Assembly (NCBI GenBank): GCA_040285855.1
Contig: JAUFOQ010000010.1
Location: 1,798,001-1,862,000, forward strand
Reading direction: 5' to 3'
DNA from: Eukaryota sp. GEM-RC1
Lineage: Eukaryota
DNA length: 64,000 nucleotides
In this document: in pieces, positions 1-64,000 of the stretch
Layout of the letters: every line of letters starts with the position of its first letter
Numbering within the stretch: position 1 is the first letter of the stretch
Translations under genes and position numbers: made by a program
The notes under the pieces: generated by a model
The model's database searches: none
What the model saw: only the letters and a program-made list of their open reading frames with translations
What the model was told of the DNA's origin: nothing

Positions 1-1875
1 GTGTATTTGAAACGTCTTGTTGAGGACTCTTGTCCTGGTGTTACTGCCAATAATCCTTTTCCTCTAACAAAATCACTGATTCCTAATCATATCAGATTGG
101 ATACTACATGGTTTAAAGAAGTTTATGCATCAGAAATGAAAGGTAGCTTTGATGACGTTCGAAAAGATATTTGGCACTCAGTTTTGAAACCAAAGTGTCT
201 TCCAAAGTCATTGTCTCATGACTTCAAATACAGTTCTATTTCTACAGATGGAGTTAGCTGTAGTTTAATGATGATGCGGAAAGATCTGCTTGATGGGAGA
301 GGAAATCCTCATAAGAAGGTGAAAGCAGTTGACTACACAGCTACTGAAAGGTACATTGATTCTTTGAGTTCCACAGAAATTCAAAACTTAAATTTGAAAT
401 CCAAAAGAATTGTTGCTATTGATCCTAATCAGCATGATTTGATGTATTGTGCTTCTTTAAAATCTGAGGAGGAAAAGAAAATCGAAGGTTTCGATACATC
501 AGCCAATCTCAGAAGAAGAAAGATTTCTCCAAAATCATCAAAGAAAAAAGGAAGCTTGAAAAAATTAAAAAAAGAATTGAAGGATTGGAAAGACGCACCC
601 ACTATTGACAAACCATCAACTGTCAAGTTGAAAAATCGTGATGATTGGAAAGTATTCAGATACACTGCTGGGGAGCGCAAAGCAGATATGAACAAGTCTC
701 CATGGAAAAGAAAAAAACAAAGAAGGAAAGAAAAAGAGCTAAGAGAAAGAAGAGGAAGCTGGAGAAGAAAATAAGACGATATAATCTCCACCGTTTGACT
801 GAATCTGAACGGTTACAACAATACTCTACCCAATTTATTCACATTCCAGATGGCAGACGCATTGACATAAATGGGCAACAAATTTTAGATCAATGGGGCT
901 CTAACTCGCCAGGTAGTAAATCTTGTGATTTGACTCTGTATTCTGCTTTTGTTCTTGGTAAAGAAATTACCTGTTCTTTACTACGATCACCCACTACTGA
1001 TCAAAGAACTACAGAAGGAATTTACGAAGAAAAGTGGTTTAGGAGGAATCGTCTCACACAATATTCAAGAAAGGAACGAAGTGAGAAAAACATGCTTCAC
1101 AGATTTGCTCTCCAGTTTGGAAACCCAGATGAAGTCGTTGTTGGGTATGGAGACTGGAACGACACTGCTTTTCGTCGAAGAAGAGGTAAAGCATCGACTG
1201 TAAAAGGTGCTTCAATTCGGAAATTACTGAGAAAATTTGGATTTAAAGTGTTCCTAGTTGATGAATTTAAGACCAGCAAATGTTGCTCTGCATGTGTTTC
1301 CAGAAACGACGAAGGTATCTGTTCCAATCCTGAAAGGATAAAAGTCACTGATCCTCATTGGAAGAAGAAGTTACAGAAGGAAGAGAAAAGAATTAAAAAA
1401 GGAAATTATGGAACACAATCTATTAGAAGAAAATGAAAATCGAAATTTTACCGAAGAATGGACAGACCAGTTGCAATTTTCGAAAGACAGATTAAAGAAC
1501 AACAAAGTCTCACCATGGGGCTTAGTTGAATGTGCTAAATGTCATGTCCTCTGGAATAGAGACTTCAATTCTGCTATTAATATTTACAATATTGTAAATG
1601 GAACCATTCAAGGTCAAGGTAGACCTGCCATCCTCGAGAGACCAAAATCTCAAACAACACCTGTCGTGGATGGCGGGAATACAGATCAGATTCCTAAGAA
1701 AAAGACTGTGAGTAAGGGTAAGGGTAAAGCAAAACGTCCTCTAACAAAAGTCAGAGGTCCTAACAAGTGTCGTATATGTTCTCAACCTGGACATAACAAA
1801 ACAACTTGTCCAAATAAGCCTAAGAAAGATGTACCCAAGGACTCACACGTAAACCAGAAAGATCAGGAATCTTGA
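1..1875 (+). CDS. Fanzor1-family RNA-guided endonuclease (eukaryotic TnpB homolog); 5' end outside window; two frameshifts in A-runs (~700-730, ~1395-1400)
   Basis: ORFs 1-774, 645-1436 and 1408-1875 join into one protein with the Fanzor1 motifs in order: FPLxxxxIPxHIRLDT, RuvC-I RIVAIDP (D 421-423), VVVGYGDW, rearranged RuvC-II VDEFKTSKCCSAC (E 1263-1265), and CAKC..WNRDFNSAINI (RuvC-III D 1561-1563). Confidence 0.9.
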
Positions 1876-1934
1876 ATCTATGAAGTTAGCTCGTCTTAAA
1901 AGACTTTGCGAATGAGGACATTTATTTGTTCAAA

Positions 1935-2031
1935 CTGTGAGTTTTGCTCATGAGTTTGCTTACGAGCTTGCTCATGAGATCATGAAAATGTGAAGGGTTA
2001 TGCCCTTATGCATTTGGAATGAAATTCACAG
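1935..2031 (+). ncRNA. Candidate Fanzor omega-RNA scaffold (5' boundary may extend to ~1880)
   Basis: Starts 60 nt after the Fanzor stop. Closing stem 1935-1945/2021-2031; hairpin 1947-1978 capped by GCU-UACG-AGC; hairpin 1986-2015. Several pairs are G-U. Ends exactly at the element terminus. Confidence 0.65.
2005..2031. repeat. Right terminal inverted repeat of the Fanzor element
   Basis: CTTATGCATTTGGAATGAAATTCACAG; its reverse complement matches 38171-38197 at 26/27 nt. Confidence 0.75.
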
Positions 2032-2446
2032 TATGATATATTATGAACTATTAGCCTGCCACCTTTTCATACAACATCATCTCTCATCCTCCTTACAAGT
2101 TGTGACGTGTCAATGATACTACACATTTAGTTCATTAGTATAGTTTATCAGCAATAAAGCCCGTACGTTCTTACTGTAGATTACACTGAACCTTAAATCA
2201 AGCAGTCTTATGAAAGACATCCCTGTTTGAGTGTATTTTATCAATCAGACGATACGTTCACTTCATTGGTATCCTAAGTGCCATTAACAGTTTAGTTTGG
2301 CAATCCGCGTTAACGCTCTAGTCAAATAATTTACCTTCAAGTAGCAAAAAGTTGATTTGTTTTTATTAGTTATTGAAATAACAACAAACAGATCATCGAG
2401 TTTTGATATGTTCACTTTCCATTACTTGTAACTGGTTTAGTAAAGC

Positions 2447-3203
2447 CTACGAAAACAAAATCCTGTAATTGAATGTTCTTTCAATGTCTGCTTTAATATT
2501 TTGGTTGATGCGAATACCCATTAGATTAACTACTTCACTTGTAGAACTCAGCTTCAACAATTTCGCTAATGTTTTTGCCCTTTGATCACCGAAGCAATTT
2601 GCTTGAAATCGAAGTACTTTAATATTTAAAGCAGAATTAAGCTGAACAGAATCAACTATTCTCAAGAAATCTTCATCAGAAAATCGACAATAATATAAGT
2701 CAAGATAAGTCAATTTAGTACTGGTCTTGATTAAGTCACACAAGACTGCAAGAGCATAGGCAGGTCAATGATGTCCAGTGACTGTAAAACAGAGACATTC
2801 TTAGCAGTTGTTTCAGTGTGAACCTGTTGTGAAAAGGAGAAAATTGTAGATTTTACATCAATTATGTGATTAGAAGTACCAAAGTCTATTTTTAGACTAC
2901 GGTATATATGATATAGAAGTGAAGAATGGCGACAATACTGTGAAAATTTAAATCTATAAATCCACGACACTGAACACGTGTAATAGGAACATTGGATTTA
3001 CTGGCATTTAAAAATAACCGTAAATCAATGTTTTTAATCTTGTCAGCGTAACTAATAATACCACGAGATGAATCAATAGAATGAAGCAACACTTCAATTG
3101 TTGGTGGTGATTGATCAGTGAAAAACTGTTTGAAAATATCCAAAAGAGTTTTAAACACCATTGAGAAATTATAGAGATTAATCATTTTTAAATTAGAGGG
3201 GTA
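2447..3203 (-). pseudogene. Leucine-rich-repeat-like protein remnant, interrupted by a MITE
   Basis: Broken ORFs with LRR-like pattern (LTYLDLYYCRFSD, IKVLRFQANCFGDQRAKTLAKLLK); sequence resumes beyond 4574. Confidence 0.55.
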
Positions 3204-4572
3204 CATTCTACCCTGGATATAGTGCGCTCATTTTGGTACGCACTATATCCAGGTGCGCTATAAATGCAGAAAAACGCTTGTGCACGATGATCGTTGTATC
3301 TATGGTCTTTATTGTTTATAAACTAGGTTCGCAGTACTTTTGTCTAGAAGATGAGCAAGGTCACGGTTCTGGAAGACCGGGAGTAGTGCGCGTGTAATTT
3401 TATGGGTGTGGTTTGAGGTGAAAGTGTGTACATCCAGATTCCTAATCAATTGACCAAGAAACACTTAGTTCTCTTCCAATTCAACATGAGGGAAGACAAG
3501 AGTGAAGTTGTGAAAAGGTCAGATGGACCACAAAACCTGACAAGCGTAGTTTTCAAGTAATCTACGACATGAAGTGGTGCGTACAAAGTTCTGAAGGACC
3601 TCGAACACAATAAAAGCCCACCACTCGCTGAGGAAGTGGTGATTCTCACAATTCTTCTCAATATCAGCAAATAGACACCCCATACCATGTCAATGGTATC
3701 TGTTTCTTCTATATCAGTAGAGAGAGGAGATGTCAAGAGAAAACTGAGATGCTCTCAGTGAAGAATAGAAGTTGTTTCAGATAAAGAGTAACGTCCACAA
3801 AGATTACGGAAGCAACAGTTGATGTAGTCTCATATTGAGAAAGGATAACGCGATGAAGTTTATTGATGGAAGAAGACTATAACAAAAGTGATGGAATGCA
3901 CCAAAAGAGAACATGACACGACAGAAGGAGATATGATATACCAACAGAGTTGGAGGAGACACAATGTCTGGCAGTGAAAAGTGCGCACTACACTAATCAT
4001 GGTAATTAGTCTGTATTGGAAATTGGTCTCACATGGTAATTCTCACTCAGACTAATTCCCATGTTATAACACTTTAACTGAAACTCGATTGGAAATTAGT
4101 CTCACTTTTTGTGATAAAATACCTATGAAATAGAACAACATTCGACGAATACAAATACTGAACCACCTCGATACTACTTCTATTTTGCTATGAATAGCAT
4201 TTCCGCTGATGTATGTGTTTACAAGGCAAGATATTGAGTCAGGACGTCGTTTTGTTTATAATGAGCTTGCACAGTCTTCTGGTTGGTATACACATCCTAA
4301 TATGAATGTTGTGGGAGAAAATCAAGCAGACGCACCGAACGACTGTTTTCCTACTCTATTGGTCATAATGAATGACAACAATTTTTTTGGAGGTGAGACT
4401 AATTTCCAACAATGGTAATTAGTCTGAGTGAGACTATTTTTCTAACATGCTAATTAGTCTCACATGTTATTTAGTCTGAGTGAGACTAATTACCATGTGG
4501 AGCCTTTGGACATGGACATATGAATTAGTCTGAGACTAATTACCATGATTAGTGTATATCCAGTGTAGACTG
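3204..4572. mobile_element. Non-autonomous TA-targeting (Tc1/mariner-type) TIR element
   Basis: Left end CATTCTACCCTGGATATA versus reverse complement of right end CAGTCTACACTGGATATA; TA at 3202-3203 and 4573-4574. Confidence 0.7.
3991..4554. mobile_element. MITE nested in the right end of the 3204-4572 element
   Basis: Perfect 22-bp TIR CACTAATCATGGTAATTAGTCT; TA on both sides; many internal AATTAGTCT motifs. Confidence 0.85.
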
Positions 4573-5996
4573 TACTGAAGTGCATTCACTATATTGAAGA
4601 AATTTTATCAAGTTGTTCGTCACTTTTATCTACTGATGTGCAAATTACACATGTTGTACACCGATCGTCATCAAGAATACGTTTTGAAAATATTTGATTT
4701 GAGTAAATTTGAGCTGAACCAAACACAACAAGAGGGCTTGACTTGACTCTTGAGTTAAATGAGCCTGACTCAAGCTGACTGACTCAAAACTCATTGAGTC
4801 AGCGTGAGTCAAAACTATAGTACTACTCACAATTCATCTCTCTTCATTTCAATCTCCCTATAACCTCCAACTAGCTTAACGTACACAACTGTAGCCCACA
4901 TTTTGTTGATCTGTCAAGTGATAGTTTCACACTACCAAATGGCCAACTAGGATCCTTCAGTGAACATTTAATAGACGTTTTGGAAGAGGAATAGTCAGTG
5001 ACAAAGAAGTTACAGACCAGGAATAGTAAAATGCATATTGAGAAGTAAATACTGAATCAACACTGTTGAACTTCTGTTGAAAATTGTAGTGATGCAAATC
5101 ATCACAGTTGTGATTAAATTCAATGTTAGTAAATAAACACAAAATTTGACGTAATTCAACGATGATAGAATGGAGACGTCTCTAGAGACACGAGACTTGT
5201 GGAGATTTAATTGTTTTGAATTAAAGCGAAGTGGCGTATTGTCCGATGAGATTTGTTCCACTTAATACAAACCCTCTTGAATGCGGTTTAAACTCTAATG
5301 GTATCCGTTTGCTAAATTTGGAACTACCTTACTCTGTGCAATGTTATGTTAAAACACTATGTATGAAGATCTCTTAGTTGATCACACTTCAAATGATTCT
5401 ATTATTATACATTTTGTTATAAAATTGATAGTAAAAAGTAGAAAACAATCATTACGATCGACAAAAGGGTTTCTTGAAAGTTGTCGATAAAGTGTGTTTA
5501 AGAAAGAAAACGCTTTTTATATAGAGTTTCGAAAATCGGAATCTACAGAAACATGGACGGTTACCAAAATGACCAAGATCTGCGGACAACAGATGAACTT
5601 GAATCAAACAAAGTATTTCTCCACATTAAAGCTATTTTGCGCAGGATCATGCATACCTTTTGAGAACATCATATCCCAATGTGTGGTGTGGTGCCTTATT
5701 TCCAGGTAAGCGACATGGTTGATTCCTCCAATATTTCAGAATATCTGAACATTGGTCTGATAAAAGAATAGATGGTGAAACTGTTGGAATGTTTAAGAAG
5801 GAAACTCATTGAAGGTCCATAAGAACAGTTAAGAGATGGAAATAACATCAAGATAAAAAGGAATTGCCCTTGAACTAGCAAAAGAAGTAGAAGAAGAGCT
5901 GTGGGAGTGAAGAATCATTGACTAGAACATTCTAAGGAGAGAAGAAGAGGCAGACTGCCCTTACAATGGTGTATGTCTTTGACATCAACTTGAAGA

Positions 5997-8463
5997 ATGC
6001 TCAATCTCATGGCCAATTCAAGTGACTCTCGACCCTCTTCTAGAACTTCCAACACCACTGACGTCAAAAGTCCTCCTTCTAAACGCCCTCGAGTTCTAGA
6101 TAATCTTGCTCTTCCAAATACTTATTGCTTCCCTTCCGATTGTTTCTGCAACAACCTCCATTCTCTGCAAAGAGACAATCTTCTTACTGATACTGTCATT
6201 ACCTACGATGGCAACTCTTTCCACTGTCATTCCTTCGTCGTCAGTGCTTTCAGTCATGTTCTTAAGGAGAAGGGTCTGGAATCTACCACAATAGAGTTCC
6301 CTCTACTTCCTTTTCTTACAGATTCTGATATCTTCTTCTCAGTCCTGACAACTCTCTATGGACAATCTCTTACTGTTACTCCTGAAAATGTCCCTATGCT
6401 TTCCATCATTGCTTCTCTTCTTCAGTTCCAGGAGTTAAGTGAGTTTGTTACTGAGAGAATGACAAATGGGTTGGGAAATTTTGAGGACAACAATTTTAAA
6501 TTGGACTCAAAAAAGTTAATTTTAAAAATTGTGAGGTCTTGCCCTAAAGACGTACGTGTTTCTTATAAAAACACGTCTGCTACTTTGAACTCTGTCTTAT
6601 TGATATCATTTTCAAAAATGTTTCATAATTTAATTACATGTGAATTTAAAGATTCTGCTGTAAGAAATTTTGAATATTCTGATGAATTTCCGGGTGTATC
6701 TGAAGATGTTTTTGCATTATTCTTCTGTCTTTTCCATTATGAAAATTCGGTTAAATTCGGTATTGCAAATATTTTAGAGTTTTTCCAGTTATCAGTTTAT
6801 TTTCAAGTAGATCAGTTGAAAATGGCTTGTCAAGACTTTCTTGTTACAAATTCTTTTCTAACGAAGAGATTTTTAATCTTTTAGATACGTGTAAGGAAAA
6901 AAATCAATTCTATTTTGTTGATCAAAATCCGGAAATATTTTCTATTATTTCAAATTTAGATAATGATCCTATTCCTCTAAGAATTTCTTTCATTACTTCC
7001 TTGCTGCCTGTTGTTGATCCTTTTTGGTTGTTTAAATGTTTAATTGAATTATATAAGAGTGAAAATTCTCTAGATCCAAAAACCAATGAATCCTTAAAAT
7101 TCTCAGATGAATTCAGAGTAGAATTTTTTAAAGTTTTCGAGTTTTTAGATTCATTTGGTGATTGTCACTTAGTTTCCACTTTATTGGAGTGGTCCATTTA
7201 TATTTTTCAAAATGTTAGAAGTTTTACCAATACTCCTCCAGATTGGTTTCTATGGACCTTACAAAAGAATTCTAATTTTTCACTGATTTAAAACTCTTTG
7301 GTGACTGTTTTCTTTCTATTGTTACAGTTCAGTCTTTAGAAAATTATCCCAATTTATGTTTGTCAAAGAGTTATCTTGAACTTCTTTGTTCAATACTTCC
7401 TGGTAAGTTTAGCATGTGGCTTGGAAAATGTCTTGTGAAATCTTGGAAGAATTCTGAGGAATCTGATTCTTCTTGGACAAATGACTCTTTTTCAAATGTA
7501 TCTCATTAATTATGGAGAAAGCTGATTTGAACGTGGTTAAGTTTTTAAGTTTTTTAATGGAGTTCAGCAACGATGGTAAGCTTGATTCAAAATTTTACTG
7601 TTTCGTTGCAAAGACTTCTCTTGACTTCTGCTCATCACGTGATGAAGAGGTCAGAATTGGGAATCAACATTATTCTCATGGAATGAATAGCTTCTATGGT
7701 AATACTGTATCTCAGAGTTATGAAAAAGCCTTTACCTTGTTCAATGAAGGTGCTAATCATAATCACGTTGATTCTCTTTTTAGTTTAGGAAGTTGTTATT
7801 ATCTAGGTCTAGGTGTTGAAAAGAATCTCTCCAAAGCTGTGGAATATTTTAAAAAAATCTGCTGAGTTGGGAAGTATTTTTGGTATGATCAATTCAGGAA
7901 TGTGTTTATATCCTTCAAAAGTAGATGTCAATGCCACAGAAGTCTTTATGTGGTTTAAAAAGGCTGCCGATCTAGGAAGCTCTGCTGGCCATCTTGGACT
8001 TTATCGCTGTTATGTTAAAGGTATAGGGGTTGAAAAGAACACTGAAGAAGCCTTTGGGCATTTACAAGTTGCAGCTGACATGGGACATCCAGAGGCTATG
8101 AATTTTATTGGTGTAACATTTAGCTCATTAAGTGAAGGTGATGACGAGGCTTTGAGCCAAGCTGCTGAATATTTTAAATTATCTGCTGATGGAGGTTGTT
8201 CTCATGGCATGGTGAATATGGGTTTTTACCACATGAAAGGTCGGAAAGTAGAAAAGAATGAACAAAAGGCGCTAGAGTACTTTCAAAAAGCTGTAAACCT
8301 AAAGAATCCTCATGCGGTCGTCCATCTGATAAATCTGTATAAAACTAAAAGGAAGATTGCAAAGAATATAGAATCGCTGAAATTCTGGGAAAATAAGAAG
8401 ACAGAATTAGAAGGTTGTGAACCCATTGATAATTTAAAAAGAAGAGGATTTCATATACTTTGA
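5997..8463 (+). CDS. BTB/POZ (x2) + SEL1-like repeat protein, frameshifted
   Basis: N-terminal BTB (LTDTVITYDGNSFHCHSFVVSAFS); C-terminal SEL1 repeats (LGSCYYLGLGVEKNLSKAVEYFKK); split over several ORFs, mostly at A/T runs. Confidence 0.8.
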
Positions 8464-8619
8464 CATACCTTTGTTCCTGTAATTTAATTAACCAAGAAAG
8501 AAATTAACTTCTGAGGTTTGTTGTATTTAGGCAAATTTTGATTGTCCTTTAATTATTTTTTTAAAAAAAGTTTATAGATGAAGGGGATATCAAAACAACA
8601 TATATGAAACAATATACAT

Positions 8620-9720
8620 ACAAAATTCCTGGTCAAACTACCACAGTTCTTATACAACTTAGTGATAATTGATTTTTAAACTTAGGCATCGAGTGGAACA
8701 GAGAAAAAATCAAACGGTTATGCCAAATTGATAAGTTAAATCTCTTCTGCTGAGACTTACACATAGATCCAAAATCAGTGAAAAACTGAGATGCCACTTT
8801 ACCAAAACTACCGAAAATAGAAATAGTAATTTTGTTAAATACATTTCAATTTATCGTAATTGTAACAGACTAAACAACTAAATTTTGATGTCGATAAAAC
8901 AACATCTATCACACTCAAATCTTACATCAGCTTTGTCCCCATAAAAGGAACTCACATCTAATAAAGCTTTGGAGACCGTCAGGAAAATTGTTTCAAAAAT
9001 AGGTAAAACGATACGATTCAACCATAGCATACGATCAAAGCGTTCGACCATCCCGTATTCAACGTGTTTTACATGTCTTAGAGCCATCAATGTTTTCTTG
9101 TACTTATCCTGTTTGGCTTATTCAGAAGTGTATGTGCATAAATTGCAACTGGCACCAATACACATTTCGAATACAAATTTTGATTGAGCTTAGCAACATC
9201 GTTGGAATACAAATCAATTATACGTTGTTCGGCTCTTTCAAGATGATTCCAACCCTTTGAATTTAAGTTGTTAACATAAGTTTGAGCACATGGATCGAAT
9301 GTTGTAACATCAAGGATAATTTGACTAGAATCATTAAAAGAACCATGTAAGTCACCTCGACGTAAATTATAAATGAATTCAAGACCCAACTTATTAAACA
9401 AAGGGTTCAACTTTGACATGAAATACATGAGCTTTAATCATTTCAAATGAAACATCTGTGACAGCATTATGAAGAACAAACCCAAATTGATTTCGTTTTG
9501 GCAATTAATTACATGTCTAAAAGTTGCATTGCGATGAAGACTACATACACGTTCAGAATTGTCCAGCATTTCTGCAAAAACAAACCTAAACGCAATCGCT
9601 TATTTAACTTGCAAGCCTCATCAGACAAATGCAAACACAAAGGAAGTGGTTGTTGAGTGATCAAACAAGTTGAATTCTTAAAATCATTCTTTTAAGTGAC
9701 TTTGATGGAATGGAAATTTG
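8620..9720 (-). mobile_element. 3' remnant of an RLE-type (CRE/NeSL/R2-like) non-LTR retrotransposon
   Basis: Degenerate zinc-finger/HNAV region followed by RRGDL...IILDVTTFDP restriction-like endonuclease motif; homologous to other copies in the window. Confidence 0.65.
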
Positions 9721-10101
9721 ATTGTTCTTTGATGTAGGAATTACTCTGAGTAATATGTTTTTTGAAAGAAGAGTTGAGGCTGTTATAAGATCCTACAAAA
9801 GTATATAAAAACTACTAAAAAACAATCTATTTTAGATCTACAGTGTTTGCAACAAGAATTATGTCATGAATATCACTGATTACGTGAAATTAGAAGAAGT
9901 TGAGCTGCTCAAGATACCGAAAAACAACATTATCAGATAATATGTGTAACATAAATTGATAAAATAAAAGAATATTGTAATTGAAAACATACATAAAAGT
10001 CATCAGAACTACGCAAATTCGGTATTTGACATAGAAATTTTTGAAATACTCCCTCAAAAATCAAATTCTATTTCAACCACTACACCTTTATACTTAACAT
10101 A

Positions 10102-12565
10102 CTACAACAACCCTCTTCTTTTCAAAACGTCAGTAGGTAAACAGCCTTTTAATTCTACCTTCTTTCTTTCCCAGTAATTTAGTGATTCTGATTGAGCTGG
10201 ATATCTAGTTGTGATTTTGTATACATCGATTAGTCTATCAATTGCAGAAATGTTGTTCAGTTTTGCTGATTGACGAAGCAGTTGTAGTCTTTTTGTTCAT
10301 CTCTACCTACTACACGACCTGTTCGATAGCAATTACCTAAATTAACTTTTCCATCAGAACAACCTCCATCAGCTGACAATTTAAAATATTTAAAAGCGTC
10401 AATTTCATTCATGTCCACGCCATCACCATCTGAGAGCAAACAACCCATAGTATTCATAGCCCCAGAATTTCCCATGTCAACAGCAGTTTCCAAGTATTCA
10501 AGCCCTTGGTCAATATTCACATCAACTCCCAAACCATTATCATAACAGTAATGAAGTCCGACAAAACCCTCTGAATTTCCTAATTCTGCCACATGTTTGA
10601 ACCAATTTAGTGCAATATTTTCATTTTTGTCAACTCCTTGGCCATTCAAGAAGCACCAGCCTAAATTAAGCATTCCATACATACTTCCCAACTCAGCAGA
10701 TTTTTTAAAACATTTCACAGCCTTTGCAAGATTCTTTTCTAAGCCTAAACCTAAAAAAAATAGCAACTTCCTAATTTGAAAATGGAATCGACGTGGCTAA
10801 GATTAGCACCTTCATTAAACAAGGTAAAAGCCTTTTCATAATTCTGTGTTACGGAATTTCCATTGAAGAAATTCAATCCATCTGAATACAGTTGATTACT
10901 AGCTTTGAGCTGTTCTTCACGCGATGACCAGAAGTCAAGAGAAGTCTTTGCAATGAAGGTTGTAATAGAGGGTCCAAGTTTACTATCGTTACTGATTTCC
11001 ATTAAGGAACTTAAGAACTTCAGTACATTCAAATTAGTCTTTTCCATAATTAATGAGATACATTTGAAAAAACAGTTATTTGTCCAAGAAAAATTGAATT
11101 CGTCAGAATTCTTCCAAGATTTCACCAGACTTTTTCCAAGCCACACGCAGAAATCACAAGGAAGTATTGAACAAAGAAGTTCAAGATAGTTCTTTGGCAA
11201 ACATAAATTAGGATAACTCTGTAGAGACTTAACTGTAACAATAGAAAGAAAACATTCACCAAAAAGATTTAAATCAGTAAAATAATTAGAATTCTTTTGT
11301 AAGGTCCATAGAAACCAATCTGGAGGAATTTTTTTAAAACATCTAACATTTTGAAAAATATAAATGGACCACTCCAATAAAGTGGAAATTAAGTGACAAT
11401 CACCAAATGAATCTAAAAACTCGAAAACTTTAAAAAATTCTACTCTGAATTCATCTGGAAATTTTAAAAGTTCATTGGTTTTTGGATCTAGAGAATGTTC
11501 ATTCTTGTATAGCTCAATTAAACATTTAAACAACCAAAAAGGATCAACAACAGTGATCAATGAAGTAATAAAAGAAACTCTAAGGGGGAAAGGTTGACCA
11601 CTATAATCTGAAAAAATTGAAAAAACTTCCGAATTCTGATCAACAAAATAGAACTGATTCTTTTCATTACAAATTTTTAGAAGATGCAAAATCTCTGTTT
11701 TAGAAAAACAATTAGTAATAAGGAAATCGTTACAGTCTAATTGAATTTGATCAACTTGGAAATAGACAGATAATTGAAAAAACTCCAAAATATTTGAAAT
11801 ACTCAATTTAACAGAATTCTGGTAATGGACAAGTCCGAAAAACAAACCAAAAACGTGTTCAGATACACCAGGAAATTCATCAGAATATTCAAAATTTCTA
11901 ACAGCTGAATCTTTAAATTCACATGTAATTAAATTCTGAAACATTTTTGAAAATGAAACCAATAAGACAGAGTTCAATGCAATAGCCGTGTTTTTATAAG
12001 AAACCTGTACGTCTTTAGGGCAAGACTCCACTACTTTTAAAATTAACCTTTTTATGTCCAATGTAAAAATGTTATCCTCAAAGTTTCCCAACCCTTTTGT
12101 CATTCTCTCAGTAACAAACTCACTTAACTCCTGGAACTGAAGAAGAGAAGCAATGAAGGAAAGCGTAGGGACATTTTCAGGAGTAACAGTAAGAGATTGA
12201 CCATAGAGAGTTGATAGGACTGGGAAGAAGATATCAGGATCTGTAAGAAAAGGAAGTAGAGGGAATTCTATTGTGGTAGATTCAAGACTCTTCTCCTTAA
12301 GAACAGGACTGAAAGCACTGACGACGAAGGAATGACAGTGGAAAGAGTTGCCATCGTAGATAATGACAGTGTCAGTAAGAAGGTTGTCCTTCTGCAACGA
12401 ATAGAGGTTGTTGCAGAAGCAATGTGAAGGGAAGCAATAAGTATTTGGAAGAGGACGACTATCTAGAACTCGAGGGCGTTTAGAAGGAGGACTTTTGACG
12501 TCAGTGGTGTTGGAAGTTCTAGAAGATGGCGGAGAGTGTCTTGAATTGGACATGAGATTGGTCAT
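10102..12565 (-). CDS. BTB/POZ + SEL1-like repeat protein, paralog of 5997-8463, frameshifted near 10755 and 10280
   Basis: The 604-aa ORF is highly similar to the plus-strand copy; SEL1 repeats continue in 10257-10766; same KRRG C-terminus, TAG at 10102-10104. Confidence 0.85.
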
Positions 12566-13339
12566 TCTTCAAGTCCATATCAAAGACATACACCAATGTA
12601 AAGGCAGTCTGCCTCGATCTCTCTCCTTAGACTGTTCTAGTCAATCATTCTTGTTCAGTCACTTCCACAGTCTCTTTTTCTATTTCTTTTGCCAGTTCAA
12701 GCTGAATTCCTTTTTGCCTTGATGTTATTTCCTTCTCTTAACTGTCCTTATGGAGCTTATCGGACGGTTTCTTTCTTCTTTCTTGACTTCTTCTAGTTCC
12801 ATGAGTCTTTAGCTTCTCTTACTTACTGTACATTGAATTTGAACTCATCCAAACATGTGACATGCTTTGAGTTACATAATTCCAGTCAATGATGAAAGAA
12901 AATTTTCAGCATTAAGTAAACAAAAATAGTCATTTTTTCTTAAATGAATGAAAACAGCATTCTATAATTCATGTTGATTGTCTTCAGTTTGGGCAACTCT
13001 TGAAAGTGATTGTTCGATGTCAGCGTTCTTTAAAACTTGGGTGCTTCTTGTTTTACCTATTACAATGTCAAAAATATCCGTTTCTCGGAAATATTTGGCT
13101 TCCCACACATTTAAGTATGAAAACATATTTTTTCAAAAAAGTGGATTCGAAAAAGTCTAGATGACGCATGTTGAAGCATTTCCTCAGGGATGTGGGTTGA
13201 AATGGGGTTATCGATAACTGTTCAAAAAGAAAAAGTATATGTGACTCTAGTACAACCGAAGTTTCTGCTCTCTTTTGATTAACCAAAGTAATTGTCTGTA
13301 CTTTAAGTATGGACCCATTGACCATGACACGTGGCACCA

Positions 13340-14740
13340 ATTTCCACCTGGGGATGGATCTTTACACAAAGGCATGTGGATTATAAGGTTTTCGACTGTG
13401 ACGTCAAGGATATCGTCATAGAACAGTCATACTTATCACCAAACGTTCTTGCTCCCGTAACAATATAGTAATTAAGTTCTATGGGGATGATTGGTTTATT
13501 AAAGTCCAAGACAGCATACATACGATTATAAGTAAGACTTATTGGGAAAAACATTGTTAAAAAGAGACAAAAGTCTTCAACAATAAGTCAATTTTGACGT
13601 GAAACAGATTTGAGCATATCAAAAGTAATACCTGAAGGTCCAGGAGCTTTTCTTGAAGGGAGTTTTAAAATACAACTCATCAACTCATCCACTCTAATGG
13701 GGTTTTCTTTTCAATACAAAGAAGGCATAGGCTTGACCGGAGAAAATTCTTCAATGGATGAAGAACCTGAAGTTGAGAAACAGGAGCAGGATCTGATGAA
13801 AATAAGGCATTTTTAGCTGACCCATACCTACCCCGAAGAAGTTGTTGACATACATCTTTTTCATTTGGTAATTTTTTTGGAGCAAACACTTTCTTAGGGC
13901 GAGTGGAGGATTGAGATTGTTTCTCAAGAAAAAACTTCCAGATGTGAAGAACATCCCAAGAACCTGGTGAAAGCGCTAGAATAAAAGACCGAAAAGCAAT
14001 AGAAAAAGGAATGCAACCTTTGGGGCTGAGTTGATTAGGAATTTTAACAAGAGTTCGAAGAGTATCAGCAGAAAGACAATCTCCACTAATCAAATAATTA
14101 TTTTTAATTAGAGAAAACGCAGAAACAGTTTTGCAAAAATTACATTCATTGGACTGGCCAAAGTTTGTAAAAGAATTATCAGAAAGAGGCGGGAGGTTGT
14201 GTTTTGCTGTAACCTCAGAAGTGACAGCCAGATTGTCTACAAAATTAGAGACTTCTGCAATGGCAGCTGACAGGGAATCAGGACTTTTAGGCAAATCAAA
14301 ATTTGGACATACTTCTGATTTTTTTCTGTGTCCTAATTGACCACAAGAAGAACAGTTCGGTAGGGCTCTTTTCCGAATTGGCTGAGAAGTAGGGATCGCA
14401 ACTTTAGGAGAAGATTGGATGGATGTGGAAGCAAAGTTAGATTCGGAGAAGATATCAGAAAGAGAAGATTTATTGTAGGGAACAAAAATGGGATTAGAAG
14501 AAGAAACTGACAGAGAACTTATTAAATCCTCTGTTTGTGATGCTAGAACCTGACAAGAACTGGAAATACTGACTCTGAATCACGAGACAAAGAATCACCA
14601 GAAGCAGAAAGATCACTTTCCGGAAGAGTAGAAGAGGGAGTAACTACAAGCTTAGCCAATACACATGGTGATATTTTTGGTATCTTGTTCCTTGGTTTAT
14701 TGGGGAGACGGAGTCTACCAGAAAATCTGGCAGAACTTCA
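13340..14740 (-). mobile_element. 5'/central remnant of a CRE-like non-LTR retrotransposon ORF
   Basis: N-terminal knuckle CSSCGQLGHRKKSEVC; RGRYGSAKNAL...LHP; SRKAPGPSGITFD pre-RT motif. Confidence 0.6.
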
Positions 14741-14989
14741 TATCATAGAGTGAAAAAAAGCCAGAAATAACTGCTTATAAAATATATATTACAACAAGGG
14801 ATAATGATTTATTAACTTCAATCGAATAATGGAAAACAAAAATTGGTTTCTTTACTACTGTGAAATGGAGATTGTTTGAAACGAAAAATGTTCATCATTT
14901 AGTTATTCTCATAATTGATGACGTTGACGAATTGTCAATTCAATTAGGAAATTTAATGAAGAAATATACCGAAACAAATTAGATGAAAT

Positions 14990-15510
14990 AATAGAATTGG
15001 GAAAACCTGGTGGTTCAAACAAAGTCATCTCGATAGCCAATAGAGTTGACACCTCGCCAATGAACAGCAATTGACTCTGAACAGCTTTCCCAGTCCACCT
15101 CAAAACCGTTGACTCAAATCGTTGTATAAGTTCTCTGTTTGCTCTGTAGACTAACTTTTGACACTTCTTATGTGTAAATCCATCATTCACTAAAGCACGA
15201 TGGACTCTACTTATAGAAACAATGATACCACTTGACTGTCCAGCAGACAAACAATTTCTGGTAGATATACCAGATGATGTTCGTTTACTAGCTGTCTGAT
15301 ATACTCTAAGTCACGTTCTTCTGATAGTTTGCCACGCGAAGAAGTGTTTGTGCCGGGTTGTGGCGAAAAGACCTTGACTAGCATCTTGAGATAGGCGACT
15401 GTTCAACTAGGAAGAACTCTGCAACTTCTGCTTGGGTCTCATTAGCCTTTCGTTTCAAAGAAGGAACATCAAGTTCAGGTCTAAAAGCAGTTGTAGTGTG
15501 TAACCCATGA
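14990..15510 (-). mobile_element. Tc1/IS630-family transposase remnant
   Basis: SISRVHRALVNDGFTHKK followed by LLFIGEVS (degenerate FIDES). Confidence 0.55.
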
Positions 15511-15748
15511 AGTTATAACATAAGTTTAATTGCCAGGAAAATTTGTGTGAAAAAAGTTTTGTGTGAAAAGTGAAATTTGCTCACACCAGTACATTCGGTA
15601 CATTATGTTTTCTAAATTTCTTCCCTAGTTAATCCGCATAATGTATTAAACAGTGGCATCGTAAAAGGTACCGCTAATAAACCAATTCAAGAATTATGTT
15701 TAGAATGAAAATGGAATAAAAGTTGGGAAACTAAAAGAATCCATACTA

Positions 15749-16537
15749 CACGGGCAGCAGTAATTAGTCTCACTATAGAATTGCTGAAGTGAGACTAATT
15801 ATGTCTTCCAAACTCAAGCATAGAAAATTTTTCCTGTTGCTCACCTCAATGTAGTTTTCGACTAAACATCGTAAAGTAGTGTGTTCACACCAATACTAAA
15901 TACACACATTGTTTTTTCATAAGAACCACATTCAAACTAGTATCGAACAACCACTATTGTTGTACAAGCAAATACATTTTGATCTAGCTCCAAGAGGGAA
16001 GAATCCTTTGATCACATTGATTGTTTTTGCCTGCTGTGATCCATCAAACTCGGCTTACAGTGTTCAAAGACACCTTCCCAGAACGAATAATAGAGTTAGG
16101 GAAAAATGTTAATGAGACAATTGTTTAATGTGTAACAAATTATTCAAGATAAATAATGAACCGTAATTCGTTTGACGAAATTGCATTTGTGGATTTACAA
16201 TTTATAATAGACTATGATTCAAAATGAGGACACTGCTTTTCATTCATAGTCTATGAATGAAAAAGCAGTGTTCTCATTTTTGACTCCTGTCTACGGAAGA
16301 CATGATCTTTGGAATACAGTTGAAGACCATGAACACATCGACACTTGTATTGGTGAACTTGGAGTCGTTTATATGACGTGATTGTAAGAGGATAAACTAT
16401 TTCTGTTTTCAATGAGTCTTATGAATACATCTTTACAACAAAATGGATCTCTGGACTTCTCCAACCAAAAATATTTGAGGACATAAATAGTCTCACGACC
16501 ACATTAGTCTCAGTTAGACCAATTACTGCTGCCAGTG
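15749..16537. mobile_element. TA-targeting MITE related to 3991-4554
   Basis: TIR CACGGGCAGCAGTAATTAGTCT / CACTGGCAGCAGTAATTGGTCT; TA flanks at 15747-15748 and 16538-16539. Confidence 0.8.
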
Positions 16538-16567
16538 TAGTAAGCGGAATCACTATGTATTAATTTA

Positions 16568-17150
16568 GGGTTTGGCTACAAAAATACCCCTCTGACATCA
16601 GTTTGGTACATTTCTACCCCCCTAAAGTTGGGGGTTTACTCTAACCCTGTTCGTTTTTCACGTCTTTTCTTGTCGACACTCTTTTATATTATATAAGTAA
16701 ATACAATACTAAGGGGAGTCTTTTGACACACTGTCTACATCGCTACTTCAACATGTTCACAATCACTTTATCCCGATACCTCATCATCTTCTGTTCTGGT
16801 GTACACACACGTTTTGAAAATCATCTGCTTTTAGAACATTAGAAGTCATTTTCAGTGCGGGTTGTACCGGTTTCTTCCCTTGTTGTTCACCTGCTATAAA
16901 CCTTTTGTTTTTGGTATTCCTCTTACAACCATTGCTTTTGGTGGTGTAATGTCAGATTCTTCCAGCTCCATTGTTCCACACACAGAAAGTTCGTTGTAGG
17001 TTCTTTTGTAGTTCTCTACTAGGTAGTAACTATCAACGGATGACACGATGTTTTGGCCTAAGGCAAACAAAGCAGGAAATCCATGGCTGCATGGATAACC
17101 ATTAGCTTGCCAATGATTACCTGCTTTAAGTCAATCGTTAAAGAACTAGC
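16568..17150 (-). mobile_element. MULE/MuDR transposase 3' remnant
   Basis: Minus-strand HWQANGYPCSHG is a SWIM zinc-finger core; GGG-starting terminus-like sequence at 16568. Confidence 0.5.
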
Positions 17151-17566
17151 AATGATGTTCTTTTTGTGAAGTATTTTTGTACGTACCAATGTTAAAGAAG
17201 CTCGATACTCTGTTGAAGCAGGACGTTTCGGATCATAGTAGTAATAGAGTGGTTCTGGTATGTGTGGGCTAACAATTTTCTAATGATATAGGCAGTTCCG
17301 TCACTACCTTTTTGGGGACGAGACGCCTAACACATAAAGGCACATGATTGATTGTTGCACCTAGATTTGATCTGTTTATGTTCAGATTTCAGCAACTTAT
17401 AAGGAGCCTTTTCTTGTAAGCAATGAATACGTATAAGTTTTTTTATTTGTGCTGCATTTGCGGAAGTGTTTACGTCAAAAGTAGGTAAGTGATAGGGATC
17501 CATTTGGAGAAGGGGTAGATCCGTTCAAAGAGAAATCTTTGGAGGTAGAAATGTACTTAAATTTTG

Positions 17567-18010
17567 TCAGAGGGGTATACATGTACTTTTCCTTAGGAAA
17601 TTTAAGCTATTTGGATTCCTCAATTGGACTTTGAGTCCTGATATAATCTTGGAATAGATGCAACACTTTTCAATTGCAAAAGCCCGTTTTACAAATACGA
17701 AGACATACATAATTTCTGCTTTGAACATAGAATTGACGGCAGTAAGGGGAAGCTCGATAGAAACCATGGGAAATGTGGTATCTTTGAAAAACATTTTGAT
17801 GGCAAGAAAGGAAGATTCAAAGAAGCGATGACAAGTGTGACCAATACTGTGGATAAATGAATGTAGTTGCTGGACCAAACAAATAGTCCAGCGAGGACGT
17901 TCAGAGAAACAGGAATCACTATCAAGTATGGGCATATAAAGACGAGCAATAAATGAAGATGGATCGCCATTATATGCGGTGGTTGCAAACGGATAGTTTT
18001 GCAAGTGAGG
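17567..18010 (-). pseudogene. Fragment of an expanded lineage-specific (F-box/LRR-like) gene family
   Basis: 153-aa reading frame cut at its 5' side by the hAT remnant; no firm domain recognised. Confidence 0.35.
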
Positions 18011-18012
18011 GC

Positions 18013-18624
18013 TAGGGGTCTGAATCACCTCACCTGATGCACTGGGTGAGTTTCAGGCTGGTGACCTCAAGTCATTTTGAATGTCACCCAAATGACTTCA
18101 CCTGGCTTATATAATTACAAAAAGTGTATGTTTATTGTGTATAATTAATAATTCAACGATAACTATAACGACGATCGATTTGTATCTTGATCCTCTTGTA
18201 TGGTGGCGACTGAACGAAAGCAGATTTCCATGCTCTGACAAAATTGCAAAAACAATTCTAGCTATTCCTGCAACTTATGTAGCAAAAGTTATATCTGAAA
18301 GATATTTTTCAATGACAGTGTTCATTAAGAAGAAGGAAAGGGCTTCAATGAAAGATCAGACTTTAAGGTCTCACTTGTGTTTGAACACAAGTGGGAACTG
18401 GATTAGTTGTGGTGTAGAAAATTGATCACACTCATAATGTTGTTCATTATATGTTAGAATTTGTAAAATGAGTTTTCTTTTTAATGAATTGCTTATTCAT
18501 ATTGACCTGGGTCACTCAGGTCACTGGGTGAGTAATAATTCACTCAGGTCATTTTCCATGGGAACCCCAGGTGAAATCCACAAATGCTGGGTGAGTGACC
18601 TGGCCTGGGTCATTTGAGAACCCT
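18013..18624 (+). mobile_element. Non-autonomous hAT element with dimerization-domain remnant
   Basis: DPLVWWRLNESRFP..IAKTILAIPAT...SERYFS is the hAT C-terminal domain; TAGGG-type imperfect termini; GGTGA/TCACC subterminal repeats; no TSD match. Confidence 0.7.
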
Positions 18625-18652
18625 CAATTATATCTCTTTATTAGTCATAAAT

Positions 18653-19693
18653 ATGAGCTTAAACCAAAACATCGTCTTAAATGAGGAGGACCCTACAATC
18701 AATCCAACCACACCGGTTCCAGATAATTTGATGTCTTTTGAATCCTACGAAGATGCTGTGAACTCTCTGCAAAAGTGGGCTGGTGATAGTGGTTTCTCTC
18801 TCCGTAGCGATGGTAGTAATGAAGGCCGTGGACGTGTTTATCTTTTATGTAACTAAAAGAACCAAAAGGGATGACTTGCTACTCTAACAACAACAACTAC
18901 ATAGGTGGATTTCGAGTTACTTGGAGCAAGGGGATGTTCATGTTGCCTTTACTTTCAAAGTAGATGCAACTAATGTAACTGCAGCGACTTTGAAGAAATA
19001 CACTACTTTTATTACTGTACAAGAGCATAGATCTATTGAAGTAGAATCTTTACAGCACAAGAATCGTTTATGGGATGCAACAAAAGACTGGAAAGCTTTC
19101 AAAGAAATGTATGAACAGGCTCCTTTCTCAAACAGCTTTCTGCAATCGAAGTTCATCTTGCATGAATTCAGTTGCCTAATTAATGCTAAATGGATTGATT
19201 GCCTGAGCCTAGATTGCCTGATGTTGACCCCAAAGATGATCCTGTACAGAAAGTCTTTCAATATGTACTGTACAAACATCATATTCCTGCTCTTGACACT
19301 GATTTTTCTTCTTTACCTGGATCTGTGTTTCTTTTGTATTTTATGTACTTCACACAGTATCCGCAAATGTTTCCTATATTCCTTCTACCAGAAACAGCTG
19401 AGGTATTATTTTCATTTGAACTTATTGATTTATTGAATTCTTCTGAAGCTTGTGTATGTTTATTTCGGTTGTTATCTCGTGATGCAGTGTCTTTAGTTAA
19501 TGGAGCAATTCCTCAGCCAGCTAGTGAAGCTCCCAGAAGATACAGGAAAATTACGGATTATATGAGAGTAAGACCTTATCCTGCTTATTCATTTCCAAAA
19601 GAGGATACAAGGGCTACTAAAGAAGCAAGGGCTGTAAATCAGTTAAGGTGTCATTTGTTTAAGTTTTATGTAGATGTTTGTGATAGTAGATAG
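18653..19693 (+). mobile_element. FAR1/MULE-like transposase remnant
   Basis: FESYEDAVNSLQKWAGDSGFSLR...VYLLC resembles the FAR1 DNA-binding domain; downstream frames are broken. Confidence 0.45.
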
Positions 19694-19979
19694 ATGTTGT
19701 TGAATTTGATTAGCTGAACGGTTGCCCTAGAATATTTGCAAGGATGATGACAATATTATTGACACGTGTGGAATATTTCGTCGCTTCAAAACGATCATTT
19801 TTGTGAAAATAAAAACGGCATTTTCAAAATAATTGAGCCAAAATATTCTTAAATTTTTTACCAGTAGTTTTTCAATCTGAACATTACTTTACAATGTCTT
19901 CGATGAACAAGTTATCAGTCAGTGAGCTCCATAATGCTGATTTTAAATAGTTTGTGAACAACACAGTTTTAAATAAACT

Positions 19980-21390
19980 TGTCAAATTGAGACAAGGCCA
20001 ATAATGAATTTTGAATAAAGTGGAAATTCTGAGTAGCGGAAGTTCCTTCCCCACTGAATAGAATTACAGATATTAGAATAATAAATAAAAGAAATAAATT
20101 AAGAACCACAGAAATTTGAAATAACCGTATGACTGAAGGAACTACTAACTCAAAATTTTTCAACAATGAGATCAATTCAACTTGTTTCACCAGACTAACT
20201 CTCAACCACTCAAAGAAGGACAAATCACGTCATCTTCTGTTGAAATTTTGAGAAAACTGAAATCTTTGAGTAAATGAGATGCATAATCTATGTTCAGCTT
20301 TGTACGTTGATATTGGCTTAAATAATATCCATTAGAAACACGTATGCTACAGCCCAGAAGACATTGAAATGATACATGTAGAATACCAATAGACTATCAG
20401 GAAGTACACGTAGGAGAACCAAAGAACGTAAAAGTCTTACTGTTAGCTCAGCTCGATGACGTGTCACCTAAGATTGATTACGTGTCACTTAGCGTGCTGG
20501 CTGGTCAGTAACTAGTTTCACCACTAGTGAGTAGAAGCCAATAGTAGGTACTAAGAAGCAGAGGAGATCTAGTATTGGAAGATAGAAGAAGTAGATAGTT
20601 GGAGTGAAGAACTAGAGAGATGAAAGGTTGGTAGGATTCAGAAAACTTCTGATCTTTTGGGGATTGTTAGTATGTAGGAGAAGTGAAGTGGGATTTAGCT
20701 TCAGCGTTTGAGAAAGAGCGATCGAACTGGTTTCTGATCTGAACAGCAGTACGGTGTACAAAGTCATTCATCCCCTTCTCCCTCAATGACCTAGTTGGAG
20801 GAGAAGGATGACGAGATTTCGCTCTCCTTGAAGGGGGGGATCGATGTAGTGCTCATAGGGAAGTCCACATCCAATAAAAGTAGGGACGGTAACAACACAA
20901 GCTCCGTCGGCAGAGAGAGAATAGTGGTAACTAAGTGAAGTGATAGGTATATGGAAGAGCAAGACTATCTAGAGCTCGAGGGCGTTAAGAAGGAGGACTT
21001 TTGACGTCAGTGGTGTTGGAAGTTCTAGAAGAGGGTCGACAGTCACTTGAATTGGTCATGAGATTGGGCATTCTTCAAGTTCATATAAAAGACATACATC
21101 AATCTAAAGGCAGTCTGCCTCGTCTTCTCTCCTTAGAATGTTCTAGTCAATGATTCTTGTTCAGTCACTCCTCTTCTTCTAGACGTATTGCTTTTTGCAT
21201 TGACCTTCTTCACTTCTTCAAACTTTCTTTACTTACTCGCTTCGACGTGAATTCTTCTTTGTATGTGTCTGGTGGTGTGATGTTTGCCTCAGTATTTTGC
21301 TTCTCTTTTACTGACATTCAGTTTGAACTAGTGTCTATACATGACTTGCTTCCATTCGATGATGAAAGAAAATTTTCATCATTAAGTACG
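19980..21390 (-). pseudogene. Copy of a dispersed pseudogene/repeat family (others ~27140-28138, 33120-34650, 41880-43100, 50030-50870)
   Basis: Shared blocks such as GAAGAAGTAGATAGTTGGAGTGAAGAACTAGAGAGATGAAAGGTTGGTAGG and tandem GATGACGTGTCAC units occur in all copies. Confidence 0.75.
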
Positions 21391-21699
21391 TTGGCTTGCC
21401 AATTTATTGATAAGCACTAGGAAGCGACCTTCATCAGTAGCCAACCTTGGTGAGGCAGCGGCAAAGTGTTTTTCGGAAGTCGACGATAGATCCGAATGCT
21501 TTGTCCTGCAACAGCAGCAGCTTGTTTGTTATTGAATACACCTCTTCAATTGCTTTTACATCTAACTTCGTGTCTTCTCACTAGCATTGAATATGAATAA
21601 GCTTCTTTGTTTGAAACTAATTGACAACTAGCTAACTTACAGAACGACTTCTATCTAAATAAGGGGAATTGTAATAGTCATAGTGATTCCAACAAGCAT

Positions 21700-22140
21700 T
21701 GTTGAAAAGAGCTGAACAGTCGAACTTCATTTGTACAATAACACGTTGTAGAAGGGAGATTGACTCTTGATTGTTACGAGGAGGACTGTGAAAAGCCACT
21801 TTAGTAACCTATTTCGTAGTTGTTTGAAAAACACTTCAATTGGATTTGATTCAGGGTTATACGATAGAAGAAATGTATAACGAAGTCTACAGTGAGTGTT
21901 CAAAGCTACTTATAACGATGGTGAACGATGAATGACACATCCATCAAGATTCCAATGGGAACGAATCCCATTGTCGTCTTGGACGAAGTGCTTCTGCAGT
22001 TAGTCTTTAGCAAATGAGATGAACTGAAGGTACGAGAAGTGGCCTTTCTGGATATGATACAAGACATAACCATTTACATCAAAGGCGACAAGAAGGCAGA
22101 TTGTCTTATTGATGAATGGTAGTAGATTGGAAAAGATGGT
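21700..22140 (-). mobile_element. Tc1/IS630 DDE transposase remnant
   Basis: Minus-strand YTFLLSYNPESNPIE (degenerate LPxYSPxLNPIE). Confidence 0.6.
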
Positions 22141-22198
22141 TTAGCCAACGGGTGAGTAAATATTTTGCAGTTGGAAATGGCGAGGATCGAAATAGACT

Positions 22199-22438
22199 TC
22201 ATCTACGACAAACAGTTGATGCAACCCTAGTTGTCGCAGTGAAGAAGATTTCACCATTAGCACGCATGAGACGAGATCCGACGTTACTCCACCAGTTATT
22301 GAGAGCATGTAGAAGATAAGATTTTCCTGATCCTGCACCACCAGTGACAAAGAAATTGTGTCTGCTAGTAGTGATTGCGTCAATGATGTCACGTTGGTCA
22401 TTCATGAGATTGATGTTGTGTACAGTGGTTGGTGCCAT
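22199..22438 (-). pseudogene. PIF1-family helicase N-terminal fragment
   Basis: NFFVTGGAGSGKSYLL (Walker A) and FTATTRVAS (motif Ia-like). Confidence 0.7.
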
Positions 22439-24248
22439 TGAGTTGATGTATTATTTGAGCGCAGGGAAACTTGGTCTTTTCAAATTTCGCTTTCACTTCA
22501 CAACATGACTTGATGTTGTAGTTTGTTTTTTCAATCGATCCAGTAATTTCATTAGCCGAATCTTTGAAGATACGGGTCCATTTTTGCTTCTCAGTTTTGA
22601 CTCTTTTAGGTTGACTTTACAGGATATAAAACACAGACAATATCTTTTATGTATACTTATTTCGTACAGATCCTGGATGAATGTTTCACAAGATGTTTGA
22701 TAGGTACGAGATGTGTTTCACAAGATATGTAACACAAGATGTGTATCAATATTTATCTACTCACACAGATACTTACAAACATATTTCACTACACAATCAT
22801 TAAACTGCAACAACTCATCACATAAATTATCCACATCAATCTCAATCTCTGACTGTTTCCAAGTCATAACATGTGTTAAGTCAACAAAATCACTTCGTTC
22901 TAAAACAAATCTAAATAAATTGACAACTTCAGTATAATCATTAAAATTATCCTTTGCTAAAACAATGTTAACACAAATCAAAACAAGCTTTGAAACAGAC
23001 AGACAATGATCATTGTCGTCAAGTAATAACAACAATTTATCCTCAATCTTTTTAACATAGACTTCTCTTAAATGACCATCATCGTGAAGTGAACTTTGTA
23101 GGAGTGCAGGAATTAATATAGTTGTAGAAGATCGAGAGCTGTAACAAAAATATAGACCAAGTGAACAAGAAAAACTATTGGTCAGTAATCGTAAATGCTT
23201 AAAAAACCAACAAGTATCATAATTGAGACATCATTGATGAAGAGTATCAGCTAAACTTTAGAAGATGATTCTGTGACCACATCTTTATCAACTTCCTTAA
23301 ACGATCTTGTGTCAACCCTGCGTTACCCTTCATCAGAGACTTGTAATGTTGACGAAGTCATAATTAGAATATGTCATCTTTGACAGTTCACGCCTCTACT
23401 TAACAGTTGTCTTCATTGGAGAGGTAAAGAAGTACAATGACAACAATTGCATAAGGCTATAAAACTTCTGTTGCAGTGTTCGTGCTATTGTGCTAACAGA
23501 CTTGACATCACTTCAAGAGAAGAAGACTCGTTCATAGACATTGAGATTCCGATGAAGGAGAATGTGTTTCTTGGCAAAATTTTAGTGAACTCATCAACGA
23601 ACATTCTGTCTCGGAAACGTCGTCCTTCTGTTTATTAGAGGAAGTATGCATCTAAACACTAATAAGTATACAATGATTTTTCATTTACTGAAACAAAACA
23701 AACTTCTTTTACTTCATCTTGCAATCTCGGAATCAATGGTGATTACATCGTAATCACTCGAGCTTCTGATTGTACTTTTGATACAGTGTCCACCAACATT
23801 ACAACATGGTTTAAAAGTGTTGATGATAATATTAAGGAAAATATTGCATTTTTTATTAACAAAGAAACTCATATTCTTGAAGAAAAGAATAGTAATGGTA
23901 CGACTAGAGTGAAGCCGCTATTGAGATAAATATCGATGAAATTGTACAATGTATCCTATTAGGACTACTTTAGAGCTCTGGAACTCATTTCTGAGTCTTT
24001 CAAAGACTCAGAAATGAATATCTCTTACTAGCGCTAGCAGATGCGATTGCTTCCAAGGAATATAAATAATAATAAAATAATGCTCTTGCATATTGAATAT
24101 GAAAAGAATATCGAGCAATTCCCTTGTAGACTTGAATTCTCTGCCTTTTGGGGACTTTTACATGACCCAAGAGTGTTTAGTAACTGATTATCGCATCTCT
24201 CATTTGTGCAGCGATAGCGATGTCTGCTTTCATATCACCAGAGTATGC

Positions 24249-24984
24249 TATGGGAATAATTTTTGTTGATGAACCCTCCCTTTGTAACCAAACCATTACA
24301 TTTAATGAAGAATCCATTGAAGTCAATAAATCTGTCCTTGCTGCTCATTCTACGTACTTCCGACCCCTCTAGTTCTTAGAGTTTGGGGATAAACTCGAGA
24401 GCCCCATCGACTTCTCACATCTCCCTGTTGATTCCCACAACTTCTTCGCTTTCCTCAAGTCCCTCTTCGGAAAGTCATTCACCCTCAACGAGAGCAATGC
24501 TTATGACTTCTACTATCTCGTCCACTACTTCCAAGTGAACAAACTGATTGATAACATTAGAAGATCACCTAAACACTCATCTCGTGACCTTAACATGACT
24601 GTAGCTAACCCACACCAGCCTTGGGTTGGCTATATCATTGAGACCTGTATGGATTGCTTATTTTTGCTGACATCAGCACAATCCTTTTCGAGCTCTAAGA
24701 CATGCTGCCAGAAAGTTTATGATCGCAGTTTCTGGAAAATCACAGACGTTAGACAACTAAGGATCATGTATTTCGTGATTGCCTGTCAATGCCTCATAGT
24801 TGCAAGTTTTACTATTGATCACGATTTAAAGACTATTCCTTTCAATTATTAGAATGAATGGGGACTTACTTGAGAAACTGTTTCAGTAATTGAATTAGAT
24901 AAATTCATTTAGAAAACTGCTTCCTTCTGATACTCCTTCTCTTTTCTCACTGTTGAATATGCCAAGGAGCTCTGCCAAGGTGTA
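24249..24984 (+). pseudogene. BTB...protein-kinase pseudogene (kinase part resumes at 26864)
   Basis: ITFNEESIEVNKSVLAAHSTYF BTB motif; EYAKELCQGV joins SYLHSKSIVHGDLKPGNVL after the insertion. Confidence 0.65.
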
Positions 24985-25079
24985 TAAATTAATCTTCATG
25001 CATTAATTCCGATTCATTCGACATCCCACAAAACAGAAACTCAAACAGAAACAAAAATATTTATTTTTTTAGCAGAAAA

Positions 25080-25544
25080 GTGATTAGTTGGTTGGGATTA
25101 ATGACGAACCCTCAGTTGTCCGCAACTAAAGTTAAAGTTAGATTCTATGAAGCGATGGAAGATCTTCCGATCCAAAATTTCTTGATGGAATTAACTCAAC
25201 TCCATCGAAACGAAGTATCGAGAAATGCGATGGAAAGAACTTTCACAGACTACGACATTGGAGATGACTATTTCCATTTAATCGAAAAAACTATCGAAGG
25301 TTTAATTAGGGATGATCGACGACAAAAGCAATGGACCCCAATCAACATCATCTTCAAGCTCTCAAGAATCTTGACCTATCATTATTCCAATTCTGAAGTC
25401 GTCAAGAAGAACAAAAACGATAGAGCCTTAACTGTTCATTACAAAAGAGTTTGGATTCAAATGCTACTCCAAAGCTACAAACCATTTACGATGGATTATA
25501 TTCAGGAATTATTCCTCGAATTGAAAGAGAGGATGGAGCTTTAA
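25080..25544 (+). CDS. Hypothetical protein (duplicate of 31069-31533)
   Basis: 154-aa ORF open in both copies with a few substitutions; no motif recognised. Confidence 0.5.
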   Translation: MISWLGLMTNPQLSATKVKVRFYEAMEDLPIQNFLMELTQLHRNEVSRNAMERTFTDYDIGDDYFHLIEKTIEGLIRDDRRQKQWTPINIIFKLSRILTYHYSNSEVVKKNKNDRALTVHYKRVWIQMLLQSYKPFTMDYIQELFLELKERMEL

Positions 25545-25659
25545 AATGATCGACCAATTAAGGAATAAATTATATTTTTCTTCGTCTTTGGCTGGACCAA
25601 TAATGAAGAAAAATGATCAAAGATCGGAAAATTGCTTTTAGTTTCGAAATAAGTTTACT

Positions 25660-26384
25660 ATGCCTAGATTTTCCGATCTCTTAGCTGCTACTACTGCAAA
25701 GCCTTCTCCCACCGAGACCTCTTCTCTCCCTCAAACAGAGCATTCTCCCCCAGAACCCACTGCTCGCGTTGAAGAAGAGGATTCTCTTGAAGACCAAGTT
25801 ATCGTAATTCCCCCTGAATCCTTGTCGGCCGCCCCTACTCGGACACTTCCTCCTCCTCCTCGCCGTCGCACTAATGCTCCTTCTGGGGATCTCCCCCCGC
25901 AGAACCCGCTGAGGAAAGTTCTCCTGAACCTACTCTCGCCGAGCCCCTCATTGATGCCGTTCGTCCAACTCGTCCCGTTCCCCTAGCCCCTCCTGTTCGC
26001 AATTCCGGTAGTCGTGGTCGTGGTGGTCGTGGTGGCCGTGGTGGTCATGACAATGCCGTTCCTAGGATGCCTGGTCCCACTCAAGCTCGTCCATTGAGGA
26101 TTAGAGCTCATGTAGTAAATGGGATTTTGTGTATTCCCGAGTCGGGCATTGATAAGAAGGTTCCCCTCAATATGATTTCCACAAGAGCTGACGGGACTTA
26201 TGTTGTCGAGTTGTCGGTGGTAATGACCCTTGAACACCACCACTCCGACAGAAATCCCCCTCCTATGGATCCAACCATTTATCGACATGAGGATTGGCAA
26301 GGGGCCATGCAGGCTTCTAGATTCCAGTCCCATATTCTTAGACAGAATCCAGGGAACCCAGAGAACCCAGAGGACGGTGAGTAA
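25660..26384 (+). CDS. Pro-rich, RGG-containing hypothetical protein (~241 aa once the C-run is corrected), copy 1
   Basis: ATG 25660; the C-run is 6 nt here and 8 nt in copy 2, and 7 would give one ORF; RGRGGRGGRGG box. Confidence 0.6.
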
Positions 26385-28299
26385 GGATTCACCGCGTGGC
26401 GTGATTGGGGAGGTCACGTCATCAGTAAACTTCACGCAGGTTGGTTCAGTTCGCTGGATCCGACGCCTCTGCAACAACTTCAGGTTTGGGGTGTGTGTTC
26501 CTTGCATGCTCTTTGCCTTACTCCTCGCTCGTATTGGAAATTCGACTGACTCTTAACTTGCAGGTTCACCGCAGCAAGTCGCACAGTTGAAGACGTATCA
26601 TTTCATTGGTTGATTATTTACAAATATCGAATGAACGTCTACGAGAACAAAAATATTTTTTATCTTCAGAAAAATGAATGGTGGATCGATGGTCGCCAAC
26701 TTTGTATTTTATTTTTCGACGAAAAATTGGAAAACTAGGTAGGTTATTTTCGGAAATCAAGTCTGGAGAGGAAGCAGGAAAGGGATGGAGTGATCGTAGT
26801 AGTTAGAGCGGAAATCTGCCAAGTCGGAAGAGAGTTGGTGTCGGAGGCCATCTAACGATGGTGTAAGCTATCTCCATAGTAAGTCAATTGTCCATGGAGA
26901 TCTCAAACCAGGAAATGTGTTGATTGTGATGATAGATTTGTTGTTGTTCTTAAGCTATGCAAGATGTACACTATGATTCCAAAGTTGAATATAAGTACTG
27001 TCAATCTGTCTTCTATGTCCATTAATTGTTTTTAATTGGGTAACAAGTGATCAAAGTAATGACCTTGATTATTGTAATTTTGTACACCAAGAATAGCTAA
27101 AAAATGACTAAAATTTTGAAAAATGAATTTTTGAATATGATGAAATTCTGAGTAGTGAAAATTCCTTCCTCCACTGAATAGAACTACACATATTATATAA
27201 ATCAATACAATTTAAAAAAACACGTCAAAAATAAATCTTTTTATTAAATCCAAACGAGATAACAAATCTAAGTTCATCTTTCATTGAAATCGTTTTAACC
27301 AATATCCATGAGAAACACGCGTGTTGATGCCCTTGTAATTCCAGATCTTCACGCAAGTCTGAGAACTTTATCTACTGATTCAATGATGACGTGTTCATGG
27401 GGTTATTACTAGCACTGAAAACAACCAGAGTAATAGAGAAGATTTGTTATCATATATTGATGGTGACGTTTGCTAAGGTCATAAAGCACGTCATCTTTTG
27501 ACTCTAGAAGTAGTAGTACTTGATGGTTGTTGACAATGAAAGACAGAAGACAAAGACATTGAAGTGAGACAGGGTGAAAATCAACAGACTCTAAGGAAGT
27601 ATAGGTAGTAGAACCAAAGAAAGTAACAGTCTTACTTTCACAAGTACTAGCAAACATCGATGACGTGTCACCTACGATTGATAACGTGTCACTTAGAGGA
27701 CTTACTGAGGAGTAACTAGTTTCACCACTAGTGAGTAGAATCCAATAGTAAGTACTGAGAAGTAGAGGAGATCTAGTAATGGAAGAGAGAAGAAGTAGAT
27801 AGTTGGAGTGAAGAACTAGAGAGATGAAAGGTTGGTAGGATTCAGAAAACTTCTGATCTTTTGGGGAGTGTTAATATTCCTTAGTGTTTCTGAGAGAGTG
27901 TGTAGGAGAAGTGAAGCTGAGAGTTAGCTTCAGCGTTTGAGGAAGAGGGATCGAACTGACTCCTGTTTTGAACAGCACGGTGTATAAAGTCATTCATCAT
28001 CTTCTCTTTCAAGGACCTAGTTGGAGGAAAAGGATGACGTGATTTCCCTCTCCTTGAGGGGGGAGGGGGAGGGCGATCGACGCGATGATCATAGGTAAGT
28101 GAAGCTCGAAAATAAGCAGGATTGGAACAGCACAAGCTATCGTAAGGGCCCAATATTGTATCTAGGAATGGAAAGAAATGTTCCTCAAGAGCATTGTGTT
28201 GTATTTTCGAGAGACATATACAATGATATGAATCATGGGAATACTCAGACTTATGAGCCAAAGCTCTCAAAGAAAGAGAATGTATTTGCTCATGTTCTA

Positions 28300-28694
28300 A
28301 AGTAAAATATGAAATTGAAGCCCCTCCACGTAATAGTGGCCCCCACGCAATAGTGGCCGATTTTTGGATGGGGCTTATACGGAGAGGCCTCACCACGTAA
28401 TAGTAGCCCCTGGTTATAAAGAATTTTGAAGTATCGATCTTCGAGGATTTGGCCATATTGTGTGAGTTAGAATTGGGTGAGTCACATGTGGAAGTTGTTG
28501 ATGAGTAACTGTTTTTATTGTTTTTGACAGTGAATCCACTACATGCGACACAACTGAGACTTCAGAACATGATTTGGTAAGGGGCTTATAGAGAGAAGCC
28601 CCACCACGTAATAGTAGCCCCCACGTAATAGTAGCCGATTTTAAGATGGGGCTTATACGGACAGGCCCCGGGGCTTCAATTTCATATTTTACTT
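28300..28694. mobile_element. MITE with perfect 25-bp TIRs and TA duplication
   Basis: TIR AAGTAAAATATGAAATTGAAGCCCC; TA at 28298-28299 and 28695-28696; five internal CCACGYAATAGTRGCC repeats. Confidence 0.9.
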
Positions 28695-28705
28695 TATTTT
28701 AGCTT

Positions 28706-29719
28706 ATGAAAATGAGTACCATTGAATTTATTCTTAATCATGATTTCGTCATTCCCGTTGTAGAGACGGATGAAGTTGATGAAGGTGGGATTTTTATTGA
28801 TCGTTATATTTTAGAAGATTTCTTAGAAAAAGGCTCTCGCGCGCGTGATTTAACCGAAAACGGAGGAGAGAGGAGTCTAAGATTAATTCATCAATCTCCG
28901 AATAACTATATCATTGAATGTTGTTTTATACTCTCACAAAACGATGAAGTCAGAATCAATTCGGCAGATCGAGGTATCATAAGAAGAACTCAAGTAAAAC
29001 AATTTTGTAATCAATTCTATGACGCCACTACACATCGAGATAGAGTTGTGGAATTAAAAAAGTCCACAAATTTCGACGAGAGCTGTTTAAAAAATATTCA
29101 TCTGGCGGATTTTACGCTTCAAAATACTTTATGTCGTCCAATAATGGCTGAAGCACTTTGTATACTTTTATTCGTCATGGTTCATAATTTCTCAAACAAT
29201 ATCGTTGGATCTAAAGAACTTGAAATCCCATTAAAGAATGGAACCGATTTCAATAAATACGAACCACCTTTATCGCATCTTAGGATCAACGAATCAATAT
29301 TGGGAAATGGTTCGATGACCAATGATGTAGTTCGAAAACGCTATATCGTGAATCTCGATAAACATCCCGATTTTATGAGCTTGCCTAAGTCCACGAAAGT
29401 AGAGATTTTGAAGCAATTAGAAAAGAGTTATTATCCACTCACTGACGTAAAAGATAAATTGAAGAAGACTATCACTAACTTGAAAATCAATAATGTTTCT
29501 GTTTATGATTGCATTAAGACTTTTCCAGTCTTTTACCACATTCCAAATTCTGAGGGCTGTGAGATTGTTCCATCAATTTTGAAAAAAGCAACTCTCAAGC
29601 ACGTTAATCAAATCTTTGGATTGAATGATAACGAAACCTATATCCACGCTTATGATGTTTCTGAATTCAGACGAATCAGGAATATGGTGAACAATGTCAA
29701 TGATGAAGAAGATAATTAG
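28706..29719 (+). CDS. Hypothetical protein (337 aa) of the orphan cluster
   Basis: Uninterrupted ATG-initiated ORF in a region where most frames are closed; no family recognised. Confidence 0.7.
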   Translation: MKMSTIEFILNHDFVIPVVETDEVDEGGIFIDRYILEDFLEKGSRARDLTENGGERSLRLIHQSPNNYIIECCFILSQNDEVRINSADRGIIRRTQVKQFCNQFYDATTHRDRVVELKKSTNFDESCLKNIHLADFTLQNTLCRPIMAEALCILLFVMVHNFSNNIVGSKELEIPLKNGTDFNKYEPPLSHLRINESILGNGSMTNDVVRKRYIVNLDKHPDFMSLPKSTKVEILKQLEKSYYPLTDVKDKLKKTITNLKINNVSVYDCIKTFPVFYHIPNSEGCEIVPSILKKATLKHVNQIFGLNDNETYIHAYDVSEFRRIRNMVNNVNDEEDN

Positions 29720-29911
29720 AAATCTTCGTTCATTACTTTATATTTTTAACCATCAAGGATTCATTCAAGATATTGTCGGGTTTTTAGTGAAGAATGAAGT
29801 ACAATTTTTATTAGACCCGTTTTGTGGGAAGGCGCATCTATTGATAGCCTTGAGTAAAAAGGAATCAGAACTTTAGGAATTGATATCGACGGAACCCTAC
29901 TCCCTCAATAA
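29694..29911 (+). pseudogene. Truncated SAM-dependent methyltransferase-like fragment
   Basis: LLDPFCGKAHLLIALSKK; adding one A to the run at 29856-29860 continues as GIRTLGIDID, matching Rossmann MTase motifs I-II. Confidence 0.55.
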
Positions 29912-30017
29912 TCCAATCAACAACCCCAACATTTTTCACCAAATCAAAGAAGAAAAATGATTATACGAATTAAAATGATTTTTTTTTACAAATACCCCCC
30001 CCTCTATATTTCATCTT

Positions 30018-30995
30018 ATGGACATCAACCGCGAACTTAAACGTGTTTTTCAAATTTTGAACGATATCGCCCCAGAAGGCGAAACTACTTCCCATCTTCC
30101 TGAAGGAAATCCTCCCTCAGAGGAAACTGCAAAAAAATTCAGGAATCGATGCAAGAAATACGGAATCCCAATCCCAGAAAACTTCACTACTCGGAAATGT
30201 TGTGAACATTTTATCCACGAAGACATGGTTAGTGGCAATTACGCATTAATCCCACGAGGACTATTCTCAGAAAAATCTTTCTACGAGAAACCAGATTTTG
30301 CCGAAAGAACGGATTATGGTGTGTACGATCTAGAAGCCGAATTCTATCGTTATGAAGAATGTAAACAATTCCGCCTTATTCACGGAGAATCCGGATTTAG
30401 AAACCCCATCGTAGCCTATTCATTGGCTCTTTTGAATCGATATGGGGTTCTTCAAAGAAATCCCATCAGTGAAAACTATGAAACGGTTTTGAAGTTGGTT
30501 GTTCTCAGACTTAAAACACTTCAAACATTAGAAGGAGTATCTCGCGTTGATAAAATCCGCAATAATAAATTCCTTAAACTCCTCACCGATGCTGAAGACG
30601 AATGCATTGAATATGGACTTACTGACGAAAGATGTAGAGGTTTATTCAACCTCTATATCGACATTTGTGAAGTCGCCTCTCAATCCAACTATATCCAAGA
30701 TTATGCAAAAGAGTTAGTTGATGATCAAATCATTACTAAATTCTTCAAAAAATACTTCGATGTAGCTTTTTCCGTCAAGACTCAAAGGTTCTTGGCCGTC
30801 TTTATGTTAGCATACGTGCCCATTTTAAAAATACCTTCATCTTCTAGTTATCGCGAATTCGCAAAAACTTTAGATAAGGTAAAGAATCATGATCGACGAA
30901 GAATCAGAGTTCCAAATATAAATTTCGTTAGACCTGGTAAATTCATTGGCACCAGAGTTTTCCACGACTTTTATAAATTAATCTTCATGCATTAA
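30018..30995 (+). CDS. Hypothetical protein (325 aa) of the orphan cluster
   Basis: Uninterrupted ATG-initiated ORF; no family recognised. Confidence 0.7.
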   Translation: MDINRELKRVFQILNDIAPEGETTSHLPEGNPPSEETAKKFRNRCKKYGIPIPENFTTRKCCEHFIHEDMVSGNYALIPRGLFSEKSFYEKPDFAERTDYGVYDLEAEFYRYEECKQFRLIHGESGFRNPIVAYSLALLNRYGVLQRNPISENYETVLKLVVLRLKTLQTLEGVSRVDKIRNNKFLKLLTDAEDECIEYGLTDERCRGLFNLYIDICEVASQSNYIQDYAKELVDDQIITKFFKKYFDVAFSVKTQRFLAVFMLAYVPILKIPSSSSYREFAKTLDKVKNHDRRRIRVPNINFVRPGKFIGTRVFHDFYKLIFMH

Positions 30996-31068
30996 TTCCG
31001 ATTCATTCGACATCCCACAAAACAGAAACTCAAACAGAAACAAAAATATTTATTTTTTTAGCAGAAAA

Positions 31069-31533
31069 GTGATTAGTTGGTTGGGATTAATGACGAACCC
31101 TCAATTGTCCGCAGCTAAAGTTAAAGTTAGATTCTATGAAGCGATGGGAGATCTTCCGATCCAAAACTTCTTGATGGAATTAATTCAATTCCATCGAAAC
31201 GAAGTATCTAGAAATGCGATGGAAAGAACTTTCACAGACTACGACATTGGAGATGACTATTTCCATTTAATCGAAAAAACCATCGAAGGTTTAATTAGGG
31301 ATGATCGACGACAAAAGCAATGGACCCCAATCAACATCATCTTCAAGCTCTCAAGAATCTTGACCTATCATTATTCCAATTCTGAAGTCGTCAAGAAGAA
31401 CAAAAACGATAGAGCCTTAACTGTTCATTACAAAAGAGTTTGGATTCAAATGCTACTCCAAAGCTACAAACCATTTACGATGGATTATATTCAGGAATTA
31501 TTCCTCGAATTGAAAGAGAGGATGGAGCTTTAA
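31069..31533 (+). CDS. Hypothetical protein (154 aa) of the orphan cluster
   Basis: Open in both duplicate copies; start codon uncertain. Confidence 0.5.
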   Translation: MISWLGLMTNPQLSAAKVKVRFYEAMGDLPIQNFLMELIQFHRNEVSRNAMERTFTDYDIGDDYFHLIEKTIEGLIRDDRRQKQWTPINIIFKLSRILTYHYSNSEVVKKNKNDRALTVHYKRVWIQMLLQSYKPFTMDYIQELFLELKERMEL

Positions 31534-31640
31534 AATGATCGACCAATTAAGGATATTTTTCTTCGTCTTTGGCTGGACCAATAATGAAGAAAAATGATCA
31601 AAGATCGGAAAATTGCTTTTAGTTTCGAAATAAGTTTACT

Positions 31641-32367
31641 ATGCCTAGATTTTCCGATCTCTTAGCTGCTACTACTGCAAAGCCTTCTCCCACCGAGACC
31701 TCTTCTCTCCCTCAAACAGAGCATTCTCCCCCAGAACCCACTGCTCGCGTTGAAGAAGAGGATTCTCTTGAAGACCAAGTTATCGTAATTCCCCCTGAAT
31801 CCTTGTCGGCCGCCCCTACTCGGCCACTTCCTCCTCCTCCTCGCCGTCGCACTAATGCTCCTTCTGGGGATCTCCCCCCCCGCAGAACCCGCTGAGGAAA
31901 GTTCTCCTGAACCTACTCTCGCCGAGCCCCTCATTGATGCCGTTCGTCCAACTCGTCCCGTTCCCCTAGCCCCTCCTGTTCGCAATTCCGGTAGTCGTGG
32001 TCGTGGTGGTCGTGGTGGCCGTGGTGGTCATGACAATGCCGTTCCTAGGATGCCTGGTCCCACTCAAGCTCGTCCATTGAGGATTAGAGCTCATGTAGTA
32101 AATGGGATTTTGTGTATTCCCGAGTCGGGCATTGATAAGAAGGTTCCCCTCAATATGATTTCCACAAGAGCTGACGGGACTTATGTTGTCGAGTTGTCGG
32201 TGGTAATGACCCTTGAACACCACCACTCCAACAGAAATCCCCCTCCTATGGATCCAACCATTTATCGACATGAGGATTGGCAAGGGGCCATGCAGGCTTC
32301 TAGATTCCAGTCCCATATTCTTAGACAGAATCCAGGGAACCCAGAGAACCCAGAGGACGGTGAGTAA
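31641..32367 (+). CDS. Pro-rich, RGG-containing hypothetical protein, copy 2
   Basis: ORFs 31641-31895 and 31855-32367 join at the C8 run 31874-31881. Confidence 0.6.
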
Positions 32368-35052
32368 GGATTCACCGCGTGGCGTGATTGGGGAGGTCAC
32401 GTCATCAGTAAACTTCACGCAGGTTGGTTCAGTTCGCTGGATCCGACGCCTCTGCAACAACTTCAGGTTTGGGGTGTGTGTTCCTTGCATGCTCTTTGCC
32501 TTACTCCTCGCTCGTATTGGAAATTCGACTGACTCTTAACTTGCAGGTTCACCGCAGCAAGTCGCACAGTTGAAGACGTATCATTTCATTGGTTGATTAT
32601 TTACAAATATCGAATGAACGTCTACGAGAACAAAAATATTTTTTATCTTCAGAAAAATGAATGGTGGATCGATGGTCGCCAACTTTGTATTTTATTTTTC
32701 GACGAAAAATTGGAAAACTAGGTAGGTTATTTTCGGAAATCAAGTCTGGAGAGGAAGCAGGAAAGGGATGGAGTGATCGTAGTAGTTAGAGCGGAAATCT
32801 GCCAAGTCGGAAGAGAGTTGGTGTCGGAGGCCATCTAACGATGGTGTAAGCTATCTCCATAGTAAGTCAATTGTCCATGGAGATCTCAAACCAGGAAATG
32901 TGTTGATTGTGATGATAGATTTGTTGTTGTTCTTAAGCTATGCAAGATGTACACTATGATTCCAAAGTTGAATATAAGTACTGTCAATCTGTCTTCTATG
33001 TCCATTAATTGTTTTTAATTGGGTAACAAGTGATCAAAGTAATGACCTTGATTATTGTAATTTTGTACACCAAGAATAGCTAAAAATGACTAAAATTTTG
33101 AAAAATGAATTTTTGAATATGATGAAATTCTGAGTAGTGAAAATTCCTTCCTCCACTGAATAGAACTACACATATTATATAAATCAATACAATTTAAAAA
33201 AACACGTCAAAAATAAATCTTTTGATTAAATCCAAACGAGATAACAAATCTAAGTTCATCTTTCATTGAAATCGTTTTAACCAATATCTATGAGAAACAC
33301 GCGTGTTGATGCCCTTGTAATTCCAGATCTTCACGCAAGTCTGAGAACTTTATCTACTGATTCAATGATGACGTGTTCATGGGGTTATTACTAGCACTGA
33401 AAACAACCAGAGTAATAGAGAAGATTTGTTATCATATATTGATGGTGACGTTTGCTAAGGTCATAAAGCACGTCATCTTTTGACTCTAGAAGTAGTAGTA
33501 CTTGATGGTTGTTGACAATGAAAGACAGAAGACAAAGACATTGAAGTGAGACAGGGTGAAAATCAACAGACTCTAAGGAAGTATAGGTAGTAGAACCAAA
33601 GAAAGTAACAGTCTTACTTTCACAAGTACTAGCAAACATCGATGACGTGTCACCTACGATTGATAACGTGTCACTTAGAGGACTTACTGAGGAGTAACTA
33701 GTTTCACCACTAGTGAGTAGAATCCAATAGTAAGTACTGAGAAGTAGAGGAGATCTAGTAATGGAAGAGAGAAGAAGTAGATAGTTGGAGTGAAGAACTA
33801 GAGAGATGAAAGGTTGGTAGGATTCAGAAAACTTCTGATCTTTTGGGGAGTGTTAATATTCCTTAGTGTTTCTGAGAGAGTGTGTAGGAGAAGTGAAGCT
33901 GAGAGTTAGCTTCAGCGTTTGAGGAAGAGGGATCGAAACTGACTCCTGTTTTGAACAGCACGGTGTATAAAGTCATTCATCATCTTCTCTTTCAAGGACC
34001 TAGTTGGAGGAAAAGGATGACGTGATTTCCATCTCCTTGAGGGGGGGAGGGGGAGGGCGATCGACGCGATGATCATAGGTAAGTGAAGCTCGAAAATAAG
34101 CAGGATTGGAACAGCACAAGCTCCGTCGGCAGAGAGAGCATGTAGATAATCCAGTAGTTGTAACTAAGGGAAACAACAAGTTATATGAACAACGGGCTTG
34201 TTTAGAACTCGAGGGCGCTTTGAGGAAGGACTATTGACAGTAGTGATGTTGGAAGTTAGCCTAATCTCAATTCCAGCTCTGACTCATCATCTATTTCTTC
34301 AAACATATCAAAGACATACAACAATGCAAAGGCAATCTGCCTCGTTACCTCTCCTTAGAGTGTTCTAGTCAATGAGTCTTCTTCTTAATTCACTTCCGGT
34401 TTTCCTCTTTTGATCAAATCAATTGAGTTCTAGATGTATTGCTTCTTGCCTTGTCATTCCTCATTTCTCTGAACTTTCTTTACTAATGTGCTTCGTCGGG
34501 AACTTCTTCTTTGTGTGTGTCCTCTGGTGGTGTGCTGTTTGCATCAGCATTTACCTTCTATTTTACTCTTTTTATATTCAATTTGAACTAGTGTGTATAC
34601 ATGACTTGATTCCATTCGATGATGACCGACAATTTTAACCAGTAAGTATTTTCGTAAAGCATTTTAATCCGTACAAATTTTCTATTGTATCACTTTGTCT
34701 CACGAATGGTTGTTTGTGTATTTTAGGCACTTTATCAGATAGACCTTTGACATTGATTTGACTTTGTTCACGTCAGCTCCTTGAGATCAAATCGACTGTC
34801 ATTGTCCCTTAATGACAAAGTATTGTACAAAACATGTAGTGTTTGTCATAAGTAACTTTGGTGTCTTCAGAGATTCAGTTGTTGTGATTCCTTCAGATTG
34901 CTACAAACACTTAATACTCCTGACAGTAGTTCTCAATTATCATTGACTTAGATTTAAGTTCACCAATTTTAATTCATTTTTCTATGTTCAATCAATTAAG
35001 ATTTAATCTCGTAAGGCATATTGAAAAACACTGATCTTGTGTTAGATAAATA

Positions 35053-35820
35053 TCACGAAGAATAGTATTGACCATCACCGTATCGTACATGTCTAAACAA
35101 CCAAACACTAGAATAGTGTTGCAGTGAGTAAATTTGACTGTTAACCAAATCAACTGGATTACTCGAGGGAAAACGTTCTACAGCATCAACTACACTACGT
35201 TTTAACACTGCAACAAAGGCTTCTATCGGATTCATCTTTGGACATTAAGAGACCAATTTAATATACTTATTCCCACACTACTTCATTGCATCATCAATGT
35301 CCAGAGAAAAGTAAATACTACAAATATCTATTATGAAGATAGAACTTCTATCTGGAAACGTTTTTTATTTGTTCGAGTTTATTGGGATTTCCAGAAAACA
35401 TACAAAACTAGATCTAAAATGGCCTTCTACCATATGTGAAAGAACCACGTCATGTTGGTCAATTACAACAGCGCAACTGAGTTCATGTTCTTTGAAGGTG
35501 TGTTAAAAACTGCAACTGGCGTTGAAACAGGTGGTCTACTTTTAGAACGTCGACAATATTATACATGTAAGAAAAGCCTGTCAATCAAAACGAGCTGTTC
35601 ATGACGAACAACACCCATGGCTGCATTTCATTGTCCAACATCAATTGGATTAGATCGTTGTTGGCCGTTTTCTTCACTTTCTTCTTTATAATTTCTGTTT
35701 GATACATTTCATGACACAAGTATTCTGTGAGGTAGTGGATAAGGATGCAAGCCTTCTATAAATGTCATACATCCTCTGTCTTAGCTCTCGCAGGACGAGA
35801 CGCGGTTAATCGTTCACCAG
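35053..35820 (-). mobile_element. Tc1/IS630 transposase remnant
   Basis: MNPIEAF...LKR (third catalytic E region) preceded by a degraded DDE-like segment. Confidence 0.55.
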
Positions 35821-36885
35821 ACGTAGAAATGAAGAGATAATAAAAGTAGTGAATGACCAATGTAGGAAGCATCTTCAGTCACACCCCCAGTATCCATAGA
35901 TAGATAGAATTCATCTTAAAATGAACAATAATGTTATGTCTATGAGTCAGTTATGCCTCAGCCATATTCGTGGTAAGAACAGATCATATCAGTATGTATG
36001 ATGCGTTTAGACTACATCTATATCTAATACTTAATATATTAAACTGATTCATAAATACAAACAATCACGTTTACTTGCTTGTATTGTAACACTTACGAAC
36101 GTTCTAACAACAAACAGCTGGACTGAATATCAACTGTAGGGTTTCAGTGTATAACATGGACTTTAGATCTCGTATTGTTCTATTTGTGGCCAAAAATAGA
36201 CGTTTTCAGCAACATTGGTTTTCACTACAATCCAAAAGACTTTCACGAGACTCCATCGATGTTGAATCTGTAGAACATTGAGAAACAACATTGCTGATCA
36301 TTAGTTGAGTATCACTATCTGATTTGGAGCCAAGTTAATGACGGTCAGTTTCTATCTTTTTAAATTTTTTATACAATTGGTTCTTTTCAAAATTGATGTG
36401 TCAGGAGTAACAATCAGTGTTGAACTCTACTTTAACATTTCAACAATTGTGCAACAAACAGTCTCAGTACAGAATTAGTCTTACTGAGACTAAGTCTTTC
36501 TTGAAGTGTAGCTTCCATATAATTCCTCAACACCGGGATAACACACCAAGCACAATTAACCAAACGGTGAAAACTGACCATCAGATTGTCTTTAAAGACA
36601 AGCTGTTCTGTAATAACTCAAATGGTCTAAAGCCCAAACGAAGTCTCATTTTCAAAAACCATTCATATTCCTTTAGATTCAAGGTGAATCTCCCATGCAA
36701 TTAAACATTGAAAGTAGATAATGTATCTTCACATATATTTTGTAAAAATACACAGAAAGCGGGATCTTTTAACTTTAGCCAAGATAATCTAGTTAGTATT
36801 GTGCAAGATCTCATGAAAGAATACAAATTTTTCCAAAGCTTTCTACCACGAACATGAAGATTAAGTTGAGGTGTGTATTTTACTT

Positions 36886-37584
36886 CAGGGATCGAAAAAA
36901 ATAAATTGTATTGCGAAATACATTATATTGCAATAAATATTGCACGTCTTTTGATGTGCAATATATTTATTACAACAAAGGGTTAATTGCAATATATTGC
37001 AATATATTTCCAACATATTGCAATATGTCACAACGAGATTTATGCAGAGTAACTCTAACAAGTCTTGTTCATAAGAACACTTTCTTTCACTGTATATCCA
37101 CTCCAAGTCCAAAAAAGTTAAAAGGGGACCTACAGTTGGTTTCTACATCTCTATTGTCATCACTCAACACATACTTCAAGCAATGAGATTTGTGGAAACT
37201 GGTACATGTGTTTATTTACGTATCAATAAAGACACGTTCCAATCATAGTGGCACCCAGCAATACAATTTATTTTTTTCGATCTCTGTCCAGAGTCTGTAC
37301 CAGGAAGTATAATTAATGTTCTTATGCATGTATCTGAAAGGGTAACCGACTAAAAACTCTGTTGAACTAGTGTTTGATTTTCAGTCAGTAAATTTCAGCA
37401 GAGCGTCTCAATTTCTAACATTTTGACGAACTAAATTTTACCCAAAATATTGCAATATATTGCAATTATTTATTGCAATCATCACCGTTTTCAATATATT
37501 TATTGCAATGATCACATCTACCAATATATTTATTGTACGATTTTTATGCTAGCAATATATTGCAATATATTTTTTCGATCCCTG
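36886..37584. mobile_element. hAT-type MITE
   Basis: TIR CAGGGATCGAAAAAAATA; 8-bp TSD TTTTACTT (36878-36885, 37585-37592); TATTGCAATA subterminal repeats. Confidence 0.9.
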
Positions 37585-37658
37585 TTTTACTTACACATCA
37601 AAAAGAATAAAAGAGAATATTGATGGATGACATAATAATACATATATAGTAATAAAAG

Positions 37659-38000
37659 CTATGAAACACTAGACACAGAAAATTCCTGGTCAACAGTACC
37701 ACGGTATTTATACAACTTTGTGAAAATTGGTTTAAAAAACTTAAGCATCGAACGGAACAAAGAAGAAATCAAACGGTTAAGCCAAATGGATAAGTTAAAT
37801 CTCATATTCTGAGACTTACACATAAATCCAAAATCAGTTATAAATTGAGAAGACATTTCACCAATACTTCTAAAAATAGAATTATCAAATGGAACAATTA
37901 CAATTTTTGAACACAAATTTTGGTTGAGTTTAGTTACATTTTACGTTTTGCGGCTGTTTATGGGTGATTGAAACCTTTTGAATTTAAGCCATTAACTAAA
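37659..38000 (-). mobile_element. 3' remnant of RLE non-LTR retrotransposon
   Basis: Homologous to 8620-8830 and 58820-59030 (FITDFGFMCKSQNMRFNLSIWLNRLI). Confidence 0.6.
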
Positions 38001-38228
38001 GAATCAAACAAGTGTTAATTAAAATACAAATTGTTGTTTGGTATATTAATTAAATAAGCTTACTAAGTTGCTTCTTTGTTTCGAATACTCCAACCCATTT
38101 GTCAAAGATTTAGTTACATTTGATGAAATGAATCGCTACTATGGAACTAAACTGTTCAACAATCCTATTTCTGTGAATTTCTTTCCAAATGCATAAGCCG
38201 TGTTTCTCTTCAGTCTAACTTCAATTAC

Positions 38229-40184
38229 ATGACGTTATCCAATGATCCTGAATACCAAGAATTAGAAGGAAGAGTAATAGAACGCCTTTTATTTACTCTT
38301 ACAAATACAAACTATCATCATTATTAACAAATGAGATACAAATACCTCTATATCATCTCAAATTCATGTCTCAATGCAAAGAGACAGTTCAAAATTGAAT
38401 CAAAATACCTAAACAATGCTTTGAAAAGGGAAAACGACAACCTTCCTCTCCAGTAACTTTCATTAAAATTCTTTCCATACTGCTTACACAATTTGCCAAA
38501 ATCTGTGAGAAATTGTTGACCGAAGCAACCAAACTTACCATAAAGAGAAATAGCAAAAGGATGGAAAACAAAAGGATTGTGTCGGCGACAATTCATCTTG
38601 GAAATTAATTCGCCATAACGATCTAATTTTTTCTTTCAGCAGTTTCAAGAGATGAATAGTTTTCGTCTAAAATTTTGTTAACGGAAGTTGAGTTACAAGG
38701 ATCAACCGTAGTAAAGTCCATAATTATTTCTTGAGAGGACAAACAAGGACCAGTCAAATCACCTCTGCTCTTATCTCTCATAATATCCGTCATACAAAGT
38801 ATTTAAAACTGGTTCGATTTTCCCATGAAAACCATTGCTCTTAAACAATTCTAAACATTGATCACGTAAACTGTTGTGACTAATTGATCTTAAATGAATA
38901 AACTTATGACAGTTGACCACATGATGTAAAGAGGCTAAAGAAGAACCACACACACAAGTAAACTTTTAAAGAAGACCAACAGGCCATAAACCCAACCTCA
39001 AACGAATGTGGAAAAGCCATTCATGATCTTTTAAGTTGAAACTATATCTTTGAGGATATCGGGTAATCAAAGTAGAAGCCTCATCACTAGAAATGTCTTT
39101 CCTAAAAGCACAAAAGCGGGACTCTCGATTTTAGCCAAGCTAATACGATTGTTAAAGTCCAAGCTTTCATGATAGTTTCTAGGAGTACTTGATTCTGTTC
39201 GAAAAAATGGTACTCCTTCTTTAAATGTACTCATACTTGGCCATGAAGTTGGGCAAAACTTGTCAAACAACGACTAGATAATATTGTTACAAAGTCTAAG
39301 GTTAAAATGATTGAATCTTATATTAAAAGAGCTCATCAAATAAGGTACTCTCCGTTTGAAACATTTTTTTTAAATACTATTCACCATTCATCTGTTTTCG
39401 ATTAGGTCCAGAATTTACTTTATGTTGCTGTTCCAATTGTCACTGATACTGATACAGATGAACCATCAGATGAACAAGCAGGTGTTTTCGATGCTAGTCG
39501 TCCTATTAAATTAGAAATTATTGAAGATCAACCGGGTACACTTGAACCTAACATGTGGGGACTAGAATTCAAACTACTATAATAGAATTGCTAGACTGGC
39601 GAAATTATTTTATATTGAACTCAAAAAAATCAACTGTTGTATGTGATCACGATTACAAATAAGCAATCTTTAAACAGTACCGATGATATTATGACTGTAC
39701 AAGAGTCTTTAACAAACATAATTTCTAAAACAAATGAGGCCTCAACTCAAAATCAGTTTGCCCTCGTGTACAAATTCGTAATGGAGATGCCGTTGTTTTC
39801 AATTTGGATGATGATATTGATTCTGCCATGGATATGATTGCTCTTCAAAATGAAGGATATGAGGAGCTTATCTTTCTTCACACTCATCATTGGATGAACA
39901 ATTTTCTTAGTGAGACTGATATATATTCACAAATCACTTTAGTTGCTCCAACTATTAATGAGAAAAATCCACCAGCAATTGTTATTTCTTGGAATGATTT
40001 GAAAGGTGAAAATTTCATTGGCTTGACTGTGAAGGCATACGAGTTGTCTGACTTAGGTCTAAAACTTGCAAAAGAAAAACGTTCTAATTCTTATAAAGAT
40101 GAAGAAATTGAAAAGTTTATCGAAGAAAATCGGTCAAAACTTTATAATAAAGTTAAACCTTTTGAAAACTCTTCTCATTTTTAA
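38229..40184 (+). pseudogene. JAB1/MPN+ (JAMM) metalloprotease, deubiquitinase-like; interrupted by a retroelement and frameshifts
   Basis: Exact JAMM motif HTH-x7-S-x2-D (HTHHWMNNFLSETD, 39879-39920); upstream EQAGVF (E 39472); downstream AIVISW..VKAYELSDLG as in AMSH/Prp8-type MPN folds. ATG 38229 reads in frame into 39422 once 38290-39417 is removed. Confidence 0.7.
38290..39417 (-). mobile_element. 5'-truncated RLE non-LTR retrotransposon insertion
   Basis: CGSSLASLHHVVNCHK..HNSLRD zinc finger; DLTGPCL...IIMDFTTVDP endonuclease; FHPFAISLYGKFG; CTTT at both junctions. Confidence 0.75.
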
Positions 40185-40294
40185 ATAATAAATTTAATTA
40201 ATTATTTAAAAACTAAAAATAAATAAAAAAAATTGAATTTTTTTTAATATTTTTGTTTTGAATTTTTTTTAAAATAAACATCTTTGTATAAATA

Positions 40295-40505
40295 ATGATT
40301 GATGGTGGACACTTCTTGTTGCATTACATTCCTCGTTTAGAACTAGCTGCTGAATCTGTTGGACTTGATAGGATTGTGTTTCCCAGTAGCCTCTATTTAT
40401 CTCGTATTTTGCATTACATGGGAACAGAAATTATTACAAATTACAAGACTAACATGAGTGAACACTTTCACGAATACTTGTTTCAAGTATTTAATCTAGT
40501 TACCA
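40295..40505 (+). pseudogene. Fanzor1 N-terminal (REC-region) fragment
   Basis: LSRILHYMGTEIITNYKTNMSEHFHEYLFQVFNLV resembles the Fanzor1 segment ILxYxxxxIITxYENNIxxHFxEYxxRFVN (recalled consensus, not searched). Confidence 0.6.
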
Positions 40506-40779
40506 TGATCTTACTGACAAGAATCAACGACAAGTGTTCAGATCTCTTGTATACTGATTGCTTTTACAAAGAAAGTCGAACCAGCATTACGAGGATGCAG
40601 TGTCACCTAAAGGAGTGTGCCAAGCTACAAGACACTAGTCAACTGATGGTTTGCCCCTTCTTCTGAAGAAAACATCATGTGCCTGATTCTCTGACAAGAT
40701 TGATAGTTAAATATCTCTCCTATGTGATCATTCTGAACTCATTGTCAGAAGAAACAGTCTAGACCATTTACACAACAAT

Positions 40780-41330
40780 GGAGTGACTGCGATCTCTTCT
40801 TCAGCGTTAGTCCCAGTACTATCAAAAATGGATAAGAAAGAAGTGTTGTGAGCATTCACAAAGAACTTCTTTAACTAATGATTACATTTCCCTTGAGCTT
40901 ACAAAGTTACTGAGGATCAGATTGAGCTTCTCCTCACCAAAAATGTTCTATCTGGAGACTATCATTGCGCTGTTTTCCATGAACCTATTATTAGAAGAGC
41001 TGCATGTACAATGTTTGAAAGTCACAATTAAACAACTTGCAATGTGACTCTATGTCATCAAATGTAGATTTAGGTTCAGTTTCAGTAATTGAATTAAATA
41101 AATTCTTTTAGAAAACTGTTCCTTCTGATACTCTTTCTCTTTTCTCACTGTTGAATATGCCAAGGAGCTCTGCCAAGGTGTAAGCTATCCCCATAGTAAG
41201 TCAGTTGTCCATGGAGATCTCAAACCAGGAAATGGATTGGTTGTTGATGTTAGATATGCTGTTGTTCTTCAGTCATGTAAGATGTACACTATGATTCCAA
41301 AGTTGATATGTAAGTGTTGTCAATCTGTCT
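40780..41330 (+). pseudogene. Protein kinase pseudogene; uninterrupted paralog of 24870-24984 + 26864-27010
   Basis: EYAKELCQGVSYPHSKSVVHGDLKPGN is contiguous here. Confidence 0.7.
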
Positions 41331-44300
41331 ATTAACATATGTTTGAAAACGACTTACATTAAAAACAGTATACATGATCGCTCATAAGGCCGGAGACGAA
41401 GTCGTTACTGGTAATGTAGCCCTGGTGATTCTTTTGAGGTAAAAACCATTCCTGATATCTAAAAGCAACCAGTAAATCCTGCTTTAGCTTCTGCAAAGCT
41501 GAAAGATATGGAAATTAAGTACTTCAAGGAAAAGCTTGTTATCGCTACATCATAACTGCCTGAAAATTTTGTCTCATTGTACGACAACTTAAAGGCAATT
41601 GAACTTAATTTGAGCTCTTTCAATCGTAAACTTGATTCAAAAAAAGAAGGAGTTGGAACTATAATCATTGAGCTACAAAAGCACCAATAGTTTGTTTTCT
41701 TTAATAAAAAACTGTTTTTAAATCCCTCTGATTCAAGATGGTAACTCTGAAATTTTGGTTACATATACTATAATGGAGGTTCATTCAAATAGAAATTAGT
41801 TTGATTAATGTAATTTTTCTACCCAGTGATAGGAAAAATTAATAGACCAAAAATTATAAAAAGGACATATTTGAATTTTTGAATATGATGAAATTCTGAG
41901 TAGTGAAAATTCCTTCCTCCACTGAATAGAACTACACATATTATATAAATCAATACAATTTAAAAAAACGCGTTAAAAATGAATCTTTTGATTAAATCAA
42001 AACGAGATAACAAATCTAAGTTCATCTTTCATTGAAATCGTCTTAACTAATATCCATGAGAAACACGCGTGTTGTTGTCCTTGAAATTCTAGATCTTCAC
42101 GTAAGTCTGAGAACGTTATCTACTGATTCAATGATGACGTGATCATGAGGTTATTACTAACACTGAAGACACACAGAGTAACAGAGAAGATTTGTTACCA
42201 CGTATAGATGGTGACGTTTGCAAAAGGTCATAAAGCACGTCATCTTTTGACCCTAGAGAAGTACTTGATGATCGTTGACAATGAAAGACAGAAGAAAAAG
42301 ACATTGAAGAGAGACAGGGTGAAGATCAATAGACTCTAAGGAAGTATAGGTAGGAGAACCAACGAAAGTAATAGTATTACTACTGACAGTACTAGCAACG
42401 ATCGATGACGTGTCACTTAAGATTGATGACGTTTCACTTAAGATTGATGACGTGTCACTTAGAGCACTTACTGAGGAGTAACTAGTTTCACCACTAGTGA
42501 GTAGAAGCCAATAGTAAGTACTGAGAAGTAGAGGAGATCTAGTATTGGAAGAGGGAAGAAATAGATAGTTGGAGTGAAGAACTAGAGAGATGAACGGTTG
42601 AAAGGATTCAGAAAACTTCTGATCTTTTGGGGAGCTAGTATTCCTTAGTGTTTCAGAGAGCTAAGTGTTTCTGAGAGATTGTGTAGGAGAAGTGAGGTGG
42701 GATTTAGCTTCAACGTTTGAGGAAGAGCGATCGAACTCTCTCCTGTTTTGCACAAGTATGGTGTACAAAGTCATTCATTCCCTTCTCTTTCAAGGACTTA
42801 GTTGGAGGAAAAGGATGATGTGATTTGCATCTCCTTGAGGGGGGGAGGGGGAGGGGGATCGATGCAATGCTCATAGGTAAGTATAGTTAGACGAGCGGCA
42901 TAATAAGAACATCACAACCTCATTACACAACCGCTGGTAAACAGCGGAGCTCTGTTTGATATTCTCTCCGCCTAGAGAGAGTATACAGTTGATCTAGTAG
43001 TGGTAACTAAGTGAAGCCATAAGTAGTTGGATAATCAAGGGAGTTTAGAAGGAGGACTTTGGACATAATGTGGTGCCAGAAGCTCTAGAAGAGGTACATG
43101 GAGTTGATTCAGGGATTCTGTCCTCTCTCTTCTTGAAACAACAACAGTACTGTTTCTAATACCCTCTATTACAGGTAAAACATCAAATATTATCGGACAA
43201 AAGGACACCACAACTATCAGCTACGATTCTATTCTAAGTGCAAGTTACAAACGTTGATGGAATGGAATTTGAATGTCCTAACTGACTCTAAAGGTTTCCA
43301 AATGGTATCTCTATTAAAACTATCTTTAAACTAACAGAGGATGTCATTACCATCTACTCCCCTGTTCAATCAATAATTCTCTCAATGCTGACTTATGATC
43401 TTCTCCACTCCTCATACATTCTCGTATCTCCTACTGCTTCCCTTCTTCATTTACAATGGAACTTTGGCATTTCAAGTCTACTTTGACTTTCTCTCTTGCC
43501 GCTGTTTACCAGTCAGTTTGGGTTTGTATGTGTGAGTTGTTTCAACTTAATTCAACTGCTTTGACCTTTGGAGAATGTCAAGCTGTTAGTTACTGTCTTT
43601 CTGTCGTTCTTTTACAGCTCTATTGTCATGTTCCTCTTGTGTGTCTTCTAGTTATACAATTCCTCTAGTGATTCTTTTCCTACACGTAGCAACACTTCTC
43701 CGACTTTGTTACACTCAAAGTACTCGTACAACTTAAGATCTTATACAATTCCACTTTCAAACTATTTCGTTGCCACAGATTTATTCTTTTACTCTGTCTT
43801 TTTTCGCTCAGTAGGTGCTGTTTCATTCTTTCTTTCAGTTTCTTTTATTTGTCAGTAGTTCCTATGTTATTTATTAGTTATACTGTTTCTCTACTTCAAC
43901 TTTGTATCATCAATTCGAACTGAATTTTAGGAGAACTTTCCATTGGTTTTGGTGATTCTACTCTATGATGAAAGCTAATTTTCATCATTATGAATTTTAA
44001 AAACTACTTTTTAAATTCAATATGGAGACGACATGTACCTTTTTTTAAAATTATTGTTGGTTTCAACTAAATTGGATTTTTATAGTACTGGAACGACTCC
44101 TCAGACAAGCTAAATCCAGTTATGTATCAGTACAATCTTTGTTAAAAGTGTCGTGACTTGATATTTGTATTTGACACGTCATCTAACTTTCAATTCATTT
44201 TTGAAAAAATTGATCTATTTTTTCTGCTTTCATGTACCGGTCGGATGCGAATTCACAACAGCAGTACGAGACTCAATTGGTGACGTGTTGGTTGCCACAG

Positions 44301-46286
44301 TTATAGTATAATACTATAGTAAACTCTTACGCAGAAAGAGACAAACGCATCTTATATGAATGATTGAATTCTAGTGGATCTTCGTTGACCAAAGAGAAAT
44401 ACCGTAGACAGCGTGTGAGGTCAATTACAGGAACTGTTGTGTATAAAACAAAGAAGCTGATGTCGCATGCATCACTTCCCTTTATTGTAGCGATTAATAT
44501 GATTGGTTATTTGTTTTCAATGCATTTCAACAAATCTTAGGGACATTTAATTAGATATTTTATGGACATTTAATGTGTGATTAGATATCCAAATCAGATA
44601 TCAATCATAGTTTTAGACGTACATAAGATGCACAGCTGCAGCCATCGTGTACAGTTTGACAGAAACGCGTGTATACGATATTATACATTACTCTGAGGAC
44701 ACGAGTAGTTGAGTTTCCTAGTTGGAAAGTCGAAACGGTTAAGTGACTGTATTTATGATTGGAAGACAACCACTCAGTACTTATGGCCACGTTGTGGTAT
44801 ATCTGAGACTTATTATCTAAGCAGTGCTGATACCACGCAGTGTACTCATAATTAACATACATACCATCAGCGTCATACTCTGGCAGAATCCGCCTTCCCA
44901 ATTTTATGAGGGAGATAAGCTTCCGCCTCCATTTGGAGGAGAAGGACTTCGAATGCCTGAAGGATTAGGACTTACTAGAAACCTACTATTACTTCTCAAC
45001 AAGAAGTGGAACTACTTTCGGTTTCCGTACAACTAGATTTAGTAGAGTCTTCGCTAGAGTCTGAGCTGTTCTACTTCATTCCGTGTTCTCACCAGCAGTC
45101 TGTCACCGTGAAGTGATGACGTGATCGTGTAAGTAGGAGTTCATCAAGGTCGAAATTACATGAACTTTTTTGGGAAAAAAGTGACAGTAGAAGTTCGGTA
45201 GCATGAGTTTTAGATAGCATCTGGAGTGCTTGAATAAGGCTAAAGAAGCTAATAAGAAGTGGTGGCATTCGGTCCTGCTCTGCTTTCCTAATCTGCAATA
45301 AGTGAAGACCATCCGCTCTAGAATCTTTTTTGTGGTGTTTACAATGGTTTACTAGGCGCAGATTACTTGACGAAATGCAGTTACGAATTGCTAGTCATCG
45401 TGTTTCGATTAAATCTGTAGTCGTTCATTGTTCATTTTTGAAGGACTATCGTTGCAATCAAAATGGGGGTCAATCAAAATGAGAGACAACAAACAGTGTT
45501 ACGGAACTCGTATACGACACCACCAAACTGCGATACCACTCAATAACACCACTCGTTTCCCTGCCTCGAATTCTTTCCGTTCCCTATTAGACATGGGTCT
45601 ATGGGGCTTTACAGAGAGAGCAAGTAGTCTATCATGTTCTTCGACCTTTTTCCGAAGAGCTAATAGTTCGGCCATCTCGGCTTCACGTTTCAACTTCCTC
45701 GCCAAGTCGTCTTGGGTAAGTTCCTCAGAGTATTCCACATTAGATATGTCAAACTCATCAATTGGTAGAGGATTCTTAGCTCCACAGGACGTAGTCTGTC
45801 TCGACTTTATGGTAGTCTTACACTCAGAAATAAACTGCACGTCATCACCATCCGGGTTCAAACGTAGTTTACGGAGTGCTTCACTATTAGTTTCTTCTGG
45901 TGTAACATGAGTATCTACGGCTTTGACACCATCAATCCCCACACTAGAGTCTCTCTGTGCAGCTCATTCATTAGTTTCTTCTGGTTCTCCACTAGGAGAG
46001 TCTCTCTGTGACCGTCATCATTAAATTTCGTTAAATTTTCATTGGAGATCTGAGTTACAATCTGATTTACCGCGCATGTAGCTAGGATAGAGAAGGCACT
46101 TGCTTGACTTAGTTGGAGATGTTGGGGGAGTTTCGAGTTGGTGTTCATCATTTAACTGAACAGTAATAAATACATTTAACATTGGTGTCTTATATTTATA
46201 TAGGAAAATATGACTTTTGAAACATTGTTTATGTGGAAACAGGATTACAACTAAATAATAAACCAAAAAATTTTAGGTGTTATACT

Positions 46287-46930
46287 CAGGGCTGTCAAAA
46301 TTGAATTGGCAGCTAATTGATCATCAAAAAGCTGTACCAATCAATAATTGCAATAATTGCAATTAATTGAAGCCAATTAACCAATTTATATAAATATATT
46401 AGAAACTCACCAAAAACTACAAAATTTGAGGAAATGAGAATGTGAGTGATCATATTTTACAGAAAATGATTATCAATCATGTTGTCTTCCACAGACCAGT
46501 GATTAACGCAAACATTGCTAAATGCAACTACAATATATCCCAAAGATCCATGTTACATTTCAAGAATTTAAGCACTTGCATTTGTACGAGCTACTCTTCC
46601 GAGATGAAAATGATTACGCTTCGAGCAGTGGAAACAATCGTAAACAGCGATGTTTTCTGTCATCGCTTATTGTCCAATTAGCGGATAAAGAAGAAGACAA
46701 AGGTGCTATGTTTTGATAAAGAAGTTTGATGATTGTGATTGTAAAGAAAGGCTGATTTGTCATTCTTGATATTCTATACAATATTTGTTGTGTTTTACGA
46801 CAAAAACGAGTCTAGTAATGCGCTCAATTAGGACTTAATTAATTGGCAATTCTGTAAGTGGTACCAATCAATTATTGCAATAATTTATTGGCAATAATTG
46901 GAAGTCCAATTCAATTTTGATAGCCCCCTG
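46287..46930. mobile_element. hAT-type MITE
   Basis: TIR CAGGG(GG)CTRTCAAAATTGAATTGG; flanks GTTATACT / GTTATATG (6/8 match); CAATT/AATTG subterminal repeats. Confidence 0.75.
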
Positions 46931-47351
46931 GTTATATGTACTACGAAAATACAATGTCTGTACAAAAACGTCTACCTGTGTTTAATTGACAGAATAGCTA
47001 AACTGTTTCTGAATAAACTTTTATTCTTGTGGATCGGTAACTTGCTTAAGCTGGTCTTACTGAAACCCCTGACATGTCCTTCTTTTGTGCTTCAATTAAA
47101 CGACCACATTGATGTACTTGGCTCTGCTCTTGTTCCACAAACCGCACAATTTCTACAAGCTTTAAATGTTCTTTTGGACAAGATGTAACTGTCGACATGA
47201 ATTAGCAAAAGCACATGACATATTGTATCTCATACTTTGCCTCACACTTGGTCTGACTGTACGCCTCCTGGGATAAAGACGCAACAACCGACTTTTGGCA
47301 ACATCTTCCACTCTCTGCTATTGGTCTATCGATTTTCATGCACATTGCTAG

Positions 47352-48748
47352 TAGAGCTGTCAAATAACGTGACGAGTCATAACGCGTCATAACGTGACGC
47401 AACTTTACGTCACGTCGACGTGTACTTTTTCCAAGTCACGTTACGTCAACTTACATTCTCTAAGTCGTGACTTAGAGCAAAGAGAAAACACTGTAATGAC
47501 GAGTCACGACTTGATGCTACTTTCTGTGAATTGTGAGTTAATATTGGGTAAATAGCACTGACATTGATATCATATAACAATCAAATACATTTCTTTACAA
47601 ATTTAAAAGAAGAATATGTATCTAAATATCGAATTTGTACCATGACTGCAAACATAGAAGTGCCTGAACGATATCATCATTCAAAGATGATCGTTTTGCA
47701 GTCACAACAAGTGATGTCCAAAAATGTATTGCAATAGATTTTCCGTCATTAATTGCTGAAAATATATTATTGTGATATATCACTATTTATCAATGATAAA
47801 TTATTGATAGCAAAAGAAGAAAGTACTTTATTTTAATTAAGTACGCACACACTCTAACCCAAAGACGAGTAGCTTTCACATCGTCGAAAATCAAGTACAT
47901 TGTACTACTGTTCACGTTCAAAAAGAGTTCACCACCAAGGGCAGAACGATGGAGCTCGGATCTGCGATCAGTCAGCCGAAGTCTCAAAAGTTTGAGAACG
48001 ACCTACAACGAGGTTCGGTGTAGCTGATATGAAAAAGATCGACACAATCAGATGATTGATCAGTGAAAACTGTGAAATATTGTTTTTCGTCACAGTAATA
48101 GAGACAGGAGAAAGCACGTTTTCAACAGAAGAGATACAAAAATGTTTGAAAAGAACACTAACAAATTTTTGTTTAAACACGGGAGAAAACAGAGGGAAGA
48201 AATTATCAAAAACAATTGCAATAAATACTGATACGGCGATTTGCCAATAACTAATTATTGTGATATATTAATAAAAAAACGGGGTTTAGGATCAATCAGT
48301 GAAATTGATACATTTGCAGAAATTTATGTGTATATTTATGGTAATAAATTAGGTGATAAATTATAAATTTGGGATCCCTGGTCACAACTAAACCTGCTTG
48401 CGAGAATAGCTGTTCTGCTGGCACTGAAGTGGCTTGAATACAGAAATAGTCTCTAGCAATTTCCCCCTGAGAAGATGCGTCGTTGTCACTGTCGAAACAA
48501 TCGTATTCATTAGATCGTCTTAGAAGAGGAGTTAAAGTTGTCAATAGTAGCTTTCTCGTGTGCATATAAATGCAGAGGCAAACTAGAGAAAGATCAACAA
48601 ATGGTTATTTTGTAAATCGTCATCACTCGTCATAACGTGACGTGATGTGATGTGACTTCAAGTCGACTTGAATTTCTGGTAAGTCACGTCACGTCGACGT
48701 CAATTTTTCAAGTCATGACGCGTTGTGACTCGTCATTTGACCGCCCTA
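47352..48748 (-). mobile_element. Non-autonomous hAT element with dimerization-domain remnant
   Basis: TIR TAGRGCKGTCAAAT; perfect 8-bp TSD ATTGCTAG; GTCACG/CGTGAC repeats; IARDYFCIQATSVPAEQLFSQAG. Confidence 0.9.
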
Positions 48749-49149
48749 ATTGCTAGAGTACACGGTCACATACCATTGTGGTGTAACATCTACTACAGAA
48801 GCTCTTTCTTTAGGCCAGCTAAACGTTTACATGTTTTTATCTCATGTTAATACATCTTACCTTCGAACTTGTCTTATTGAGTATAATACAACTTTACTTT
48901 TAAACAATTTATTGGTTAGAAGATTAGATTGACTGAGTTGCGAACAATTATTACCATGATTTTGCTGAACTGAAATTTAACTCTGTTGCGAAAGACTTAG
49001 TCTTGATTACTCATACCAGGACTAAGCCTCGTACATGGATTCAAGAGGGTGGTTCTTGATTGTAATGTCGGAGATTTTCTCCAACTCGCAACAATTGTAA
49101 AGTCTGACTCAAACACCACGAACTGTTCCTTCAACTTTCAGACTTTACG

Positions 49150-49870
49150 TTTTCATCACAGTCTTGGAAGGACTTGAATTTAAATTTTATTGAATTATCT
49201 GGAAGTATCCGACAACAAATTGATGTCAATTTTTATAAGTTTTTGAATGAACTACGTCTCGGTCTTTTTGATGACTTTATGAAACAAATTTTATTGAAAC
49301 ACAAGTCATTAGCCAAAATTATTGAAAATCCAACCAAATTATTTGCTCGAAACAAGGATGTCGCTGACGAAAATTTAAAACAATTTGAATTATTATGTGA
49401 ACAAGGCAATGAAAATGTTGAATTTCATTCCCTCGATAAGTTCAATGAACCCTTAATTAAATCAGAAATTGTTAAAAGTTGGGCATTTGGTAAGCCTAAC
49501 GAGGAACAAATGGAAAAGGCTGTTAATTTGAATTTAAAAAAATTATCATGTAGGTTGAACGATTTTGCCGAACAAAAATTTCACTGTGTTGTCTGAGGTT
49601 TGGTTATGTTTACCCAAAACAAACCGGATCTGGGCCTTGTAAATGGGTCCAAAGGCAAAATTATTGATGTTTCTGAAACTTCACATTACATTAGTGTGAG
49701 AATCGGTAGAGATGAAGAACCAATCAAAATTACTCCAACCAAATTTGAAATTGAGGTGTTATCTTTTAAGAAATAACCAGTCATTATTGCATCAAGATTG
49801 CAGTATCCTCTTCGTCTTTGTTGGGCAATTACAGACCATAGATCTCAGGGTCTAACAATTGAAGGAATCA
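49150..49870 (+). pseudogene. PIF1-family helicase C-terminal remnant
   Basis: ELSGSIRQ..FLNELRLG, KLFARNKDV, GLVNGSKG, QYPLRLCWAITDHRSQGLTI. Confidence 0.8.
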
Positions 49871-51285
49871 CGTCAAAGAAGCAAGTAGAAGTGATCGAAG
49901 TCACTCCAACAGGTACTTGAAATGGCAAAACATCTCAAATCAACACTACAATGAGGTATAGAGAGTCGCATATTTTGGTAAGAAAGTCTATAAGTGTACA
50001 TTTACACAAATAGACACATCCCAATATTAAATATGATGAAATTCTGAGTAGTGGAAATTTCTTCCTCCACTGAATAGAACTACACAAATTTGAATAATAA
50101 CGGATCAACAGCAGAAACTTAAATTTAAGAGTTGAAAAAGTGCCCGTGAACAGTCATAAAACAACTAATTAGAATATGTTAACTTTTTGTCAACAAAGAG
50201 ATCACTTCAAGTTACCTTCTTTTGAAATTTAGAGAAAATTTAAATATGTCAGTAAAAAGATGGGATATCCAATCTAAGTTCAACTTTTGTTCATTGACAA
50301 AGTGTTGAATAAGTTCCATTGAGAAACAATCGTGTTGTTGTTGACCTTGTAATTCCAGATCTTCACATAAGTCTGAGAACTTTATCTACGGATTCAATGA
50401 TGACGTGATCATGGGGTTATTCCTATCACTGAAAACAACCAGAGTAATAGAGATGATTTGTTACCATATATAGATGATGACGTTTGCAAAGGTCACAAAG
50501 CACTTCATCTTTTAACTCTAGTAGTACTTGGTGGTCGTTGACAATGAAATACAGAAGAAAAAGACATTGAAGTGAGACAGAGTGAAAATCAATAGACTCT
50601 CAAGAAGGTATAGGTAGGGAACCAAGGAAAGTAAAAGTCATACTACTGATAGTACGAGCAAAGACCGATGACGTGTCACTTAAGATTGATGACGTGTCAC
50701 TTAGGGAACTGACTGACGAATAACTCATTCACCATAAGTGAGTAGAAGCCAATAGAAAGTACCAAGAAGTAGAATAGATTTAGTCTTGGAAGAGGGAAGA
50801 AGTAGATAGTTGGAGTGAAGAACTAGAGAGATGAAAGGTTGGTAGGTTTCAGAAAACTTCTGATCTTTTGAGCACTACAGTTTTCCGTCAACGTGTTTCA
50901 AAAAGTGGTCTGGAATAGAAAATAGTTTTGGAGAAAATCTCTAAATCAAATGTGTTGGTCATCAATATCCAAGTGCGTGGAAATGTATAAAATGTTCTGT
51001 TCTGAGTTGCATTTTTTCTTGAGAAAATTACATCAAACAACCCCGATAGAGTCAACAATTGAGCCAATTCAATTCAACATTTGATAACTAACATCTTGTG
51101 TAATTTAGGATCCTACTCTTTCGTATTGAACCAAAATAAACCTTTATATTGATGAGTGTTTTGATACTATAAAGGAGCTAATTAGAAAGCTATGGAAACA
51201 AACAGTTGAACAATCAATTGTGGTCGAGGAGGGTTTTGAATAAAGATGATTTAATCCGACTACTTGTAGAATAAACACTCTCCCA

Positions 51286-51768
51286 ATGACAAACATCTGC
51301 TACTTTTGGAAGACTCATCATCCCTTTTCACAATGGCATCCTTCAGTTTTCACTGTTGATGGAGTGCAGTACAACTGTTGTGAACAGTATATGATGGCTC
51401 GAAAAGCTCTTCTCTTCAATGACCAGACAACTTACAACAAAATCATGTCTGCTTCTTCACCTGCTCGCCAGAAGGCTTTGGGGCGTAAGGTGTCACCGTA
51501 TGATGATCAGACATGGGTAAAACATCGTGAACAAATCATCTTTGACGGTAACTATGCAAAGTTTTCTCAAAACGAGGAACTGAAGAAGTTCATTCTGGAT
51601 ACAGGTGATTCAACTATTGCTGAAGCTTCCCCATATGATAAGATTTATGGTATTGGTTTAACGGAAGAACAGGCACTCACTGGTCAGAAATGGCAAGGAT
51701 TGAATTTACTTGGTGTTTGCTTAGAGAACGTAAGACAAAAACTACGAAATGAATCTTTAACTGCATAA
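51286..51768 (+). CDS. NADAR (YbiA-like) family N-glycosidase / ADP-ribosylhydrolase
   Basis: FSQWHPSVFTVDGVQYNCCEQYMMARKALLF, KALGRKV, AKFSQNEELK, EASPYDKIYGIG, GLNLLG. Confidence 0.92.
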   Translation: MTNICYFWKTHHPFSQWHPSVFTVDGVQYNCCEQYMMARKALLFNDQTTYNKIMSASSPARQKALGRKVSPYDDQTWVKHREQIIFDGNYAKFSQNEELKKFILDTGDSTIAEASPYDKIYGIGLTEEQALTGQKWQGLNLLGVCLENVRQKLRNESLTA

Positions 51769-52008
51769 AGGCTCTGCTGTATGGCTGCTTCACATCCTTA
51801 AGAGTCTTCAAATTATTGTGGACACCTCAAACATTCATCATTGACAATCTTTTTTGAGATATGGCATTGCTGTATCATCAATAGATCGCCACTCAGTAAT
51901 GTACTCGGAGTAAGTCATACTATGTAAGGGATGAACATAAGAGTAGACTTGATAAATATTCTTTCTTAAACTTCTAGTTCTGTTTTTCTACATTTATTTC
52001 TACAACCC

Positions 52009-52453
52009 TTAATGATACAATCCCATCTGAACACCTTTCAGCTTGTACCCACACTTTTCATAGAACTTTACATTGACTTCATCACAGTCAAGTATCGTTT
52101 TGTATGCCCCATTGGCTTTTGAAAGGGATGACAAGTGCTTGATCAGACGTAGTCCTAAACCTTTCCCCCCTGTACTTTGAACTAGTGACCACATCCTCTA
52201 TATGTCCAACCTTCCCACATGAATGTATGAACTTTTCTTCTACAAGAAGGGTCGCACATCCCGCTATTCTGTGGTTCTTGGTATCCTCAATGACGTAGAT
52301 GAAGGTGTTGGGAGAAAGAGAGCTGAATCGTTTCTCAAACTTCTCAAATGACACGTCACCAACTGTTGTCAGTTCAGATAGGACTTCAAGGAAACCACAG
52401 TGAAAGTCATTAAGCTGAAGTTTGCGTAGCTTAAGAGTCTCTTCGGTTGCCAT
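52009..52453 (-). CDS. GNA1: Glucosamine-6-phosphate N-acetyltransferase (apparent +1 error in the homopolymer at 52165-52170)
   Basis: LLVEEKFIHSCGKVGHIEDVV, YRGKGLG after removing one G, YKTILDC..NVKFYEKCG. Confidence 0.9.
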
Positions 52454-54323
52454 AAGTGGGGGAAAGGGAATCTATGAGGTCAAGAGAGGTCAAGAGCAAG
52501 TTGGTAGGTATCTTTTGTTCGAAGTCAAAGGTTGGCAATCACTAAGATTTGAGACACGTATCACGTTGTCTTTCTTCTTGTGTTTGTATGATTGTATTCA
52601 ACTACTTTTTGTAAAATCTTCAGTGTAATCACTTTTTATTTTTGAATCACGTCATCAATCAAATTTGTCATCTTTCAAGCTTTGATTGAATAAATTTATT
52701 TTGTTTGTGAAGAACTTGTTGATTTAGTAGATCTTTTACAGCACCACCACGTGTTTTCATTGTTGTTGTGTTTGTACTACAAACTTTGTAGTGCAATTTC
52801 TTCTTTCAACTAGTGGGGAAAGGAAATTCATTACTCGAAATTTCCCATTGTTTCCAAAGTAACCAGTACAATGTTGGATGTCTTAGTAAAGCTAATACCT
52901 AGAGAATCAGCCGAAAATAGGGTTAGGGAAGTATCCCACCAACATTTGTCCTTTTATAAAATCTTTAATCGAATCAGTTGGAGAAACCTGCCATGCATTC
53001 ACTAGCATTTTTGTAACTGACGAACAGCAGTAATACATCATCGGTAGATGATGTTTATCATCTCTTATCAACTGTGGTAAATTCTAGGATACCATTAGCA
53101 TGTCTAGATTGGTTTTCTTCTGTTTTGTGTTTGGATCGAAACTGTCATATATACCATATATTTTAAGATGCAACAGATTAAGCAGATATCAGATATTGTG
53201 TAACACATCATCAAACTTGTAAATAAGTAGTAAGACCATCGTAACTGACAGCTGTTTCAACGTTCACCTTTTCTCGCCTCGTTTTCATCACCAAGGTCTT
53301 TCAAAGTTATACATCAACACATTTCTTGGAATTCTATATTTTCTTCATCTAAATCACTCAGTAAACAGTGTAATTAGGGTGGACCACACTAATTCTATAC
53401 AAATTTTTCAGTATCGAAAATTAGAATTAGTGTGGTCCATACTAATTGTTAACCTTACTGATTCTAATTCTTGTTTATTAGAGTGGTTCACAGTAAATTC
53501 AGATATTGAAAATTAATGCAGTTCATTAAAAATCAATTTATTGAGCTATAAAACAATCTACTCGTCAATATCATCATTATTTTGTTCTTCATCATCACTG
53601 ATAGGCCAAGTATCTGGTTTCAATCCCATATCGGTTTTCATCTTAATGAAGAACTGGTTCAACAAATACAGATCAGCTTCATCTTCTCTTTGATTTTGGA
53701 TGTTACTTCTTCCGCATGCCTACAGGTCCTCGATAATAGAATCAACGTAACGTAGTTACTATAAAGTTTCTGAAGCAATTTCAAAATATTTTAAATTTCG
53801 CAATAATGGTCTCAAAATCTCATGAAGACACTTTTGGAACCAATCAACTACGAATATCCACATATCCAAACAATTTCGATTTGTGCCATTTTTGAACGGA
53901 ATAAAAACAACGATGATAACAACGCAAAACAAATGAAAAATGGTCCAGAAATTGCCGTTTTACATCTTTCTTTGTTTCGATACATGACATCACTTAAAGT
54001 TTCTAAATCGGAGTGACAATCATACATTAAAATCTATCAAATATGGTTGAACTGAGAGAACTCTCTCAATCACGACAAACTTTGTTGGTTTTTGTGCTTC
54101 AAGTTTCCGTTTTCGAGCTCGCACCTCTGATGTTGCTGATTCAACAGAAACTGGGCACTTGGAGGATCATATTGTCAATGTATTTTCAAAGAAAGTGTTA
54201 CGAATCATATTCCATCTTATAGAATAGAACTCAAAGAAGAAATGTAAACAATTTTATAGTATCAGAAGCTGTACATATGAACTAAGTAAATAATGGATCA
54301 ATGATCCTGTGTACGAGGAGCAA

Positions 54324-54935
54324 CTAGTATCGTCTGCAAATGACACCAGGGGGCTTGAGGAAATGGTTACGGTCAAAGACTCGTTTTTCGAAAGAAGTGA
54401 CGTCCCCACTAATGCTATGTGAATCATCTTCGTTAATACCACCAAAAGCTACCAGGACGCTGTCTTTAGCGTAGAACAACTGAGCGCCTTCAGGCCCTTT
54501 CTTGTTTACCCAGACTTCAACTTCGGACTCTTTGTACTTGATAGTACCGTTCAGAGAGAGGGTAGAGAAGTAAAGGTTGGAGATGGGGAACAGAAGACCA
54601 TCGATGAGACACATTCGTTTTCCTTCAATATCCATCACTGTTTCCATTACACCATTAGGAACGCCTAGTTTGTGGATGTATGATGTATATACCGAACTTC
54701 CATACATGTCAGCCTCCATCCGAGCACGACCAAATCCATCTAGGTTTTGATCGACATCGATCAGAACGTTTACGTCATCGTCATCACTATGGAACTGTAA
54801 AGTAAAGCTTGAGTGCATATCAGCAGACCTAAGTAAAGGAGAAGATGTTTCATGAAGTGAGATTAATTGTAGAATCAAATTAGATGGAACCTCTCCAGCA
54901 GTTGTTTTACACTGTGTAGAAACCAACATTGGCAT
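54324..54935 (-). CDS. Hypothetical protein (~200 aa)
   Basis: Clean ORF with gene-like composition; start uncertain; no family recognised. Confidence 0.6.
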   Translation of the reverse strand: MPMLVSTQCKTTAGEVPSNLILQLISLHETSSPLLRSADMHSSFTLQFHSDDDDVNVLIDVDQNLDGFGRARMEADMYGSSVYTSYIHKLGVPNGVMETVMDIEGKRMCLIDGLLFPISNLYFSTLSLNGTIKYKESEVEVWVNKKGPEGAQLFYAKDSVLVAFGGINEDDSHSISGDVTSFEKRVFDRNHFLKPPGVICRRY

Positions 54936-55489
54936 TTACTTACTCAAAAACGAATACAAATGTAGTTCTTGTTCATTGTTATTTCCTTCATTGTTAAAAT
55001 GATCAAACTGCATCCTTTAAATCAAGGCCATTTTACAACTGGCAGTATGCTCATGTCAAGGATATTTGTTGTAGTACTCCAACTCATCAAAACATGTAGG
55101 GGTGTGACGATGTCTATTTGATGAACACTAATTAAGTCAGCCGAATGTTTGTTGGTATTCATACTATTAGTACCTTTCAAGAATAATAAAAAAAGAAGTA
55201 TCAGAATGGAACGTCTTCAATTACTGTAAACTTCTTGTCCTTTTTTCAATGATTTCCTTCTTTTGAGTTTTTTGTTATTCATCATCGATAAACCATGACA
55301 AGTACCAGCAGCAAATTGTTCCAGTCCATAAAACTTGAATTCTTAAAAACCAGACAATAGAAAAGTATTCCTTTAAAATCTTTACTGTTTCACTCGTTGT
55401 GTGTGCTTAAACATTACAAGAAGCATTTGAAGGCATTTGAAAACCTGGATTTTGAAAATCGTTTTTGTGTTACTAAAATTCATAATCCC

Positions 55490-56030
55490 GTTATTGTTGC
55501 TTTCTGAAATGATATTCAGAATTCAACTTGTTTGATCACTCAATGACCATGACCTTTTGGTTTGCATCAATTTGTCTGATGAGGCTTGGAAATTAAATAT
55601 GCGCTTAAGTTTGGGTTTGCTTCCGGTTGACTTGCTCGACAATTCTGATTGTGTATGTAGTCATCATCGCAATACAACGTTTTGACATGTAATTAATTCC
55701 CTGAAATTACATTTCGAATATTTTTTGGTTCATGGATTTCATGCCAAAGTTGAAGGCATATTTAATAAGTTTGATCTTAATTTAATTCTCGTCGAGGTGA
55801 CTTACACAGCTCTTTTATTGATTCTAGTCAAATTATCTTTAGTGTTACAGTTATCCATGAGCTCAAACTGATGTAAACATCATAACTTCAAAAAGTTTCC
55901 ACCACCTAGAAACATCCGATAAAACGTATAATTGATTTGTATTCCAACGATGTTGCTAAGCTCAATCAAAATTTGTATTCGAAGTTTGTACTTGTTCCAT
56001 TTGCTATTCCTATTTTCGGTAGCATTGGTG
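55490..56030 (+). mobile_element. RLE non-LTR retrotransposon remnant
   Basis: Reverse-complement homolog of 9150-9650 (RRGDL, IIFSVTV, AKLNQNLYSKFVLVPFAI). Confidence 0.6.
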
Positions 56031-56055
56031 ACAATGATTTATAAAAAATGAACAA

Positions 56056-57783
56056 CTAAAAAGCCTCTACATTCCATCTAAACTCTTTCTTTGCATTAGT
56101 TACAACAACTTCTGGATCAATTCCACTGCCTTCACAAATCTCCACAAATATTTTCTCAATCTTAGCAGGAATTCCCATTGCAGGACCACAATAGAAGTAA
56201 CAAAAGTTAGGATCTTTCAAGTACTTTGCTGGAGTAACACGATCCTGGTCAAGCAAAGTCAAGGGAGTTATGAACTCTTTTTGATCATGGGAAAACGCTA
56301 CCTTCAAGTCAGTGATTGCACCGGACTTTACCCAATTTTCAATAGAATTTCTAAAAATGTAATCTTTTGACTCGTGTCTACATCCATAGAACAACATACA
56401 GTCTCCTAATTTCTTTCCAGACTTAATCAAACGATCACGTTCCTCCAAATGAGCTAACAAAGGAGCCAATCCGACTCCCAATCCAAACAGAATCACTGGA
56501 CTGGAATGATCACGTGGAAACTTGAGAGTTCCAGGATTAAACGAAACTGCCACGTGGCATGGCGTGGATGGCTTCTCTTGCAGTTGGTTATATACTCTAG
56601 CCATAGTACCAGTAGCAGATCCTTCAATCACCTTCCCTGTTCTGGTAGTATAGCTCATCATAACCACTACCAAGTGAACTTCGTTCTTATGGACATTAGG
56701 AGACGAAGCCACAGAGTAGAGTCTTCCTTTGCTGGCGGGAAGGATGGTAATGATCATATCTGGAGAGAGATTTAGAGAGGGAAACTCGGTAAAGAGATCG
56801 AAAACTCTGTTGCCATCATCACACCAGGATTTAAGATCAGCAGCTCCATCCTTAGTACCCCACAATTTGAGACGTTCTTGGTCTTTGCCTTGAGCAAACC
56901 ATGAGATCTCAGAGCAGAGACGTTTGGTGGGAATAGCAGTGAGACCGAGATGTTCACTCACGAACTGTCTCCAAGTGATTCTTGGGGGATATGATCTGGT
57001 GCCACTGATAGAGAGGATAGTGATGAGATCATCGGGATTAAGACCAAGACGTTCAAGAAACTTGTCAACTAGAGCAGGATCGTTGATAGGTTGGAAGGAG
57101 AGCGCATCGCCAATGTTGTAGCGGAGGTTGGTTTGTAGTTTTACATGAAAAATAGGTCTGGAATAGTCCGCAGGAGTCAACATATCAATTGACTTCACAA
57201 GACTTCTAACTGTTCCTGAAGGCGGAGGAGGAATTGACGACATTTCGCCAATGGCTTCAACGTAGCGGTACTTGGCCTTTGGGGGTTGAGCAACAACATC
57301 GGCTGGAGGTCCAACAAATTTGGGTAATTCTGCCACAAGATCTTCAGCGAAGGAGTCCAAATTCTCTTGGATTGCACCGGGTTTGCTACTATCGACGGTA
57401 ACTACTGGTAGAATGCGATTACCACCAAGAGAACCGAGACTAGAGTCCAAATCGATTCCGGCTCTGCAAAAGTTGGGAAAGTTCGTTGATCCTAGGCCAA
57501 ACACGGCGTAGTTCAGATGGGAGAGGAGTCCTTCCTGATGAGAAGCTTGGCAGAGATATGTCCACAATTCCTGGGCAGATTCAGGAAATTCTCCCTCACC
57601 GTAGGTTGCAGTGATAAAGACAATCATAGAACTGGTTGTAAGTTCATAACTGGCGTCAAAATCTTCAGCATTAACAACATTGGTACGGAAACCTTGGGAT
57701 TTAAGTTCTGTGTCAAGAGTAATAGCACACTCCTCGGAGTTACCAGTAGTTGTGGCGAAGACTATAAGAAGTTCAGTAGACAT
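56056..57783 (-). CDS. Soluble diflavin (FMN/FAD) NAD(P)H oxidoreductase, CPR/CysJ/NDOR1 family
   Basis: Flavodoxin motifs ATTTGNSE, TATYGEGEFP and YAVFGLGSTNFPNFC; FAD motif RLYSVASSP; GVGLAP, FYGCR, AFSH and YYCG NAD(P) domain. Confidence 0.92.
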   Translation of the reverse strand: MSTELLIVFATTTGNSEECAITLDTELKSQGFRTNVVNAEDFDASYELTTSSMIVFITATYGEGEFPESAQELWTYLCQASHQEGLLSHLNYAVFGLGSTNFPNFCRAGIDLDSSLGSLGGNRILPVVTVDSSKPGAIQENLDSFAEDLVAELPKFVGPPADVVAQPPKAKYRYVEAIGEMSSIPPPPSGTVRSLVKSIDMLTPADYSRPIFHVKLQTNLRYNIGDALSFQPINDPALVDKFLERLGLNPDDLITILSISGTRSYPPRITWRQFVSEHLGLTAIPTKRLCSEISWFAQGKDQERLKLWGTKDGAADLKSWCDDGNRVFDLFTEFPSLNLSPDMIITILPASKGRLYSVASSPNVHKNEVHLVVVMMSYTTRTGKVIEGSATGTMARVYNQLQEKPSTPCHVAVSFNPGTLKFPRDHSSPVILFGLGVGLAPLLAHLEERDRLIKSGKKLGDCMLFYGCRHESKDYIFRNSIENWVKSGAITDLKVAFSHDQKEFITPLTLLDQDRVTPAKYLKDPNFCYFYCGPAMGIPAKIEKIFVEICEGSGIDPEVVVTNAKKEFRWNVEAF

Positions 57784-58819
57784 TTCGACAGGAAAACTTG
57801 CCTAAACAGGAAACAAACGCGAGTTTTCACTTGACCAATTACTGTACTTGTTAGTTTAGTGTAATTGCAACTAATGATTGTATTGTTTCACTTTGGTATG
57901 TCATTAGTCCAGTTTAGTTTGACATTAGCGGGTAACTTTTGCCCACCCTAACTAGCAGAAATAGTTCAGTCTTTTATGGAACAAGAACACTAACTATAAG
58001 TGCCAAAAGCAAATTGGATTCTTACATTTTCCCTATATTGTACTTGCAACAACTTCTTTCTACACAATAACAGTATCACACATATGGTCAAACCCTTGAA
58101 CTACTGATAAACTACAACTTATCAACACCATAAAATCAAATGTATTACCAAGATATACTTCTTGTTCAGTACAGCAAGGCGATAAAGTTACCACTCTTGT
58201 ACTGCTTTTGGGTGTATACAAGCGTTACCACTTGTTATTCTTCGTTGGTACTAGCAATTAATTACAGAGATTGCGGTAGTTCAGGCAACAATAAAGTAAT
58301 TATAGTAATTAGTACAGAAATTTCGAACATCAACTATTGAAAAAATGATTGAAATCAAGTCGTTTTTAGTGACCTTGCAGTAACTAATGTAATGTAAGGT
58401 ACATTTTAAGGTCAATATTGAGGTACTGATTTTCATTTAATTAAATTTACTTTATTTTACTTTTCATAGAAAAGGCAGATGATGAGTACTATTATTTCCA
58501 CTAGTGTTCTTGTAACCATAATTCCCATCAACAATTGTCCACATTGTATATAAACAGTGCACAAAAAAAGTTTATTGATGGAGGATACAAAAATACTTAG
58601 CAATTGTAAGCAAGTAATTTACTAATTTTGTTATCATAAAGAACAAACTTATGATCTTTCTTTTATTGAAAGGTGCAAATGGTCACTTTATCACGAACCA
58701 ATTAATTGCCCAATTAATTGTAGTCACATGTGATAATTGCAATAATCCATTGCCTCTGAAAAACTGAGAACAATTAATTGGCGATGCAATTTTGTTCAAC
58801 TCCTGTTTATCATAGTAAA

Positions 58820-60900
58820 AGCTATGAAGCACTGGACACCCAAAATTCCTGGTCAGCAGTACCACAGTTTTATTACACATCTTTGTGAAAATTGATTTAA
58901 AAATCTGAGGCATAGAACGGAACAAAAACAGAAATCAAACGGTTATGCCAATTTGATAAGTTAAATCTCTTATTCTGAGACTTACACATAGATCCAAAAT
59001 TAGTTAAAAACTTAGAAGCCATTTCACATATACAGTCAAAACTGTCTATAGCGTGAAACTCTATATAGCGTAAAACTCTATATAGCGTGCACTTTTCACG
59101 GTCCGACATTTTCCTCTCCTTTTTCCCATATGACATCCTGTCTGTCGCCTCTATCAGTAGTTCTCTTTGGTAATAAACTGTCGTATTGCTGGCGTTCATT
59201 CTGATAACATCTTTTGATCAGCAACTTGAAGGTGTATTACCTTCTTTCTTGACTTCACATATACCGGACATATTTCCTTTGATACCCCTGACATCCCCGT
59301 CTTAGCTGCCCCGTCAACATCATCCCTTTCACATCTTGCTCATTTCAGATTATCTTTGCTGTTACAGCTTTCAACAGATGTAACTCCTCCATCAAAACCC
59401 TGTAGGATGTTGATTGACGTACCACAAGAACTTTTTTATCTAGCAACCCTCCATACTCTCCAAAAGAGTTCCCTAAAAGAGCATAACACATGGTCTAAAC
59501 CAATGCTATAACGTAGACGTAGACGGAAGATATATTTATGATAAACAACCTTATTGAATCGTGTTTATGGGGAGAACCAACAAGAAACTATACAGAACTA
59601 CCATGAAGCCAAAGAACGAGCCCAAATTGATAGGGAAATAGAAGGAGCGATGGAAGAATGTAGATCCGTTCTCATAGTCTCTGGAGATTCATCACTCATC
59701 TACTCAGAGAAGAGGGTGATACAAGGGATACAACTGGTTGCTTGGAAGAAGAATCATGTCTTCATAGGTTTAAGCGAGATGATCATGTCTCTTCTTCACT
59801 CTTTCATGTCCAAATAGGATCAGAATGAAGTTACTCCTCCAGAACTTCCATATCTGGATGATTTCTTGAATTCCGTTCAAAATATTTACCACCCAGATTC
59901 TAGTCTTGTCCATTCTTCCTTCTCCATCCCATGTAGTTATGTCCACGATATGGATATCTGGATGACCCATACTTTGTTCTTTCTAGATCTTCTTGAAACA
60001 AACACTCATTGTTGAGATTGGAGCTGCACAGTGCGTTTATTCTATATAGCGTGAAACTCTATATAGCGTAGGTATAGTACATATAGTCCCGCTATAAACA
60101 GTGTTGACTGTACTACCAAGTATAGAAATAGCCAATGGAACAACTATATATTTGGAATATACATTTTGATTGAGTTTAGCAACATCTTTGAAATTCAAAT
60201 CAATTTTGCGTTATTCAGCTGTCTCTAGGGGATTGAAACCTTTTGAATTTAAGCCATTAACATAAGTTTGAGCAGATGGATCTACTATTGTAACATCAAG
60301 GATAATGTGACTAGAATCAATAATAGGACCATGTAAGTCACCTCGACGAGAATTATAAATTAAATCAAGACCCAACATACTAAATAAAGATTGAACTTTG
60401 GTATGAAATCCATGAGCTTTAAACATTTCAAATATTTTAAATTTTAGTAACACTAAACGCTTTTCAAATTACAGGTTTTCAAATGCTTATTTTGAAGTTT
60501 GATCACACATAAAGGGAGATACTATGGTAAATGAGAAGGAAAACAGCTGTTCCAAATATCCAAATACAAATTGTCATTAACTGAGACGAACTTAGCCAAG
60601 GAGTTGAATGAATGAGATTCCCATATAACAAAAAAACCGTATGTGGATTTAAATTCAAATAGAAAATTCTTCTTCCACCAATAAACGCACTTTTAGTTAA
60701 GTATGAAACTCGTGTAAAGCCCACACCGTCAAAATTAGCCGATGAAAATACGTGATAAGGCAATTTCTAACTTAGTTCTCAAAGAATTAAATGTTCTGGC
60801 TAAATCAATAGTAAGTTCAGCATTGATTGAGCGCAAAAAGTGATTGATTTTGGACGAAATTTTTTTACTGTAAAACATTGTCATTTAAACTGATACTCAA
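58820..60900 (-). mobile_element. RLE non-LTR remnant, split by the 59033-60110 element
   Basis: RT-thumb-like DGVGFTRVSYLTKSAFIGG; RRGDLHGP..IILDVTIVDP; 3' part at 58820-59030. Confidence 0.65.
59033..60110. mobile_element. Non-autonomous TA-targeting (pogo/Tc1-like) element
   Basis: TIR CAGTCAAAACTGTCTATAGCG / CAGTCAACACTGTTTATAGCG; TA flanks; TCTATATAGCGT subterminal repeats. Confidence 0.85.
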
Positions 60901-61684
60901 CACGGTTGATTTGAAGTTCATTTTGAACTTCCACAAGTTTTCAATGGATGAGTGTGAGACGGTAGAACTTAAGTTACCCCAAGATTTTGTTCTCCAGATT
61001 TTGTTTTAGCAGTCCTTTATATGATTCCACCACTTTTAACTTAAATTTGGTGGAATTATAGTCAAGTTTGAAGTATTGTTTTGACCCAAAACATAGGAGC
61101 AGACGAGACATTCAATGAGCTTATTGAATGAATTCTTGTTAGATGTAGAGCATCTGATATCCTTTAGTAGTATATTTTGGCACATAGCATATAAATATGT
61201 TTTCAGTTCTTCATAATGCTGTCAGAGATGTTACATTTGAAATGTTTAAAGGTCATGGATTTCTCGTCAAAAGGGAAGAAATATGCTCACCAATTTTCAG
61301 TTCACCAATCTGTTTAAGCTTTGCGGAAATTTTTTCCAATAACAGTGAATGTCAATGGAAAAAAGACAATTATGTAATTTACATTGAATCACAAAATCGT
61401 ATTAATATTTCTTTAAATATTTTTTAACGTCCCTATACATGTAATATTTGGCATCGATCATGTTAAAAGTGGATTTCATTTTGAAGGAGTCAGGATAGTC
61501 AAGGATTGTGGGTTTGGACACACTACAAGAAAGAGACGGGTCTAAACTTCAGACTCTGAAGGCTTTTTGTTGTGAAAAAGTCTGTGAGGTAACTCTGTTC
61601 TGAAAAGATTGACTTTGGAAGCAGATTTTGCACATCCACACTCTCTGTTGTGCTTCATGTACATGTAATTTCCCTATTCATTAT

Positions 61685-62851
61685 ATGGACTTGTTTTCAC
61701 CTAACTTAAACCATCTGGAACCTATTGATGACTTTGACAACATCGAGCATATGCTTGACTGCGAGATGTCAAGTGACGCTATGATGGCTCTCCCATCTTC
61801 ACATGTTCATAATCCCTCTTCCACGGAAATAATTCAACAACTACACACTTCTAATATAATTCTCCTTGAACGATCTAATGTTATTCTTCGACTCGCTGAA
61901 AACTGGCTTTCTAGACAGAGAACTCTAATCCATGAATGTTTCCCACAGAAACGCTCTGAACTCGCTCCAATTTCATCAAAGTCTGACTCAAACTACACAA
62001 ATCCTTGGGCTATTTCATCTGGTGTGTTTTCACTAATACAACAACGCAACTATAAATGGACAAAAGACCGCTTGAAAAAGCTTCAGACCCTTGTAAAGTA
62101 CCATCTCCATCTTGCATACTCTCTTCATTGCTATAACAACAAAGTACAACACACTCCCCAGTTCGATGTCTCTATCTTTTTAGACTCAATTGACTGGGAT
62201 GAAATAACGACTGCTATTTGCCCTATCTACATGTCTCCTGATGTTGTTCGTTCAGTCTATCTCCATCACTTTTCTTCTTTTTCTAATAGTCCAATGTCTC
62301 CAAGTGATCTCACCCTCCTCCAGTCTCTTGTCCCTCCATCAGGTTCTCCTCCTCAAGTACTAGATTGGTCAGTCATAACTCAACAATACAACCTCCAAAC
62401 TTCTCAATCCTTCCCAATCCTTCCCTCCCGTTCCACTTCCTCTCTCTTCTCTCACTACATGAAGAAGATCGTAACCCCATCATACTCCTTTAACTACCCT
62501 TTAGCTCTCTCTTATCTAGAACACAATCCCAATGCTCTCCGTGCTGCTTGTGCTGTTGGTGGGATACCAGAACCCTCGATAAAGACTCTTCAAGAGAGAT
62601 ATCTAAGGAAAGTTAGGAAGGCTATTAGAGTTGGTGGTTGGACTCTGAATGATGATTTGAAGTTGATATTGGCTATGGGAATGTATAAGAATTATCATCA
62701 GAAGGATCACTGCTTACGTGTCATGATGTGTTCTCAAGCCGTACATGTGAAAACACCAGTGTATAGGCTGGTTGCTCAACATTTTACTGGGAAAGATAAG
62801 GGAGCTATTGTTAACAGAACTCGACAATTGAAGGGAAGGGGAAAAGCTTAG
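61685..62851 (+). CDS. Divergent Myb-repeat protein, SNAPC4/SNAP190-like
   Basis: KWTKDRLKKL, IDWDEIT, LDWSVIT..RSTSSLFSHY, GGWTLNDDLKLILAMGMY; repeat arrangement resembles SNAP190. Confidence 0.6.
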   Translation: MDLFSPNLNHLEPIDDFDNIEHMLDCEMSSDAMMALPSSHVHNPSSTEIIQQLHTSNIILLERSNVILRLAENWLSRQRTLIHECFPQKRSELAPISSKSDSNYTNPWAISSGVFSLIQQRNYKWTKDRLKKLQTLVKYHLHLAYSLHCYNNKVQHTPQFDVSIFLDSIDWDEITTAICPIYMSPDVVRSVYLHHFSSFSNSPMSPSDLTLLQSLVPPSGSPPQVLDWSVITQQYNLQTSQSFPILPSRSTSSLFSHYMKKIVTPSYSFNYPLALSYLEHNPNALRAACAVGGIPEPSIKTLQERYLRKVRKAIRVGGWTLNDDLKLILAMGMYKNYHQKDHCLRVMMCSQAVHVKTPVYRLVAQHFTGKDKGAIVNRTRQLKGRGKA

Positions 62852-63723
62852 TTTTAAAATGTCGGATATATTCAATTTTGTCTGTTATATTTAACTTTCA
62901 TGAAGAAGTACATAGTAGTACTTATTGACAATTTAATTTTTGGTATTAATTTGTTTCAGCAACTGTTTTGACTAATTCTTCATTTTTGATGATTTCAACT
63001 TGTATACAGAACTTCAGCTTAATGTAGATCTACTGCTGTATTTCATGATTGTTTTATCTTTTTCGTTCATTTCACTTTTAGATTCAGTTCAGAATTAATA
63101 ATCGCACGACCAAAACTCATTTAAAAATAGACATAAAATTGGAATAATTTAATAATTTACTCTATTAAAGTACGACTTGATGTGATTACAAATAATTACA
63201 ATATAAGCATCAAAATGCTGCTGAGCAAAAGTATAAAACAACAACAAATGAGACACACTCATAGAAGGAATTGTTAAAAAGAAGAACCGTTTTTCTTTTT
63301 TAAAAATGGTACATAGACTATGAAATTGGAATGGTTTGAGTATTTACTGCATGTACTACAAAATAACGAATGTCCTTAAAACTATTCCAATGTCGATGTC
63401 AAGAATCCATGTTCTTTATCAAAAGTTCAACAATACATAACCAAAGACCTCTCCGGAAGTCCCACTCAAAAATCTACCATTACGTGGGGAATCAACTCTA
63501 CTAAATTACTGAAAATCAAATCATACATTTATTCAAGAATAAATTACATTTGGTTTCAAAAAAAGGATGATAATAAAACAAAAATCGAAGCATATACAAG
63601 TCAATCAAAAAGATCTAAATCCAAGTCCAATATACAAATATAGTATACAACTATAACTAACTAAGGAAACAAACACAACATTCAAAAAAACAACCTAAAC
63701 CCCAATACAAATCAATGATGACG

Positions 63724-64000
63724 TCATCTTTTAATACCAAACTTATACCCAGCTTGAGAATATATAGACCGATTCAGGTTATTAGTAGCTCCAACATTTC
63801 CCTTACTTAAAACTGAGTGGAATCCATAAGGATCAAAGCCATTCATTGGAGCTGGAGGTAGTCCAGTGTGGTGTAAGGTGGTTTTAAATCGGTGAGCAAA
63901 TGTTTTTGATGGAACTCCTAGATTAGCCTCTTGTGAACTAACAGAAGGAAGTACCAATCGATGGTGATTGTGATTGGTTCTGGGTTGATTGATGACGTGA
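63724..64000 (-). CDS. C-terminal end of an unidentified gene running off the window
   Basis: Frame open from the window edge to TGA at 63724, followed by a T-rich 3' UTR-like sequence. Confidence 0.5.
   Translation of the reverse strand, partial: HVINQPRTNHNHHRLVLPSVSSQEANLGVPSKTFAHRFKTTLHHTGLPPAPMNGFDPYGFHSVLSKGNVGATNNLNRSIYSQAGYKFGIKR

Follow-up and report, generated by a model that had tools for sequence, protein, structure and literature searches.

Positions 1-2031 of the window, by which is meant the whole 64,000-nt stretch of DNA that was analysed, probably are the right part of a multi-copy DNA transposon, which carries a Fanzor1 nuclease with its full triad and a predicted omega-RNA; in this reading the two breaks of the coding frame are likely read errors, and the gene likely starts with a PolB-type exonuclease. 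Near-identical products were found in protein searches under the NCBI name Eukaryota sp. GEM-RC1, which is the same as Skoliomonas sp. GEMRC, a free-living metamonad (PMC11316075). Positions 1-1875 are the 3′ part of the Fanzor1 gene. They are tiled by three overlapping open frames, 1-774 in frame 1, 645-1436 in frame 3 and 1342-1875 in frame 1, and the path joined through them runs without an in-frame stop, just as had been noticed in the original prediction. The features of this part are as follows.

1-705, plus strand: Fanzor1 coding segment 1 in frame 1, the end of REC/WED and RuvC-I (phmmer to SpuFz1, E=7e-08; collinear with residues 21-255 of the paralog P0193).
421-423, plus strand: RuvC-I catalytic Asp in IDPN (D in 92% of the deep-alignment rows; aligned to IDPN of SpuFz1).
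481-870, plus strand: lineage-specific basic insertions between RuvC-I and RuvC-II, at about 481-645 and about 720-870, on either side of the bridge-helix FRYT motif (almost unoccupied in the other Fanzor1 rows).
706-709, plus strand: break 1, an A-run one base short as compared with the read-through paralogs P0193 and P0194.
711-1385, plus strand: Fanzor1 coding segment 2 in frame 3, RuvC-II with the catalytic Glu at 1263 and the first CxxC at 1284/1293 (phmmer to SpuFz1, E=8e-05; to PpFz1, E=2e-04).
1362-1500, plus strand: helical-hairpin insertion of about 45 aa within the zinc finger (TNB), with helices 474-494 and 503-519 at pLDDT of at least 90.
1386-1389, plus strand: break 2, an A-run one base longer than in 11 of the 12 paralogs spanning it.
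1390-1875, plus strand: Fanzor1 coding segment 3 in frame 1, with the second CxxC at 1531/1540, RuvC-III Asp at 1561, the C-terminal tail and the stop.
1768-1809, plus strand: C-terminal CCHC zinc knuckle (Pfam zf-CCHC_2, E=0.006, below cut-off).

The family to which the window gene belongs is closer to Fanzor1 than to Fanzor2, TnpB or Cas12, both by sequence and by fold. When a profile of 94 sequences was compared with the PDB, the top matches, all of them solved Fanzor1s, were SpuFz1 (1e-111), PpFz1 (2e-110) and GtFz1 (2e-74), and the next match came at 6e-04. For the fold, an alignment-based model of P0193 (pLDDT 75.4, pTM 0.70) was used instead of its single-sequence fold (pLDDT 36). This model ranks Fz1 first in Foldseek (E 2e-17), and VIA-align gave Z of 17.6 to Fz1 (rmsd 6.4, 374 aligned) versus 9.4 to Fanzor2 and at most 9.8 to TnpB. 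Thus the Fanzor1 identity, which had been proposed from the letters of the DNA, is borne out by the best PDB matches in sequence and fold, namely SpuFz1, PpFz1 and GtFz1. Pieces 2 and 3 also match halves of Pfam Cas12f1-like_TNB, below cut-off. Scans of metagenome and viral contigs with P0193 or with the 27-nt repeat described below returned no matches.

The triad appears complete, with D at 421 (IDP), E at 1263 (DEFKTS) and D at 1561 (NRD) in columns of the deep alignment conserved at 92%, 94% and 89%, and both CxxC pairs are present (cysteines at 1284, 1293, 1531 and 1540), in agreement with what had been claimed for them. The catalytic Glu lies six residues ahead of the zinc finger (E442, then C449, in P0193 numbering), and the RuvC-I Asp is followed by Pro (DPN, like SpuFz1). 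Such a rearranged Glu and such a Pro are used as Fanzor1 criteria (PMC13565253; PMC10711439). The motif order of Bao and Jurka, D...[TS][TS]xx-C4 zinc finger-X(5,50)-RD, is found as D161, T445-S446, C449/452/531/534 and R540-D541. Its spacer D-X(125,275)-[TS] takes 283 residues here, 8 above the descriptive bound of 2013, because of the insertions; that of PpFz1 takes about 272. The comparison set of other Fanzor1s was made of 49 sequences kept from 145 further matches by length (520-900 aa) and motifs, and spacing was measurable in 47 of them: from D to E the median is 172 (range 158-271) versus 281 here, and from E to D it is 55 (range 35-79) versus 99 here. The extra length consists of the two basic insertions around the bridge helix and the helical hairpin within the zinc finger, the latter being the most variable part among paralogs (12 variable columns in the bin 481-510). 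The zinc knuckle is found in many members of the clade described below and in none of the 49 other Fanzor1s. RNA-guided, TAM-dependent cutting of the Fanzor1 type is the predicted function of the product.

Among known systems SpuFz1 of Spizellomyces punctatus (PDB 8GKH, 9CEU-9CEZ; PMC10432273) is the best match in sequence and in Foldseek, with the motifs IDPN, DE.KTS and WNRD, and the likeness extends to its many young copies between inverted repeats of about 30 nt, their omega-RNA lying after the stop codon and before the right end (PMC10432273). The window family differs from it in having about 110 more residues from the first D to E and about 45 more within the zinc finger, a C-terminal zinc knuckle, a predicted scaffold of about 145 nt versus 75-80 nt, and relatives of 1470 to about 1600 aa with extra N-terminal domains. 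PpFz1 of Parasitella parasitica (PDB 9CF0-9CF3; PMC11423790) gives the top VIA-align Z of 17.6, tied with SpuFz1, and has an insertion of about 100 aa in RuvC, called FRI, which is described as an exception among Fanzor1s that are usually 600-700 aa in size and conserved in domain layout (PMC11423790). The insertion in the window gene is different: it is made of two basic, mostly helical or disordered stretches without a sequence match to FRI, and neither exonuclease nor knuckle is reported for PpFz1.

How much of the gene is in the window? The frame is open at base 1, and the left edge of the window cuts it, which had gone unmentioned in the original prediction, as had the C-terminal zinc knuckle. 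Base 1 corresponds approximately to SpuFz1 residue 247 (the fold of P0193 aligns from SpuFz1 residue 227), and therefore the window misses 246 or more codons of the recognition lobe; the whole 5′ part outside it is probably over 900 codons. The REC/WED lobe is present in the relatives P0009, P0212 and P0033, and in the sister family (P0215 and P0015) at least 940 residues precede the first codon of the window. Thus "possibly intact", as the gene had been called, can be kept for its 3′ part only: the N-terminal REC/WED part is outside the window, and not one of the 22 listed models of the window's own family reaches the N-terminus or is full length. It is to be noted that a cleavage assay on the repaired ORF of 1-1875 would fail regardless of the truth, since this ORF is without the N-terminal lobe.

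The family is young and multi-copy. Protein clusters gave 8 sequences for the 5′ piece and 26 for the 3′ piece, 15 of them among the matches listed, and 22 paralogs were examined after P0197, the window's own product, had been left out. P0186, P0193 and P0194, each of 644 aa, match 1-1872 over a gap-free alignment with 588-598 identities in 624 (94-96%) and hold the whole triad in one frame; as their first residue is an internal Met, 20 codons ahead of the window, they are not full length either. Is the whole family then a decaying relic in this lineage, of which the read-through paralogs are leftovers? We consider this very unlikely. Full-length models are 0 of 22 in the listed family and 0 of 13 in the P0001 family, and exonuclease and Ulp1-like domains of GEM-RC1 have lost catalytic residues, as a relic would have it, but wherever one of the 22 models covers the triad motifs these are intact, the conserved columns (143 of 621) hold only 10 of the 85 variable sites, and RCL has whole ORFs. 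With 18 private residues per 621, against 0-8 in the others, the window copy diverges more than any other of the family. These 18 substitutions avoid conserved columns (P=0.02, a modest value as sites cluster), and the copy's own lack of stops is uninformative (P0=0.29).

Compared with its close paralogs, the window copy has one A fewer at 706-709 and one A more at 1386-1389. The first break lies within 695-735, where it had been predicted, while the second is just to the left of the predicted 1390-1405. Distant homologs had placed break 2 at 1355-1358, a position overturned by the close paralogs. Introns as the cause were rejected on the gap-free alignment of the read-through paralogs to 1-1872. 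Four of the eight paralogs crossing break 1 read through it, as do 11 of the 12 spanning break 2, and P0186, P0193 and P0194 read through both. It is rather likely that both breaks are long-read errors and that the copy is open over 1-1875. In all of the 11 paralog models that end prematurely, the end follows a one-base slip within three or more like bases in a row, and none ends at an in-frame stop; eight of the slips were aligned or shared with the window, those of P0166 and P0169 were placed by hand from short tails, and in P0195 the run is longer than that of the window. Under neutral decay about 4.5 nonsense changes would be expected with the 65 private substitutions (nonsense/missense ratio 0.07) and none was seen, although this test is biased, since a stop may lie unnoticed ahead of models that start at an internal Met. 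Breaks at homopolymers in other genes of the window, which had been pointed out together with those of Fanzor1, are also found, as in this gene:

52000-52450, minus strand: GNA1, whose G6 run has one G too many.

The GNA1 break lies near 52160-52174, and the next frame continues GNA1-like to a stop; GNA1 is normally an essential gene. Compared with its paralog, a BTB-SEL1 gene is interrupted at several runs of T and of A, and homopolymers hold four of the five gaps between two 99%-identical 3.1-kb repeats of the window. On the other hand, the genes of a flavodoxin-FAD-NAD reductase (581 aa; 56056-57801, minus strand) and of NADAR (51250-51768, plus strand) are unbroken, and therefore the breaks are not uniform across the window.

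There is a second way to explain the breaks, namely that the window copy is truly dead, one or both indels being real slippage in a non-essential cargo gene, while other copies are intact and active. Fanzor is not the transposase, and so a broken copy can still spread; homopolymers, moreover, attract true slippage mutations as well. P0170, P0168 and the two accessions of P0164 have break 1 as well. At 706-709 the short A-run is the state of the majority, inferred in six of the eight paralogs crossing it, two of which offset it by an extra A upstream in a run absent from the window; thus this break may be a real inherited deletion, even if the original prediction of long-read errors is likely to be right. 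The +1 of break 2 is also found in P0187, and the window copy is the most divergent one. We nevertheless regard a dead copy as rather unlikely: near-identical sisters, P0014 and P0194, break at different runs, nonsense-terminated models are 0 of 11, and GNA1, essential as it is, breaks in the same way. The named assembly is based on Nanopore reads, and its fragmented BUSCOs amount to 8.9% versus 3.0% in its transcriptome, as compared with 5.3% versus 4.6% for RCL, which speaks for read errors; its correction with Illumina reads speaks for real indels (PMC11316075). Programmed recoding, either a -1 ribosomal frameshift or transcription slippage on A-runs, is extremely improbable: there is an A-AAA-AAA heptamer in the upstream frame at 711, and each upstream frame closes with AAA and then a stop codon, but the heptamer is followed by no stable structure (-7 kcal/mol over 78 nt), reading through occurs in paralogs that lack it, and the breaks scatter over nine different runs.

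The window has other repeated sequences. Likely another mobile element is a family of 99%-identical 3.1-kb repeats whose ORFs are unassigned, present at 24983-28138 and 30972-34122, with partial copies at 20358, 41801 and 50264. Inverted paralogs with BTB and SEL1-like repeats, 81% identical and broken at homopolymers, are at 5994-8463 (plus strand) and 10109-12568 (minus strand), and a zinc-knuckle ORF of 299 aa at 13680-14579 (minus strand) is possibly a piece of a retroelement.

Behind the stop codon of the Fanzor1 gene, the following features are related to the ends of such elements.

1890-2036, plus strand: predicted omega-RNA scaffold of two small hairpins and a three-way junction (1930-2036), the closing stem pairing 1934-1943 with 2023-2032.
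2005-2031, plus strand: likely right terminal inverted repeat, ending in CACAG (26 of 27 match at 38171-38197, the similarity of the two copies ending at one and the same base; chance expectation 0).
38171-38197, minus strand: the 27-nt repeat again, facing as would the left end of a plus-strand element that has decayed.
39256-40507, plus strand: remnant, in decay, of the N-terminal part of a related Fanzor1; 39256-39762 contains stops, 40304-40507 is about 70% identical, and an insertion of 540 nt divides the two (tblastn with P0212, E=1e-17 and 2e-25).

An omega-RNA had been suspected just 3′ of the ORF, and a three-stem fold is indeed predicted there. For 1850-2050 the folding energy is -57.6 kcal/mol (z=-3.84), a value reached by none of 200 shuffles, and 1901-2050 has z=-5.0, below the lowest of the 88 background tiles (-4.5); the plus strand has a slight advantage (-5.45 versus -4.27). 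Rfam gave no match for this region. The closing stem of the three-way junction uses the last bases of the 27-nt repeat, and so the right end may carry a three-stem omega-RNA that includes the terminal repeat, as modelled on one sequence, without covariation. Fanzor1 RNAs are described as three-stem folds including the terminal repeat and the duplication (PMC10711439), and 30-nt repeats have been described around SpuFz1 (PMC10432273). In the window element the target-site duplication and a guide of 14-15 nt are predicted to follow at about 2032-2048. The evidence for a transposon consists of one end and of the second repeat copy, which points at the Fanzor remnant 1.1 kb away. The bases after the two repeats differ, TA versus AA, and therefore duplication and superfamily are not assigned; within the window, no transposase, left end or target-site duplication was seen. 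A search of 38198-39300 for remains of the exonuclease scored no better than other regions of the window.

Within the remnant there is a frame of 148 aa (39738-40184, plus strand), followed by a tract of 7% GC and without a Pfam match at 0.01, whose HxH-x7-S-xx-D motif we take to be JAMM/MPN-like. It splits the remnant between residues adjacent in relatives, and looks like a captured or retroposed gene piece. An AT-rich palindromic stretch at 36901-37050 (fold z=-4.5), which resembles 37520-37580, is perhaps a miniature inverted-repeat element.

The window family belongs to a clade of 18 rows (SH-aLRT 100), in which it is sister (92) to P0212/P0214/P0200/P0208; the tree was made by a quick method from 51 rows, several of half length, of which the 33 outside the clade were chosen from the further matches mentioned above. 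Members are Skoliomonas-annotated Fanzor1s with large insertions in RuvC and the zinc finger, often with a C-terminal zinc knuckle. Many models of the sister family and of a third sub-lineage (P0179, P0200-P0210, P0183) have two such knuckles, and in the sister family DEFKTS is replaced by DEFMTS. An N-terminal domain of PF03104, the PolB-type 3′-5′ exonuclease, is above the Pfam cut-off in P0003, P0009, P0033, P0171, P0173 and P0215 (P0212 was labelled as exonuclease-bearing via its overlap with P0215, not by its own Pfam match), and in none of 22 other Fanzor1 homologs longer than 700 aa. The domain is fused in three sub-lineages, and it aligns across all three together with the linker into REC, which argues against an artefact of gene models. 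Exonuclease-bearing lineages stand on both sides of the first split of the clade, and by parsimony on the tree the window family likely has the exonuclease as well.

The nearest solved relative of this domain is yeast Pol delta (E=4e-04). The clade differs from Pol delta and other family-B proofreading exonucleases in having Fanzor1 fused and no polymerase domain, and the domain is not visible within the window. In RCL, P0033 and P0171 (1473 and 1479 aa) are whole, with the RuvC triad and all three exonuclease motifs kept. These motifs, which we take to be Exo I DxE, Exo II NxxxFD and Exo III YxxxD of the DEDDy type, are all kept in P0173 too, while the Exo II and Exo III aspartates are missing in P0009 and P0215, and the exonuclease of these GEM-RC1 sub-lineages is predicted from its sequence to be inactive. 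Loss of catalytic residues in two GEM-RC1 lineages says that the activity is dispensable there. Ahead of the exonuclease, P0033 and P0171 have a 2A-like peptide GDVEANPGP, at residues 104 and 113, where P0173 has NLGP instead. Residues 1-150 of P0215 are a region like Ulp1/Peptidase_C48 (Atlas features 0.91; TM 0.63, a lead), probably inactive, as what is presumably its catalytic Cys appears as Ser; P0033 gave no usable Atlas match. The 2A motif is given in an abstract as D(V/I)ExNPGP, which the peptide of P0033 and P0171 matches.

The natural fusion of Fanzor1 with an exonuclease, which the original prediction was not in a position to see, may be new, not being found in the literature searched. 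Searches joining Fanzor with fusion, exonuclease, DnaQ, DEDD or 2A gave no natural fusion among the matches listed, Repbase, supplements and subscription papers being outside the scope, and no paper was found in which Fanzor and metamonad occur together. The word exonuclease does not occur in the accessible text of PMC10711439, PMC3627910, PMC10530073, PMC10432273 and PMC13565253. DEDDh nucleases are described as separate cargo of P and piggyBac elements (PMC3627910), and the accessible part of bioRxiv 2025.08.27.672191 deals with engineered systems only. Engineered fusions of TREX1, TREX2 and T5 to MmeFz2 are similar in joining an RNA-guided nuclease with an exonuclease, but all of them impaired MmeFz2 (PMC12923547), whereas in the clade the fusion would be natural and co-evolved, on a Fanzor1.

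How would such an element work? The transposase would come from upstream or in trans. A transcript through the right end would be trimmed to the three-stem omega-RNA, its last 14-15 bases being a copy of flanking DNA, and the protein-RNA complex would cut the empty donor site after excision; recombination would then copy the element back (restorative homing). Cutting of an emptied donor site followed by restoring recombination is described in PMC13565253. In the RCL relatives, where DxE, NxxxFD and YxxxD are kept, the most likely task of the fused exonuclease would be the trimming of 3′ ends, either on the omega-RNA guide or on cut DNA. In the two GEM-RC1 sub-lineages, where the aspartates of the second and third motifs are lost, it would act as a module for nucleic-acid binding. 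A 3′-5′ polarity would not yield the 3′ overhangs that recombination needs, and therefore classical resection is unlikely.

A further proposal, which we make tentatively as it is still somewhat doubtful, is that a clade of giant Fanzor1s (about 1500-1600 aa) is active in Skoliomonas-type metamonads, with a captured Pol-delta-like exonuclease processing guides or cut ends, in some members released by 2A and in others accompanied by an Ulp1-like domain and knuckles, and that the window locus is a working member of it. The single locus alone is one more copy, whose integrity is uncertain. If the proposal is true, this would be the first natural Fanzor that is nuclease plus exonuclease, and a natural counterpart to the engineered exonuclease fusions, which failed on Fanzor2. 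The clade extends Fanzor1 to metamonads and about doubles its usual size, and its exonuclease, catalytically complete in one species, where P0033 and P0171 are already in public records as whole ORFs, offers a direct test of guide maturation or cut-end processing.

Follow-up and report, generated by a model that had tools for sequence, protein, structure and literature searches.

A probable Fanzor1 guide RNA scaffold overlapping the right end of its element in Eukaryota sp. GEM-RC1

Fanzor1 guide RNAs that overlap a terminal inverted repeat (TIR) have already been published, and the kind is known. The question raised by the present locus is whether the folded stretch directly downstream of a broken reading frame belongs to this kind and, if so, where its scaffold ends and its guide begins. 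The window, which is the whole stretch of DNA that was analysed, comprises 64,000 nucleotides of Eukaryota sp. GEM-RC1 (assembly GCA_040285855.1, contig JAUFOQ010000010.1, positions 1,798,001 to 1,862,000). A preliminary description made from the letters alone had proposed an omega-RNA that overlaps the right TIR and takes its guide from the flank. The position of the folded region, the TIR, and the layout of related loci support this proposal, whereas the size given for the TIR, the argument for RNA over DNA, and the extent of the guide had to be corrected. We estimate a probability of roughly 80% that the region at 1876-2031 is a Fanzor1 omega-RNA scaffold lying between stop codon and right TIR end, working by the mechanism proposed below. 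The features of the locus are collected in Table 1.

Table 1. Features of the locus and of a second, decayed element, in window coordinates
Feature	Position	Strand	Basis
Fanzor1 gene, 3' part in three frames (5' side beyond the window start)	1..1875	+	motifs, relatives
Small 4-bp hairpin	1893..1904	+	pair probability 0.85-0.92
Best stem-loop 1 candidate: 7 bp including 2 G-U, 6-nt loop	1909..1928	+	predicted fold
Predicted 6-nt linker ending CAAA	1929..1934	+	linkers of viral relatives, 6-nt linker of SpuFz1
Closing helix P1, 5' strand (partner 2023-2031)	1935..1943	+	probability 0.96-1.0
Helix P2: 9 bp and 3 bp separated by a U-U/U-U internal loop; UACG loop with a U-A closing pair	1947..1978	+	predicted fold
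Helix P3: 4 bp directly on P1, then 13-bp bulged stem (1986-2015)	1980..2022	+	predicted fold
Right TIR, 27 nt, ending CACAG; 3' strands of P3 and P1	2005..2031	+	26/27 inverted match to 38171-38197
Flank: target-site duplication (0-3 nt, length inferred), then predicted 14-15-nt guide	2032..2049	+	Fanzor1 literature
Left TIR of the second, decayed Fanzor1 element	38171..38197	+	inverted repeat, Fanzor piece behind it
Decayed Fanzor1 N-terminal half, split by a ~550-bp insertion	39256..40540	+	profile E 3.6e-6

The upstream gene and its family

The stop codon at 1873-1875 lies directly 5' of the folded stretch. Fanzor1 proteins are described as having a RuvC triad with DP, a catalytic E placed six residues ahead of the zinc finger, and a C-terminal RD (PMC10711439, PMC13565253). 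The window frames carry TDG, DPN (RuvC-I), GDW, DEFKTSKCCSAC (RuvC-II and zinc finger), CxxC-WNRD (RuvC-III), and a C-terminal CCHC knuckle, with DPN, DEFKTSKCCSAC, and WNRD making up the triad. TDG, which belongs to the WED domain and lies in frame 1, was retained together with DP, E, and RD in 42-43 of 43 aligned proteins. The uninterrupted family member P0169 (644 aa) is 95-97% identical to the window across its first two frames, and a PDB sequence search with this protein found SpuFz1 (E 1.7e-15) and PpFz1 as the only clear matches. When its predicted model (mean pLDDT 67) was searched with Foldseek, all seven matches at E ≤ 0.001 were SpuFz1, PpFz1, or GtFz1 proteins; the Fanzor1 structures ranged from E 1.5e-14 (SpuFz1) to 4e-6 (GtFz1), and Fanzor2 was reached at E 0.034. 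The gene is a Fanzor1, nearer to Fanzor1 than to Fanzor2 or TnpB.

A protein search of 1.84 billion representatives resulted in 734 relatives (E ≤ 0.001), of which the two best are 93% and 98% identical and represent clusters of 5 and 26 records. Among the 20 records listed for these clusters there are 18 distinct locus tags, all from Eukaryota sp. GEM-RC1, and the family has at least 18 near-identical loci in records bearing this label. The label is given to a Skoliomonas isolate, a metamonad (as described in PMC11603281), and the host of the window is probably a skoliomonad, from a group of little-studied anaerobic protists. With copies 93-98% identical, the family has spread recently. Protein-based scans found no close relative beyond the skoliomonad-labelled records, the remaining matches having 21-42% identity in their best segment, and in a tree of 67 sequences four skoliomonad-family proteins formed one clade (support 1.0). 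The CCHC knuckle after RuvC-III was present in 14 of the 115 collected proteins that have the RuvC-III motif, all of this family or its sibling P0173. Among the papers listed by our literature searches there was no report of a zinc knuckle in a Fanzor or of a Fanzor in metamonads or Skoliomonas, although supplementary catalogues of the Fanzor papers may list these proteins.

In the window copy the reading frame is broken by frameshifts in A-rich runs near 705-718 and 1380-1400. Three of the 20 listed family records, each of 644 aa, read through both breaks, and the other 17 are fragments. An explanation of the frame changes as introns was dropped because these three records read straight through without extra sequence. 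Since the breaks sit in A-rich runs and their positions vary among copies, sequencing slips are plausible. Elsewhere among the collected proteins, P0013 and P0175 (Eukaryota sp. TZLM3-RCL; 1473-1479 aa, in a cluster of four records) carry PF03104 (E 5e-13), the 3'-5' exonuclease domain of B-type DNA polymerases, fused to Fanzor1, and their RuvC-II has NE in place of DE, with the catalytic E kept. The N-terminal part of both contains a motif that we take to resemble a 2A ribosome-skipping peptide.

The element end, the predicted fold, and the flank

The end of the element was placed from an inverted match of 26 of 27 positions between 2005-2031 and 38171-38197, which has a chance of about 4e-9. 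On the outer side the similarity stops at 2031, directly after CACAG, in what is one comparison with a probable sibling element. A structured region thus lies between the open reading frame and the right end and overlaps the TIR, the arrangement expected of an omega-RNA. The TIR had been described as the 3' half of the structure; it amounts to 27 of the 156 nt from the stop codon to the element end and contributes only the 3' strands of two helices.

The left end of the window's own Fanzor1 copy falls before window base 1. The repeat at 38171 was assigned to a second element as its left TIR because a piece of a Fanzor N-terminal half lies behind it. This piece (44% and 81% identity to P0183), which database proteins lengthen to 39256-40534, starts 1.06 kb inside the TIR, past a repeated retroelement-like insertion. 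The element probably belongs to a sibling family: one member of its N-terminal cluster has a locus tag three away from that of P0009, which is 57% identical to P0006, and no member has a tag near those listed for the main family (15 of 26). The preliminary description had remarked that the left TIR lacks the pairing partners seen at the right end. The region at 38171 indeed does not fold (z +0.89), which indicates that only the right end has these partners, but the comparison is with a different element 36 kb downstream. A scan for the TIR pattern gave no matches in metagenome contigs and none in viral contigs; the single match in GTDB (L241) was taken as chance because similarity does not extend past the pattern and a Fanzor profile finds nothing at that locus. 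No transposase was identified in the pieces of the window.

Several further repeats were observed in the window. The insertion that splits the decayed N-terminal half (39763-40309, ~550 bp) has an A/T-rich 3' end and an open reading frame with a weak JAB match (E 0.086). The JAB-like frame (39738-40184) was considered as regular cargo and dropped, as it forms a singleton cluster without longer homologues and interrupts the Fanzor half. A multi-copy decayed sequence at 38348-38965 on the minus strand recurs in pieces at 8678-9527, 36611-36769, 37701-37937, 55437-56029, 58936-59013, 60214-60447, and 61191-61298, and one copy lies inside the decayed Fanzor element. Its translation resembles the endonuclease region at the C-terminus of non-LTR retrotransposons, and searches against Pfam and Atlas assigned no family. 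A MITE-like element at 3989-4556 has a perfect 24-nt TIR starting and ending with TA and many internal AATTAGTCT repeats; it gave the second-best fold score in the window and possibly lies within a larger element whose ends are an inverted repeat of 21 nt at 90% identity (3201-3221/4555-4575). Larger duplications comprise a 3.16-kb direct one (24983-28138 and 30972-34122, 99% identity) and an inverted 2.6-kb one (5812-8450 and 10109-12758, 81%) of a gene with BTB and Sel1 repeats.

The stretch 1876-2051 folds at -53.6 kcal/mol (z -4.86), an energy reached by none of 200 shuffles, and every sequence quoted in the preliminary description was found where it had been placed. Among 322 folds of 100 nt in the window, the segment 1932-2031 came first, although its placement by hand gave it an advantage over the others, which lay on a 400-nt grid. 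An 11-bp helix pairing 1935-1945 with 2021-2031 had been proposed and can form with two G-U pairs (1941-2025 and 1945-2021), but only its outer nine pairs are stable. The inner two are minor (U1944-A2022 at 0.38-0.39, U1945-G2021 at 0.12), since 2019-2022 prefers 1980-1983 as its partner (0.86), and the preferred fold is therefore a three-way junction of P1, P2, and P3 in which no spacer separates P3 from the P1 helix on which it stacks. The 9-bp stem 1947-1955/1970-1978 with its UACG tip is present at 0.97-1.0, although the loop is closed by U1960-A1965 and not by C-G, and the 13-bp stem is present as described, with a single bulged A. Upstream, the GUCU/AGAC hairpin at 1893-1904 forms, whereas the proposed GGACA/UGUUC hairpin at 1916-1931 stands in competition with one at 1908-1929 (0.03 against 0.93 with the native flank, 0.39 against 0.55 without it). 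The latter contains the best candidate for stem-loop 1, which has the right size and place, is rich in G-U pairs, and faces this rival fold. P1 is predicted to end at G2031 or U2032, such that the scaffold would terminate in a double helix beside the guide. An Rfam search of 1500-2400 returned nothing relevant, its single match having E 0.99.

The guide had been proposed to occupy 2032-2051. The flank as its source is supported by the likeness to Fanzor1, and the proposed stretch is probably a few nucleotides too long and may start 1-3 nt early. In the published descriptions of Fanzor1, the target-site duplication counts as scaffold (Yoon 2023, PMC10711439) and natural guide extensions measure 14-15 nt (Saito 2023, PMC10432273), which together argue for a shorter or later guide. 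By this analogy, the guide probably starts between 2032 and 2035 and is nearer 15 nt in length. A1934-U2032 is predicted at 0.97, and four of the first five flank bases pair with 1930-1934, so that a seed starting at 2032 would be hidden. Such pairing is possible for 4.5% of the 5-mers in the window, and it is either a chance feature of this copy or a duplication drawn into the scaffold as in relatives. No second copy of the DNA at 2032-2049 was found in the window, and the three 15-nt guide registers had no target elsewhere in the window with zero or one mismatch; one match with two mismatches was taken as chance.

The bases bordering the two repeats come from different insertions (ATTT before the left TIR at 38171, TATG after the right TIR at 2031) and do not define a duplication. 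A Tc1/mariner-type TA follows the right end, and TT precedes the decayed left end. For the 4-bp AWWT duplication reported for Sola2-type carriers (Bao and Jurka 2013, PMC3627910), ATTT fits and TATG does not. A T-W-T triplet, as a speculation, would fit both flanks.

Giant-virus relatives and alternative readings

As a yardstick, we used 80 viral Fanzor1 loci (L001-L080) with about 30% protein identity, which provide 64 distinct 3' regions. A common element end could be placed in 62 of these 64. Directly past the inverted repeat, which takes in TA and a further two bases, the information content drops from 1.68 bit to 0.11 bit; positions -3, -2, 0, and +1 were forced by the anchor, and those columns are no evidence. 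A matching left repeat (two mismatches at most, within the fetched flank) was found in 12 of the 62. Covariation was assessed on hand-picked rows with near-duplicates dropped (42 of 62 and 37 of 58 ends), the smaller set also leaving out rows with an ill-fitting first hairpin. In these rows the closing helix stops at the last conserved base, is 99.6-99.7% paired, and shows two-sided changes at two of seven pairs, and its covariation score was reached by none of 500 shuffles. It surrounds two helices, the last of which stacks on it without a spacer in a three-way junction. Stem-loop 1 has 7 bp with two-sided changes at all seven, and the 10-nt linker that follows ends in CAAAA in 37 of 52 cases.

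The same order of parts is predicted in the window: a candidate first hairpin, a linker ending in CAAA, a closing helix at the element end, and a three-way junction with the last helix stacked. The CAAA ending has a chance of 0.009 per position and a 7-bp hairpin with a 6-nt loop placed 6 nt before P1 a chance of 0.0017 per position. When the window was searched with the viral covariance model R1, 14 matches at E ≤ 10 were obtained, none at the 1876-2051 locus, and the likeness is therefore one of layout only. The viral relatives also differ from the window in their TIR, in having no DNA similarity to it, in the linker (10 nt versus 6), and in a shorter P2. They further have a signature at stem-loop 1, a C two bases before the 7-bp stem and a G closing the 6-nt loop, which occurs in 32 of 37 selected relatives and, by a looser rule, in 99 of 100 further relatives. 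None of the 38 candidate hairpins at 1600-2035 has it, the 1909-1928 hairpin included. Within the relatives, L001-L080 and L081-L240 (mostly giant-virus contigs) form two Fanzor1 groups with a common right-end motif ending in GGTGTAAA. One group has a three-way junction scaffold and the other apparently one long stem, and both keep a UCA-type leader and the loop-ending G at stem-loop 1.

Whether the structure acts as RNA or as DNA has to be weighed. The G-U pairs and the UNCG-type loop had been taken to favour RNA, which they hardly do. The region scores z -4.86 as RNA and -4.69 with DNA parameters, and the opposite strand folds at -4.41; an extra-stable cUNCGg tetraloop needs a C-G closing pair. 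The inverted repeats might then act as DNA, either by offering a transposase subterminal palindromes to bind or by forming a hairpin in single-stranded DNA, without any guide RNA. Apart from the DNA fold score, such a role could draw on the palindrome CTCATGAG, which occurs twice within 40 nt (in the arms of P2) along with TCATGA three times. Transposase sites usually mark both ends of an element, but the left TIR region has no such repeats and does not fold. Moreover, the 38-pair core has five non-Watson-Crick pairs, each of them a G-U when read on the sense strand, even if this bias reaches only p ~0.06 (against the same number of transitions placed randomly, 1000 trials). Every Fanzor1 tested in the accounts of PMC10530073, PMC10711439, and PMC10432273 has an RNA from the same position. 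We regard the DNA role as quite improbable, and the case for RNA rests on genomic context.

Alternatively, the RNA could be shorter and differently folded, starting near 1947, with a UCA...UACG hairpin at 1948-1970 as stem-loop 1 and a closing helix of 1989-1994/2025-2030. The UCA at 1948-1950 is indeed followed by a 20-nt hairpin of 7-8 bp (1951-1970), in which the spacing from C to loop G exceeds by one base that of the viral relatives, whose loops often end in ACG-A. This fold is weaker by about 17 kcal/mol (-28.2 versus -44.8), its leader is buried inside P2 with a probability of ~1, its linker would be 18 nt as against 6-10 in known cases, and P2 and P3 persist in the folds predicted for RNAs cut at 1940-1947; we give it a slim chance. 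The missing signature, the two frameshifts, and the 17 fragments could be read as decay, in which case the gene would be dead and the scaffold next to it, once functional, would be without its stem-loop 1 and unable to load into Fanzor. We consider this very improbable, as the copies are recent in their spread and three of the records read through both breaks, the breaks differ among copies and sit in A-runs as sequencing slips would, the catalytic motifs are all intact, the core has no A-C mismatch, and GtFz1 is likewise described as holding its RNA 5' end differently (Xu 2024, PMC11423790).

Under the omega-RNA reading, a transcript would run from the 3' end of the Fanzor1 gene across the TIR into the flank and would fold into the first hairpin (probably 1909-1928), the short linker, and the P1 helix around two inner stems. 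Fanzor would bind this folded RNA, and about 14-15 nt of flank after the target-site duplication would serve as the guide. The complex may then cut an insertion site emptied by excision, beside a motif identical to the left flank, and repair templated by a filled copy would restore the element, in line with the carrier families and homing model discussed in Jiang 2023 (PMC10530073), Bao and Jurka 2013 (PMC3627910), and a 2026 review (PMC13565253). The RNA of the window copy could serve Fanzor protein made by other copies; gene-less copies of Spu-1 are described as supplying RNA (Saito 2023, PMC10432273). Rather doubtful as a whole is the more specific proposal of a recently expanded skoliomonad Fanzor1 variant, having a long RNA without the stem-loop 1 signature, a gained CCHC knuckle that maybe grips the RNA, an unclassified carrier with a CTGTG...CACAG TIR, a short T-rich duplication pairing with the AAA of the linker, and a guide from 2035.

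What is new here is a many-copy Fanzor1 system in a lineage that is probably skoliomonad. Because the copies are many and nearly identical, the genome by itself allows the scaffold, the start of the guide, the duplication, and the target motif to be read off. If a Fanzor1 combined a zinc knuckle with an altered first hairpin and maybe a further target motif, it would extend the known range of RNA designs and candidate editing enzymes.

Comparison with known Fanzor systems

Published Fanzor1 RNAs overlap the TIR, have no pseudoknot, and end in a helix (PMC10711439, PMC10432273, PMC11423790), and they are described as 75-150 nt long with a constant 7-bp stem-loop 1 and a variable remainder (Xu 2024, PMC11423790). 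Those reported by Yoon 2023 have three stems, with the TIR and the duplication within the scaffold (PMC10711439). Among these, the SfAV Fanzor1 of insect viruses shares with the window, in a comparison of layout, a TIR-bounded element, a TIR forming the terminal helix, a guide from the flank (predicted for the window), and a three-stem RNA without a pseudoknot, the last being in our case predicted by folding with nested pairs; its host is viral, whereas that of the window is cellular (PMC10711439). The 150-nt omega-RNA of GtFz1 (PMC11423790) is similar in having a long scaffold (about 125-140 nt plus guide here) in which several stems separate stem-loop 1 from the guide. GtFz1 is the weakest of the three Fanzor1 fold matches, and its loci as described seem to be without inverted repeats (Saito 2023, PMC10432273).

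The closest counterpart at the protein level is SpuFz1 of the Spu-1 element (PDB 8gkh), the best match, which is described as having a 75-nt scaffold across the right repeat without a pseudoknot (Saito 2023, PMC10432273). This scaffold is one unbranched stem, whereas that of the window is predicted to be branched, and the C6-G20 leader/loop pair of SpuFz1 was not found at the window locus. The window element also departs from Spu-1 in its CTGTG...CACAG ends, in a TA at the right end only, and in its C-terminal zinc knuckle. The two nevertheless share inverted repeats of about 30 nt, the DPN catalytic motif, an RNA (predicted in the window) located between stop codon and right repeat, and a 6-nt linker before the closing stem.
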